From assembly GCA_973895155.1 (NCBI GenBank), contig OZ316899.1, positions 14,015,934-14,079,933 on the forward strand: a stretch of 64,000 nt of DNA, written 5' to 3'. Shown piece after piece: positions 1 to 64,000 of the stretch. This stretch comes from Marsupella aquatica. Its lineage: Eukaryota > Plantae > Marchantiophyta. The first letter of the stretch is position 1. Each line of letters begins with the position of its first letter. Below the pieces are notes generated by a model. That model saw only the letters and a list, made by a program, of their open reading frames with translations. It had not been told where the DNA came from and made no database searches. The translations under genes were made by a program, and so were the position numbers.

Positions 1-150
1 TCTGATGAAAGTGTTTATGAAAATGACCACTCAGCCTAAATACTTCCAAGAAGGCTTGTAAGGATAAGTTTTTATAGGCATGTACCCAGCCACTGACGCC
101 AGAGCAGAAGATAAGTGCTGCCTATATAAACTCGCCTACCCAACTCCTTT

Positions 151-903
151 TCAAAATTGGAATCTCTGCAATCTCAAAAAATAGTACATCCACATCAGGT
201 GCACTGTGCATGTACAATGTTTAGCTTCACAGCCAAGATATGTGATCACAGGAGTGCGTGAGGTAGGATCAATGGCATGGCGATGACAATAAAATATCCA
301 TCGATCAACACCATGTGCAGAGTGATCATAGATTTCTCTGTCACAAGCATAACCCTCTGCTTGATGATCTTTCAGGCAATGATAGTGCCACATAGTGGGA
401 CACCTAGCACAGTGGACTATGTCAGTCCAGTAGTCATCATCATGCTCACCACATGCCTTGCACCTATGAAGTGGGCAAGCTGTGGCATGAGCAGGCAAAC
501 ACTCAAAACAGAAAAATCTCACACAAAAACGGTCTGGACATTTCCTAACATTTGCTGCAGCATCAACAGAGCCCTCATAGGACCCCAACTTCCCACACTG
601 TGCACACTTAGCCTGCTTCTCCAAACAATCAGTGCACATCCAGTCTCCCTGGTGTGTTGACGGGAGGCCCACCCCTGGACAGTTGTTTTCTGCAGCAAGG
701 TCAGACTCCGGGTTGAGGTGGAAATGCCTCATGCAAGGGCCCTCACAAATGACCAGGCCCCCACCATCGTCACAAATGGCACAACAATGAGCTGCCTTCT
801 GGAAAATCTGACTTGCAAAGAAGTTAGTAGCATCTGCCCCAAGTACACCTCTGTTTCTCACCTCTGTCACACGCTTTTTGGCTTGAATTTTAGGCCGTGC
901 CAT
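151..903 (-). CDS. EDM2/NSD-type tandem PHD-finger protein (stand-alone PHD module or one exon of a larger gene)
   Basis: 250-aa ORF with CAICDDGGGLVICEGPCMRHFH, WMCTDC..CAQC, CPLHRCKAC, HCARCPTMWHYHCL and FYCHRHAIDP..RTP. This is the motif order of the atypical PHD cluster of plant EDM2. An acceptor-like CAG (906-908, minus strand) lies just before the ATG. Confidence 0.7.
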   Translation of the reverse strand: MARPKIQAKKRVTEVRNRGVLGADATNFFASQIFQKAAHCCAICDDGGGLVICEGPCMRHFHLNPESDLAAENNCPGVGLPSTHQGDWMCTDCLEKQAKCAQCGKLGSYEGSVDAAANVRKCPDRFCVRFFCFECLPAHATACPLHRCKACGEHDDDYWTDIVHCARCPTMWHYHCLKDHQAEGYACDREIYDHSAHGVDRWIFYCHRHAIDPTSRTPVITYLGCEAKHCTCTVHLMWMYYFLRLQRFQF

Positions 904-914
904 GCCTGCGCATG

Positions 915-1058
915 AGATAGACTCTACAATTTAGCAGACTGCACAGAAAGTAAAATATATTTAGCATTTAAGGTACAAAGGCATTTAGATAGACTCTACA
1001 ATTCAGCCGACTGCACAGAAAGTAAAATATATTTAGCATTTAAGGTACAAAGGTATTT
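915..1058. repeat. Tandem duplication, 72-bp unit x2
   Basis: AGATAGACTCTACAATT...GGTACAAAGG(C/T)ATTT starts at 915 and again at 987, with about 3 mismatches. Confidence 0.9.
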
Positions 1059-1848
1059 GCTACTGCAATGAATTGGAATGGCCACACAAGGATGCAGAGC
1101 AGACATACATTTGGTATGTTGAGCCCACACACAAAACTGATCCCCTAATACAATTTCTCCACCAACACCTCCATTTTAATTGTGGCTATGATTCACCAAA
1201 GGAGATCTACAACAACATTTCATGCATTTGAATCACATACAATAGTTGTGACATGTAAAACAGGCATTCTTCGAAGAGGATTGGTATGAAGCAGTGTCAT
1301 AAGGGTTGAAATTTATACATCCTAAATAGGCTATGATAGTGGCTGAGACAAATAAGTGAGGCATAAATCACATTTTGCAGGTTATCACATGGCCCATTAA
1401 TTCATTCAACGTTGCAATGTTCACCAGGTTAAAGCAATATTAAAGCAGTCTTTCAATAGAGACTTTTAAGCGAGTTTGCTAGCCTCTTAAATTAGGATAT
1501 TTTGCTTAGTGTAGGCATAATAGGATAAGTTATGTACTGTTGACCCTAAACCCTGGACCCAAAATTGCTCATACATCAAAATTTTAAGTAAATATCCTCT
1601 ATATTGAAGTCAGAGAGTGTTAAGCTATAGGTCAATGGTATCTGGTCTGTGCATGCGGTGTGACAAGTGGTCCTCTAGAGCATGTGATCCAAACATGTGT
1701 AGACACCAAAGCCACCAGTGGTGGGGTCTGGGAGGGCAGGACAAGTGACATCACCAGGCACACTGCAGGATGGCGAGTGGTTCTAGATGATACATTGTGC
1801 TCTGTGCAAAAATTGGCATCCAAGAGAACGGTCATCCAATTTTGGGCC

Positions 1849-4800
1849 TGTGGTGCGTCCCATGGCTCCCTAAACCCAAGAAACCCCCCAGCTCAAGCCG
1901 ATTCCCACAGGTTTTGCGCTTGGCGAGGCCGTTTCCGCGGCTTAACGGCATGGGACGCTGCTAACCTTCTACTACTACTATTAACATTTTACACACATAT
2001 ACTGGACAGATTCTTCATCGGGTCATGAGATACGTAGCCGGCCTAATCTAGGCCTTCCCCTGTCTTCCCCTCCATCTTGTTAGGTATGTTTGGATTCCGC
2101 CGCCGGAATGATCCCCAGTAGGCTTGGTTAAGCCGCTAAGACCTCTCTCAGCTCGACACATCCAACTCTCACTCCCCTGCTTACTTTCCTTCCTTTTGGT
2201 TGATGTGGGCACTCTTCACACAAGTTAATGCGACACACAAATAGCAAAATGACTCATTCTGACTGAGTCATACCATGCACTTGCCATACAAACAGTACAT
2301 CTCATACACAAGCTCTGCGAACTAAGCCGTGAGGCCAACTCTATTCAACTCTTAGGCATGAGGAAACATGAATATACACAAGGGTCACTGTATGACTAAC
2401 CGAGAGCTTCTCGTACTACTTGATCCCAGCCCGGCTGGTGCAAACTAAAAACTTGCTAAAGAAGAGGCCCTGAGCTCCCCGCTGCCCAGGTACTTATCCT
2501 GGTAGTGGATCCGCCATTCTTTGCATCGTAAGCCTAATCTACTTAACAGTAATCTACTTGCCCGAATCTACCTATGTACAGCAAGGCAGGAGCACAAGTG
2601 TTGCTCCTACCAGTGGGACCGCAATCCCACTAAGCTAAGTGTCAGGGCCGCTCCTGGTCCTGATCCTAATCTTAAACTTGGAGATCAGCGCCCGCCCTGC
2701 CCACTCACGCCTCCTCCCTCCACGTCCGCCCTCCCTAAAAGGAACGGCGCCCTTGCACCGTCACGACACCGGTGGTGGATCCTTAATGGACGCCCCCAAT
2801 GCTTCCTCCTCAGCCACTGCCGTAGGTTTATTTTCTGACAGATTACCTGCCCTTGACTGAGTCAACTCTCCATCGGCCTGACTGGGTCCACCATCGGCGT
2901 CGGCATCGGCTCGGGAATCGGTTACGGCCTCAGCCTCGGCTACGGTCTCCCCGGCCTGCTCAAGAGGCGGATCTGGAATACCGGCCTCATTACTGAGTAG
3001 TTCGGCTTGGGCCGCACCACCCCCACCTGTGATGATAGCGGGATCTATTGCCGTATTCATGCCGGAGGATGGTGCTGGTTCTACCTCCTTGGTCACCACG
3101 GCTTGTGGAGTCGGATTACTCCTTGACCCTGAAGGTTTCCGCTTTTTCTTCTTTTCTGGTTCGGCAGCTGGTCCCTTCCCCTTCCCACTTACTTCCGGCA
3201 CTGGTGCAGGTGGCGCGGCTTTTTCTTCGGCCAGTACCACTCCTGGTAACTTGGTTGCCCCAATTGGAGTTGGGCCTGATGAAGACAAGCACTTAAATAC
3301 TGCGGCTTGTTTCTTCAGCCGCTCCGTTTGGTTGTCGGCCCGCCGCTGGAGGTTCTCCATCTTCCTCGTGATTTCCTCCAACTCCTCCTGGGTCTCATCC
3401 AGGTCCTTGCATGCCTCCTCTAGTTCCTTCTGGGCTTCCTCCCGTTCTTGTTTCAAGGTAGTCCTCTCCTCCCGGGTTGCTCTTAGCTCCTTGTCGAGCT
3501 CTGCAATGATGACAGACTCCATCTGGTTCATCTTGGCGTAAGTCTGTTCGAGCATCTCGTCCTTCTTCCTTAGGTCGGCCTTGAAGCTGGCCGTCAGGGA
3601 CGCAAGCTCCTGCTGCAGCGCCATAATCCCTTGATAGGATTTCCCTAACTCGGCCTCCTTCTGCTCAAGGGCTCCGCGGATTTTCTTGAGCTCCCCCTTC
3701 AACGCCCATTCCTTTCTTTGGGTCTCCGCCATGGCCCGGCTGTTGGCTGTTATGTGGGCCTCCTCTGTATTCTTCAGCTCTTGCTTCCACTTCTCCCTCT
3801 CTTTGATCGTGTCGGCCAACTCTCCCTGCGTCTGAGTCAGTTTTTCCTTGATATTCTGATTATCAGCCTGCGCGGTGTCCAACTGCCCCTGCATGATGTT
3901 CAGCTCATGCCGTTTAATCCGCAGTTCATCTTGGGCTTTCTTGGCCGCCCTTAGATCTTCAATCTTGGCTTCCATCCTCCTAAGCCGCCGAATGACCTCG
4001 TCCTTCTTGCTTCTCTCTAAAGCCACCGCTTCTTCTAATTGGTGCTTCTCCAATTGCTCCCTATGGAAAAAGGGTCCTACCTCCAACTCCTCTCCAAAGA
4101 TGCCGAGCGCAAGTTCCCCACACATCTCACCATACTCCATGGCTCTATTCTTAGCGTAGGTGGAGTAAGTAGAAGTGATCGGCATCGCCCATCGCGGCCT
4201 CTGCTCCCAAGCCGTCCTGCGGATCTCTTCAATCGTGGCTAGAGGTTTGCTTCCTTTTTTGGCTAGCCGCCTGATGTCCTCCGGCCAATCTCCTCCTGGA
4301 AAATCCTTTTCCCTATCCAGGGCTGGCTCCTCTTCCTGCCTGATTTGCTCCTGAAATTCCTGCACCGTCTGTTTTATGCCGTCAAAGCTCGGGGGAGCAA
4401 CATCTGGTGGGGGAGACTCAGGGCTACTCTGCTGGTTGGGGTCCCCTCGCACTACCCTTGGAAGTGTGGGGACAAACCGGCCACAGGTCCTTACTTCTGG
4501 AATGTGATGGTCCGACCCATAGCCGGAATTATCATGGCTGCAGTCCTCCACTGCCTCCTCTACTTCTTGGACGTCCGGCTTCTCCCTCTCCTCTTCGTCG
4601 GTAGGAGCTTCAGGCAATTCTGCCTCAGATTCGGAGCTTGAGATTCCCACATACATTCGAACACCTGGCTTGGATTCCGGCCTGATTCTCTCCTTGTCTC
4701 CAGCAAAGGGGTTTTCTCTTGTGAGCCGGTGTAGGCCTACCTCTGTAGTAGTGTCCTGCATTGTTGCCGTTGCCGTTGTTGTTGCCGATGCCGATTTCTT

Positions 4801-6511
4801 TTCTTTCTCCAGTAGTTTCAGCAGACTCTGCATGCCTGGTTGCTGCATCGGCAAGTCCTCCTTCCTGGGCCTAAACACCTGCTCGATCGTAGGGCTAACA
4901 GGTGGTTGAGGCTTCTCAGCCAACGGCCTCGGCGTTGGAGCTTCCTCGGGTGCCCTTACCTGCAGGGGAAGTACTGGGGCAAAAGTCTGACCTCTGGCAT
5001 ACCGGCACAACAGCGGCATGTGATAGCCAAGCCGCAATACGCTCCCCATGCCGATTACCTGCTGCTCCTCCTTTAAGATCTTCTTCAATTGGTTGAGGAG
5101 GTACCCGTTGTAGTCCCGGCTTGGGTCTGGCCTTTCTGCCAGATAGACCTGTGCTTTGCCGATCTCTGCCCTCGGCAAGTTACAATGCATGGTCACCCGC
5201 AAGAAGTCGATCATCTCTCCTATGTGCGGGTTGGTGCAGGTGTTCCGGAAGAAGCCATTCTTCGTTGATGGCCCGAGGAACGACCGGAACTCCTTGTCAG
5301 GCAAGGTCTTCCTGGTATCAACTTTGGTCTTATTGCCTATCGGCAAGCCAAACACTTCGGCAATTACCTTGGGAGTAAGATAGAAATCCTTCCCATATAT
5401 CCTCGTGCAATTGGTCTCGGGTTCCCATAACCCCACGAATTCTAATAGGTTTGACTCCGGTACCTCCGGCTTCAGCCATGGTAATCTTACAAAGGCCTCT
5501 AAGCCGGATCCGGCCATGAAGCCTTGGTACTTCTTGGTCTGCATGGCCGTAAAGCATGCATCCTCCTCCCGTGCAAAATGTAGTTGCACCTCCACCGGTA
5601 GGGTTGCCGCCCAGCCCTTCCAGGTGTCATCCCTGGTTGGAATGGCCTTGATGGGATCGACCTCCTCCTCTTCGGCTTCTCCCTGCCTCCTGCTCTGCTG
5701 CTCGGCTGGCTTCTTTGGTGCCGCCGACCTCGTTCTTTTTGCCGGGGTGGCTTCATCGTTGACGGCTCCCTTCCTCTTCATCTCTGCTGCCGTGGAGGTT
5801 TCTCCTAGCACCGTTGCCTGGGTCCACCTTTCCGTGCTACCCTTTAATTCCCAGTGTATGTCGTTGCAGTTCTTGATGGCCTCTCGGATGCCGACGACGC
5901 TGTCTTTGCAAAACAGAAGATCGTCGAGTTGATTGGAAGTAGGCGTCCACAGGAACTCGTCCTTGATGAGTTCGCCTCCTAAGAAAGTTGTCTTCTGCAG
6001 CTCCCACAATCGAGTGAGCTCCTGCCGTTCTCGACCTGCTCTTTCTGATTCCTCGTCCTCGTAAGTCTTGATGTACTCAGTTGCCCGTTCGAACAGGCAT
6101 CCCCAGAAATGTGCCGCTTGATTGACGTTGCTCATACCCTCCTTAGGTCGATCGTCGGTATCTACTCTCTCCCCGAGTGCTTGCCTAAGCAACTGACAGT
6201 AGTTGGCCTCCCGTAGTCGTCTGCCTAGTTCGTGCTCGCAAATGAGCCACCATCTCCTGCAAGCGCTCCTTACCCCTCTCCTCTGCCGGTCCTTCTTCCC
6301 GTTGATCCTTCCTAGCCGCCGACGCTTAACGTGCCCTAACCCTAATCGAGTTTTCACCCTCAGCGTCCTTACCTCCGGCCTCGGCCCGGGTTCCATGGTT
6401 GCCCCTAATTGTTTATATTTTCCTTGTTTTGTCCCTATACTAAGGTGTTCCTAGGGTGCCTTCCTGCTTTACCCACTTAACTGGCCGAGTGATTCCTGTC
6501 TAGGCATCACA
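1849..6511 (-). mobile_element. Family A copy 1: gene-bearing solo-LTR-like unit (4663 bp)
   Basis: Ends TGTGGTGCG...GGCATCACA (imperfect inverted TGTGRTGC termini). Perfect 5-bp TSD GGGCC at 1844-1848 and 6512-6516. Collinear with three other copies in the window. No gag/pol. Confidence 0.93.
2761..6396 (-). CDS. LTR-encoded accessory protein, 1211 aa: PMD/Athila-ORF1-like domain, acidic linker, long coiled coil, Lys-rich NLS-like tail
   Basis: Uninterrupted ORF. The motif GLEAFVRLPW...LLEFVGLWEPETNCTRIYGKDFYLTPKVIAEVFGLPIG resembles the W.PET...T...V....GLP..G core of the plant mobile domain and the EF....G....I...LGLP core of Athila-type extra ORFs. E/K/L heptad region of about 250 aa. 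The true start could be the downstream MSNVN ATG. Confidence 0.8.
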   Translation of the reverse strand: MEPGPRPEVRTLRVKTRLGLGHVKRRRLGRINGKKDRQRRGVRSACRRWWLICEHELGRRLREANYCQLLRQALGERVDTDDRPKEGMSNVNQAAHFWGCLFERATEYIKTYEDEESERAGRERQELTRLWELQKTTFLGGELIKDEFLWTPTSNQLDDLLFCKDSVVGIREAIKNCNDIHWELKGSTERWTQATVLGETSTAAEMKRKGAVNDEATPAKRTRSAAPKKPAEQQSRRQGEAEEEEVDPIKAIPTRDDTWKGWAATLPVEVQLHFAREEDACFTAMQTKKYQGFMAGSGLEAFVRLPWLKPEVPESNLLEFVGLWEPETNCTRIYGKDFYLTPKVIAEVFGLPIGNKTKVDTRKTLPDKEFRSFLGPSTKNGFFRNTCTNPHIGEMIDFLRVTMHCNLPRAEIGKAQVYLAERPDPSRDYNGYLLNQLKKILKEEQQVIGMGSVLRLGYHMPLLCRYARGQTFAPVLPLQVRAPEEAPTPRPLAEKPQPPVSPTIEQVFRPRKEDLPMQQPGMQSLLKLLEKEKKSASATTTATATMQDTTTEVGLHRLTRENPFAGDKERIRPESKPGVRMYVGISSSESEAELPEAPTDEEEREKPDVQEVEEAVEDCSHDNSGYGSDHHIPEVRTCGRFVPTLPRVVRGDPNQQSSPESPPPDVAPPSFDGIKQTVQEFQEQIRQEEEPALDREKDFPGGDWPEDIRRLAKKGSKPLATIEEIRRTAWEQRPRWAMPITSTYSTYAKNRAMEYGEMCGELALGIFGEELEVGPFFHREQLEKHQLEEAVALERSKKDEVIRRLRRMEAKIEDLRAAKKAQDELRIKRHELNIMQGQLDTAQADNQNIKEKLTQTQGELADTIKEREKWKQELKNTEEAHITANSRAMAETQRKEWALKGELKKIRGALEQKEAELGKSYQGIMALQQELASLTASFKADLRKKDEMLEQTYAKMNQMESVIIAELDKELRATREERTTLKQEREEAQKELEEACKDLDETQEELEEITRKMENLQRRADNQTERLKKQAAVFKCLSSSGPTPIGATKLPGVVLAEEKAAPPAPVPEVSGKGKGPAAEPEKKKKRKPSGSRSNPTPQAVVTKEVEPAPSSGMNTAIDPAIITGGGGAAQAELLSNEAGIPDPPLEQAGETVAEAEAVTDSRADADADGGPSQADGELTQSRAGNLSENKPTAVAEEEALGASIKDPPPVS

Positions 6512-7802
6512 GGGCCAAAAGCCCTACAGGGAGGACAGTCATATTGGCAACTGTGCACACACCCTTGGCACCTAATTTGTGGCGGGTCATGTACAAGAGA
6601 CACAAATACCAAGGATGTTGGGAAGGGTACTGAAGCAGGTAGAGGCCGGCTGTAGTTGTTCCTGGAAACAACAGGGTACTCAAAGTACCATGCAGACTGG
6701 GCTGGAAGGATCCCAAGTCTAACATACTCAAGGCGCAACATCTTTGCCTTGCGTGCAAGCCGCACATGTTCAGCGTTGCGGGTCCTCACCATAAGTGTTG
6801 CTTTTGTTGTGATGTCCTCTATTCACGTCCTTTGATGAGCAAGGCGAGCAGGAGGTTGACTTGCCTCGCCAACAACAACCAACCTAAACTAATCAGTTCC
6901 CACTCACTGTCTTGGTTCCCACTACAGGTCATAGTATACACATAGCATGAAACATGCATAGTACATATTTGATTATGAGTTTATGAGTTTCCTAAGACAA
7001 AGAGCTTGGTGATAAACCCATGTTCTCGACGTACATGTATATCAATCATATTAAAATCCTATTTTTTCATCCAGAAAGACCAAAAGTCTCACCTTGCAGG
7101 TTGCAGCAGAGAGAAAATTCACTGGCTGTCGTGTTGTGCAAGTGAACCTCCACTGATGCCCCCGGTGTAGCCCCTCAGATGCAGGTGACACTTACCAACT
7201 CCCAAGTTGCCTGGTCTAACAGAAAATGCTTATATCTTCATAACTTTATAGAGCAAGTACATGATCACATACTTCTGGATCTATTCATATTTGGAACTCT
7301 TGCCAACTACAACTCCCATTATGCACAAGCTCACATCAACAGAGAAAGATACAGAATGCATACTTACTATGGCTCTAAGCACCTTCACTACCTTGTTGAA
7401 CCCAGTCCTGAAGTCTTTTTAGCGTGTTTGTTGTGCTGTCTCCTTCGGCACCCAACACCTTAGTCCTTGATGTAACAGAATGCGATTTTACAAGTTTGAT
7501 GCTTTGGAACCTTCTATGGTCTTAGCTGAATTGATATCATTGTAAGTGGTGAAAGACAAGGAATACAAAAGCTGGTTGAAGAGCTGTGGACAACACACTA
7601 GCATGAAGTGCTTCAACCAATCCACTGCCAAACGGAACTCTTACACAGTCACATTCTTTCAGTAAACAGAAACTCAGTCAAACTTCATAATCAAAGTACA
7701 GACTCTAAAGGACCAAAGGAGGATGTTGTGAGTTTCTCTGTTGTTTAATGTGTTATCCTTCTAGTTTCAAAGTTAGCAAATGTTGAATAATGTGTCTACC
7801 AG

Positions 7803-8144
7803 ATCTTCGAAAAGAAGCCCACCACAATTAAGAACTTCGGTATCTGGGTGAGGTATCAGAGTCGTATAGGTTATCACAACATGTACAAGGAATATCATCA
7901 TACCACGTTGAATGGAGCTGTAGAGCAGATGTATGATGAGATGGCTTCTTGTCATAGAGTTCGGTTCCCTTGCATCCAGATCATCAAGACTACGACAGTC
8001 CTTGTCTCTCTGTGCAAGCGAGAAAGTACCAAGCAGTTCCATGATTCAAAGATCAAGTTCCCCTTGACGTACCGCAAGATTCAACCTCCATCGCGAAAGC
8101 TGAAGACGACTTACAAGGCCACCAGGCCCAACACATTTGTTTGA
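7803..8144 (+). pseudogene. RPL18A: 60S ribosomal protein L18a (eL20), terminal exon only, probably a decayed fragment
   Basis: After the acceptor CAG (7800-7802) it reads [31 protein letters not shown]...[12 protein letters not shown]...KIKFPL...[16 protein letters not shown]. Several normally conserved residues are changed (for example YHHTT for YRDTT, SCHR for SRHR). I found no upstream exons. Confidence 0.85.
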
Positions 8145-8864
8145 GTAGTGCGGGTGCAGGTTCCCAATTTTGAAACAATTTGGCTCATTTTATGTCCCGA
8201 GGGACTCCTGGAGTTTATGTATTGAGTTTCTAGGGCAAGATGCTTAATATAAGGAAATTCAATTTTCACTTTGTTCCCAGCTTCTATTAATTGAATATAC
8301 ACAAGCTGGAAGCAAGAAGACAAGCCACAATCTAGCATCTTAGCCAAACACATTCGTCCCGACAAAGCAAAACTACAATCACACAGTGCGAGTCGTGTCT
8401 GCACCGGCAACCCCAGTGAGACTGATCAGCATTTGGACTGCATCATTGTCTAGAGCTAGCAGTGGAAGGAATCAGCATAGCTAGCAATGGAAGGTGCAGT
8501 GGAGATAGCATGGGGACAAGGAAGGAAATGCAGGTTCCTTAAGCAAAAATATCCAAAAATGGAACAACAGGAAATGAAGAATAGGCACTGAAGCGGTCAA
8601 CTGGACAAACGTTGTAACAAGGCAGCAAGCATTGGATTAAGAAGATCCAAGGTTTCATCAGCAGAAGCAAGGTTTCATGAGCAATGGCATTGTGAGACAA
8701 ATCACTTCAGCTGAGGTGGACATCGCAACTAGAAGCTCTCACACATTAGAGCCAAAGTCACAATACACAAAACAAGGAGTCGACACAACCAACATAATTA
8801 ATGACCTTGGCTTCTTCTTATTCTCCTCCAATTCAAGTACGATTGAGACAATAGAAACTTTACC

Positions 8865-9341
8865 AAGTACCATTCACTATAGGCAGTATGGAGCCTGAGA
8901 CTACCATCATTGTTCAGAATTGAGGTGATGAAAGTGAGTTGGCATCAGTGGATACAGTGAGAGGGGAAAGATTTCAGATGTCTGGAGTTGAAGAACCCAA
9001 CAAACAGACTACCAAAATTAGAAAGAACCCAACAGATAGACTACCAGCGGAACTGACAGAGTACCGGTCTCAGGGGAGTTACAGGTCAACTTTCAAACAT
9101 AAGTGTAAGTAACCATTTCAAGGCCAAACTTTATTAACTCCCCAAAACAGAGCACAAGGAAGCAAAGGATTTAAGCCAACCCGTCAGAGTTTCAGACCTG
9201 TCAATGCAACAGCTCCCAAGTGTGCTCAGGTAAGCTTGGCTCAAAATCAGCCTCAACAGCTCCCACGCTTGAGTACCACTGATTGTAGGCAATATGGAGC
9301 CTGAGACTACCATCATTGTTCAAATTTGAGGTGAGGAAAGA
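8865..9341. repeat. Dispersed direct repeat of about 70 bp (about 8865-8935 and 9271-9341)
   Basis: Shared TAGGCA.TATGGAGCCTGAGACTACCATCATTGTTCA.A.TTGAGGTGA.GAAAG. Confidence 0.75.
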
Positions 9342-12300
9342 GGGTACCAAAATTCTAGAGAACCCAATACCAAACATGCGATGGCCTTAAATGTCATTCC
9401 TATATTTATATTCACAGCAAAGTGTTTTATTTTCATAAGCAAGTTAGGGTTGATTTCGAAATACACTTACAACCAGCCGAATGTCAACAGCGCTCACTGC
9501 GGAAGGTTGAGATGTGTCGCTGATGGTAGCGCGTTTGCAATCCCCTCCACCTGACCAGCTGCAGCTCACAGTCATTTCATTCATGTGTATCCTGTACCTC
9601 ATTCATGTCCTCATTGTTTTCCCCAACTCAAATATTGGACTGCCATTTAGTTTCTTTAAGCTTGTCTTTAATTTCTAACACCATGGAAGATTCGACTTAC
9701 TGAGTAATGACTTGAACCAGAGCGAACTAGAACAAACGAAACATCTCATGACATCATGGACAATTTAAAGTGACAAAATACAAGATACAGAACAGGATAC
9801 AGAAGAGGACATGGCAAAAAGGACGAGTTGTAGGCTTGGAACAAGAAGAATGACAGAGAGACTCCACAGTCTATCTTACCTTCACAAACTTTGAAAGATT
9901 TTACAAGCATTACAAGATTTTACAAGCATTACTCAAACGACAATTCACGCATATATCCGACATTACAGTCATGGTAGTCAGGAGCAATAGTACCTTCAAG
10001 TAGCGGCCCCGGTAGCTCCAAGGTCAGAATACACCCAGCTTGCGCAAAGGAAGCTCCAACAAAATCAGCAATTAGTAGTCAATTGCAGCTCCACGCACTC
10101 AGCAGCTTCCTCTTTGAATAGTATCGCTCATGTCAGTCCAGACTGCGCTCATTTGATGAGGACCTGCCAAGATTTAGCTTAGCTCAGCTCCGCATATCTC
10201 CACCACAGTTGCACCTTTGCTCAGTTTGCGGAATGCTCCCACACGTAGGCAATTATGAAATGAAATTGTGAGTAAAGGGAAAATGTAGTCGGACTTACTA
10301 ATACTTCACCTTTTGACAGAATTCTGAAGGATAATTGAATTGCAAATAGTGCATTGCGGAATGAGAACAAGTGTGACAATAATGCCAGCACCATAGGCAA
10401 ACAATGAAAAACTCAGAGGGCCTGGTAACTCCCGGTTACACAAACGTTAAGCAGATGCTGTGAAGGACGCAAGAAGATGATTTCAGCTCCAATGAGAGCG
10501 ATGTTGATAGGGAAGGTAACTATGGTATGAGAAGTGAGGGAGTGATTGACACACTGATGAAATAGAGGAATCGTAAAAGGCTGGAGTATCATCTAGTTTT
10601 GCCAAGAGAGACGCGGGGAGAGACAGTGAAAAAACACATTCAACAGACAATCATGTGAGTTTGGGATCCCAAACGTGTCTTTGATAGGAAGAAGTTGCTC
10701 TTGACTAAGTAGGACCTCACTAAGCGCACTATTGCCTGCAACCTTATAGAGTTGTTCACGGCAGTAAGAGAAGCGCCGAAAGCTTAAATGCCAGAGTTGT
10801 TCCCGAGGAGTGCGGTTCAAAGCAGATGCAATGTCCACCTACGTTGCAGCTCAAACTCACTCAGTTGAGATCAATGTTCATCTCCACTCCAACTCCACCT
10901 CAAAGCCTCGCTGTTGAACTCCAATGTCCGCAACAAGAACAGTGCAAATGCAAGCGAAACGATGTCCTCCACAAACCTAAAATGCGGCCACCCTATCCAC
11001 CTCCAGAGATTTTGTTCGAGAAAGGGTTGCAATGTCTCTCCTCACAAACTCCGCTCTCCTCAAAACTCCGTAGCAAGTTGTCAAGCAATGGTCGGGGCAA
11101 TGGGAGCGCAAACATAAAGGGTAGCAATAGGTCCCCTCACCTCACTCACATTGCTCAATGCAAAAGTAGGGCCCGGTTGGCCTTGCAACCCTATCATCCA
11201 CCTCACACAATGAACTTTGTGAGACGTCCACAATGTGCCGACGACCTTCAATCCTGCCACCAAGCAATGAGCTCTCCACTGTTGCTCACCCTAAACCTTC
11301 AACACTCCCGTGAAGTTGTGTCAGCCCGCAAGAACAACTCCTTGTGACTCTTTCGCGCGTCCATAGACTGTCTTACTGATAGTGCCAATGCAAAAAAGGG
11401 CCCGGTCGCTATTGCAACCACAATGATCCACCTCACGCTAGATAGTTGGCCTTCAAGATCACTCCCCACTTTTTTGCAGCTCCTCAGTTCTACGTTGCAA
11501 CTCCTCGGTCCTCCACAGCCCCTTGTCCACGGCAGTGCTGCAACAAAATAAGCTCCTGGTCGTAGCTCCTCAATTATCGGTCATAGCTGCAACAACATAA
11601 GCTCATAGTAACCCGGCCTAAACCCACAGCACAGTTGCGAAACCTAGCAATGTCACCGCTGCAACGTTTGGTGCTCGCAATAAGCAGCCTCCTAAACCCA
11701 CAGCTCCTTCCACCACCAATGACTCAACCCTCCTTCCAACCCTGAGCTCCCAATAGTAGCAAGAATCCAAGCAGGGTCTCCTGCAAGCGCGGAGACAAGA
11801 CACTCAAAGAAGCTCGATAGGATTCACTCGAAAGCCCAAGCCTGACGATGTTTGGCTCTTCCTTCCCGCTCACCAAATGCCGACACTCTATGTGCGCAAT
11901 GGCACTCGTTGTTTCTCCCATGGGTTTTGGCACAAGGGGTTTGGGCAAAACACTCGATGGGCAAAGGCATTACCATGTAACATGTGGAAACTTGCGGCAT
12001 GGTCCATTAGGTGAAGGGGTTCATGAAGCCAATTGAGGGCAACACGCATTACAAGGAAGAGTAGGTAGAAGTATGTGGTCTTGCGGCAAAGGCATTGCAT
12101 TGTACCCTTAACAAAAAGAGTCCCTTATATTGGGCCGTTCAATATTCCTACATGAAGGGAGCTGCAACCATTTGAAATTGGCCAAGGGGTATATTTGGAG
12201 ACAGAACGCTGCCAAATGATGTTAGTGGGTTTAGTGTGTGTCTTTTTGTTTGTATGATGGAGTAACCAGTGGCCTGCATCATGGCGCGCGACTTGCAATT

Positions 12301-12712
12301 GCACCGGCCTCATGTATATATAGCCACACCTATAATCATTTTGTGAATCATACAAATAAAGTATATATGTATGGGTTGGATTTGGGATGTGGGCCAGGAT
12401 TATTATTTAATAAGAGCCAAAGTTACATTGTTCTTATATATGTGCAACCATGGTGATAAAGATGGCAGAAAGCGCTATTATAATTGTGTTGAGTCACTTA
12501 TAAAACTTCAAAATAATTGCCTGGCCTACACTAAGTTACAATTGCAACACTCCAAATAGTTATAGATATGACTCTCCAAAAATTCACCAAAACTTAGTTG
12601 AGAAGGTGTAACAAAGATGACACCAATAACCTTGGAGTCACTGATTTCCAAAGGTCTCAAGTAAGTCATGTAAGGGAGGGTCTAAGATAGGGCCGGTTTC
12701 TTCTAGTGCCAG

Positions 12713-14314
12713 TTTATCCCCTCGGGTAAGCCAAAAATCATCTTCAGACGTGCCTCATTGAGACACATCACTCTCCCGTGCGCTCAGGTTTGTTGATGGG
12801 CCTCGTCAAAGTTTTGAATGAACTCCGCCATATCCTGCCCGTAGTACCTGCTTCTATTCCAAGGGAGAGAGGCGAGGTGCTCAAACCCTTGGGTCTTCAG
12901 ATAGCATGCATGCTTGGGGTGGAGGATGTTCTTGTGAACGTTGTCCCCATGCGATGCATGGTCAGCTTGGCTACCGCAACCATGGCCAAAGGCAACCCAG
13001 ATACGGCTGCGGGCTCCTTCCTCTTCCTACCCCAAGACTGATTCCCGGGGTGACTAGAAGAGGGGCACATCTCTCCATCCTCTCGGTCAGGTGGTGGTAG
13101 CGCGACTGCCGCGAGTATTGGTGCCGAGGCCGCTAGAGTTATTGTGTTATCCCCTCGGGCTTGCTGGAGTGGTGCTGGGTTGTTTGGCTCTTGTTGAGTC
13201 GTACCCAGTGGCCGTTGATTCAGAGGAGGGTGAGCCTCCTCGTCTTCAAAGCTAATATTTACCGCATTCACCACGGATTGTATTTGCAGAGGCGGTGGGA
13301 CCGGTGGCGGGGACCGGCTCGGCTGAGGCCGAGGAGGTGTAGGCGCGGGTACGGGCACGGGTTGGCCGGCACTGGTCGTTGATGGTAGAGTTGCCATGAA
13401 GTTTTGCAGGTGCCGGTGGAGGTTCTCCAAAGCAAGTGAAGACGGCCTGGTCGACCGGGCAGTGTTGAACTCGCTATTGATGATAGCTCGGACCTGAGCG
13501 GGGATGTGGTCAAAGTGGTGTCGCTGCAAGTCAATCGTGCCCGGGATATTGAAGACCTCATCCGGAAGCCGAAGCAATGCCTCCCAGAAGCCGATGTATT
13601 TGCCTCCGTCGAAGAAGTACCCTGATACTTCTTTGGGTTGGTAAAGCTCCCTCTGGGACGGGTAATCAAAGTTAAGGAGATAGTGGTGTCATCCTGCTAG
13701 GCGGATGGCTCTCTCATATTTGCGTTCAATCTTGTATCGACGCGGGTTGGCGTGTTTCAATGAGTCGTCCAAGTGCCCTCCGATAGACAGGAACTGAGTC
13801 CAGAATCGTATGGCCGAACTGGAAAGGATTGTGTGCGACATTCTGAGGAGATAGCAGGTGACTAAGGAAAAGCGAGAGAGCCGGGGTCGAAGCTGACGCG
13901 TGGACTGAAGAACTGGTGCACTACAAAGGATCGGCCCCCTTTTATACCCTGAGAGCTCGTCGACTGCCCAACGCCTCCTCATCACTTATAGGCCAAGCCT
14001 TTCATGCTTGTCGTGTACCGGCCCCTTTGCCGGTCCAGGTTAGCTCGTGTCAGTGGCCGCCTCCTGGAGTTTGTTATACGGACCCGAGGGAGGGGGAAAG
14101 GGGGCCCATTACACGCTCGCAACCCGGGTGTGCGAATGGCGACCCGCCGCCAGCCCGAACATGAATTCCCCTTATTGACTAATATTTTCCTACTCATAAT
14201 GGTTACCTAAATACTATCGTTATGCTAATAATAACGGCCTAAGATACCCCTAACGCACGTGCTAAGCGCGATTAGACAAAATCACTCATTACCCACCGTA
14301 CCGGCGGCGTCACA
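12713..14314 (-). repeat. B' 3' LTR (truncated), including the 5' part of the LTR-encoded ORF
   Basis: Starts TGTGACGCCGCCGG at 14314, as the B LTRs do. TATAAAA at about 13941-13947. Coding sequence from ATG 13841 is homologous to the B LTR ORF (LRLPDEVFNIPGTIDLQ, GLPLA.VAVAK.TMHRMG) and breaks off after IFGLPEG. Confidence 0.85.
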
Positions 14315-16070
14315 TAGCTTCCTGCTTAATTGTGAAGCGTCCTCGCAAACATCACTCTCGGCATTGTCGTCTTGATGGTGGTACTTCTTCACACGATCAT
14401 AACTGACTCGCGTGGGTAGTAAATCGCCGGCATACATTGCGAGTTCCAAAGATCCGTTAGGGTAGATCTGATTGACTAGGAAAGGCCCTAGCCAATGGGT
14501 ATGAAGTTTCCCCGAAAACTGCATGTACCTACTATCGTACAGCAGGACTAGATTGCCTGTCACGACGTCGACCTTCCGTAGTCCTTTGTCGTGCTGCTTC
14601 TTGGAAGCTACCTGCTGCTTGATGACGTGTCGAGCTGCCAGTAGTCGTGCTTCTTCTAATGCTTCAATCTTATAAGCTCTATCCGACAAACTTTCAGCTT
14701 TGGGTAAGCGATCCCGAATGCTTACCCGGGGAGTGTGGACTTCAAACTCAACGGGCACCAACGAATGTTGGCCGAACACGAGAAAGTACGGGCTGTGACT
14801 CGTAGTAGTCTTGTAAGCCAGATTATACGAATACACCGTTGCGTACAACTTGTCATCCCAATCCATTTTGTGCGCGGCTACTGTCTTGTTGAGGATCTTC
14901 CCAATGATACCATTGGCTCTCTCTGTCAGCCCGTTGGCTTTAGGATGATACGGGGTAGTCTTGCGGTGCTTGACTAGGTAACGCTCCGTAAGCTGGGCTA
15001 CGATGTCATTGAGGAAGTGTGTTCCACGGTCGCTTACTAACTCCAAGGGCGGCCCAAACCGGGTGAAGATCTGCTCGTATAAGAACCTGGCACTGGTTGC
15101 AGCGTCGTCCTTTACCGTAGCCCGTGCTTCGACCCATTTGGTGGAGTAATCTATAGCTAGCAGGATGTACCTGCATCTTTGTCGTCGGATAACGGGAGTG
15201 AACGGCCCGATATAATCAATACCCCACTTCTCGAATGGTGCTAGCGGGAGCACAGAAGTGAGGGGGTGGTTATGGGTTCTCCTCGGGGCACCAGCCCGCT
15301 GGCACAAATCACATCCCTTGATAAAGCGTTGTACATCTTGATACAACGTAGGCCACCAATACCCCAAATCCAGAAGCTTTCGGGCTGTCGTGAGAGATGC
15401 AAAATGGCCTCCGAGTTCTTCTTCATGCAAGGCCCGCATAACGATGAGCATCTCCTTGTACTCTAAGCAGCGTTGTAGCTTCCCATTAACTCCTTCCTTA
15501 TGTAGGTGACCCCGTATCATAACGTATGGCCCGGCCTTTCGTAAAAACACAGCGGCGGCCTCCTGATTGATGCCATTGGGGATGCGGCCTGTTAAGAGGA
15601 AGGTGATTATTGAGGCGTACCACGTAGGCGCTCCCGCCCCTACGTGGAATAACTCCTTATCCGGAAAAGTATCATTAATTGGCTGATCGACTGGTACGCC
15701 GTCCAGCCTTGAAAAGAAGTCGGCGTTGAGATGTGCCTTTCCTGGCCAAACCCAAACTTCGTAGTTAAATTCCTGGAGAAGTAGCACCCACCGAGCTATC
15801 CATCCCGTCACGTCCGCTTCGTTGACCATGTACTTCAGGCTATTGTGATCCGTGTGGAATATGACCTTGTAGCCGAGCAGATAGTGTTGGAACTTCTTAC
15901 ATGAGTAGATTATTCCCAGAGCTTCTCGATCAGTGGGAGAATAATTATTTTTTTGGCTGTGAATAGTTGACGGCTAGCGAAGTAGATGGGGTGGTCACGT
16001 CCGTCCTCATCAAGTTGACTGAGCACGGACCCGATACAGAATCCTGACACATCAACATACACATGGAACT
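14282..16070 (-). pseudogene. B' pol: RNase H and integrase
   Basis: ARWVLLLQEF, H..GH...C..C zinc finger, WGIDYIGP, SDRGTHF, YHPKANGLTER and WLGPF. Frameshifts in the RH part. Confidence 0.92.
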
Positions 16071-19000
16071 TGTGATGCCTAGCCAGGAATCACTCGGCCA
16101 GTTAAGTAGGTAAAGCAGGAGTTCACCCTAGAAACACCTTAGTATAGGGACAAAACAAAGAAAATATAAACAATTAGGGGCGACTATGGAACCCGGGCCG
16201 AGGCTGGAGGTAAGGACGCTGGGGGTGAAAACAAGATTAGGGTTAGGGCGCGCTAAGCATCGGCGGCTAGGAAGGATCAACGGGAGGAAGAACCGGAAGA
16301 GGAGAGGGGTAAGGAGCGCTTGCAGGGAATGGTGGCTCATTTGCGAGCACGAACTAGGCAGACGACTACGGGAGGCCAACTACTGTCAGCTGCTTAGGCA
16401 AGCACTCGGGGAGAGAGTAGATACCGACGATCAACCTAAGGAGGGTATGAGCAACGTCAATCAAGCGGCACATTTCTGGGGATGCCTGTTCGAACGGGCA
16501 ACTGAGTACATCAAGACTTATGAGGACGAAGAATCAGAAAGGGCAGCTCAAGAACGGCAGGAGCTTGCTCGATTGTGGGAGTTGCAGAAGACGGCTTTCT
16601 TAGGAGGCGAACTCATCAAGGCCGAGTTCTTGTGGACTCCTACTTCCAATCAGCTCGACGATCTTCGGTTTTGCGAAGATAGAGTCGTCGGCATCCGAGA
16701 AGCCATCAAACGCTGCAACAACATACACTGGGAGTTGAAGGGTAGCATGGAGGGGTGGACAAAGGCAACCGTGCTAGGAGAGACATCCACGGGAGCCGAA
16801 ATGAAGAGGAAGGGAGCCGTCAACGATGAAGCCACCCCGGAAAAAAGAATGAGGTCGGCGGCACCAAAGAAGCCAGCCGAGCAGCAGAGCAGCAGAGCAG
16901 CAGAGCAGCAGAGCAGGAGGCAGGGAGAAGCCAAAGAGGAGGACAATCCCATCAATGCCATTCCAACCAGGGATGACACCTGGAAGGGCTGGGCGGCAAC
17001 CCTACCAGAGGAGGTGCAACTACATTTTGCACGGGAGGAGGATGCATGCTTTACGGCCATGCAGACCAAGAAGTACCAAGGCTTCATGGCCGGATCCGGC
17101 TTAGAGGCCTTTGTAAGATTACCATGGCTGAAGCCGGAGTTGCCGGATTCAGACTTATTAGAATTCGTGGGGTCATGGGAACTCGAGACCAATTCCACCA
17201 GGATATATGGGAAGGATTTCTATCTTACTCCCAAGGTGATTGCCGAAGTGTTTGGCTTGCCGATAGGCAATAAGACCAAAGTTGATACCAGGAAGACCTT
17301 GCCTGACAAGGAGTTCCGGTCGTTCCCCGGGCCATCAATGAAGAATGGCTTCTTCCGGAACACCTGCACCAACCCGCACATAGGAGAGATGATCAACTTC
17401 TTGCGAGTGACCATGCATTGTAACTTGCCGAGGGCAGAGATTGGCAAGGCACAGGTCTATCTGGCAGAGAGGCCAGACCCAAGCCGGGACTGCAACGGGT
17501 ACCTCCTCAACCAATTGAAGAAGATCTTAAAGGAGGAGCAGCAGGTAATCGGCATGGGGAGCGTGTCGCGGCTTGGCTATCACATGCCGCTGTTGTGCCG
17601 GTATGCCAGAGGTCAGACCTTTGCCCCAGTACTTCCCCTACAGGTAAGGACACCCGAGGAAGCTCTAGCACCAAGGCCGGTAGCAGAGAAGCCTCAACCA
17701 CCTGTTAGCCGTACGATTGAGCAGGTGTTTAGGCCAAGGAAGGAAGACTTGCCGATGCAGCAACCAAGCATGCAGAATCTGCTGAAAATGCTGGAGAAGG
17801 AAAAGATGGCACTGGCACCAGCTTCGGCAGCGGCACCAATACAGGACACTGCCCCAGAGGTCAACCTAAGCAGACTTAGAAGGGAAAACCCCTTTACCGG
17901 AAATAAGGAGAGAATCAGGCCAGAATCCAAGCCGGGTGTTCGAATGTACGTGGGAGTCTCAAGCTCTGAATCTGAGGCAGAATTGCCTGAAGCTCCTTCC
18001 GGCGAAGACGAGAGGGAGAAGCCGGAAGTCCAAGGGTTGGAGGAGGCAGTGGAGGACTGCAGCCATGATAACTCCGGCTATGGGTCGGACCATCACGTTC
18101 CAGGAGTAAGGACCTGTGGCCGGTTTATCCCCACACTTCCAAGGGTAGTTCGAGGGGATCCCAACCAGCAGAGTAGCCCCGAGTCTCCCCCACCAGATGT
18201 TGCTCCCCCGAGCTTTGACGGCATAAAGCAGACGGCACAGGAATTCCAGGAGCGACTTAGGGAAGCAGAAAAGGCAGCCCTGGCTAGGGAAAAGGATTTG
18301 CCAGGAGGAGATTGGCCGGAGGACATCAGGCGGCTAGCCGAAAAAGGAAGCAAACCTCTAGCCACGATTGAAGAGATCCGCAAGACGGCTTGGGAGTAGA
18401 GGCCGCGATGGGCGATGCCGATCACTTCTACTTACTCCACCTACGCTAAGAATAGAGCCATGGAGTATGGTGAGATATGTGGGGAACTTGCGCTCGGCAT
18501 CTTTGGGGAGGAGTTGGAGGTAGGACCCTTTTTCCATAGGGAGCAGCTGGAGAAGCACCAATTAGAAGAAGCGGTGGCTTTAGAGAGAAGCAAGAAGGAC
18601 GTGGTCATCCGGCGGCTTAGGAGGATGGAAGCCGAGATTGAAGATCTAAGGGCGGCCAAGAAAGCCCAAGATGAACTACGGATTAAGCGGCATGAACTGA
18701 ACATCATGCAGGGGCAGTTGGACACCGCGCAGGCTGATAATCAGATTATCAAGGATAAACTGACTCAGACCCAGGAAGAATTGGCCGACGCAATCAAGGA
18801 CAGGGAGAAATGGAAGAAGGAGCTGAGAGACGCAGAGGAGGCCCATATAGCAGTCAACAACCGGGTCGCGGCGGAGACTCAGAGAAGGGAGAGGGCGCTG
18901 AAGGGAGAGCTCGAGGTCATCCGCCGAGCCCTTGAGCAGAAGGAGGCCGAGTTAGGGAAATCCTATCAAGGGATTGTTGCGCTACAGCAGGAGCTTGCGT

Positions 19001-20763
19001 CCCTGACGGCCAGCTTCAAGGCCGACCTGCGGGAGAAGGACGCCCAGCTCGACCAGACTTATGCCAAGATGAATAACATGGAGTCTGAGGTCGTAGCGGA
19101 GCTCGACAAGGAGCTAAGAGCAACCCAGGAGGAGAGGGCTACCACCAAGAAGGAATTGGAGGAAGCCCACAGGGAATTGGAGGAAGCCAAAAACGAGTTG
19201 GAGGAGGCACGTAAGGACCTGGATGAGACCCAGGAGGAGTTGGAAGAAATCACGAGGAAGATGGAGAACCTACAGCGGCGGGCCGACAACCAAACAGAGC
19301 GGCTGAAGAAACAAGCCGCAGTATTTAAATGCTTAGCTGCATCAGGTCCATCTCCAGTTGGGGCAAACCAGTTACCCGGGGTGATAATTGCCGAAGGACC
19401 AGCCGTGACACACGGCCCGGTGCCGGACGTTGGCGGCAAGGGGAAGGAACCGGCTATGGAGATAGTGAAGAAGAAGAAGAAGCAGAAACCTTCGGGGTCC
19501 GGAGGTTATTCGACCCCTCAAGCCGTACTCAAACCGGTACCAACCTCCGGCATGAACACGGCAATAGATTCCGCTACCACCAAAGGTGGGGATGGCGCGA
19601 CCCAAGCCGAACTACTCAGTAATGAGGCCGGTATCCCAGATCCACCTCTTGAGCAAGCCGGGGAGGCCGTGGCCGATGCTGAGGCCGTAGCCGAGGCTGA
19701 TGTTGAAGCCGATGCCGTTGCCGGGGGTGGACCCAGTCAGGCCGATGGAGAGTTGACTCAGTCAAGGGCAGGTAATCTGTCAGAGAACGAACCTACGGCA
19801 GTGGCTGAGGTGGAAGCGTTGGGGGCGTCCACTGAGGAACAGCCACCGCTGCCATGACGGTGGTGGAGGGCCGCTCCTTTCAAGGAGGGCGGACGTGGAG
19901 GGAGGAGGCGTGAGTGGGCAGGGCGGGCTCAGATCTCTAAGTTTAGGATTAGGATCAGGACCAGGAGGCGGCCCCAACACTTAGCTTAGTGGGATTGCGG
20001 TTCCACTGGTAAGAGCAACACTTGTACTCCTGCCTCGCTGTACATAGGTAGATCCAGTTAGGTAGATTAGGCTTACGCTGCAAAGAATTAGGCGGATCCA
20101 CTACCAGGATAAGTACGTGGGTAGCGGGGAGCTCAGGGCCTCTTCTTTAGCAAGTTTTTAGTTTGCACCAATCGGGCTGGGATCAAGTAGTAAGAGAAGC
20201 TCTCGGTTAGTCATACAGTGACCCTTGTGTATATTCATGTTTCCTCATGCCTAAGAGCTGAATAGAGTTGGCCTCACGGCTTAGTTCGCAGAGCTTGTGT
20301 ATGAGATGTACTGTTTGTATGGCAAGTGCATGGTATGACTCAGTCAGAAGGAGTCATTTTGCTATTTATGTGTCGCATTAACTTGTGTGAAGAGTGCCCA
20401 CATCAACCAATACAGGAAGGAAAGTAAGCAGGGGAGTGAGAGTTGGATGTGTCGAGCTGAGAGAGATCTTAGTGGCTTAACCAAGCCTATTGGGGATCAT
20501 TCCGGCGGCGGAATCCAAACATACCTAACAAGACGGAGGGGAAGACAAGGGAAGGCCTAGATTAGGCCGGCTACGTATCTCATGACCCGATGAAGGATCT
20601 GTCCAGTATATGTGTGTAAAATGTTAATAGTAGTAGTAGAAGGAGGTTAGCAGCGTCCCATGCCGCTAAGCCGCAGAAACGGCCTCGCCAAGCGCAAAAC
20701 CTGCGGGAATCGGCTTGCGCTGGGGGGGTTTCTTGGGTTTAGGGAGCCATGGGACGCACCACA
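16071..20763 (+). mobile_element. Family A copy 2: gene-bearing solo-LTR-like unit (4693 bp) inserted in B' pol
   Basis: TGTGATGCC...GCACCACA ends. Perfect TSD GAACT at 16066-16070 and 20764-20768. Splits the host RT/RH at NKEF|HVYVDVSGF. Confidence 0.95.
16186..19857 (+). pseudogene. Family A accessory ORF with a single premature stop
   Basis: ORFs 16186-18399 and 18415-19857 are in the same frame, separated by a CAG>TAG change at 18397-18399. Confidence 0.85.
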
Positions 20764-23700
20764 GAACTCCTTATTCTCGTCCGGAGTGACCATGATAGGT
20801 GCGGTGGTGAGTCGTTTACGGAGTTCTTCGAAAGCAATCCGTCTTTTGGGTGTCTCCTCGATCACCGCATCCTTCTTCATCATCTCAGTTAAGGGCAACG
20901 CAATCTTAGCAAAATCTTTAATGAATCGACGATAGTACCCTACACAGCCCAAGAAGGATCGTACCGCTTTTTGATCTATGGGAAACACCACCGCCATCCA
21001 AGCCGCGACCTTCTCTTGGTCCACCTCGATACCCCGTTTGGACACACGATGTCCAAGTAACACTCCCTCCTCTACCCCAAAAAAACATTTGGCGGGATGT
21101 AGCTTGAGGTTAACCTCTCGGCATTTTTGTAGCGTACGTCGTAGATGTTTGGGGTGCATGGCAACGGTTCCAAAGATGGCAAAGTTGTCGATAAATATTT
21201 CCAGAAATTCCTGTAGGAAATTGTGGAAGATATTCATCATGAGTCGCTGACACATGGCCGGGGTGTTACACAGCCCAAATGGCATTCTTCAAAATGCGAA
21301 TGTCCCCCATTCCGTAGTGAACGTTGTTTTGAGCTGATCCGAGAGGCGGATCCAGATTTGATTATAACCCGAATACCCGTCAAGGAATGTATAAATTTTG
21401 TTTTGGGCTACCATATCGAGAACCATATCCGTGAATGGTAACGGGTAATGGTCTTTCCAGGTTGCGTCGTTTAGCTTACGATAGTCCTGATAGATCTGAA
21501 TCTTAGGTTTTCCGTCCGTACCTCCCTTCTTTGGTACAATGACAATGGGAGAAACCCAGTCGCTGGCCATTACCGGGTAGATGATATCTACGGCGAGGAG
21601 ACGATCAATTTCCTCCTTCACTGAGATGGAGTACCTCAGGTTCATGCAATGTTGTTGCTGCCGTACTGCATGGGCCCCCAGGTTCAAATCGATCGTGTGT
21701 TCTCCCAACTCGGGGGAGACTCCCGTCAAATCGTGATGGCTCCATGCGAACACATCTTCATATTCCTTGAGCAGTGCTTGGATAGATTTTTCCGCCTCCC
21801 CATCAGAGCATGGCCCAGGTTAAAAGACTTATCCATCCCAATGGTGTACTTCCGGTAGTGCTCCTTTCTTATGACTTCCACCTGGTTCTGCAAGCTCGGG
21901 TCCAGGCTTGCATCCAGTTCAGCTAACCGAACTCCTCCGTACATGGGTGGAACCAGGATCGGTTTTGGATTTGGGGTTAATTCCTCCAATTGCAGGATGG
22001 ACGGGTCCGAGGAGACTCGTTTCTTATGTCTCGGTCTCGGGTTTTCGGCCTCAGGCAGTTTTTTGGCCGGTTTGTGGTCACTAGGCTCTGCACTGGTAGA
22101 AGCAGCATCGACTCCTTGCTTAGCTGGAGCCGTGTCCTCCGTATTGATGGGCCATTTTTGCATTTCATCGGTCTGGGCGGTAGAGGTGCTCGGGGTGGAC
22201 TCAATAGCAACCTTTGGGTAATTCAGGAGATGTGTTTCCCGGGTTGCCTCTACTCCGAAGACATCTTCCTCGAACAGGGATGAAATGAGTTCAATCATAT
22301 TGAGCTCATCTTCCTCCGAGGTCTCCGAATCATATTCTTTGGGTCCCTGCAAGGTTTCACCCTGATAATCATCCATTGCCCATGATACTCGTACTGTGGG
22401 TGTCCCGAACCGTAGCTCCTTCTTTCCCCAATCCGTGACTACTCGGCCACCATACAACCACGGCCTGCCCAGAAGGACCGGATAAGAGGAGGGCCAAACC
22501 GGCCTCATGACTAGGAAGTTGAGATAGAACTCCACCCCTCCTACAAGAGTGAGCACCCGAGTGAGCGTGCCCAATGGGAGGACCCTTGCCCCATTTGCTA
22601 ATCTGATAGCTCGGGCTGTGGGTTGATACGTGAGGTATCCTAACTTGACTGATGTTTCCTCAGTCATGATGTTAACTCCCGCTCCTCCGTCTACGAGAAC
22701 CATCTTGATGGTACAATTATTGATCTCAATCGAGATGTCCGACGCTCCTAGGTCTTCGCATATCATGTTGCAGTCCGCGATCCCAACTCGGGGTAGTCGC
22801 CTCCATCGCCGACCCATAAGCAACTCCCTCAGTTGCCGTCGGTACTGTGGATTGTTCTATAGCAGTTGCCCTACCGTTGCCATAACCGGGCAACTCTTCA
22901 CGTCTTCCTTAATATCATAGTCCTCCTTCTTTTCTTCCTTCGGCTGCTGCTTGGCTTCCTCCTCTTGCTTTTCTTGCTCCTATCGTCAGGCGGCCTCGGT
23001 TGCTTTGATGTCCTTATCGATTGCTTTCTGGTATTCCCAAGCTTTGTAGGCCTCCAACTGTTTCTTTACCAATTCTTCAATGCGGGGATAAAATAGCTTT
23101 GGGTCGTCCCCACGGTAGTCATTGTCCTTCTCCGGGGGTATATCTATCGCTGGCTGCACTAGAGTAGTATCTTGCTTTTTCCTGCATTTTTCTTCCTGTT
23201 TTTCTTCCTTCCGCTCGGTTCTTGTTGACCCTCGGTAGCACTCAGCCTCGTCCGATGGATTAGGGTGCTCCGCCATGTCCACCAGATTTACCCACTCGGT
23301 GTTGTCATCTTGCCATTCCACAGCAATCATTTGGACGACTACATTGCTCGTGGCCGGTCCGCCCTGGGACGGTCTTGCTGCGTTTGTTCGAGCGGCTATT
23401 ACCAATGGACAGTTGGCCGTGGAGTGAGCTTCCATTTTGCAGACTTGACATAGTGGTGTGCCTCGGCCATCCCCCTGGGCGTCTTGGTTCGGTGCATTCC
23501 CTCGCAAAGTGGCCTGGCTTCTCACAGTTGTAACAAACTGGGGATCTCCAAATCCCTGGGTTAGGAGGAATGCTCGGGTTACTAATAACTTGGAAACTTC
23601 TGCCATTGTTTGGGTAGGGGTATGCAGTTCTACTTGCTAAGTTACGCGGACCCACCATTGAAATCTGATACACCGAATAAGGGGGATCTTCAAAGAAATA

Positions 23701-24870
23701 CTCCGTGGACTCCGATTCAGGTCCCAGGTTGTCAACATCATCTAATTCCACCTGGTGGATTCGGTTCTTCCATCTTGGGCATTCCCGCACTACATGCTCG
23801 GATTGGAAACACTTTGAACACCACGCATGTGCTTGGGTCTCGGGTGGCTTCTTCTTCTCCACAGGCTTTTCTGCGAGATGTATTGACAGTGCTTTGAGAC
23901 GATCCGTGATTTTGTTAAGCTTGTCTGCCTTGGCGGCCTTTGGATCGGGTATCGTTCTTCGAACACGGGGCTTGATTTTTCCCTCCTTCTTAACCCGCCT
24001 CTTCTTCTTTTTGCCCCGGCTCTTGCTCTCCGAATCACTTCCGGATGAGCTAGAAGTGGAGGATCTGCTGGTTGAAGTCGAATCCAAACTAGATTATGTC
24101 TCCGAACTGGACGAGGTCGAACGATGTTTCTTCTTTTTCTTGCGTTTCTTCTTCTTCTCGTCGTCCGATTTGGAGTTACTGTCACTGAAGGTCTCGTACT
24201 TGCCCTTCCTGCGGCGTGCCCGCTGGCTTTGCCGGGAGTTATAGGTGGACTCCCGGTAGGTTTCGGCGCATGCTATGGCTGCTTGCATTGAAATTGGGTT
24301 ATTCTTGCGCACCCAGAATTGCATATTAGTGGGCAAACCATGGAGGAACCACGTAAGCTGGAGCGCGTCACCCGGCCTAGGCTGGATCTTGGCAGCAAGT
24401 TTCTGAAACTTCTGAATGTACTTTCATAGGGACTCCTTCTTTCCCATGCAAAGTTGGCCGATCTTTAATAAAGAACGCTGCTCTGATCCAATGGCACGAA
24501 AATCTTGGAGCAACGCAGCTTGGAATTGTGCCCATGTAGTCCCGGGTGGCAGCGAGTTGTACCATGGACGAGCTTCTCCCCGCATCACTCCAAGGAGGAC
24601 GGTTAGCTTAATGGCTTCTTCCCCATTGGCCTTAGCAGTGGCTTCAAACTCATCCAACCATTCATCCAGATCATCCCCATGACGCCCTTTGAAAGGTCAA
24701 TAATGGAACCGCGACCGTTGTGATATTTGTGGGGGAGCTTGGACAGCACGGGCCATAGCCGGTAGGGCGGCTGCCATAGGTACTGGTGGCGGTGGCGGTG
24801 CTGGTGGTGGTGCAGCAGGACCGGTTGGACCGGACCCCGAAGGTCCCGATGGTATGTTCATTCGTCAAGG
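20764..24870 (-). pseudogene. B' gag-protease-RT (frameshifts and stops)
   Basis: Gag core (WMDEFEATAKANG), three CCHC knuckles, protease LVDGGAG, RT WVSPIVIVPKK, DHYPLP, LDGYSGYNQI and MPFGLCN. Confidence 0.92.
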
Positions 24871-26340
24871 CGATTGCGAGTCCTCCAAACCTGAAGAGTC
24901 AGAGCTTGTGGGGGTTGCACTCTCTCGTTCAATGGTCAATCTCCTCAAGTAAGCTGCTTGAGAACGAGTGACGAGCATTTACTCGTATAAATGCAATGGT
25001 TAGTAACTCACAAGGGCCTGGTGTATTCTGCCCAGGTGCACCCGCACATGTCTCCCTTCTACTATACGTAGAGTGCCCCCTCCATCTAGCGCCAAAAACA
25101 AAGGCTATATCACGCCGTCAGCCTAGGCCTTAACCCGGGCTTTGGCTTAGACAGGCACATCCTTTGTTAATATGAGGGTTCGGGCAGGGGGGGAGAGTCG
25201 CGGAACTCGACTACCTTAACACTTAGCTCCGGCATCGCTGACTCCGACGCCGAGCTCCCTTATGGTCTAGGCCCGGATAGGCCATCCGGGGAGGACTTAG
25301 CATGGGGAGACTCGTGGGCAATGAGAGTGGCACTGGCGAGTCGAGGGGCCAAGCTAGGGACACAAACTAAGGACTTGGACTAGCCTATGGCTGGTCGGGT
25401 CATGGGGAAATGGGTCGGGCTCAAGGATGGCCATCCGGACCGTCGGATGGGCTTTGAGTTCTGATGGCTTGGGAGTGAGCTCCTCTTGGGCCCAAGGCCA
25501 ATGGAGTTGACGCCATTGGTAACGAACGCTTGGGGCGCAAGTTGTGGCCCGATCCAGGTTGGGCCGGTCGGGGGCCCCGAGTGGCGATCAGACCTGAGGG
25601 CCTGGCATGAGCACTGGGTCGGCCCGGTCACAACAGGCTAAGGCACTCCGCTTGCGGATGCCTATCAAGAAAGTTATCGGTGTTGCCAGTTGGTGGAGCC
25701 CCTATTATGCGCGATGGGATCCGGGTTGGGGGCCAAATGTTTAGGGACCAAAACTGGTCCGGGGGTGGCAGGTCTCCAGAAGCATATATGAGGAGAGTGG
25801 TGTCTCCTTGGGGGCTAAGGGCGAGCCGAAGTCGTGAGCCGCGGCGGTCGCGACACTAAGGGAAACCGCCAAACGGAAATGACAATATCTTCCCAACGGG
25901 AAGTCCGTTGGAGGACTTCTTGGGTGCGTTGGAAAGCTCTTGAGGAGGGCTACGCCCTCCTGAGCTCTGATGGGTCCGAGGGTGTGATGCCGCCGGTACG
26001 GCGGTTAATGAGTGATTCGGTCTAACTACGCTCAGCGCCGCGTTAGGAGTGTCTTAGGCCGCTATTATTAGCATAACGATAGTATTTAGGTAATCATTAT
26101 GGGTAGGACATCATTAGGCAATAAGGGGGAATTCAGGTTTGGACTGGCGACGGGTCGCTATTTGCACACCCGGGTTACGAGCGTGGAGGGGCCCCTCCCT
26201 TGGGTCCGTATAACGAACTTAAGGAAGCGGCCACTGACACGCGCTGACTCAGACCGGCGGAGTGGCCGGTACACCACAAGCGTGAGCGGTTCAGCCTATG
26301 GGCGTCGAGGAGATGTCGGGGGATCGGCAAGCCCTCAAGG

Positions 26341-26348
26341 TATAAAAA
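26341..26348 (+). promoter_or_regulatory. TATA box upstream of the B LTR ORF
   Basis: TATAAAAA about 108 bp before ATG 26449. Conserved at 40717 and in B' (about 13941, minus strand). Confidence 0.6.
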
Positions 26349-26672
26349 GGGAGCCGACCCTTTGGAGTGCACCAGTCCATCAGTCCACGCGCCAGCTTCG
26401 ACCCCAGCTCTCTCGTTTGCTCTAAGTCGCCACTACTATCTCCTCTGAATGTCGCACACGATCCTCTCCAGCTCGGCCATTCGATTCTGGACGCAGTTCC
26501 TATCTACCGGAAGGCACTTGGCCGACTCATTGAAACACGCCAACCCGCGCCGATACGAAATCGAACGCGAGTACGAGAGAACCATCCGCCTAGCAGGATG
26601 ACACCACTACATCCTTAACTTTGACTACCCGTCTCAGAGCGAGCTTTACCGACCAGCAGAGGTATCTGGGTA

Positions 26673-29600
26673 TGTGGTGCGTCCCATGGCTCCCTAAACC
26701 CAAGAAACCCCCCAGCTCAAGCCGATTCCCGCAGGTTTCGCGCTTGGCGAGGCCGTTTCCGCGGCTTAGCGGCAGGGGACGCTGCTAACCTTCTTCTACT
26801 ACTACTATTAACATTTACACACATATACTGGACAGATCCTTCATCGGGTCATGAGATACGTAGCCGGCCTAATCTAGGCCTTCCCTTGTCTTCCCCTCCG
26901 TCTTGTTAGGTATGTTTGGATTTCGCCGCCGGAATGATCCCCAATAGGCTTGGTTAAGCCGCTAAGACCTCTCTCAGCTCGACACATCCAACTCTCACTC
27001 CCCTGCTTACTTTCCTTCCTCTATTAGTTGATGTGGGCACTCTTCACACAAGTTAATGCGACACACAAATAGCAAAATGACTCCTTCTGACTGAGTCATA
27101 CCATGCACTTGCCATACAAACAGTACATCTCATACACAAGCTTTGCGAACTAAGCCGTGAGGCCAACTCTATTCAGCTCTTAGGCATGAGGAAACATGAA
27201 TATACACAAGGGTCACTGTATGACTAACCGAGAGCTTCTCTTACTACTTGATCCCAGCCCAGCTGGTGCAAACTAAAAACTTGCTAAAGAAGAGGCCCTG
27301 GACTCCCCGCTGCCCAGGTATTTATCCTGGCAGTGGATCTGTCCAAAACTTCGCTGCGTAAGCTTAATCTATCCTACCTGTAATCTACCTAATTGTACAG
27401 CGAGGCAGGAGCAACACTTGTTGCTCTTGCCAGTGGAACCGCAATCCCACTAAGCTAAGTGTCAGGGCCGCCTCCTGGTCCTGATCCTAATCCTAAACTT
27501 GGAGACCAGCGCCCGCCCTGCCCACTCACGCCTCCTACCTCCACGTCCGCCCTTCCTAAAAGGAACGGCACCCTTGCACCGTCACGACACCGGTGGTGGA
27601 TCCTCAATGGACGCCCCCAACGCTTCCTCCTCAGCCATTGTCGTAGGTTCGTTCTCTGACAGATTACCTGCCCTTGACTGAGTCAACTCTCCATCGGCCT
27701 GACTGGGTCTACCATCGGCATCGGCGTCGGCTCGGGAATCATTCTCGGCTACGGCCTCAGCCTCGGCTATGGTCTCCCCGGCCTGCTCAAGAGGCGGATC
27801 TGGGATACCGGCCTCATTATTGAGTAGTTCGGCTTGGGCCGCGCCATCCCCACCTTTGGTGATAGCGGGATCTATTGCCGTGTTCATGCCGGAGGTTGGT
27901 GCTGGGTCTACCTCCTTGGTCACCACGGCCAGTGGAGTCGTATTACTCCTTGACCCTGAAGGTTTCCGCTTCTTCTTCTTTTTTGGTTCGGCAGCTGGTC
28001 CCTTCCCCTTCCCACTTACTTCCGGCACTGGTGCAGGTGGCGCGGCTTGTTCTTCGGCCAGTACCACTCCTGGTAACTTGGTTGCCCCAATTGGAGTTGG
28101 GCCTGATGAAGACAAGCACTTAAATACTGCGGCTTGTTTCTTCAGCCGCTCTGTTTGGTTGTCGGCCCGCCGCTGTAGGTTCTCCATCTTCCTCGTGATT
28201 TCCTCCAACTCCTCCTGGGTCTCATCCAGGTCCTTGCGCGCCTCTTCTAGCTCATTTTTGGCTTCCTCCAATTCCCTGTGGGCTTCCTCCAATTCCTTCT
28301 TGGTGGTAGCCCTCTCCTCCCGGGTTGCTCTTAGCTCCTTGTCGAGCTCTGCAATGATGACAGACTCCATCTAGTTCATCTTGGCGTAAGTCTGATCGAG
28401 CATCTCGTCCTTCTCCCGTAGGTCGGCCTTGAAGCTGGCCGTCAGGGACGCAAGCTCCTGCTGCAGCGCCATAATCCCTTGATAGGATTTCCCTAACTCG
28501 GCCTCCTTCTGCTCAAGGGCTCCGCGGATTTTCTCGAGCTCCCCCTTCAACGCCCATTCCTTTCTTTGGGTCTCTGCCATGGCCCGGTTGTTGGATGTTA
28601 TGTGGGCCTCCTCTGCATTCCTCAGCTCCTTCTTCCATTTCTCCCTGTCCTTGATTGCGTCGGCCAATTCTCCTTGGGTCCGCGTTAGTAGATTCTCGAT
28701 CATCCGATTATCAGATTGTGCGGTATCCAACTGGCCCTGCATGATATTTAGCTCATGCCGCTTAATCCGCAGCTCATCTTGGGCTTTCTTGGCCACCCTC
28801 AGGTCCTTGATTTCGGCTTCCCTTTCCCTAAGCCGACGGATGACCTCGTCCTTCTTGCTTCTTTCCAAGGCCACCGCTTCTTCTAATTGGCGCTTCTCCA
28901 ACATCTCCCTCTGGAAAAAGGGTCCCTGCTCCAACTCCTCCCCAAATATGCTGAGCGCCAGTTCTCCACACATCTCCCCGTACTCCATGGCTCTGTCTTT
29001 AGCATAGGTGGAGGAAGTAGAAGTCATCGGCATCATCCACTGCGGCCTCTGCTCCCAAGCCGTCTTGCGGATCTCTTCAATCGTGGCTAGAGGTTTGCTT
29101 CCTTTTTCGGCTAGCCGCTTGATGTCCTCCGGCCAATCTCCTCCTGGAAAATCCTTTTCTCTAGCCAGGGCTGCCTCCTCTTCCTGCCTGATTCGCTCCT
29201 GAAATTCCTGCGCCGTCTGTTTTATGCCGTCAAAGCTCGGGGGAGCAACATCTGGTGGGGGAGACTCAGGGCTACTCTGCTGGTTGGGGTCCCCTCGTAC
29301 TACCCTTGGAAGTGTGGGGATAAACCGGCCACAGGTCCTTACTCCTGGAACGTGATGGTCCGACCCATAGCCGGAGTTATCATGGCTGCAGTCCTCCACT
29401 GCCTCCTCTACTTCTTGGCCTTCCGGCTTCTCCCTCTCCTCTTCGTCCGTAGGAGCTTCAGGCAATTCTGCCTCAGATTCAGAGCTTGAGACTCCCACGT
29501 ACATTCGAACACCCGGCTTGGATTCTGGCCTGATTCTCTCCTTGTCTCCAGTAAAGGGGTTTTCCCCTGTAAGCCGGTGTAGGCCTACCTTTGGAGCAGT

Positions 29601-31526
29601 GTCCTGCATTGTTGCCGTTGCCGTTGTCGTTGCCGATGCCGATCTCTTTTCTTTCTCCAGTAGTTTCAGCAGATTCTGCATGCCTGGTTGCTGCATCGGC
29701 AAGTCCTCCGTCCTTGGCCTAAACACCTGCTCGATCGTAGGGCTAACAGGTGGTTGAGGCTTCTCTGCTACCGGCCTCGGTGCTGGAGCTTCCTCGGGTG
29801 CCCTTACCTGTACGGGAAGTACTGGGGCAAAGGTCTGACCTCTGGCATACCGGCACAACAGCGGCATGTGATAGCCAAGCCGCGACACGCTCCCCATGCC
29901 GATTACCTGCTGCTCCTCCTTTAAGATCTTCTTCAATTGGTTGAGGAGGTACCCATTGTAGTCCCGGCTTGGGTCTGGCCTCTCTGCCAGATAGACCTGT
30001 GCCTTGCTGATCTCTGCCCTCGGCAAGTTACAGTGCATGGTCACCCGCAAGAAGTCGATCATCTCTCCTATGTGTGGGTTGGTGCAGGTGTTCCGGAAGA
30101 AGCCATTCTTCGTTGATGGCCCGGGGAACGACCGGAACTCCTTGTCAGGCACGGTCTTCCTGGTATCAACTTTGGTCTTATTGCCTATCGGCAAGCCAAA
30201 CACTTCGGCAATCACCTTGGGAGTAAGATAGAAATCCTTCCCATATATCCTCGTGCAATTGGTCTCGGGTTCCCATGACCCCACGAATTCTAATAGGTCT
30301 GAATCCGGTACCTCCGGCTTCAGCCATGGTAATCTTACAAAGGCCTCTAAGCTGGATCCGGCCATGAAGCCTGGGTACTTCTTGGTCTGCATGGCCGTAA
30401 AGCATGCATCCTCCTCCCGTGCAAAATGTAGTTGCACCTCCACCGGTAGGGTTGCCGCCCAGCCCTTCCAGGTGTCATCCCTGGTTGGAATGGCCTTGAT
30501 GGGATCGACCTCCTCCTCTTCGGCTTCTCCCTGCCTCCTGCTCTGCTGCTCGGCTGGCTTCTTTGGTGCCGCCGACCTCGTTCTTTTTGCTGGGGTGGCT
30601 TCATCGTTGACGGCTCCCTTCCTCTTCATCTCTGTTGCCGTGGAGGTTTCTCTCAGAGCAAGCTTTACTGACCAGCAGAAGTATCTGGGTACTTCTTCAA
30701 CGGAGACAAATATATCGGTTTCTAGGAAGCATTGCTTCGGTCTATCGGACGAGGTCTTCCGGACGAGGTCTTCAATCGTTGACGGCTCCCTTCCTCTTCA
30801 TCTCTGCTGCCGTGGAGGTTTCTCCTAGCACCGTTGCCGGGGTCCACCTTTCCGTGCTACCCTTCAATTCCCAGTGTATGTCGTTGCAGTTCTTGATGGC
30901 CTCTCGAATGCCGATGATTCTGTCTTCATAAAACAGAAGATCGTCGAGCTGATTGGAAGTAGGAGTCCACAAGAACTCGTCGTTGATGAGTTTGCCTCCT
31001 AAGAAAGCCGTCTTTTGTAGCTCCCACAATCGAGCGAGCTCCTGCCGTTCTCGAGCTGCCCTTTCTGATTCCTCGTCCTCGTAAGTCTTGATGTACTCAG
31101 TTGCCCGTTCGAACAGGCATCCCCAGAAATGTGCCGCTTGATTGACGTTGCTCCCTCCTTAGGTCGATCGTCGGTATCTACTCTCTCCCCGAGTGCTTGC
31201 CTAAGCAGCTGACAGTAGTTGGCCTCCCATAGTCGTCTGCCTAGTTCGTGCTCGCAAATGAGCCACCATCTCCTGCAAGCGCTCCTTACCCTCTCCTCTT
31301 CCGGTCCTTCCTCCCGTTGATCCTTCCTAGCCGCCGACGCTTAACGCGCCCTAACCCTAATCGAGTTTTCACCCCCAGCGTCCTTACTTCCGGCCTCGGC
31401 ACGGGTTCCATGGTCGCCCCTAATTGTTTATATTTTCCTTGTTTTGTCCCTATACTAAGGTGTTTCTAGGGTGCATTCCTGCTTTACCCACTTAACTGGC
31501 CGAGTGATTCCTGGCTAGGCATCACA
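26673..31526 (-). mobile_element. Family A copy 3: gene-bearing solo-LTR-like unit (4854 bp) inserted in the B 5' LTR
   Basis: TGTGGTGCG...GGCATCACA ends. Perfect TSD GGGTA at 26668-26672 and 31527-31531. Confidence 0.95.
27582..31411 (-). pseudogene. Family A accessory ORF, disrupted
   Basis: Homologous to 2761-6396. Stop at 28371-28373, insertion at 30651-30776 and small deletions near the 5' end. Confidence 0.85.
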
Positions 31527-34500
31527 GGGTACTTCTTCAACGGAGACAAATATATCGGTTTCTGGGAAGCATTGCTTCGGCTTCCGGACGAGGTCTTCAA
31601 TATCCCGGGTACGATCGACTTGCAATGACATCACTTTGACCACATCCCTGCTCAGGTTCGGGCTATCATCAACAGCGAGTCCACCACTACCCATTCGACA
31701 AGGTCGTCCGCACTTGCTTCGGAGAACTTCTACCAGCACCTGCAGAGCTTCATGGGAACTAGACCCGCAACCACCGGCACCAGCCCAGTGGACCCCATAC
31801 CCGTACCCGTACCAACGCAGACTCAGGCTCAGGCTCAGCTTTAGGCTCAGCTTTAGTCTCAGCCTCAGCCTAGCCAACCCCCACCTCCGATCGCCCTGCT
31901 AGCAGTACAAGTACGCTCCGTCATCAACGCTATGGACCTTAGCGACGATGACGAGGCTACCCCACCCTTGCTCAGGCGGCCCAGAGGAGTAAACACTCAG
32001 GGGGCCGACACTGCATCGTCCCCTCCCCATGCTCGGACCCAAGGAGCGGCTCCAGCAGACAACACGGTGACCGTGGCCGCCCCGGGACCAATACTAACGG
32101 CGGTAGTACTACCTATGCCCGATCGAGAGGATGGGGAGGTGTCAACTTCCCCGAGCCAGTCACGGGGGAAGAAGAGGAAGGAACCCGCCACTGCATCCGG
32201 GCTACCATTGGCCACGGTAGCCGTGGCCAAGGTAACAATGCACCGCATGGGGGAAAACGTGCATAAGAACATCCTCCATCCCAAGCATGCAGTGTACCTG
32301 AAGACTCAGGGATTTGAGCACCTCGCCGCTCTGCCCTGGAACACTTGCAGGTACTACGGGGAGGACATGACAAAATTTGTCAAGAATTATGATGATACAC
32401 GTCAGCATACTCGGCTGCGGGGAAGGAATATGTCCCTCACGGAAGAACGGCTCAGGATGATCTTCGGATTACCCGAAGGTGACCATCGAGTCGAATCACG
32501 GGCTCCCGGGGGCAAGGGAGCCAAGTACCAATCCTCAAGTTTTCCCTCGGAAGGAGCAGTGGACAACTGGTTTGTGATGAGGACCTGCCTCATCCCCGAG
32601 ATAGCTGAGCGACTGGAGTTCCAGAGGTACGCCCTCCACATGATGGAACCCCGGGGGGAGATCTCCGCCACCCAGGTTATCCAGGTCGAGAACTATCGAC
32701 CTAGGAAGTGGGCGTCGTACTTCGCTAAGAAATTCCATGAAGAGATGGAGCGGTGAAGGAAGACGCTGTACATTGGCGGGAAGGCGTATTTCGCTAGCCA
32801 CATCGAGATCATTCTTGAGTGGAATGCTCGGTTTGATCGACGAACCCTTCCCCGTGTCAACGTTACAAAGCTGGTCCCAGCTAGGTGGGTTTTTCCGGCC
32901 TTGGAGAGACGGCCCCAACCTGAGGCCCGAAGTCCAGCGGACACGCCAGCTTCACCCACCCCACCTCCACAAGTAGCTGTAGTCGTAACCGAGGAGGTAC
33001 CGGATGGGTTGGTTGTCGCAACCGTTGATGCGATCCAACAGGCCGGGCTAAGTACAAAAGTCGGTACGGCGGAGGTCTTACCCGAGCCCGGGTCTCCCAA
33101 AGACCCACCGGTGGCTATTCTGGAGAACCGGACATTGCTGCAGGAGGACACTCCAGCCCCTTCCAACATTACGTCCCCAGGGCTGGACGTCACTGCCCCG
33201 GCCCCCGCGCGTGTTGACGTCTGCCCGTGCCCAACTCCGGACAGGCACAACCTGGACCACCCGGAACTCTTTGTACCGGGTACATTTCTGAACGGGCTTC
33301 TGGGAGATTTCTCTCATCAAATTGCCCGGGATACCGGGGAGTTCATGGCCCAGAAGGTAGCATGTTTCTTCAATCAGGAGTTAGTTGCCGCAGTAAAGGC
33401 AGGTCGGGCCCAGTCGGAGGCCCTTCAGAGGATAGAGCGGTACCGGGTGGAGTCCGTCTACTTAAAGAACGAAGTTGCAGCTCAAGAGGCTGAGCTTCTA
33501 CAACTACGACCCAAGGTTGCAGCCGCCGATGATTTGTTAGCAAAGGCGCACGCCCTTACCGCCCTAGCCGAGTAGGCCAAAGCTGGGAACGAGGCCGAGA
33601 TTGCATGACTCCGGAACCAGATTGACAGTTTGAAGAATCAAACTGTCATCTGGCAGAAGGACCTAGAGGAGGCCAAAGAACGGGCCCAGCGGGACACTAC
33701 GGAGATAGCCACGCTGCAGGCCGAGGTGGCACGGCTCCAAACCGAGGCCGAGAAGCAGGACCAGCTGGCGGGTAAACTGACGAGCGACGCCCAGCAGCTG
33801 GAGGAGGCATGTCAGGAGGCAGTAGAGGAGACGGATGCGGCAAGGCGAGAGAACGAATCTCTGCTGGACCAGGTCTAGCTCCTCAAGGCGGACAATGACA
33901 GGCTTCGAAGGCAGCGGGATGGCCGCTCCCATTCGGGCGGCTCTCGCAAGCGTGCCAGGCATTAGCAGCGGAGCAGGAATAGATTAGGATTAGGACTAGC
34001 TTAGTCAGGCTCTTGGGACAGGCACCTGCCTTAGGTACAGCAGCGCTGCCATGCTGTCCAGCCTGCGTAGATTAGGATCTTCTAATAAGACACAGCCATT
34101 TTCCGGCCTGACTGTCAGCTTAGTTAGGACCTTAGTCAGCGAATCTTCGGTGAGAGGACACCCCGTCCCTCGGCCCTTAGTATTTAGTGCACCCCTCGGT
34201 AGAGGCAGGGGGTTTTTAGTCTCAGAGTTGGACATCCGTGGTATGTGCGGGGAGTCCCGGCCTCTGGGAGTGAAAGAGTACCAAGGAGAGGGGGTAGGAC
34301 TAAGCTCGTCGGGCGAGTGCGGAGCCGGGCTCCGTTGTAGTATACTCTCTCGCCCTTGAACCTGTTCATTCCGGAGCTATCGGGTCAACCAAGTGTACGC
34401 ACATGTCCCCTATGTAGTAAAATCCTTTCCCATTATTTCCTTCGTGTAAATCGAGATTGTATGCTTGTGCGCGTGTATGTGTGTGTGAATCTCGTGTATA

Positions 34501-34559
34501 GGTGACAACGCCGGGCCGAACGCACTACCCGAATCATGCACGAGGTGCAGCTTGCGGGG

Positions 34560-37500
34560 TCCGGTTCGACCGCACCTGCTGCGGTTCCTCCGCCACCACC
34601 ACCACCACCGCCACCTCCACCACCACCTATGGCAGCCGCTCCACCGATGGCCTGCGCTGCTCAAGCTCCTCCACAAATATCGCAACGATTGCGATTTCAT
34701 TATCGACCTTTCAAGGGGCGTCATGGGGATGATCCGGATGAATGGTTGGATGAGTTTGAAGCCACTGCTAAAGCTAATGGGGAAGACGCCATTAAGCTAA
34801 CCGTCCTCCCGGGAGTGATGCGGGGAGAAGCTCGTCCATGGTACAACTCGTTGCCACCCGGGACTACATGGGCACAATTCCAAGCTGCATTGCTGCAGGA
34901 GTTTTGTGCCATTGGATCAGAACAACGTTCTCTATTAAAGATTGGCCAGCTTCGCATGGGAAAGAAGGAGTCCCTGTGGAAGTTGATTCAGAAGTTTCAG
35001 AAACTTGCGGCCAAGATCCGGCCCAGGCCGGGAGACGCGCTCTAGCTTACATGGTTCCTTCATGGTTTGCCCACGAATATGCAATTCTGGGTACGCCAAA
35101 ATAATCCAATTTCAATGTAGGCGGCCATAGCGTGCGCCGAAACTTACCGGGAGTCCACCTATAACTCCAGGCGGAGCCAGCGAGCACGCCGCAAGAAGGG
35201 TAAGTACGAGACCTTCAGTGACAATGACTCCAAATCGGACGACGAGAGGAAGAAGAAATGCAAGAAGAATAAACATCGTTCGACCTCGTCCAGCTCGGAG
35301 ACGGAATCCAGTTCGGATTCAGCTTCAAGCATCGGATCCTCTACCTCCAGTTCATCAGGAAGTGACTCGAAGAGCGAAAGCCGGAGCAAAAAGAAGAAGA
35401 GACGAGTGAAGAAGGAGGGGAAGATCAAACCCCGGGCCCGAAGAACGATACCAGATCCAAAGGCTGCCGAAGCAGACAAGCTGAACGAAATCACGGATCG
35501 ACTCAAAGCACTATCAGTACATCTTGCGGAAAAGCCGGTGGAGAAGAAGAAGCCATCTGAGATTCGAGCCCATGCGTGGTGTTCAAAGTGCTTCCAATCC
35601 GGCCATGTGGTGCAGGAATGCCCAAGGTGGAAGAACCGAGTTCACCAAGTAGAGCTGGATGATGTTGACAACCCGGGTCCCGAATCGGAGTCCACGGAGT
35701 ATTTCTTTGAGGACCCTCCTGATTCCGTGTACCAAATTTCAACGGTAGGTCCGTGTAATTTAGCGGGTAGAACTGCGTACCCCTACCCAAACAATGGCTG
35801 GAGTTTCCAGGTTATCAGTAACCCGAGCATCCCTCCTAAGCCAGGGATTTGGCGATCCCCGGTTTGTTATAACTGTGAAAAGCCAGGACACTTTGCGAGG
35901 GAATGCACCGAACCAAGATGCCAGGGGGATGGCCGTGGCAAGCCACTTTGTCAAGTCTGCAAAACGGAAGCTCATTCCACGGCCAACTGTCCATTGGTCA
36001 TGGCCGCTCGAACAAATGCAGCAAGACCAGCCCAGGGCGGACCGACCACGAGTGATGCAGTCGTCCAAATGATTGCGGTGGAATGACAGGATGACAATAC
36101 CGAGTGGGTGAATCTGGTGGACGTGGCGGAACACCCTAATCCATCTGACGAGGCTGAGTGCTATCGTGTGTCAACAAGAGCTGAACGGAAGGAAGAGAAG
36201 CAGGAGGAGAAACCAGTGATAGATATACCCCCGGAGAAGGACGATGACTACCGACGGGATGACCCGAAGCTATTTTTCCCCCGCATCGAAGAATTGGTAA
36301 AGAAACAGCTGGAGGCCCACGAAGCTCGGGAATACCAGAAGGCAATCGATAAGGACATCAAAGCAGCCGAGACAGCCCGGCGACAGGAGCAAGAAAAGCA
36401 AGATAAGCAAGAGGAAGCCAAGCAGCAGCCGAAGGAAGAAAAGAAGGAGGACTATGATATTAAGGAGGACGTGAAGAGTTGCCCGGTTACAACAACGGTA
36501 GGACAACTACTGCAAAACAATCCACAGTACAGACGGCAACTGAGGGAGTTGCTTACGGGTCGACGACGGAGACGACTACCCCAAGTTGGGACCGCGGATT
36601 GCAACATGATATGCGAGGACCTGGGAGCGTCGGACATCTCGATTGAAATTAATAATTGTACCATCAGGATGGTTCTTGTAGATGGAGGAGCGGGAGTCAA
36701 CATCATGACGGAAGAGACGTCAGTCAAGTTAGGATACCTCACGTATCAACCCACAGCCCGAGTTATCAGATTAGCAAACGGGGCAAGGGTACTTCCATTG
36801 GGCACGCTTACACGGGTACTCACTCTGGTAGGAGGGGTGGAGTTCTATCTCAACTTCCTAGTCATGAGGCCGGTTCGGCCTTCCTCTTATCCGGTCCTCC
36901 TAGGCAGGCCGTGGCTGTACGGTGGCCATGTGGTCACGGATTGGGGAAAGAAGGAGCTACGGTTTGGGACACCCACCGTATATGGGTATCATGGGCAATG
37001 GACGATTATCAGGGAGAAACCCCACAAGGACCCGAGGAATATGATTCGGAGACCTTGGAGGAAGAGGAACTCAATATGATTGAACTCATCTCGTCCCTGT
37101 CCGAGGAAGATGTCTTCGGAGTTGAAGCAACCCGCGAAACACATCTCCTAAATTACCCGAGGGCTGCCATTGAGTCCACCCCAAGCACATCTACTGCCGG
37201 GGATGAGGAAACGCACGAACAACTCGTCGAGACGGAGGACACGGCTCCAGCTAAGCAGGGAGCCGAGGCTGCTTCTACCGTTGCAGAGCCTCGTGACCAC
37301 GAACCAGCCCAACAACCGCCCGAGGCCGAAAACTCGAGACCGAGACATAAGAAACGAGTCTCATGGGATCCGTCCATTCCGCAATTGGAGGAAGTAACTC
37401 CAATCTCGAGACCAATCCCGGTTCCACCCATGTACGGAGAAGTTTGGTTAGCTGAGCTTGATGCGAGCCTGGACCCGAGCCTGCGAAACCAGGTTGAAGT

Positions 37501-40390
37501 CATCAGGAAGGAGCACTACCGGAAGTACACCATTGGGATGGACAAATCTTTTAACCTGGGCCACGCTCTGACAGGGGAGGCTGAAAAATCCATCCAAGCT
37601 TTGCTCAAGGAATATGAAGATGTGTTTGCATGGAGCCATCATGATTTAACAGGAGTCTCCCCCGAGTTAGAAGAACACACGATCGATTTGAATTTGGGGG
37701 CCCATGCAGTACGGCAGCGACAACGTCGCATGAACCCAAGGTACTCATCTTAGTGAAGGAGGAAATTGATCGTCTCCTCGCCGCAGATATCATCTACCCG
37801 GTAATGGCCAGCGACTGGGTCTCTCCCATCGTCATTGTACCGAAAAAAGGAGGAACGGGCGGAAAACCTAAGATCCGGATTTGTCAGGACTATCTTAAGC
37901 TGAACGACGCAACCCGAAAAGACCATTACCCGTTACCATTCACGGATATGGTTCTAGATATGGTAGCCCGAAATGAAATTTATACATTCCTTGATGGGTA
38001 TTCGGGTTATAACCAAATCTGGATTCGCCTCTCGGATCAGCTCAAAACAACGTTCACTACGGAATGGGGGACTTTCGCATTTCGGAGAATGCCATTCGGA
38101 TTGTGTAACGCTCCGGCCATGTTTCAGCGACTCATGATGAATATCTTCCATGACTTCCTACGGGAATTTCTGGAGATATTTATCGACGACTTTGCCATCT
38201 TTGGAACTGTCGCCATGCACCCCGAACACCTAAGACGTACGTTCCAACAATGCCGAGAGGTTAACCTCAAACTACATCCCGCTAAATGTTTTTTCGGGGT
38301 AGAGGAGGGAGTATTACTCGGGCATCGTGTGTCCAAACGGGGTATCGAGGTGGACGAAGAGAAGGTCACGGCCTGGATGGCGGTGGTGTTTCCCGTAGAT
38401 CAAAAAGCAGTACGATCCTTCTTGGGCTGTGTAGGGTATTACCGTCGGTTTATTAAAGACTTTGCTAAAATAGCGCTGCCCTTGACTGAGATGATGAAAA
38501 AGGACGCGGTGATTGAGGAGACACCCAGGAGACGGATTGCTTTCGAAGAACTCCATAAAAGACTCACCACCGCACCTATCATGGTCACTCCGGACTGGAA
38601 TAAGGAGTTCACGTGTATGTCGATGTGTCAGGGTTCTGTATTGGATCCGTGCTCAGTCAGCTTGATGAGAACAGACGCGACCACCCCATCTACTTCGCTA
38701 GCCGTCAATTATTCACAGCCAAAAAAAATTATTCCCCCACTGATCGAGAAGCTCTGGGAATAACCCACTCGTGTAAAAAGTTCTGACACTATCTGCTAGG
38801 CTACAAGGTCATATTCCACACGGATCATGATAGCCTGAAGTACATGGTCAACAAAGCGGACGTGACGGGACGGATAGCCCGGTGGGTGCTACTTCTCCAG
38901 GAATTTAACTACGAAGTTCGGGTTCGGCCCGAAAAGGCACACCTCAATGCCGACTTCTTTTCAAGGCTGGACGGCGTACCAGTCGATCAGCCAATTGATG
39001 ATATTTTTCCGGATGAGGAGTTGTTCCACGTAGGGGCGGGGACGCCAACGTGGTACGGCTCAATTATCACCTTCCTCTTGACAGGCCGCATCCCTGACGG
39101 CATCAATCAGGAAGCCGCCGCTGTGTTTCTACGGAAAGCCGGGCCTTACGTCATGGTACAGGGTCACCTACATAAGGAAGGAGTTAATGGGAAGTTACGA
39201 CGCTGCTTGGAGTATAAGGAGACGCTTATCGTGATGCGGGCCTTGCATGAAGAAGAAGCTGGAGGTCATTTCGCAGCTATCACAACAGCCCGAAAGATTC
39301 TGGACTCCGGATATTGGTGGCCTACATTGCATCGGGATGTACAACGCTTCATCAAGGGCTGTGACCTGTGTCAGCGGGCTGGGGCCCCAAGACGAGCTCA
39401 TCATCACCCTCTCACGTCCGTACTTCCATTAGCACCGTTCGAAAAGTGGGGTATTGATTATATCGGGCCATTTACTCCCGTTACCCGAAGACGAAGATGC
39501 AGGTACATCCTGCTAGCTATTGATTACTCCACCAAGTGGGTCGAAGCACGGGCTACGGTGAAGGACGACGCTGCAACCAGCGCCAGGTTCTTATATGAAC
39601 AGATTTTCACCCGGTCCGGCCCACCCTTAGAATTGGTAAGCGACCGTGGAACCCACTTCCTCAATGACACCATAGCCCACCTTACGGAGCGTTACCTAGT
39701 CAAGCACCGCAAGACTACCCCATATCATCCTAAGGCCAACGGGATGACAGAGAGAGCCAATGGTATCATTGGGAAAATCCTCAACAAGACGGTAGCGGCG
39801 CACAAAACGGATTGGGATGATAAGTTGTACGCAGCGGTGTACTCGTATAATCTCGCTTACAAAACTACTACGAGTCACAGCCCGTACTTTCTCGTGTTCG
39901 GCCAACATTCGTTGGTACCCGTCAAGTTTGAAGTACACACTCCACGAGTCAGCATTCGGGATCGCTTACCCAAACCTGAAAGTTTGTCAGACCGAGCTTA
40001 TCAGATTGAAGCCCTAGAAGAAGCACGGCTACTAGCAGCTCGACACGCCGTGAAGAAACAGGCAACTTCAAAGAAGCAGCACGACAAAGACTACGGAGGG
40101 TCGACGTCGTGGCAGGCGATCTAGTCCTTCTGTATGATAGTAGGTACATGCAGTTTCCAGGGAAGCTTCCTACCCGGTGGTTAGGGCCCTTCCTTGTCAA
40201 TCAGATCTACCGTAACGGATCTTTGGAGCTTGCGACGTATGCCGGCGATTTACTCCCCACGCGAATCAGCTACGATCGTGTAAAAAAGTACCACCATCAA
40301 GATGACGACGCCGAGAGTGATGTTCGCGAGGACGCTTCACAATTAAGTAGGGAGCTATGTGACGCCGCCGGTATGGCGGTTAATGAGTGA
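34560..40390 (+). pseudogene. B gag-pol (Gag, 3 CCHC, protease, RT, RH, integrase), disrupted
   Basis: DDPDEWLDEFE, CYNCEKPGHFAREC, LVDGGAG, FIDDF, WGIDYIGP, SDRGTHF and WLGPF. Gypsy domain order. Multiple stops and frameshifts. No chromodomain or extra archaeal RH seen. Confidence 0.95.
40345..40357 (+). promoter_or_regulatory. Putative polypurine tract of B, inside the integrase coding sequence
   Basis: AAGTAGGGAGCTA immediately precedes the TGT of the 3' LTR. B' has AAGCAGGAAGCTA at the equivalent position. Confidence 0.5.
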
Positions 40391-42036
40391 TTCGGTCTAA
40401 CTGCGCTCAGCACGTGCGTTAGGAGTGTCTTAGGCCGCTATTATTAGCATAACGACAGTATTTAGGTAATCATTATGGGTAGGACATCATTAGGCAATGA
40501 GGGGGAATTCAGGTTCGGACTGGCGACGGGTCGCTATTCGCACACCCGGGTTACGAGCGTGGAGGGGCCCCTCCCTCGGGTCCGTATAACAAACTTAAGG
40601 AAGCGGCCACTGACACGCTCTAACTCAGACCGGCGGAGTGGTCGGTACACCACAAGTGTGAGCGGTTCAGCCTATGGGCGTCGAGGAGATGTCGGGGGAT
40701 CGGCAAGCCCTCAAGGTATAAAAAGGGAGCCGACCCTTTGGAGTGCACCAGTCCATCAGTCCACGCGCCAGCTTCGACCCCAGCTCTCTCGTTCGCTCTA
40801 AGTCGCCACTACTATCTCCTCTGAATGTCGCACACGATCCTCTCCAGCTCGGCCATTCGATTCTGGACGCAGTTCCTATCTACCGGAAGGCACTTGGCCG
40901 ACTCATTGAAACACGCCAACCCGCGCCGATACAAAATCGGGCGGCTCTGGCAAGTGTGCCAGGCATTAGCAGCGGAGCAGGAATAGATTAGGATTAGGAC
41001 TAGCTTAGTCAGGCTCTTGGGACAGGCACCTGCCTTAGGTACAGCAGCGCTGCCATGTTGTCCAGCCTGCGTAGATTAGGATCTTCTAATAAGACACAGC
41101 CGTTTTTTGGCCTGACTGTCAGCTTAGTTAGGACCTTAGTCAGCGAATCTTCGGCGAGAGGACACCCCGTCCCTCGGCCCTTAGTATTTAGTGCACCCCT
41201 CGGTAGAGGCAGGGGGTTTTTAGTCTCAGAGTTGGACATCCGTGGTATGTGCGGGGAGTCCCGGCCTCTGGGAGTGAAAGAGTACCAAGGGGAGGGGGTA
41301 GGACTAAGCTCGCCGGGCGAGTGCGGAGCCGGGCTCCGTTGTAGTATACTCTCTCGGCCTTGAACCTGTTCATTCCGGAGCTATCGGGTCAACCAAGTGT
41401 ACGCACATGTCCCCTATGTAGTAAAATCCTTTCCCATTATTTCCTTCATGTAAATCGAGATTGTATGCTTGTGCGCGTGTATGTGTGTGTGAATCTCGTG
41501 TATAGGTGACAACGCCGGGCCGAACGCACTACTCGAATCGTGCACGAGGTGTAGCTTGCGGGGATGTGGTTGCGAGCACGGGTTGAGGACCTGTATCATG
41601 GAATCCGGATCGAAGGCGGAAAACACAAAGGCTTAGAAGTCCTTAAGCCGGGGTCGATCCTGTTATCGACTAAGGTACGTTCCGGCGGCGGAACACAAAC
41701 CATACCTAGGAGATGTCCGTATCTAACAGTAGGCGCACTTAGCGCTAGTTTATGTGAATTAGGTGCATTACGCGCTTCCCTCCCTGCCCGAACCCTCAGA
41801 TTTACGAGGGATGTGCCCATCTAAGCTGAAGTCTGAGTTAAGGCCGAAGCCGACGATGTGACATAGCCTTTGTTTTGGCGCTAGATGGAGGGGGCACTCT
41901 ACATATCGTAGAGGGGAGACATGTGCATATTCACCTAGGCAGGATACATCAGGACGTAGTACTAACCATCGCATTTATATGAGTAAATGCCCGTCACTCG
42001 TTCTCAAGCAACTTACTTGAGGAGATTGACGTGACA
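40358..42036 (+). repeat. B 3' LTR with an internal deletion of about 2.5 kb
   Basis: TGTGACGCC...GACGTGACA. At a TCG microhomology (40937-40939) it jumps from the position equivalent to 26563 to that equivalent to about 33935. Confidence 0.9.
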
Positions 42037-42733
42037 GGGGGTGCCATGGGTTCTCGTGGTTTGCGGGTGTTAGCTCGCCCGCTTGCCAAATCCTGCCGAA
42101 CAGCAGCCAAGCCGCATTCAACCTCCCAAGGGAGCTTGCGTTGGGGAGGCAAGGCCAAGTAGGTATGGAGGCTGAGTCCCAAGGGCACTCGGTCCCTAGA
42201 CCATCAATGGGGCAAACCGGGAGCGGTTGTTAGAGTCGGGGCCGTTCTGGTCCCGGCGTGTTGAGACAAACTTGGGACAAGCTTTAGGACAAGCTACGCT
42301 ATTTGGGCCATGAGCATGTCCTGAGGTCAGGGCGGTCAGTTGGTGATGGATAGGTACGAGGGGAACCCGGGCCGCGCCCAAGGAAGGAGCTATCCTGGCG
42401 TGGGTTCTGGTTCTGGCTTATGGCATCGGGAGGACCTATCGCTGACCTATTTACCAACGTCTGTTGAGCTTGAGTTAGGATGCTAGACTGGGCAAGTTCT
42501 AGATCCGGAGGGGTTACTTACCAAGATGCTTGGTTGTTTGTGCAGACAATGAGGACCATTGAGTAGCGGTCGTGTAGGTGAGCAAGTGCGGCTTCGTATG
42601 GGAGTGGCCGCAAGAGGTGTTAGAGGCACTTGGATGCTTGCTCGAGGTATTCCGTGGAGGTGTTCGGGCACCAAGGGCACTTAGGCGCAAGTGCTGGGAT
42701 TGGTGAGGGCGCTGGGTAGCAAGGTCCACCATT

Positions 42734-43917
42734 GGGAGGCACGGAATGCACCTAACTCACATAAACTAGCGCTAAGTGCGCCTATTGTCATATACGGACA
42801 CCTCTTAGGTATGGTTTGTGTTCCGCCGCCGGAACGTACCTCAGTCAATAGCAGGATCAACCCCGGCTTATGGGCTTCTAAGCCTTTGTGTTGTCCGCCT
42901 TTGATCCGGATTTGATGGTATGGGTACTCAACCCGGGCTCGCAACCACTTACCCCGCAAGCTGCACCCCGTGCACGACTTGGGTAGTGCGTTCGGCCAAG
43001 CGTTGGCACCTATACACGAGATTCACACATATACATACGCACAAGCATACAATCTCAATTTACACGAAGGAAATAATGGGAAAGGATTTTACTAGATAAG
43101 AGACATAAGCGTACACTTAGTTGACCCAAAAGCTCTAGAATGAACAGGTCCGAGGCCAAGGGTGTACACTACAACGGAGCCCGGCTCCGCACTTGCCCAG
43201 CGAGCTTAGTCCTACACCCTCCCCTTGGTACTCTTTCACTCCCAGAGGTCGGGACTCCCCGCACATACCACGGTTGTCCAACACTGAGACTAAAAATCCC
43301 CCTGCCTCTACCGAGGGGTGCACTAAATACTAAGGGCCGAGGAACAGAGTGCCCTCACGCCCGAAGATTTGCTAACTAAGATCCTAACTAAGGTGGCTGT
43401 CAGGCCGGAAAACGGCTTGTCTTATTAGAAGATCCTAATGTACGCAGGTTGTACAGCATGGCAGTGCTGCTTTAACTAGGGCAGGTGCTTGTCCCTATAG
43501 CCTAATTTAACTACTCCTACTCTATTTTAATTGTACTCTGCCGCTAATGTCTAGCACGCTTGCCAGAGCCGCCTGAGTGGGAGCGGCTATCCCGTTGCCT
43601 TCTGAGCCTGTCGGCGTCCTGCTTGAGTAGCTGGACCTGGTCCAACAGAGATTTGTTCTCCCGCTTTGCCGCATCTGCCTCTTTTGCGGCCTCCTGGCAT
43701 GCCTCCTCCAGTTGTTGGGTGTCGCTCGTCAGCTTATCCACCAACTAGGCCTGTTTCGTGACTTCTCCTTGAAGCCGCGCCACCTCTGCCTTCAGGGTGT
43801 CAATCTGGGCTGTGTCCCACTAAGACCTGGAGTCAGCTTCCTCCAGATCCTTTTGCCAACTGACAGCTTGCCCCTTCAAACCATCAATCTTGGTCCGGAG
43901 CCGCGCGATCTCGGCTC
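42734..43917 (-). repeat. B' 5' LTR segment, including the C-terminal coiled coil of the LTR ORF
   Basis: Reverse match to about 33590-34559 and 41560-41780. Encodes ...QQLEEACQEA...GKRARH*. Confidence 0.87.
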
Positions 43918-43959
43918 TTTGTTAAGGAGTTTCGACCCATTGGAACTTCAGAACTAGCA

Positions 43960-46452
43960 GTGCTGAAGTTGGGACAACTTCGGTTCAAGGAGAATAAATC
44001 CTTCAGGAAGTTCTTGCAACGCTTTCAGAAACTGGTAAGACGTACAAAGACCAATGCATCTGAAGGTATGCAACTTCAATGGTTGGTGAATGCTTTGCCA
44101 CAGAAGATGAGTTTTGCAATTAGGAAGGAGAACCCGGAGACTTTAGCCGAAGCAATTAAGGATATTCAATTATACATTAATGCAGATATCACAAGCCGGA
44201 AGAAACAACTTAAGTCTGAGAGTTCCTCATCAGAGGAGGGATCACCCCATAAGAAAAAAGATAAGAAGAAGAAACATTCCAAGAAGTCTAGAAGTGATAA
44301 GTCAAGCTCGAATAGTGGGAGTAGCAAGAGTGAGTCATCTTCTAGTTCTGAAGAAGAAAAAACTAGGAAAAGGAAGGGCAGAAGGAGAGGGAAGACGAAA
44401 GTCAAGATGGAGGCTAAGCCACCAGATAACATCGTAGCCCTTACCGAGCAACTTAAAGCTATCATTGCAGAGGTAAAACCAAAGAAGAAGGTAGTACAGG
44501 AGGATAGCTCTGTATGGTGTGCCTTATGTTATAAAACCGGACACCATAAAGATGCGTGTCCTAAGCTTAATACTAATCATGTTCGGCATGTGGCCGAGAT
44601 CAGACCATGTCAGGGAGAAGTAGAGTACTTTTTAGGAGATGCCGCTGATAGTGTTTTCGGCATCAATGAGATTGGAGCACGAGACCTATCCAACAGACCT
44701 GCATCTCTGTGGTCAGGGTTAAGGAACAATCCAGGAGAGATGTATCCTCGGATTATTCAGAACCCGTCAGTACCTCCTAGGCCGAATGTGCAAAGATTTG
44801 CGGCGTACTATAATTGTGGTCAACCTGGCCATTTTGCTAGAGAATGCCCGAATGCACGCAAACAGGGTGATGGACAACTAGCTCAGCTATGTATGGGATG
44901 CCGACAGGAAGGTCATATGCTAGGGCAATGTCCTACTTGGTTGGCAGGCCTGGCCGCAAATCATAAGCTTTTGCCGATCAAGATCTTACCGCCAGGTACT
45001 ACCCCCGGAGGAGTTCAAATCAACCACATCGAACTAGGATGGCAAGAGGATGCCGAGGCAGAGTTCGTACCATCTGATGATGAGGCCGAAGCCCTATCAA
45101 CCTTCTCAGAGGAGGATTTAGATCATGATTGCTACCGGGTCTCTACTCGATCTACCAGAAGGAAGGAAAGGTGGGATGGGCTGGCCAAAAATAAAGGGAA
45201 GGTTACGGAGGAAAGGATCGACTCTTCGTCAACATCAACAGAAGGAGAAGGGAGGGCTCCGGCAATACAGGTAAGCCATGAGCCCACCAGTGAACCCAAT
45301 CCTTCACAAGATAGCGACTTCAATCGAGATCATCCTAAGTTGTTCTACCCCTCTGTTACGGCTAGTGTTAAGGAACAACTAAGAGAATTAGAAACCCTGG
45401 AGAATACCGAAGCCATTGCCAAAGATGTAAAACGAGCAAAAGCATTGTTTGCTTCGGAAGACCCAACAGCTGTGGAGACTAGCGTGGCAAAACTGGCCGA
45501 ATCCAAGGAAACACCACCAGAGGAGAAGCCGATTGTTCCCTATGACCTGGCTAAAGATGTACTAGAATCTAGAGTCTCGGCAACAGTAGGTCAACTATTG
45601 AAAAATAGCCCGTACTTCCGGAAGCAATTAAGGAAGGCTATTCTCGGCAAGCCGAGATTACCCAAGGTAGCAACCAGATCCGACGTACTAATGATAGAAG
45701 AAGATCAAGGAGCCCCAGCATTACCATTAATGATTCAAGGAGAATTATTACTACGGGTACCCATCGATGGAGGATCAGGGGTATGTATTATGATTGATTC
45801 AACAGCAAAAGGGTGGGGTCTAACACCGGAGATGACTGGAAGAGTGTTGAACATGGCCAATGGATATCAGGTCATTCCTACGGGAGTGTTAACCGGCATC
45901 AAGACAGAGATAGGAGGTATCTTCTTTAGCATTAACTATGTAGTAATGAAGCCGGTAAACCCTACGTCATTCCGGCTATTGATTGGTAGGCCATGGCTGT
46001 ACCTAGCCGAGGTAATAGAAGATTGGGGTAAAAAGCAGTTCACTTTCGGGACCCCCTCTATCACAGTATCCTGGGACACTAAGGATGACCGTAGGAAAAG
46101 CATAAGGGAAGTAGATGGGTACGACAGTGGACTGGAGTCAGCCGATGAAGTACGTTGGTTAGAATGCCTCACTAACCTAACCGAAGAAGGTGTCTTTGGA
46201 CCTGAGGTACCCCCCAGCGGATTATGGCAGGAACCAATGGAAGGTGACTTGGAAGAAGAAGACGCAGAGGTCGAGGACTGCTTTACAATAGAATCCACCT
46301 TTTTAGCTGCAATTCCGGAGGAAGTAAAGGATGTAGACCAATTGGATGAAACGGCTAAGTGGGGAGCAGTAGCAGGGACAGTGAATTTTCTGCAGGCGTT
46401 GTGGCAGAGCCGGCAGGGTTCACAACGCCATCGATCATCGGCAAGGAATTAA
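43960..46452 (+). CDS. C Gag-protease (N-terminus deleted)
   Basis: Three knuckles (CALCYKTGHHKDAC, YYNCGQPGHFAREC, CMGCRQEGHMLGQC), protease PIDGGSG and LLIGRPWL. Confidence 0.9.
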   Translation: MLKLGQLRFKENKSFRKFLQRFQKLVRRTKTNASEGMQLQWLVNALPQKMSFAIRKENPETLAEAIKDIQLYINADITSRKKQLKSESSSSEEGSPHKKKDKKKKHSKKSRSDKSSSNSGSSKSESSSSSEEEKTRKRKGRRRGKTKVKMEAKPPDNIVALTEQLKAIIAEVKPKKKVVQEDSSVWCALCYKTGHHKDACPKLNTNHVRHVAEIRPCQGEVEYFLGDAADSVFGINEIGARDLSNRPASLWSGLRNNPGEMYPRIIQNPSVPPRPNVQRFAAYYNCGQPGHFARECPNARKQGDGQLAQLCMGCRQEGHMLGQCPTWLAGLAANHKLLPIKILPPGTTPGGVQINHIELGWQEDAEAEFVPSDDEAEALSTFSEEDLDHDCYRVSTRSTRRKERWDGLAKNKGKVTEERIDSSSTSTEGEGRAPAIQVSHEPTSEPNPSQDSDFNRDHPKLFYPSVTASVKEQLRELETLENTEAIAKDVKRAKALFASEDPTAVETSVAKLAESKETPPEEKPIVPYDLAKDVLESRVSATVGQLLKNSPYFRKQLRKAILGKPRLPKVATRSDVLMIEEDQGAPALPLMIQGELLLRVPIDGGSGVCIMIDSTAKGWGLTPEMTGRVLNMANGYQVIPTGVLTGIKTEIGGIFFSINYVVMKPVNPTSFRLLIGRPWLYLAEVIEDWGKKQFTFGTPSITVSWDTKDDRRKSIREVDGYDSGLESADEVRWLECLTNLTEEGVFGPEVPPSGLWQEPMEGDLEEEDAEVEDCFTIESTFLAAIPEEVKDVDQLDETAKWGAVAGTVNFLQALWQSRQGSQRHRSSARN

Positions 46453-49395
46453 ATACCAAGGGATCGGCATACAAGCCGATTACGAGGGCAGAACAAATTG
46501 AGGCCCTATTAGAAGCCGAGAGAGCACAGCGGCCTAACTCTCAGGAGCAAGAGGTGGATGAGATGGACAGACACGATCCAGAGCCAAGGCAGGAAGGGGA
46601 GCCGACCACTAATTCAAAACCGAATAGACCGGTAAGGGGACAATCTATGGACACCAAGGAAGGGACCGACTCGGCTAGTCCAGCCGAAATCCCAGTTTAT
46701 GGAGGTATGAGATTAGAGAGACTGGAAGCCGAACTGGACCCGAATTTGAAGAAGCAGATTAATATGATCCAAGCACGGCAATATCGGAAGCTCGACTTAG
46801 GAGAGGGAAGAGAACTGAACTTAGGGAGAAATCTAGCACCTGAGCTCGAGAAAGAGATTAGTGACTTATTGATTGAATTTCAGGATGTGTTTGCATGGAG
46901 TCACCAAGATCTAAAGGGAGTAGATCCAACACTAGGGGAACATCGAATTGATCTCATGCTGGGAGCCAAATCATTCCGACAACCAATTCGAAGGATGAAC
47001 CCGAAGTATTCCCTGCTGGTCAAAACAGAAATCGACAAACTAGTGGAAGCTGGATTCATCACTCCAGTCCTGCATTCAGACTGGGTGTCTCCAATTGTGA
47101 TAGTTCCCAAGAAAGTTGGACCCGATGGTAAACCCAAGATCCGGGTTTGTCAGGATTACAGGAAGCTGAATGAAGCAACATTAAAAGACCATTTTCCTTT
47201 ACCGTTTACTGATATGGTACTAGACATGGTAGCCAGTCATGAACTATATTCATTCATGGATGGATACTCTGGTTATAACCAAATCCGGATTCGGCAGGAA
47301 GACCAAATCAAGACGGCCTTCATCACGGAATGGGGGATCTATGTCTTCAATCGTATGCCGTTTGGACTCTGCAACGCACCAGCTATGTTCCAACGATTAA
47401 TGGTGAACATTTTCCATGATTACTTGAGAAAGTTCATGGAAATCTTCATTGATGACTTTGCAGTATTCGGGAAGGCATCGAAACATGCTAAATACCTCAG
47501 AAAAACCTTCATGAGATGTAGAGAGGTGGGTCTCAAGTTACACCCAGATAAATGTTTTTTTGCAGTAACCGAGGGGGTGCTACTAGGTCACAAGGTATCA
47601 AGGAAGGGCATTGAGATTGACAAAGGTAAGCTAGCAGTATGGCTAGATATCATGCAACCTAAGAACATAAAGGATGTAAGATCCTTCTTGGGATGCATTG
47701 GTTACTATCGCCGGTTCATCAAGGATTTTGCCAAGCTAGCTTTACCATTAACCAATATGCTCAAGGCAGGAGCAGACTTCGAACCCACACCCGAACGAGT
47801 CACAGCGGTGGTAGAATTGAAGCAGATGTTAGTAGAGGCCCCAGTCATGATAGCACCGGACTGGAACAAAGATTTTCATGTTTTTGTAGATGTCTCGGGC
47901 TTCTGTATTGGCTCAGTACTAAGTCAGTTGGATGAGAAAGGAAGGGACCATCCCATATACTTCGCAAGCCGTCAGCTTGCCGATGCCGAACGGAACTACT
48001 CTACCACGGAAAGAGAAGCATTAGGAGTCATTTATTCTTGTAAAAAGTTTAGGCATTATTTACTAGGGTACAAGGTAATCTTTCATACTGATCATGAAAG
48101 TTTGAAGTACCTAGTCAATAAGCCGGACCTTACAGGCAGAGTAGCAAGATGGATTTTGCTATTACAGGAGTTTGACTATGAGCTGAGGATCAAGCCGGGA
48201 AAGTTACATGCCAATGCCGACTTCTTTTCAAGGATCACAGGTAAACCTGCCACGGATTGCATCGATGATCGATTCCCCGACGAGGAGCTATTCGTTGTGG
48301 AAATAGCTGGTACATGGTACCCTGAGATTTTACAATTTCTCAGCACTTCCAGATTACAGCCAGGATTAAGCCGAGAGCAAGCCGCAGTCTTTGTGCGGAA
48401 GGTCAGACAGTATCAGTGCATTAAAGGCATACTGCACAAGCATGGAATCAACGGCACGATTCAAAGATGTTTGGAAAAGAGAGAGGTAAAACGAGTCCTA
48501 CGGGCCATGCATGGAGAGGAGGCCGGAGGACATTTTGCCCCAGTAACCACGTCTAAGAAGATATTAAATGCCGGTTACTGGTGGCCCACCTTGCACAAAG
48601 ATGTCTATCAGTTTATCAAACAATGCGATCCTTGTCAACGAGCGGGAGGACCAAGGGCGTCCACCAGGCATCCACTGCACCCTATTCTACCTCTGGCACC
48701 ATTCGAGAAGTGGGGTATTGATTACATTGGACCTCTGAAACCACTGACCCACCCTCGACGGAACAAGTACATAATCCTGGCTATGGATTATGCAACTAAA
48801 TGGGTAGAGGCCAGACCAACAACGAAGGATGATGCAATTACTACGGCTAGATTCATGTATGAGCAGATCTTCACCAGGTATGGAGCACCCCTAGAATTAG
48901 TTAGTGATAGAGGAACCCATTTTTTGAATGATATAATTAGTCGTTTAAATGAGCAGTATTTAGTTAAACATAGGCCTACTACTCCCTACCATCCAAAGGC
49001 AAACGGGTTGACAGAACGAGCAAACGGAATTATAGGAAAGATATTGAACAAGACAGTAGCTCAGAACAAACTCGATTGGGATGATAAATTGTTTGCTGCT
49101 GTTTTTGCTTACAATCTTGCCTATAAATCCACTACCGGTCATACACCCTTCTTCTTAACCTTTGGACAAGAAGCCCTGGTACCCACGCAACTTGAGATAC
49201 CGACATTTCAAGTTACAATTGAGGAAAGAGCCTCAGCGGAGGAGAGCCTAAAGGAGCGAGAATATAGGTTAGAAGCTTTAGAGGAAGCGAGAATGATTTC
49301 AGCCGAGAGAGTAGAATATAGACAGAATATCATGAAGCAGCAGTATGATAAAAGGTTAAAAGTAGTTAGTATTCATACCGGTGATCTTGTGCTAC
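46359..49395 (+). CDS. C Pol (RT, RNase H, integrase; C-terminus deleted)
   Basis: About 1000 open codons with DHFPLP, MPFGLCNAP, FIDDF, ERNYSTTERE and WGIDYIGP. Fuses to A4 after GDLVLL. Confidence 0.95.
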
Positions 49396-52300
49396 TACTA
49401 CTATTAACATTTTACACACATATACTGGACAGATCCTTCATCGGGTCATGAGATACGTAGCCGGCCTAATATAGGTCTTCCCCTGTCTTCCCCTGTCTTC
49501 CCCTCCGTCTTGTTAGGTATGTTTGGATTCCGCCGCCGGAATGATCCCCAATAGGCTTGGTTAAGCCGCTAAGACCTCTCTCAGCTCGACACATCCAACT
49601 CTCACTCCCCTGCTTACTTTCCTTCCTTCTGTTGATGTGGGCACTCTTCACACAAGTTAATGCGACACACAAATAGCAAAATGACTCATTCTGACTGAGT
49701 CATACCATGCACTTGCCATACAAACAGTACATCTCATACACCAGTTCTGCGAACTAAGCCGTGAGGCCAACTCTATTCAGCTCTTAGGCATGAGGAAACA
49801 TGAATATACACAAGGGTCACTGTATGACTAACCGAGAGCTTCTCGTACTACTTGATCCCAGCCCGGCTGGTGCAAACTAAAAACTTGCTAAAGAAGAGGC
49901 CCTGAGCTCCCCGCTGCCCAGGTACTTATCCTGGTAGTGGATCCGCCATTCTTTGCATCGTAAGCCTAATCTACCTGACAGTAATCTACTTGCCCGAATC
50001 TACCTATGTACAGCAAGGCAGGAGCACAAGTGTTGCTCCTACCAGTGGAACCGCAATCCCACTAAGCTAAGTGTCAGGGCCGCTCCTGGTTCTAATCCTA
50101 ATCCTAAACGTGGAGATCCGCGCCCGCCCTGCCCACTCACGCCTCCTCCCTCCACGTCCGCCCTCCCTAAAAGGAACGGCGCCCTTGCATCGTCACGACA
50201 CCGGTGGTGGATCCTCAATGGACGCCCCCAATACTTCCCCCTCAGCCACTGCCGTTGGCCCGCCTACTGACAGATTACCTGCCCTTGACCGAGTCAACTC
50301 TCCCTCGGCCTGACTGGGTCCACCTTCGGCTTCAGCCTCGACACCGGCCTCGGCAATACCCACGGCTTCGGCCTCAGCCACTCCCACGGCTTCGGCTTCA
50401 GCCACTCCCTCGGCTTCGGCCTCCCCTTCCCCTAGGGTAGTTGGATCCTTAGCCGTGACCCTGTCTGGGGTCGGTGCTGGGTCTACCTCCTTGATCACCA
50501 CGGCCTGTGAAGTCGTATTACTCCTTGACCTTGAAGGTTTCCGCTTCTTCTTCGTTGGTGGCTCGGCATCTGGTCCCTTCCCCTTCCCACTTACTTCCGG
50601 CACTGGTGCAGGTGGCGCGGCCTGTCCTTCGGCAATTACCACCCCTGGTAACTGGTTTGTCCCAACGGGAGATGGATCTGCTGCAGCTAAGCATTTAAAT
50701 ACTGCGGCTTGTTTCTTCAGCCGCTCAGTTTGGTTGTCGGCCCGCCGCTGTAGGTTCTCCATCTTCCTCGTGATTTCCTCCAACTCCTCTTGGGTTTCAT
50801 CCAGGTCCTTACGTGCCCCCTCCAGCTCGTTTTTGGCCTCCTCCTGGTCCCTGTGGGCTTCCTCCAATTCCTTCTTCAAGGTAGCCCTCTCCTCCTGGGT
50901 TGCTCTTAGCTCCTTGTCGAGCTCTGCAATGATGACAGACTCCATCTGATTCATCTTGGCGTAAGTCTGTTCGAGCATCTCGTCCTTCTCCCTTAGGTCG
51001 GCCTTGAAGCTGGCCGTCAGGGACGCAAGCTCCTGCTGCAGCGCCATAATCCCTTGATAGGATTTCCCTAACTCGGCCTCCTTCTGCTCAAGGGCTCCGC
51101 GGATTTTCTCGAGCTCCCCTTTCAACGCCCATTCCTTTCTTTGGGTCTCCGCCATGGCCCGGCTGTTGGCTGTTATGTGGGCCTCCTCTGTATTCTTCAG
51201 CTCTTGCTTCCACTTCTCCCTCTCTTTGATCGTGTCGGCCAACTCTTCCTGCGTCTGAGTCAGTTTATCCTTGATATTCTGATTATCAGCCTGCGCGGTG
51301 TCCAACTGCCCCTGCATGATGTTCAGCTCATGTCGTTTAATCCGCAGTTCATCTTGGGCTTTCTTGGCCGCCCTTAGATCTTCAATCTCGGCTTCCATCC
51401 TCCTAAGCCGCCGAATGACCTCGTCCTTCTTGCTTCTCTCTAAAGCCACCGCTTCTTCTAATTGGTGCTTCTCCAACTGCTCCCTATGGAAAAAGGGTCC
51501 TACCTCCAACTCCTCTCCAAAGATGCCGAGCGCAAGTTCCCCACACATCTCACCATACTCCATGGCTCTATTCTTAGCGTAGGTGGAGTAAGTAGAAGTG
51601 ATCGGCATCGCCCATCGTGGCCTCTGCTTCCAAGCCGTCCTGCGGATCTCTTCAATCGTGGCTAGAGGTTTGCTTCCTTTTTCGGCTAGCCGCCTGATGT
51701 CCTCCGGCCAATCTCCTCCTGGTAAATCCTTTTCCTTAGCCAGGGCGGCCTCCTCTTCCTGCTTGATTCGCTCCTGAAATTCCTGCACCGTCTATTTTAT
51801 GCCGTCGAAGCTCGGGGGGGCAACGTCTGGTGGGGGAGACTCAGGGCTACTCTGCTGGTTGGGGTCCCCTCGCACTACCCTTGGAAGTGTGGGGACAAAC
51901 CGGCCACAGGTCCTTACTCCTGGAACGTGATGGTCCGACCCATAGCCGGAATTATCATGGCTGCAGTCCTCCACTGCCTCCTCTACCTCTTGGACGTCCG
52001 GCTTCTCCCTCTCCTCTTCGTCGGTAGGAGCTTCAGGCAATTCTGCCTCAGATTCAGAGCTTGAGGTTCCCACGTACATTCGAACACCTGGCTTGGATTT
52101 CGGCCTGATTCTCTCCTTGTCTCCAGCAAAGGGGTTTTCTCTTGTGAGCCGGTGTAGGCCTACCTCTGTAGTAGTGTCCTGCATTGTTGCCGTTGCCGTT
52201 GTTGTTGCCGATGCCGATTTCTTTTCTTTCTCCAGTAGTTTCAGTAGACTCTGCATGCCTGGTTGCTGCATCGGCAAGTCCTCCTTCCTGGGCCTAAACA

Positions 52301-53931
52301 CCTGCTCGATCGTAGGACTAACAGGTGGTTGAGGCTTCTCAACCAACGGCCTCGGCGTTGGAGCTTCCTCGGGTGCCCTTACCTGCAGGGGAAGTACCGG
52401 GGCAAAAGTCTAACCTCTGGCATACCGGCACAACAGCGGCATGTGATAGCCAAGCCGCGACACGCTCCCCATGCCGATTACCTGCTGCTCCTCCTTTAAG
52501 ATCTTCTTCAATTGGTTGAGGAGGTACCCGTTGTAGTCCCGGCTTGGGTCTGGCCTTTCTGCCAGATAGACCTGTGCCTTGCCGATCTCTGCCCTCGGCA
52601 AGTTACAATGCATGGTCACCCGCAAGAAGTCGATCATCTCTCCTATGTGCGGGTTGGTGCAGGTGTTCCGGAAGAAGCCATTCTTCGTTGATGGCCCGGG
52701 GAACGACCGGAACTCCTTGTCAGGCAAGGTCTTCCTGGTATCAACTTTGGTCTTATTGCCTATCGGCAGGCCAAACACTTCGGCAATTACCTTGGGAGTA
52801 AGATAGAAATCCTTCCCATATATCCTCGTGCAATTGGTCTCGGGTTCCCATGACCCCACAAATTCTAATAGGTCTGACTCCGGTACCTCCGGCTTCAGCC
52901 ATGGTAATCTTACAAAGGCCTCCAAGCCGGATCCGGCCATGAAGCCTTGGTACTTCTTGGTCTGCATGGCCGTAAAGCATGCATCCTCCTCCCGTGCAAA
53001 ATGTAGTTGCACCTCCACCGGTAGGGTTGCCGCCCAGCCCTTCCAGGTGTCATCCCTGGTTGGAATGGCCTTGATGGGATCGACCTCCTCTTCTTCGGCT
53101 TCTCCCTGCCTCCTGCTCTGCTGCTCGGCTGGCTTCTTTGGTGCCGCCGATCTCGTTCTTTTTGCCGGGGTGGCTTCATCGTTGACGGCTCCCTTCCTCT
53201 TCATCTCTGCTGCCGTGGAGGTTTCTCCTAGCACCATTGCTTGGGTCCACCTTTCCGTGCTACCCTTTAATTCCCAGTGTATGTCGTTGCAGTTCTTGAT
53301 GGCCTCTCGGATGCCGACGACGCTGTCTTTGCAAAACAGAAGATCGTCGAGTTGATTGGAAGTAGGCGCCCACAGGAACTCGTCCTTGATGAGTTCGCCT
53401 CCTAAGAAAGCCGTCGTCTGCAGCTCCCACAATCGAGCGAGCTCCTGCCGTTCTCTAGCTGCCCTTTCTGATTCCTCGTCCTCGTAAGTCTTGATGTACT
53501 CAGTTGCCCGTTCGAACAGGCATCCCCAGAAATGTGCCGCTTGATTGACGTTGCTCATACCCTCCTTAGGTTGATCGTCGGTATCTACTCTCTCCCCGAG
53601 TGCTTGCCTAAGCAGCTGACAGTAGTTGGCCTCCCGTAGTCGTCTGCCTAGTTCGTGCTCGCAAATGAGCCACTATTTCCTGCAAGCGCTCCTTACCCCT
53701 CTCCTTTGCCGGTCCTTCTTCCCGTTGATCCTTCCTAGCCGCCGACGCTTAACGCGCCCTAACCCTAATCGGGTTTTCACCCTTAGCCTTACCTCCGGCC
53801 TCGGCCCGGGTTCCATGGTTGCCCCTAATTGTTTATATTTTCCTTGTTTTGTCACTATACTAAGGTGTTCCTAGGGTGCCTTCCTGCTTTACCCACTTAA
53901 CCGGCCGAGTGATTCCTGTCTAGGCATCACA
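49392..53931 (-). mobile_element. Family A copy 4, lacking about 120 bp at the left terminus
   Basis: Matches A1 from CTACTACTACTATTAAC to GGCATCACA (53931). The left end and TSD were lost with the end of C integrase. Confidence 0.9.
50193..53816 (-). pseudogene. Family A accessory ORF, disrupted
   Basis: Homologous to 2761-6396. CAG>TAG stops at 52410 and 51792, plus a TGG>TAG stop at 53673. Confidence 0.85.
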
Positions 53932-55677
53932 ATAACAGACACTGAGGTGGCCAGGGACGTGAATAATTTACGAACCCAAGTAGAGAAGGCGGTTCAGACG
54001 ATGGAGCACCTAGCAAACGAGAACCAACAACTCCGAGCAGTAGGTGATGCCAATCTAGAACAATGGCTACATGAGATACATAACTTTTCCATTCGGAAAT
54101 GGGAATGCTGCAACGGGTTCAATAAAACATGTAAAGAACCCATAGAGATGGATGAGATGATTGGCCTTCTGACCTATAAAACCATAATCAATACCCGAAC
54201 AAATAGCCGGGAGTCGGGGCCGACAATCGTGACCCCCAGGGAACTGGATACGCTGTGGGCGGACGTACCAATGAGGATCCGATATATGCTACCTTTCCTT
54301 GTATGGTCCGAATCCATCCTATTCTTGAACTATGAGGCCTTATACTTTCGACTAGGAGGGAGAGCCAATAGCCGAGTGATGGGTATCCTTCTCTCTGAAT
54401 TGGACCGAGAGTTTGACAATGCCGATGGGATCTGGGCCCTTCCGGAGATCACAGACCCGGAACTTCTACCACGCAAAAGATAGCGGGCTCATAGTTTATC
54501 GTTAATGGAAGCCATCTTCCCGATCATTCCGGCTATAATGAGAAAATGGGCCGCGAGGGAAGTAAGAGTTAGCAAAGGCGCATACACCTTACCACGTCTA
54601 GCCACATTTTTATATTTAGCCGAGTGGAGGGAGCCTTTTTGGCCTTTACGTTCGGAATCAGTTTGCGTGTCGCATGAATGGATGAGTTTTGTAGGTCTTA
54701 CCGTCCTGCCTCAGGTGGCTCATGAGGCAATGTCCCATTTTTACAGTATGAAGAAGGAGCCTCTTGTTTTAGCTAGTGAGCTGGACAACCTACAACGGTT
54801 AGACGAGTTCCCATTTCCCGCGGCGGACTTGGAGCACCGTGCTCTGTCACAGACGAGTTGGTGGGAAGATCTGATGCCCATGGAAGATGTGATGAGGTGG
54901 ATGGAAAGATCTGTTCAGTCTAGAGAATTAGGAGCGTATTTCGGCCCATACGTGGGGTGGGCACCAAGAGAACCGCCAGCAGGGTTTTTAAGAGAGGAAG
55001 CAGGACCAGGTCGCCGCGGAGTATGGGGGGTGTACATCAAGGGGACCACACGACAGATCTACTACTCGATCTGGCATCATCACCCTGCCGTAAGAATTAG
55101 TATGTCGGGAGCAAAAACGGTAGGCGATGAAGCGCATCACGTACCAATGATGAAGTGGGTGAGCGATATTCACAAAAGGAAGATCAATCAACGAGTGCTA
55201 CTCGATCCCCGGATCTTTAAATGGTATTGCCTAGCGCAGAGTCTGAAACAATTGTTGATAGGAAACAGTAGAGCTGCAGAGGTCAAGATTGGGCGAGATG
55301 GAACTATGGGATGTGGCGGCCAAGTTATTTGGGCCATATTTGCCCAAGCAGGGCCGTCGCTTGTTAGGATGTATAATCTATGTATTGCTTCCCAGTTCTT
55401 CAGAGGGGAAGATCCGATACTCAGAATAGGAGCCATTGATGGAGTGAGCATATTATATATTGTAGTCCAAGATCCGGAAGCCGAAGATCCTCAAGGAGAT
55501 TTTGAAAGTATATTTGCCAAACACGAGTTGGAGGTCATGTATCTTTCTGATGTCATTGCAGGAGAGACTCCGAGAATGAGAGAAATCTGGAGGCATCAAC
55601 ATAGAAATTGGCTCCACCAATAGAGAAGAATGGAGCTGGCCTACATGAGACAGGCGGCCTCTGAATATATCGAGTGA
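53932..55677 (+). pseudogene. Unknown accessory ORF 3' of C pol (at least 580 codons, 5'-truncated)
   Basis: ORFs 53947-54483 and 54505-55623 are in one frame, separated by a single TAG. The frame is open from the A4 junction and continues 17 codons past the TAG at 55621. Confidence 0.6.
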
Positions 55678-57615
55678 TTGGGCCGACAAAGATTTTTGTC
55701 TTGCATGTGTACTAGGGTATGACGAGGAGTGAGTAAACTCGATAGAAACTTCAGGGCTTGATGCAGCACAACCCTTGGAATTTGTGTAATTGTGTGTCAG
55801 AATGTCTACATACAATCATGTCATGTCATGTCATGTCGCGCAATGCTTATGCACATCCCCAAATATATGCTTTCCCCCGTATGTTTGACCCGCGCAGTCT
55901 TGGATTAAGGCCTCAACAACAGCATGGGACGAACACCGCGAGTTGATGTTTACTATTTCATTCAATGAGTGCGATAGTAGCATGAAAAGAAGCACGCACG
56001 CACTATAGGATTAGCAGTGAGTGGCGACCGTAATGAGAGAGCAATAATGAAGAAGCAGTGGCCATTTTTCCCCGAAAGCTCCCCCAAACCAAGCTACGCA
56101 GCAAGGAATCATTGTTATTGTTTACTGAAACTTGATTCCCTCATATTATAAGGATGCCAACCAATCCCCATCAACCTAAACAACAATCGTGTCATTCATG
56201 TCCAACCAACATTGGATTCGTGCTTTTTAGCACGAAATTAGGATGTTGGTTGGAAAGCAGTTCACGCATGGCAGGCCTTTCCTCCCTGCTGGTAATCACA
56301 CATCAAAATGTGGCTGCACTCATTGATTGAAAGGAAAAAACTAGGATTATCACGGTATGCAGGGGTGTCGTACATGTCATATTTTGATGTGCAGTTACCA
56401 AGACTTGCCTTTCCTGCTTCACCCGGGAGTTGGCAACAATTTGAGGGGATGTCCTGAGATTTGAAAATGCTCCGGAAATCATTCATTTCACACGCATCCG
56501 GGCACATAAATGAACACCATTTGGGCAAGCTTTCTACATTTTAAAAACAACATGCGGGAACCCGATTGCATGCATTAATTCCTTCGTGTCTTCCAGAGAC
56601 TCGGACTTTAATTTATGGGCAATTTTGCCCAACAAACATCCGCAGCCACCCGTGATGTAGAGCGTCAGAGGCTAATCAATTTGTCCCCTCCCTCGCGGGG
56701 CCAGACCCGACACCTGCTGCCTCTACAAAACTACACCAAAGATCCGCAGGCTTTGCAAGCCCCTCCCACTATGTAACATCTCACTGAAGGCCATCCCCTT
56801 CACAGGCTACTTCCCGGCCAAATCTTGCATAGCAGGGGCGTACATGGAGATGTCAGGTTATTTAAGAAGAACATTTTCATACAACAGATGATCAAAACTT
56901 GAGATATATGGAAATCTCGAGAAGTTGGACGCAACGGAGAGAAACCGGATTCAGAGAAAGTATGAGTAGAAGATGGGCCCGATATTTTGGAGTAACCAAT
57001 TGACGCTACTCAAAGCTCAACAGTCAGCAACACTCTTAACCAAGCTCCTGAGGAAAAGATTACTTTGAGGCAGTTGATTCCGGCTGTACACTCGCCCACA
57101 AAAATGTCGAGCGTTGAAATTCCACTGGGCACGGACTACCTCACGAAGAGACAAAGAGGTTGTCGACTCGCAATAGGTTAAGGAGCATTGGATGCAAAGT
57201 ACATGTAGAGCAGCCCACAAGGTTGCCAATTATGCACTTCCCGAAGATGCGCTCGCCAAATTTACCTTGCGCATCGGTGGTGTCCGTGAAATAACCTGCA
57301 ATACATCTTCAACTGTGAATGATCCAGTGCATTGAATTGACACATGGTTGCTCATTACATATCGGTTGCATGTTATTCTACAAAGTCATGCAACCTGCAA
57401 TACAGGAAAATTACAGACGAAAGCAACTCCTGCCCATAGCTGATCCCGAGCGCTGAAAAAATAAAAACATGTGCTGGCCGCAAGCATGCTTTTTGATCAG
57501 CTCCTGTGTGACTTCACCGTCTTCACTTATTATAAACATACGAAGAGGTTTTCATGCAATCAAATACGCCAATGTGTGGGATGGATAGGTTACGGAACCA
57601 ACATCATTGCGCATA

Positions 57616-59109
57616 AGTGGTGGACCTCGCCACCCAGCGCCCTCACCAATCCCAGCACTTGCGCCTAAGTGCCCTTGGTGCCCGAACGCCTCCATGGAAT
57701 ACCTCGAGCAAGCATCCAAGTGCCTCTAGCACCTCCTACGGCCACTCCCATATGAAGTCACACTTGCTCACCTACATGACCGCTACTCAACGGTCCTCAC
57801 TGTCTGCACAAACAGCCAAGCATCTCGATAAGTAATCCCTCCAGATCTAGAACTCGCCCAGTCTAGCATCCTAACTCAAGCTCAACAAACGTTGGTAAAT
57901 AGGTCAGCGATAGGTCCTCCCGATGCCATAAGCCGGAACCAAAACCCACGCCCACTGTCCATCCAGGACAGCTCCTTCCTTGGGCGCGGCCCGGGTTCCC
58001 CCTCGTACTTATCCATCACCAACTGACCGCCCTGACCTCAGGACATGCTCATGGCCCAAATAGCGTAGCTTGTCCTAAAGCTTGTCCCAAGCTTGTCTCA
58101 AGCTTGTCTCAACACGCCGGGACCAGAACGGCCCCGACTCTAACAACCGCTCCCGGTTTGCCCCACTGATGGTCTAGGGACCGAGTGCCCTTGGGACGCA
58201 GCATCCATACTACTTGGCCTTGCCTCCCCAACGCAAGCTCCCTAGGGAGGCTGAACGCGGCTTGGCTGCTATTCGACAGGATTTGGCAAACGGGTGAGCT
58301 AACACCCACAAACCACGAGAACCCATGGCACCCCCAGACCCATCTGAGCTCAGGAGGGTGAGCCCTCCTCAAGAGCTTTCCAACGCACCCAAGAAGTCCT
58401 CCAATGGATTTCCCGTTGGGAAGATATCGCCATTTCCGTTTGGCGGTTTCCCTTAGTGTCACGACTTCGGCACGGACCCCCGATCGGCCCAACCTGGATC
58501 GGGCCACAACTTGTGCCCCAAGCGTCCATTGCCAATGGCGTCAACTCCATTGGCCTTGGGCCCAAGCGGAGCTCACTCCCAAGCCCTCAGAACTCAAAGC
58601 CCATCCGACGGTCCGGACGGCCATCCTTGAGCCCGGCCCATTTGCCCTTGACCCGACCAGCCATAGGCTAGTCCAAGTCCTTTGTGTGTGTCCCCAGCTT
58701 GGCCCCTCGCCTCGCTAGTGCCATGTCTCATTGCCCACAAGTCTCCCCGTGCTAAGTCCTCCCCAGATGGCCTATCCAGGCCTGGACCATAAGGGAGCTC
58801 GGCGTTGGAGTCAGCGACGTCGGAGTCAGCAACGTCGGAGTCAGCAACGCTGGAGCTAAGTGTTAAGGTAGTCGAGTTCCGCAACTCCGGCCCATTTCCC
58901 CTTGACCCAACCAGCCATAGGCTAGTCCAAGTCCTTAGTTTGTGTCCCCAACTTGGCCCCTTGCCTCGCCAGTGCCAGTCTCATTGCCCACAAGTTTCCC
59001 CATGCTAAGTCCTCCCCGGATGGCCTATCCGGGCCTGGACCATAAGGGAGCTAGGTGTCGAAGTCAGCGACGCCGGAGCTAAGTGTTAAGGTAGTCGAGT
59101 TCCGCGACT
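57616..59109. mobile_element. Family D copy 2 (1494 bp, AGT...ACT ends)
   Basis: AGTGGTGGACC...GTTCCGCGACT. Flanks GCATA/TCATA (5-bp TSD, 1 mismatch). Reverse match to D1. Confidence 0.85.
58633..59109. repeat. Tandem duplication (about 220-250 bp) of the D terminal region, with an internal 15-bp repeat
   Basis: CCGGCCCATTT.CCCTTGACCC...GGTAGTCGAGTTCCGC occurs twice. GGAGTCAGC(G/A)ACGTC x3 at about 58807-58851. Confidence 0.85.
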
Positions 59110-61469
59110 TCATACATGTTTCATGAAGCTGGCGCTCACAATTCATGGAAGGGCCACACAAAATTGTTTTGAATGACAAAGTCCATAGTTGCACAGCACA
59201 GGAATCCATACCATTCAGAGAAAATGGGTTGAAGACTTCATTTAATGCCGCGTCCTCCAGTATCATTGCACAGCAAAAGCACAAATTCTTACCAAATGTC
59301 AAAACTTGGACTGTACCATTCCATTCAAAACTGGAACCATCCTAAACTCCATCCTGACAGAAGCCTTGTTTAGGGTAGTCCCACTATCTCTGCACCCCGG
59401 ACTTGAAGACGTCAAATATTTCCGACACCTCGACAAAAGCGTGATTACAAACTGATATCTGACATTGCCGCCTAAATCCTGCTCATCGCAGCAGCGAGGG
59501 AAGACCTCCACTATATTGAGTTGGACTTCTCTGTGTCCACAAAACAGAGCAATGCCTTTGCCCTAAGAGCTTATCCCAATCCCTCCTTCATTCTGCATAG
59601 ATCACAGGCCAGAAACCCTCCCGAGTTGTGACCCTGCTACAAGCAGAGTTTGCAGATGCAGATGTGATAACCGAGTCGCCTGAGTTGCAGCTAATTGCCA
59701 ACTTCAATCAGACTCGATCGGTCTTGTTTGAAGACTTTTGTTGAGGTTGGAACTTTTGTAGACTTTCCAAGGAACGAAAGCAAACAAACCAAAGTAGTGC
59801 CGTTTGCAAACTTGTGGCAACCGTCACATTCCCAACCAATGGAGAGTGCGAGTAATAATCTTAGTACAGTCAATCATGTCACTGACATATCCAATACACA
59901 GAACTGAACCAAGCAAGAACATGCTAGGTAATTGCTTGCATCGTTTAATAGGAAATTAATTGCTTTGCATCATTTGATAGGGAAATTAAATTCGCACCAA
60001 AGTTTACAAATATCAGTCAACACAACACATCAAGTGCCAAAATTTACAAACATCTTTACAAAATTGGGAGTAACATCCTCCTTACACTCTACCAAAAATG
60101 CTACATGTGTCCCATGACAAAGTGCTCTTGTCACTACAGCTGCGAAGGAATACCGTATGCCCAAAAATAACTCATCAGTCACAAAATCTTGTGTGATGTA
60201 CGAGCCACCACACTCAATGGGGGTCGCGGGTTCCGCATGACTGATTCTCACTAATGACAATTGATCACGTGCAGTGTGAAGCATTTATAGGAGTAGCTTT
60301 TCCGAAGGCAAGGCAAGGAATACTTTGAACCCAGGTGCAATGTCCACAGGAAGCAATCAATGCCCACCTCAGGTGTGTCATCTCAATGCCTTCAACGCGA
60401 GGGCATGTTGCACGACACTCGCAAGCAGTGCATTACCTGTCATCACAATGCTGTTGGTAGAAGCAGATGTTGTACTTGCTACATGAGGTGTCTGTCATGC
60501 CTCCCCTACAAGTAGCTGAGAATGGACGGTAGGGCAGACAGACCTAACATCAATAGTACCTCAGACAGACAGATAGCAGTGGGGGCCGGGGAGAAAGTGG
60601 AGTGGAGGCGTCGAACTGGATGACCGTTGAGGCCGGCCTTGTTATAGCCTAAACACCCCCTCTTGACTAAGTGAGTGAAGCAAATGGTCTACTTTGATTC
60701 GGCTTTCAAGGCAAACACAACATCAAATTTGTCCGAAGGTTTGAAGTGGGAGATGTCAATTCGAGAAGCGTTGTTGATGCTGGCAAGTGGATTCGTGAAA
60801 GTGTTGGTGCAATTGCTCCGTGCACTGTTTGTTGGTTGCAGTAAGTTTGCGCAATGGATCCGGGAGCAAGGTGCCGAGCTGAAGGAGAATAGACCAAAAA
60901 AGGTAGAGATCCGGGGAGAGGAGGTTGCTGCTGAGGTGGGGTCACCACAATTGTTGCATCCGGTGATGTCATCGATGAGCGATGTACTGCAACTGTCATC
61001 GAAGAGCGATGTAGTGCAGCGGCCAAGTGCCCTTCAAGCAAACATGGAAGCGCTGATGAAGCAATGGCGATTTGGCAAAGCAATGGAGGAGCCTGGAATG
61101 TCCCATCGTCAATTTTATGCAGTTGCAGTGGGAAGAGGCCAGGAATTTACATGACTTTGACAGAGGCGAACAATGAAGTGAGCGGATATCCAGGGAATTG
61201 CCATCAGAGTTGGCAGAGGCAGAGTTCTTCCTGATGAGGAAAGGTGTAATGCTTAAGGAGGACTGAACTAGGTTTTAGTAGCTATGGAGTTTTTTAAGCC
61301 CCATGCATGATCGGTGTTTTTCAAATTATCATCTAGAGGCTCAGTAAGGATATCGGCAGGGTTTTTTGTTTGTATTGATGTGTAGGGCAATGATGTTTCC
61401 CCCTCTTACTCCCTAATAAAGTGGTGTTTGGTTACCGTCGAAGTGGTGATTGGCCAATTTGATTGAACC

Positions 61470-62560
61470 CTGGTTAGACAATGAAGATGAATGTCGGGCA
61501 GTTGTTGGGGTGCACGCGTGTTGCTAAATCCGAGTGAATAGGTGACTGAGTGGCTGTAGAACCAATCTCAGCAAGAAGTTGCCAGATGTGAACTGCTTCT
61601 TTGGCAAATTTGACGGATGTGAAGTGCTTCTTTGGCGGTCTCCGAGAGTGCTTTGTACTCAGGTTCAGTAGTACTATCGGAAACAGTTGATTGTAATTTA
61701 CTAGACCAGTATAGAATATAGGGCCATTCGCCAGTCGGAGGAGATTGGCACCCCAAAAGCGTTGAGTTTCAGTGCACCCAAGGAAGCCTGCATCGGTAAG
61801 TCCTTGAAGGGAGGTTGTTGAAAGAGCAAAGAAATGAGATGCCATGGTCGGAAGTTTGCATGTAGATACCGTAGAATATGTTGAACCGAATCCCAGTGAG
61901 TTTCTGAGGAGAGCTCATGTACCGTACCCAATGATGGGTACTGCGTAAGACATGTCTGGTCTAGTGTGAGTGAGGAAGATATATATAAGCTTGCCAACTG
62001 CGTGACAATGATTATGTAGTCGTATCAAAAGGAGCAGTGCGTGTTTCTGTAGTCAAGGCATGTCATTCTTGTAGTGGATTTTTCAAGTGAGTCTCTGGAT
62101 CACTACCAGCAATCAATCAGAAGGTCATCAACATATAACATAAGAATGATAAGGTCACCATTTGAGTGAAAGAAATATAGGTGCATATAGATCTCGTCAG
62201 TTAGTGTCCCATTGAGGGCGGCGGTTACGACATCCATGTGATGTAAATCCCATCCATTTGATACAGTAAGGGCGATGACTGCACGTAAGGTTGGCCACAT
62301 AAAGCATGGGCGAAAGTCTCATTATAGTCGATGCCAATTTTTTGTTGAAATCCGCGTGCAATGAGGCGAGCTTCCACACGGGAGTCAGGCTTAGCCTGAA
62401 ATATCCATTTTGCAGTGAGAGCTCCTCGTCTTGCGGGAAGGTACACAAGTTCCCAAGTTCCCATGTATAGTAGTACAAAATGATTTCATTTCAGCCTGCA
62501 TGGCTTCTTTCCATCCTGGGTCCTTGAAGGCCATCTCGACTAAGAGATTTGTGTAATCAG
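61470..62560 (-). pseudogene. Ty1/Copia RT-RNase H remnant
   Basis: TWELVYLP...KWIF, ARLIARGFQQKIGIDYNETF, LHHMDV.TA.LNG, LYVDDLLI, ILRYL and WSSKLQSTVSDSTTEPEY, spread over several frames with deletions. Confidence 0.88.
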
Positions 62561-62924
62561 GGTTTACTAGGAGTTTCGATTAGATTGGTACTCATCTCAT
62601 AATTGTGCGGTGCCATGATGGAGCCCGACTAGGTCGAAGCGAATGCATGGGAGCTTGGGCTGGTTCTACATGAAGGCGATTGTAATCAGGAATTTATTCG
62701 ATTGAAGGGCCTGTCTCGATGATTGTCCTGCCTTGTCCGTCTCTGCGTTGTCCCGCTCTGCGTCGTGAGCAGGACCACCCCCCTCTAGCGCGGCGTTTAG
62801 GGTGAGAGATTTGTTGCAGAGGTAGTCGTCTATGAGAAGGGATGAAAACAGGTCGATGGCAGCTGAGTGGTCGGTTTTTGGAGTGTCGATGGTGCTCTCA
62901 TCAAATGTGACGCCATTCATTCGG

Positions 62925-63170
62925 AGGAGAGAAAAGATGGTGAGATGAGAAAAAGATATCAATATGAGGAAAAAATGTTGAGGGTGAAGAAAGATGTTGT
63001 GGTGAGATAAAGATGACCAGGTGAGAAAAATATGGCAAAATGAGACAAATATAATATATATGTTGAGGTGAGAAAAGATCTCAAGGTGAGTAAAATATGT
63101 CAAGATGAGCAAAGATCTTGAGGTGAGAAGATCTTAATATGAAGAAAAGATGTCAAGATGAGAAAATATT
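62925..63170. repeat. Degenerate purine-rich minisatellite (approximately TGAGGTGAGAAAAGAT units)
   Basis: Recurrent G(G/A)TGAGAAAA(G/A)AT every 18-20 bp or so. Confidence 0.6.
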
Positions 63171-64000
63171 TTATCTGTATTTTATTTATATTTGAAATTA
63201 TTTCAAAAAAATTAGAATTTTTAATTTATTAATAAAAAAATTCAATTGTGACAGGTATGGGAAGGTTAAAGGGTAGCTTGTGCAGGAACTTATTTTTAGA
63301 AGGGATGTATGGATAGATCTTAAAGTGTGGAAAAAATTATGTTTTAATAAACATTCAAAATTGATTGTCACTTTTTTTAGTTTATAAAGGGTCCGTATCA
63401 TGATTATAGTGGTACATGGTAAAGGGAGGTCTCCTTCATACTCTTGCATTGCTAGAGACCCTCCTTATTTTCTTTGTACTATTAAATTCATTTGGTGCTT
63501 GGAACATTGCTCTCCAATTTCATTCACAAAAGAAATCATTCTTTCATGTTTTTCATTTTGGGGATATTGCAAATTTGAATGACTACTATAATAAAAACAA
63601 GTAACATTTTATTATAGATTTTGATATGGTCTTTGTAATCTAACCTATTTTTAATTATCCTATTTTAATTAAATTACTATCATTATTATATTTTGCAATA
63701 TTGTAATACTTATAATAATATATAGTATCATATATATTATGTACTTTTATATTTCATGTGTATACCTCCTTGATACTCATGCATGTACATTCACTCTCTT
63801 GTTTTGTGTGCCCCATTGGTTCTAGCATTGGCTCCCTACTTTTGTGTCTCCCATTTGATTCCCCGTTTGTTTGGAATGTATTTATTATTTTTTGGTGCAC
63901 ACTAAATTTAATATAACCTTTATTCCTTCTCTTTGACATTATTAATGCTTTTTGGACACTTCAAATTTGAATGACGACCACTTCATAAAAAGGCGCAACC

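What the first reader, a model, noticed from the sequence alone, without database searches (positions are those of the whole stretch)
1849..6511. Gene-bearing giant LTR: a 4.7-kb solo-LTR-like unit encoding an intact 1211-aa PMD-like/coiled-coil protein
Seen: a TG...CA unit with a perfect 5-bp TSD, no gag/pol and no transposase. About 78% of it is one ORF, and it is present four times in 64 kb. Known: TG...CA ends plus a 5-bp TSD are the signature of LTR-integrase insertion. Plant Gypsy extra ORFs (Athila env-like/ORF1, Tat/Ogre eORFs, PMD) normally lie between the LTRs, while LTR-encoded genes are best known from retroviruses (MMTV sag, lentiviral nef overlapping U3). Host PMD proteins (MAIN/MAIL1) act in TE silencing. 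Inference: because the gene is inside the LTR, solo-LTR formation, which is the host's main route for deleting retrotransposons, leaves a complete promoter-plus-gene cassette. That cassette could act in trans, for example as a chromatin or anti-silencing factor.
Basis: partly seen in the sequence, partly recalled or inferred. Interest (0 to 1): 0.92.

Follow-up and report, generated by a model that had tools for sequence, protein, structure and literature searches.

The report
Giant retrotransposon LTR carrying a gene
This 4.7-kb repeat is likely the lone end-piece (LTR) of a plant Gypsy-type jumping gene, and it carries a large protein gene that selection kept in the family; a full-length neighbour has a related gene inside its own end-piece, but the lone copies appear to be decaying, so any role for them is untested.

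Summary
The unit at 1849-6511 has TG...CA ends, a 5-bp target duplication, an open 1211-codon frame over 78% of it, and three more copies in the window. It is very likely an LTR. In one contig of another run its 3' end runs into a primer site that matches, at 21 of 21 bases, those of two gag-pol elements in the window; in that run its 5' end follows a short purine tract. A second, full-length Gypsy family in the window has ~4-kb LTRs holding a homologous gene (28% identical), so the gene-in-LTR layout is shown directly there. The gene is under purifying selection across copies (dN/dS 0.34-0.44). Three corrections: the protein may start at Met88 (weak support); 'PMD-like' is only a lead, with no Pfam hit; and the solo copies look neutral. 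Three of four are broken, and the intact copy's private changes are 24 replacement to 10 silent. No RNA data were available. New variant of a known kind. The trans-acting cassette idea is untested.

The parts
1849..6511 (-). Copy A of the 4.7-kb unit (family U), likely a solo LTR; 5' end TGTGATGCC at 6511, 3' end GCACCACA at 1849
1844..1848 (.). Target-site duplication GGGCC (second copy at 6512-6516); empty site seen in 4 of 4 runs
2761..6396 (-). ORF of 1211 codons from the first ATG; possible true start Met88 at 6135 (1124 aa)
6412..6417 (-). The only TATAAA in the unit (+95), present in 4 of 4 copies; candidate core promoter
4975..5589 (-). Conserved domain (aa ~270-474), shared with the E-family LTR ORF and with Calypogeia fissa proteins; PF20167/ATHILA/PMD-like only as an Atlas lead
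3292..3996 (-). Proline-free, E/K/R/Q/L/A-rich stretch (aa ~801-1035), predicted coiled coil, followed by a basic KKKKRK cluster (possible nuclear signal)
   Evidence: coiled coil and NLS inferred from composition
1849..2760 (-). 912-bp non-coding tail, more conserved than the ORF's silent sites and weakly similar to the 895-bp tail of the E-family LTR; TGTA cluster about 440-530 bp from the end (candidate poly(A) region)
2095..2108 (-). 14-nt palindromic motif TTCCGGCGGCGGAA, found with at most 1 mismatch only in the 4 U copies and 2 E-family LTR tails; small hairpin, stability no better than shuffles
16071..20763 (+). Copy B, solo, TSD GAACT, inserted in the RT of element E1; ORF broken by one stop at codon 732
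26673..31526 (-). Copy C, solo, TSD GGGTA, inserted in the ORF of E2's 5' LTR; frameshifts at codons 41 and 87, a 172-nt insertion at codon 204, stop at 958
49392..53931 (-). Copy D, last 120 bp missing, abutting the integrase of a third Gypsy family (F); stops at codons 49, 470 and 676
25983..42036 (+). Element E2, sister family with gag-pol: 5' LTR from 25983 (TGTGATGCC; split by copy C; its end and PBS deleted at ~34560), gag-pol 34561-40357, 3' LTR 40358-41862 (ORF deleted), PBS at 41876; flanks GAGGG/GGGGG
26449..33965 (+). ORF inside E2's 5' LTR (26449-26672, then 31532-33965): 885 codons in one frame with 8 internal stops; TATAAAAA 108 bp upstream of the ATG; homologous domain, then coiled coil
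12719..25194 (-). Element E1: LTR remnant, PBS at 25094, gag-pol whose integrase frame runs into the 3' LTR (starts at 14314, TGTGACGCC); this LTR carries the same ORF, truncated at 12719

Best explanation
The unit is likely a solo LTR of a non-chromovirus Ty3/Gypsy retrotransposon of a land plant; it carries in sense a large gene under purifying selection, and that gene likely encodes a nuclear accessory protein that serves the replicating element rather than its solo remnants. Shown: the ends, TSDs and empty sites, selection on the frame, and the same layout in the LTRs of a gag-pol sister family. Inferred steps: (1) A full-length element LTR-PBS-internal region-PPT-LTR integrates with a 5-bp TSD. 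(2) The TATA near the LTR's 5' end drives an mRNA for a ~1120-aa protein (N-terminal helical part, basic linker, Athila-ORF1/PF20167/PMD-like domain, acidic linker, long coiled coil, basic tail), polyadenylated in the ~900-bp tail. The genomic RNA starts either at a second promoter in the tail (gene in U3) or at the same TATA (a ~4-kb R region). (3) The protein most likely regulates the element's own transcription or silencing, as proposed for internal extra ORFs. (4) Recombination between the two long LTRs deletes gag-pol and leaves the gene behind, where it decays neutrally.
For: PBS: the single X6 contig at the 3' end (206 loose letters) continues, after 4 T, with 21 bases identical to the PBS of E1 and E2 (compared by eye). 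The X5 consensus of 4 contigs matches that X6 stretch at 19 of 30 letters (hand count). PPT-like: the single X6 contig at the 5' end has AAGGGGGAT just before TG. The 5' terminus is sharp in 4 of 4 runs. Sister family E has the same 5' 9-mer (TGTGAYGCC), an LTR of ~4017 bp and a tail of 895 vs 912 bp. Tail alignment scores are 194 and 226, reached by 1 and 0 of 300 shuffles (reverse-strand control 77 of 300), and the tails share a 14-mer. The E ORF is 28% identical over 153 aa, E 2e-14. It lies in the 3' LTR of E1 and the 5' LTR of E2 and shows third-position excess (71 vs 23 and 18 of ~141 codons; non-coding control 24/29/27). Selection in U: dN/dS 0.335-0.44 in 6 of 6 pairs; silent changes 145 vs 100.9+-7.8, 95 vs 66.5+-6.2 and 73 vs 54.9+-5.6, reached in 0, 0 and 1 of 2000 context-matched placements; 7 of 7 ORF indels in B and 4 of 4 in D keep the frame. 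Solo decay: B, C and D are broken; A's private changes are 24 replacement to 10 silent, against ~2.3:1 expected without selection; at the 18 listed sites where A holds the rare letter, 15 are replacements.
Against: No contig joins a U copy to gag-pol, so an autonomous U element was not seen. The PBS and PPT each rest on one contig of one run (X6, a different organism code, 0.49 of the words). Runs X1 and X2 showed no PBS among the 24 loose-end rows printed (1374 not shown), and X2, X4 and X5 showed mixed flanks at the 5' end. The PPT-like tract is only 8 purines. 4 of 4 window copies lack an internal region. The conserved core alone (aa 251-470) does not reach significance for silent excess (274, 464 and 590 of 2000). 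An HMM of the four relatives' N-termini did not find the Met88 region. The 5' parts of the U and E LTRs are not detectably similar (94 of 300 shuffles). No Pfam family matches the domain.
Confidence: 0.75

Rival explanations
1. One reading: solo LTRs stay expressed and supply the protein in trans (anti-silencing or chromatin factor), so LTR-LTR recombination multiplies the accessory gene instead of removing it.
For: The only TATAAA lies upstream of the ORF inside the unit in 4 of 4 copies. The E LTR has TATAAAAA 108 bp before its ATG. A TGTA cluster lies in the tail. Copy A is still open. The family is abundant in several runs.
Against: 3 of 4 solos are broken, and A's private changes are neutral-like. 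Expression from young solos without selection on them would still fit these data.
Confidence: 0.2
2. nef/sag-like expression: the gene sits in U3 and is made only from spliced or internal transcripts of the 3' LTR of full-length elements; the TATAAA at +95 is not a promoter, and solo copies are silent.
For: LTR ORFs of MMTV and lentiviruses lie in the 5' third of the LTR (PMC2664473, passages read). The conserved tail could hold the usual promoter, R and U5. U has only 95 bp upstream of the TATA-like word.
Against: The tail of U has no TATAAA or TATA[AT]A[AT]. Both families have a TATA-like word upstream of the ORF, with a pyrimidine-rich stretch after it in E.
Confidence: 0.3
3. U is the LTR of a non-autonomous (LARD-like) derivative that has no gag-pol of its own and is mobilised by the E or F family.
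For: Its PBS is identical to E's over 21 bases and its 5' end matches E's. No U-linked pol was seen.
Against: None direct; the internal region could not be read beyond 30 letters.
Confidence: 0.25
4. The unit is not an LTR but a self-contained non-autonomous DNA element with TG...CA ends (Ginger-like; family recalled, not tested), and the X6 junctions are chance insertions next to a PBS or a purine tract.
For: All window copies are solitary; the ends are a 7-of-8 inverted repeat.
Against: The terminal inverted repeat is no longer than 8 bp and no transposase was found. The PBS sits at the expected end, strand and spacing. The tail and protein are homologous to a proven LTR. Copies are mosaics of sub-lineages along the ORF, as expected from template switching or gene conversion.
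Confidence: 0.07

Closest known systems
Extra ORFs of plant non-chromovirus Ty3/Gypsy elements: Athila ORF1 (PF03078) and Transposase_32 (PF20167), Ogre PMD (PF10536), Retand TRP28 (PMC6317226 passages and Methods section 20; PMC7264820 parts 1-2 of 3; PMC11728184 passages; PMC11963269 abstract)
   Same: A large accessory ORF in a Gypsy element without chromodomain; a basic NLS-like cluster and coiled coil; Atlas neighbours carry PF20167, PF03078, PF10536 and PF09331 (scores 0.84-0.88); non-Met PBS and 5-bp TSD.
   Different: These are described in the internal region, between PBS and gag or between pol and the 3' LTR. Here the gene is inside the LTR, fills 66-78% of it and survives solo-LTR formation. 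There is no Pfam hit and no transmembrane segment (highest 19-residue hydropathy 0.96).
Giant LTRs of Ogre (1.9-6.5 kb; PMC6431247 passages) and Retrosat2/RIRE3 (>3.2 kb, solo:complete 2.6:1; PMC3485330 passages)
   Same: LTR size and frequent solo LTRs.
   Different: In the passages read, their extra ORFs are placed in the internal region (Ogre) or upstream of gag-pol (Retrosat2 ORF0); no LTR-borne gene is described there.
Retroviral LTR ORFs: MMTV sag, lentiviral nef (PMC2664473 passages)
   Same: A sense accessory gene in the 5' part of the LTR, duplicated with it.
   Different: Those LTRs are up to ~1.3 kb with short ORFs; here it is ~0.9-1.1 thousand residues in a 4-4.7 kb plant LTR, with no sequence relation tested.
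Tat Z1/Z2, Phygy, Selgy (aRH-less non-chromoviruses of non-seed plants; PMC10508981 parts 1-2 of 3; PMC6317226 passages)
   Same: The neighbouring F pol shows RT-RNaseH-integrase with no second RNase H hit, and its native RNase H keeps D/E/D-type residues; protein homologs come from a liverwort.
   Different: Phygy and Selgy are described as short and without extra ORFs. No RT tree could be built here, so the lineage is unassigned.

Membership tests
Solo LTR of an LTR retrotransposon | TG...CA termini with short inverted repeat | tested here: met
   TGTGATGC vs TGTGGTGC, 7 of 8
Solo LTR of an LTR retrotransposon | 4-6 bp TSD, with an empty site holding one copy | tested here: met
   3 of 3 testable copies; empty sites
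Solo LTR of an LTR retrotransposon | PBS just after the 3' end in other copies | tested here: met
   one X6 contig, TGG 4 nt after CA, 21 of 21 identical to the E1/E2 PBS; partial in X5; the matching tRNA (Arg) is recalled, not tested
Solo LTR of an LTR retrotransposon | PPT just before the 5' end in other copies | tested here: inconclusive
   8-purine tract in one X6 contig; mixed flanks in X2, X4, X5
Solo LTR of an LTR retrotransposon | Paired copies flanking gag-pol | not testable with these tools
   no genome held; loose ends limited to 30 letters. Met for sister family E in the window
TIR DNA transposon (Ginger-like) | Long terminal inverted repeats and a DDE transposase or integrase | tested here: not met
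Plant mobile domain PF10536 | Pfam model match | tested here: not met
   no hit for the ORF, for 18 proteins at E<=1 or for 19 alignment members at E<=10
Plant mobile domain PF10536 | Shared fold or remote homology | tested here: inconclusive
   Atlas 0.85, 136 of 256 features, family on 20% of members, for the E ORF; AlphaFold pLDDT 39 and 46
Transposase_32 PF20167 / ATHILA PF03078 | Pfam model match | tested here: not met
Transposase_32 PF20167 / ATHILA PF03078 | Remote homology | tested here: inconclusive
   Atlas 0.88 for both (144 and 141 of 256 features): leads only
Env-like ORF of Athila | Transmembrane segment | tested here: not met
   highest Kyte-Doolittle 19-mer mean 0.96
Tat/Ogre/Retand with additional RNase H | aRH domain in or beside pol | tested here: inconclusive
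   none in the F pol ORF or in the E ORFs scanned; the E pol is in pieces and was not scanned whole, and U's own pol is unseen
Athila, Tat Z1/Z2, Phygy or Selgy lineage | Placement on an RT/RH/INT tree with reference elements | not testable with these tools
   no reference set on the script machine

The most novel reading that the evidence does not exclude
A lineage of non-seed-plant Gypsy elements has moved its accessory gene, with promoter and poly(A) site, wholly into the LTR (possibly as a ~4-kb R region). Every solo LTR left by host recombination is then a ready expression cassette, and young solos supply an anti-silencing or transactivating protein in trans that keeps the family active: deleting elements would multiply their regulator.
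Probability: 0.2. Interest if true: 0.85.

Novelty: new variant of a known kind. Interest (0 to 1): 0.6.

Why it matters
Reviews of plant retrotransposons place extra ORFs between the LTRs, and solo LTRs are treated as non-coding remnants. Here two related families carry a ~900-1100-residue, selected gene inside 4-4.7 kb LTRs, one of them shown in a gag-pol element. Solo LTRs of such families will be annotated as orphan host genes or missed as LTRs, and LTR dating will be biased because most of the LTR is coding and mosaic. The long-open function of Athila-ORF1/PF20167/PMD-like accessory proteins also becomes testable from a self-contained unit. Unchecked notes of this scan report gene-bearing LTRs in moss, fungal-type and flatworm elements, so the layout may recur and not be unique. 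If solos were expressed, the host's main deletion route would leave the regulator behind, but the evidence here points to neutral decay.

Tried and rejected
No genome is held for the window. The search for homologous proteins found nothing in 3 of 3 searches; the last covered only 1379-3935 aa and is weak. phmmer over 1.84 billion representatives gave 16 hits; P0015 (helicase-associated repeats) is spurious and was left out of both alignments, as were P0005 and P0016. No RNA holder was listed, which is no evidence on expression. Metagenome scans were empty: DNA end motif 0; P0022, 74 candidate stretches, none confirmed. PDB sequence search 0. AlphaFold models were unusable (pLDDT 39 and 46); the fold search on the second gave no Z>=5 and says nothing. 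Rfam 0. The hairpin at the shared 14-mer folds no better than shuffles. The sigma-70 promoter scan is irrelevant to a eukaryote. The N-terminal HMM did not support Met88; the ungapped FW window did so weakly (16 of 300 shuffles). Rejected: D as 3' LTR of element F (opposite strand, no PPT-like flank). Rejected: my first reading of ORF 31932-32756 as an internal env-position ORF; it lies inside the E LTR. The PBS string was not found in the 5 supplements of PMC6317226 held as text (17,418 characters only), so its large tables were not seen. Nine paper searches were answered (two returned nothing). No listing or passage seen described a plant LTR-internal gene, but most listed papers were seen only as title and abstract start, and subscription papers (Steinbauerova 2011, Macas and Neumann 2007) were not seen.

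Full report
1. Observation. The unit at 1849-6511 begins TG, ends CA and is flanked by GGGCC on both sides. One ORF, 2761-6396 on the minus strand, fills 78% of it. Three more copies lie at 16071-20763 (B), 26673-31526 (C) and 49392-53931 (D), 90-95% identical to A. B and C have their own perfect 5-bp duplications; D lacks 120 bp at one end. The duplications are real target sites: the joined empty site of A appears in 4 of 4 sequencing runs laid, and the empty sites of B and C are in the window, in sister copies of the elements they interrupt. The unit has no terminal direct repeat and only a 7-of-8 inverted repeat, and the ORF has no gag, pol or transposase domain.

2. Is it an LTR? No genome was held, so I read what lies beyond the ends in public contigs. 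At the GCACCACA end, the one loose contig of run X6 continues with four T and then 21 bases identical to the primer-binding sites of two gag-pol elements in the window (compared by eye). The X5 consensus of four contigs matches that stretch at 19 of 30 letters (hand count), as one PBS-bearing contig among four might give. X1 and X2 showed only empty-site ends among the 24 rows printed of about 1400. At the TGTGATGCC end the terminus is sharp in 4 of 4 runs; X6's one contig has AAGGGGGAT directly before TG, and the other three runs give mixed flanks. [quoted passage not shown] The evidence is thin in number (one contig per end, from another organism code), and no contig links U to gag-pol. That this PBS matches tRNA-Arg is recalled, not tested.

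3. A sister family shows the layout directly. Element E2 runs from 25983 (TGTGATGCC) to 42036 between GAGGG and GGGGG. It has gag, protease, RT, RNase H and integrase, a 3' LTR at 40358-41862 followed by a PBS, and a 5' LTR that is split by copy C and has lost its own end. The two LTRs are 97-98% identical where they overlap and together imply an LTR of about 4017 bp. Inside the 5' LTR, 108 bp after TATAAAAA, lies a frame of 885 codons with 8 internal stops and no frameshift. The 3' LTR of E1 (from 14314, minus strand) carries the same frame, and the integrase frame runs into it. The E protein is 28% identical to U's over 153 residues (E 2e-14) and shows third-position excess against a flat non-coding control. 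The ~900-bp tails of U and E align better than shuffles (1 and 0 of 300; reverse control 77 of 300) and share a 14-nt palindrome found nowhere else in the window; their 5' parts do not align. U thus corresponds end to end to a proven gene-bearing LTR.

4. The gene is real, but selection acts on the lineage and not visibly on the solos. Pairwise dN/dS is 0.335-0.44 in 6 of 6 pairs. Silent changes exceed context-matched random placement in 3 of 3 comparisons with A (0, 0 and 1 of 2000), and all 11 ORF indels in B and D keep the frame. The core domain alone has too few changes to be significant. Against function of the solos: B has one stop, D three, C two frameshifts, an insertion and a stop. 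A's private changes in codons 88-1035 are 24 replacement to 10 silent, the neutral ratio. Of the 28 in-ORF variant sites among the 40 printed (766 not shown), the 18 where A holds the rare letter are 15 replacement to 3 silent, and the other 10 are 5 to 5. A looks intact because it is young. Divergence between copies is patchy along the ORF (A-D 1.6% in one 250-bp block, 24% in another), which fits recombination between sub-lineages.

5. The protein. Codons 1-87 show no silent excess, and the unit's only TATAAA lies 21 bp before the first ATG (+95 vs +116), too close for that ATG to be in the mRNA if this is the promoter. Met88 is followed by the protein's first FW, and four relatives start with Met 5-12 residues before a like FW motif. 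Support is weak: 16 of 300 shuffles reach the score, and an HMM test was negative. The likely product is therefore ~1124 aa: a helical N-terminus, a basic linker, a conserved ~200-aa domain, an acidic and proline-rich linker, a ~235-aa proline-free charged stretch (predicted coiled coil) and a basic cluster, with no transmembrane segment. phmmer found 16 hits, one spurious; of the 10 looked up, only 2 carry an organism name, both Calypogeia fissa. Pfam does not recognise the domain. The Atlas places it near PF20167 and PF03078 clusters (0.88) and the E version near PF10536 and PF09331 clusters (0.84-0.85); these are leads under the 0.9 line. Structure prediction failed. It probably belongs with the Athila-ORF1/PMD-like accessory proteins (my estimate 0.65), but membership of PMD is not shown.

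6. How it likely works. A full-length element integrates with both LTRs carrying the gene. Both families have a TATA-like word upstream of the ORF, and the tail holds TGTA-rich stretches, so a stand-alone mRNA from each LTR is plausible (inferred). The genomic RNA could start from a second promoter in the tail, which would put the gene in U3 like sag or nef, or from the same TATA, which would make R about 4 kb long. U's tail has no canonical TATA, which leaves the second model open. A nuclear role in the element's own transcription or escape from silencing is inferred from the basic clusters and from proposals for internal extra ORFs (PMC7264820, parts 1-2 of 3; PMC11963269, abstract; PMC11728184, passages). 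Long LTRs often leave solos (2.6 per complete element for Retrosat2; PMC3485330, passages), and these then decay.

7. Comparison and novelty. Neumann et al. [quoted passage not shown] The reviews read place additional ORFs in the internal region. LTR ORFs are documented for retroviruses (PMC2664473, passages). Nine paper searches showed no plant LTR-internal gene in the listings or passages seen. Unchecked notes of this scan describe gene-bearing LTRs in other genomes; none was found for this sequence or this genome. The host is likely a land plant, perhaps non-seed (inferred). The lineage was not placed on a tree.

8. Verdict. The feature is real: very likely a solo LTR bearing a large selected accessory gene, with the layout proven in a sister family. 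It is a new variant of a known kind, interest 0.6. The bolder claim, that solos act in trans, has about a 0.2 chance on present evidence and would deserve 0.85.

Noticed in passing
window 41863-42036 (+): After E2's 3' LTR come a 13-nt spacer, a PBS and ~155 bp of leader, ending in GACGTGACA, an LTR-end-like 9-mer at the target duplication. It looks like a tandem element reduced by deletion, or integration at a cryptic end.
   Followed up: partly
window 40358-41862 (+): E2's 3' LTR has lost the whole ORF by a deletion with a 3-bp microhomology, giving a 1.5-kb gene-less LTR next to a gene-bearing 5' LTR.
   Followed up: partly
window 26449-26672 and 13618-13841: E1 and E2, about 82% identical here, share an in-frame stop at codon 51 of the LTR ORF: parallel mutation, a shared defective ancestor or a later start.
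   Followed up: no
window 30652-30770: Copy C holds a 172-nt insertion that includes a second copy of its own insertion site from the E LTR.
   Followed up: partly
window 44068-55623 (+): A third Gypsy family (F): gag with zinc knuckle and near-intact pol, cut in the integrase tail by copy D, followed by two open frames of 160 and 372 aa with no Pfam hit and no likeness to the U/E gene.
   Followed up: no
window 151-903 (-): 250-aa ORF with three weak NSD-type PHD-finger matches (below Pfam cut-offs), ~950 bp from copy A. The DNA directly flanking A is itself a high-copy repeat.
   Followed up: no
window 57618-59109, 25196-25982, 42037-42731: Another ~1.5-kb repeat with internal duplications; one copy is split by E2. 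It could be a further solo LTR.
   Followed up: no
window 42734-43915 (-): A third fragment of the E-family LTR (coiled-coil end of the ORF plus tail with the 14-mer), fused to the gag region of family F.
   Followed up: partly
window 61700-62750: By eye, a decayed Copia-like RT region on the minus strand; not scanned.
   Followed up: no
P0019/P0022 (cluster 5): Unnamed metagenome proteins with the same overall layout (FW start, shared domain, acidic linker, coiled coil; 787 aa). Whether they sit in LTRs could not be seen.
   Followed up: partly
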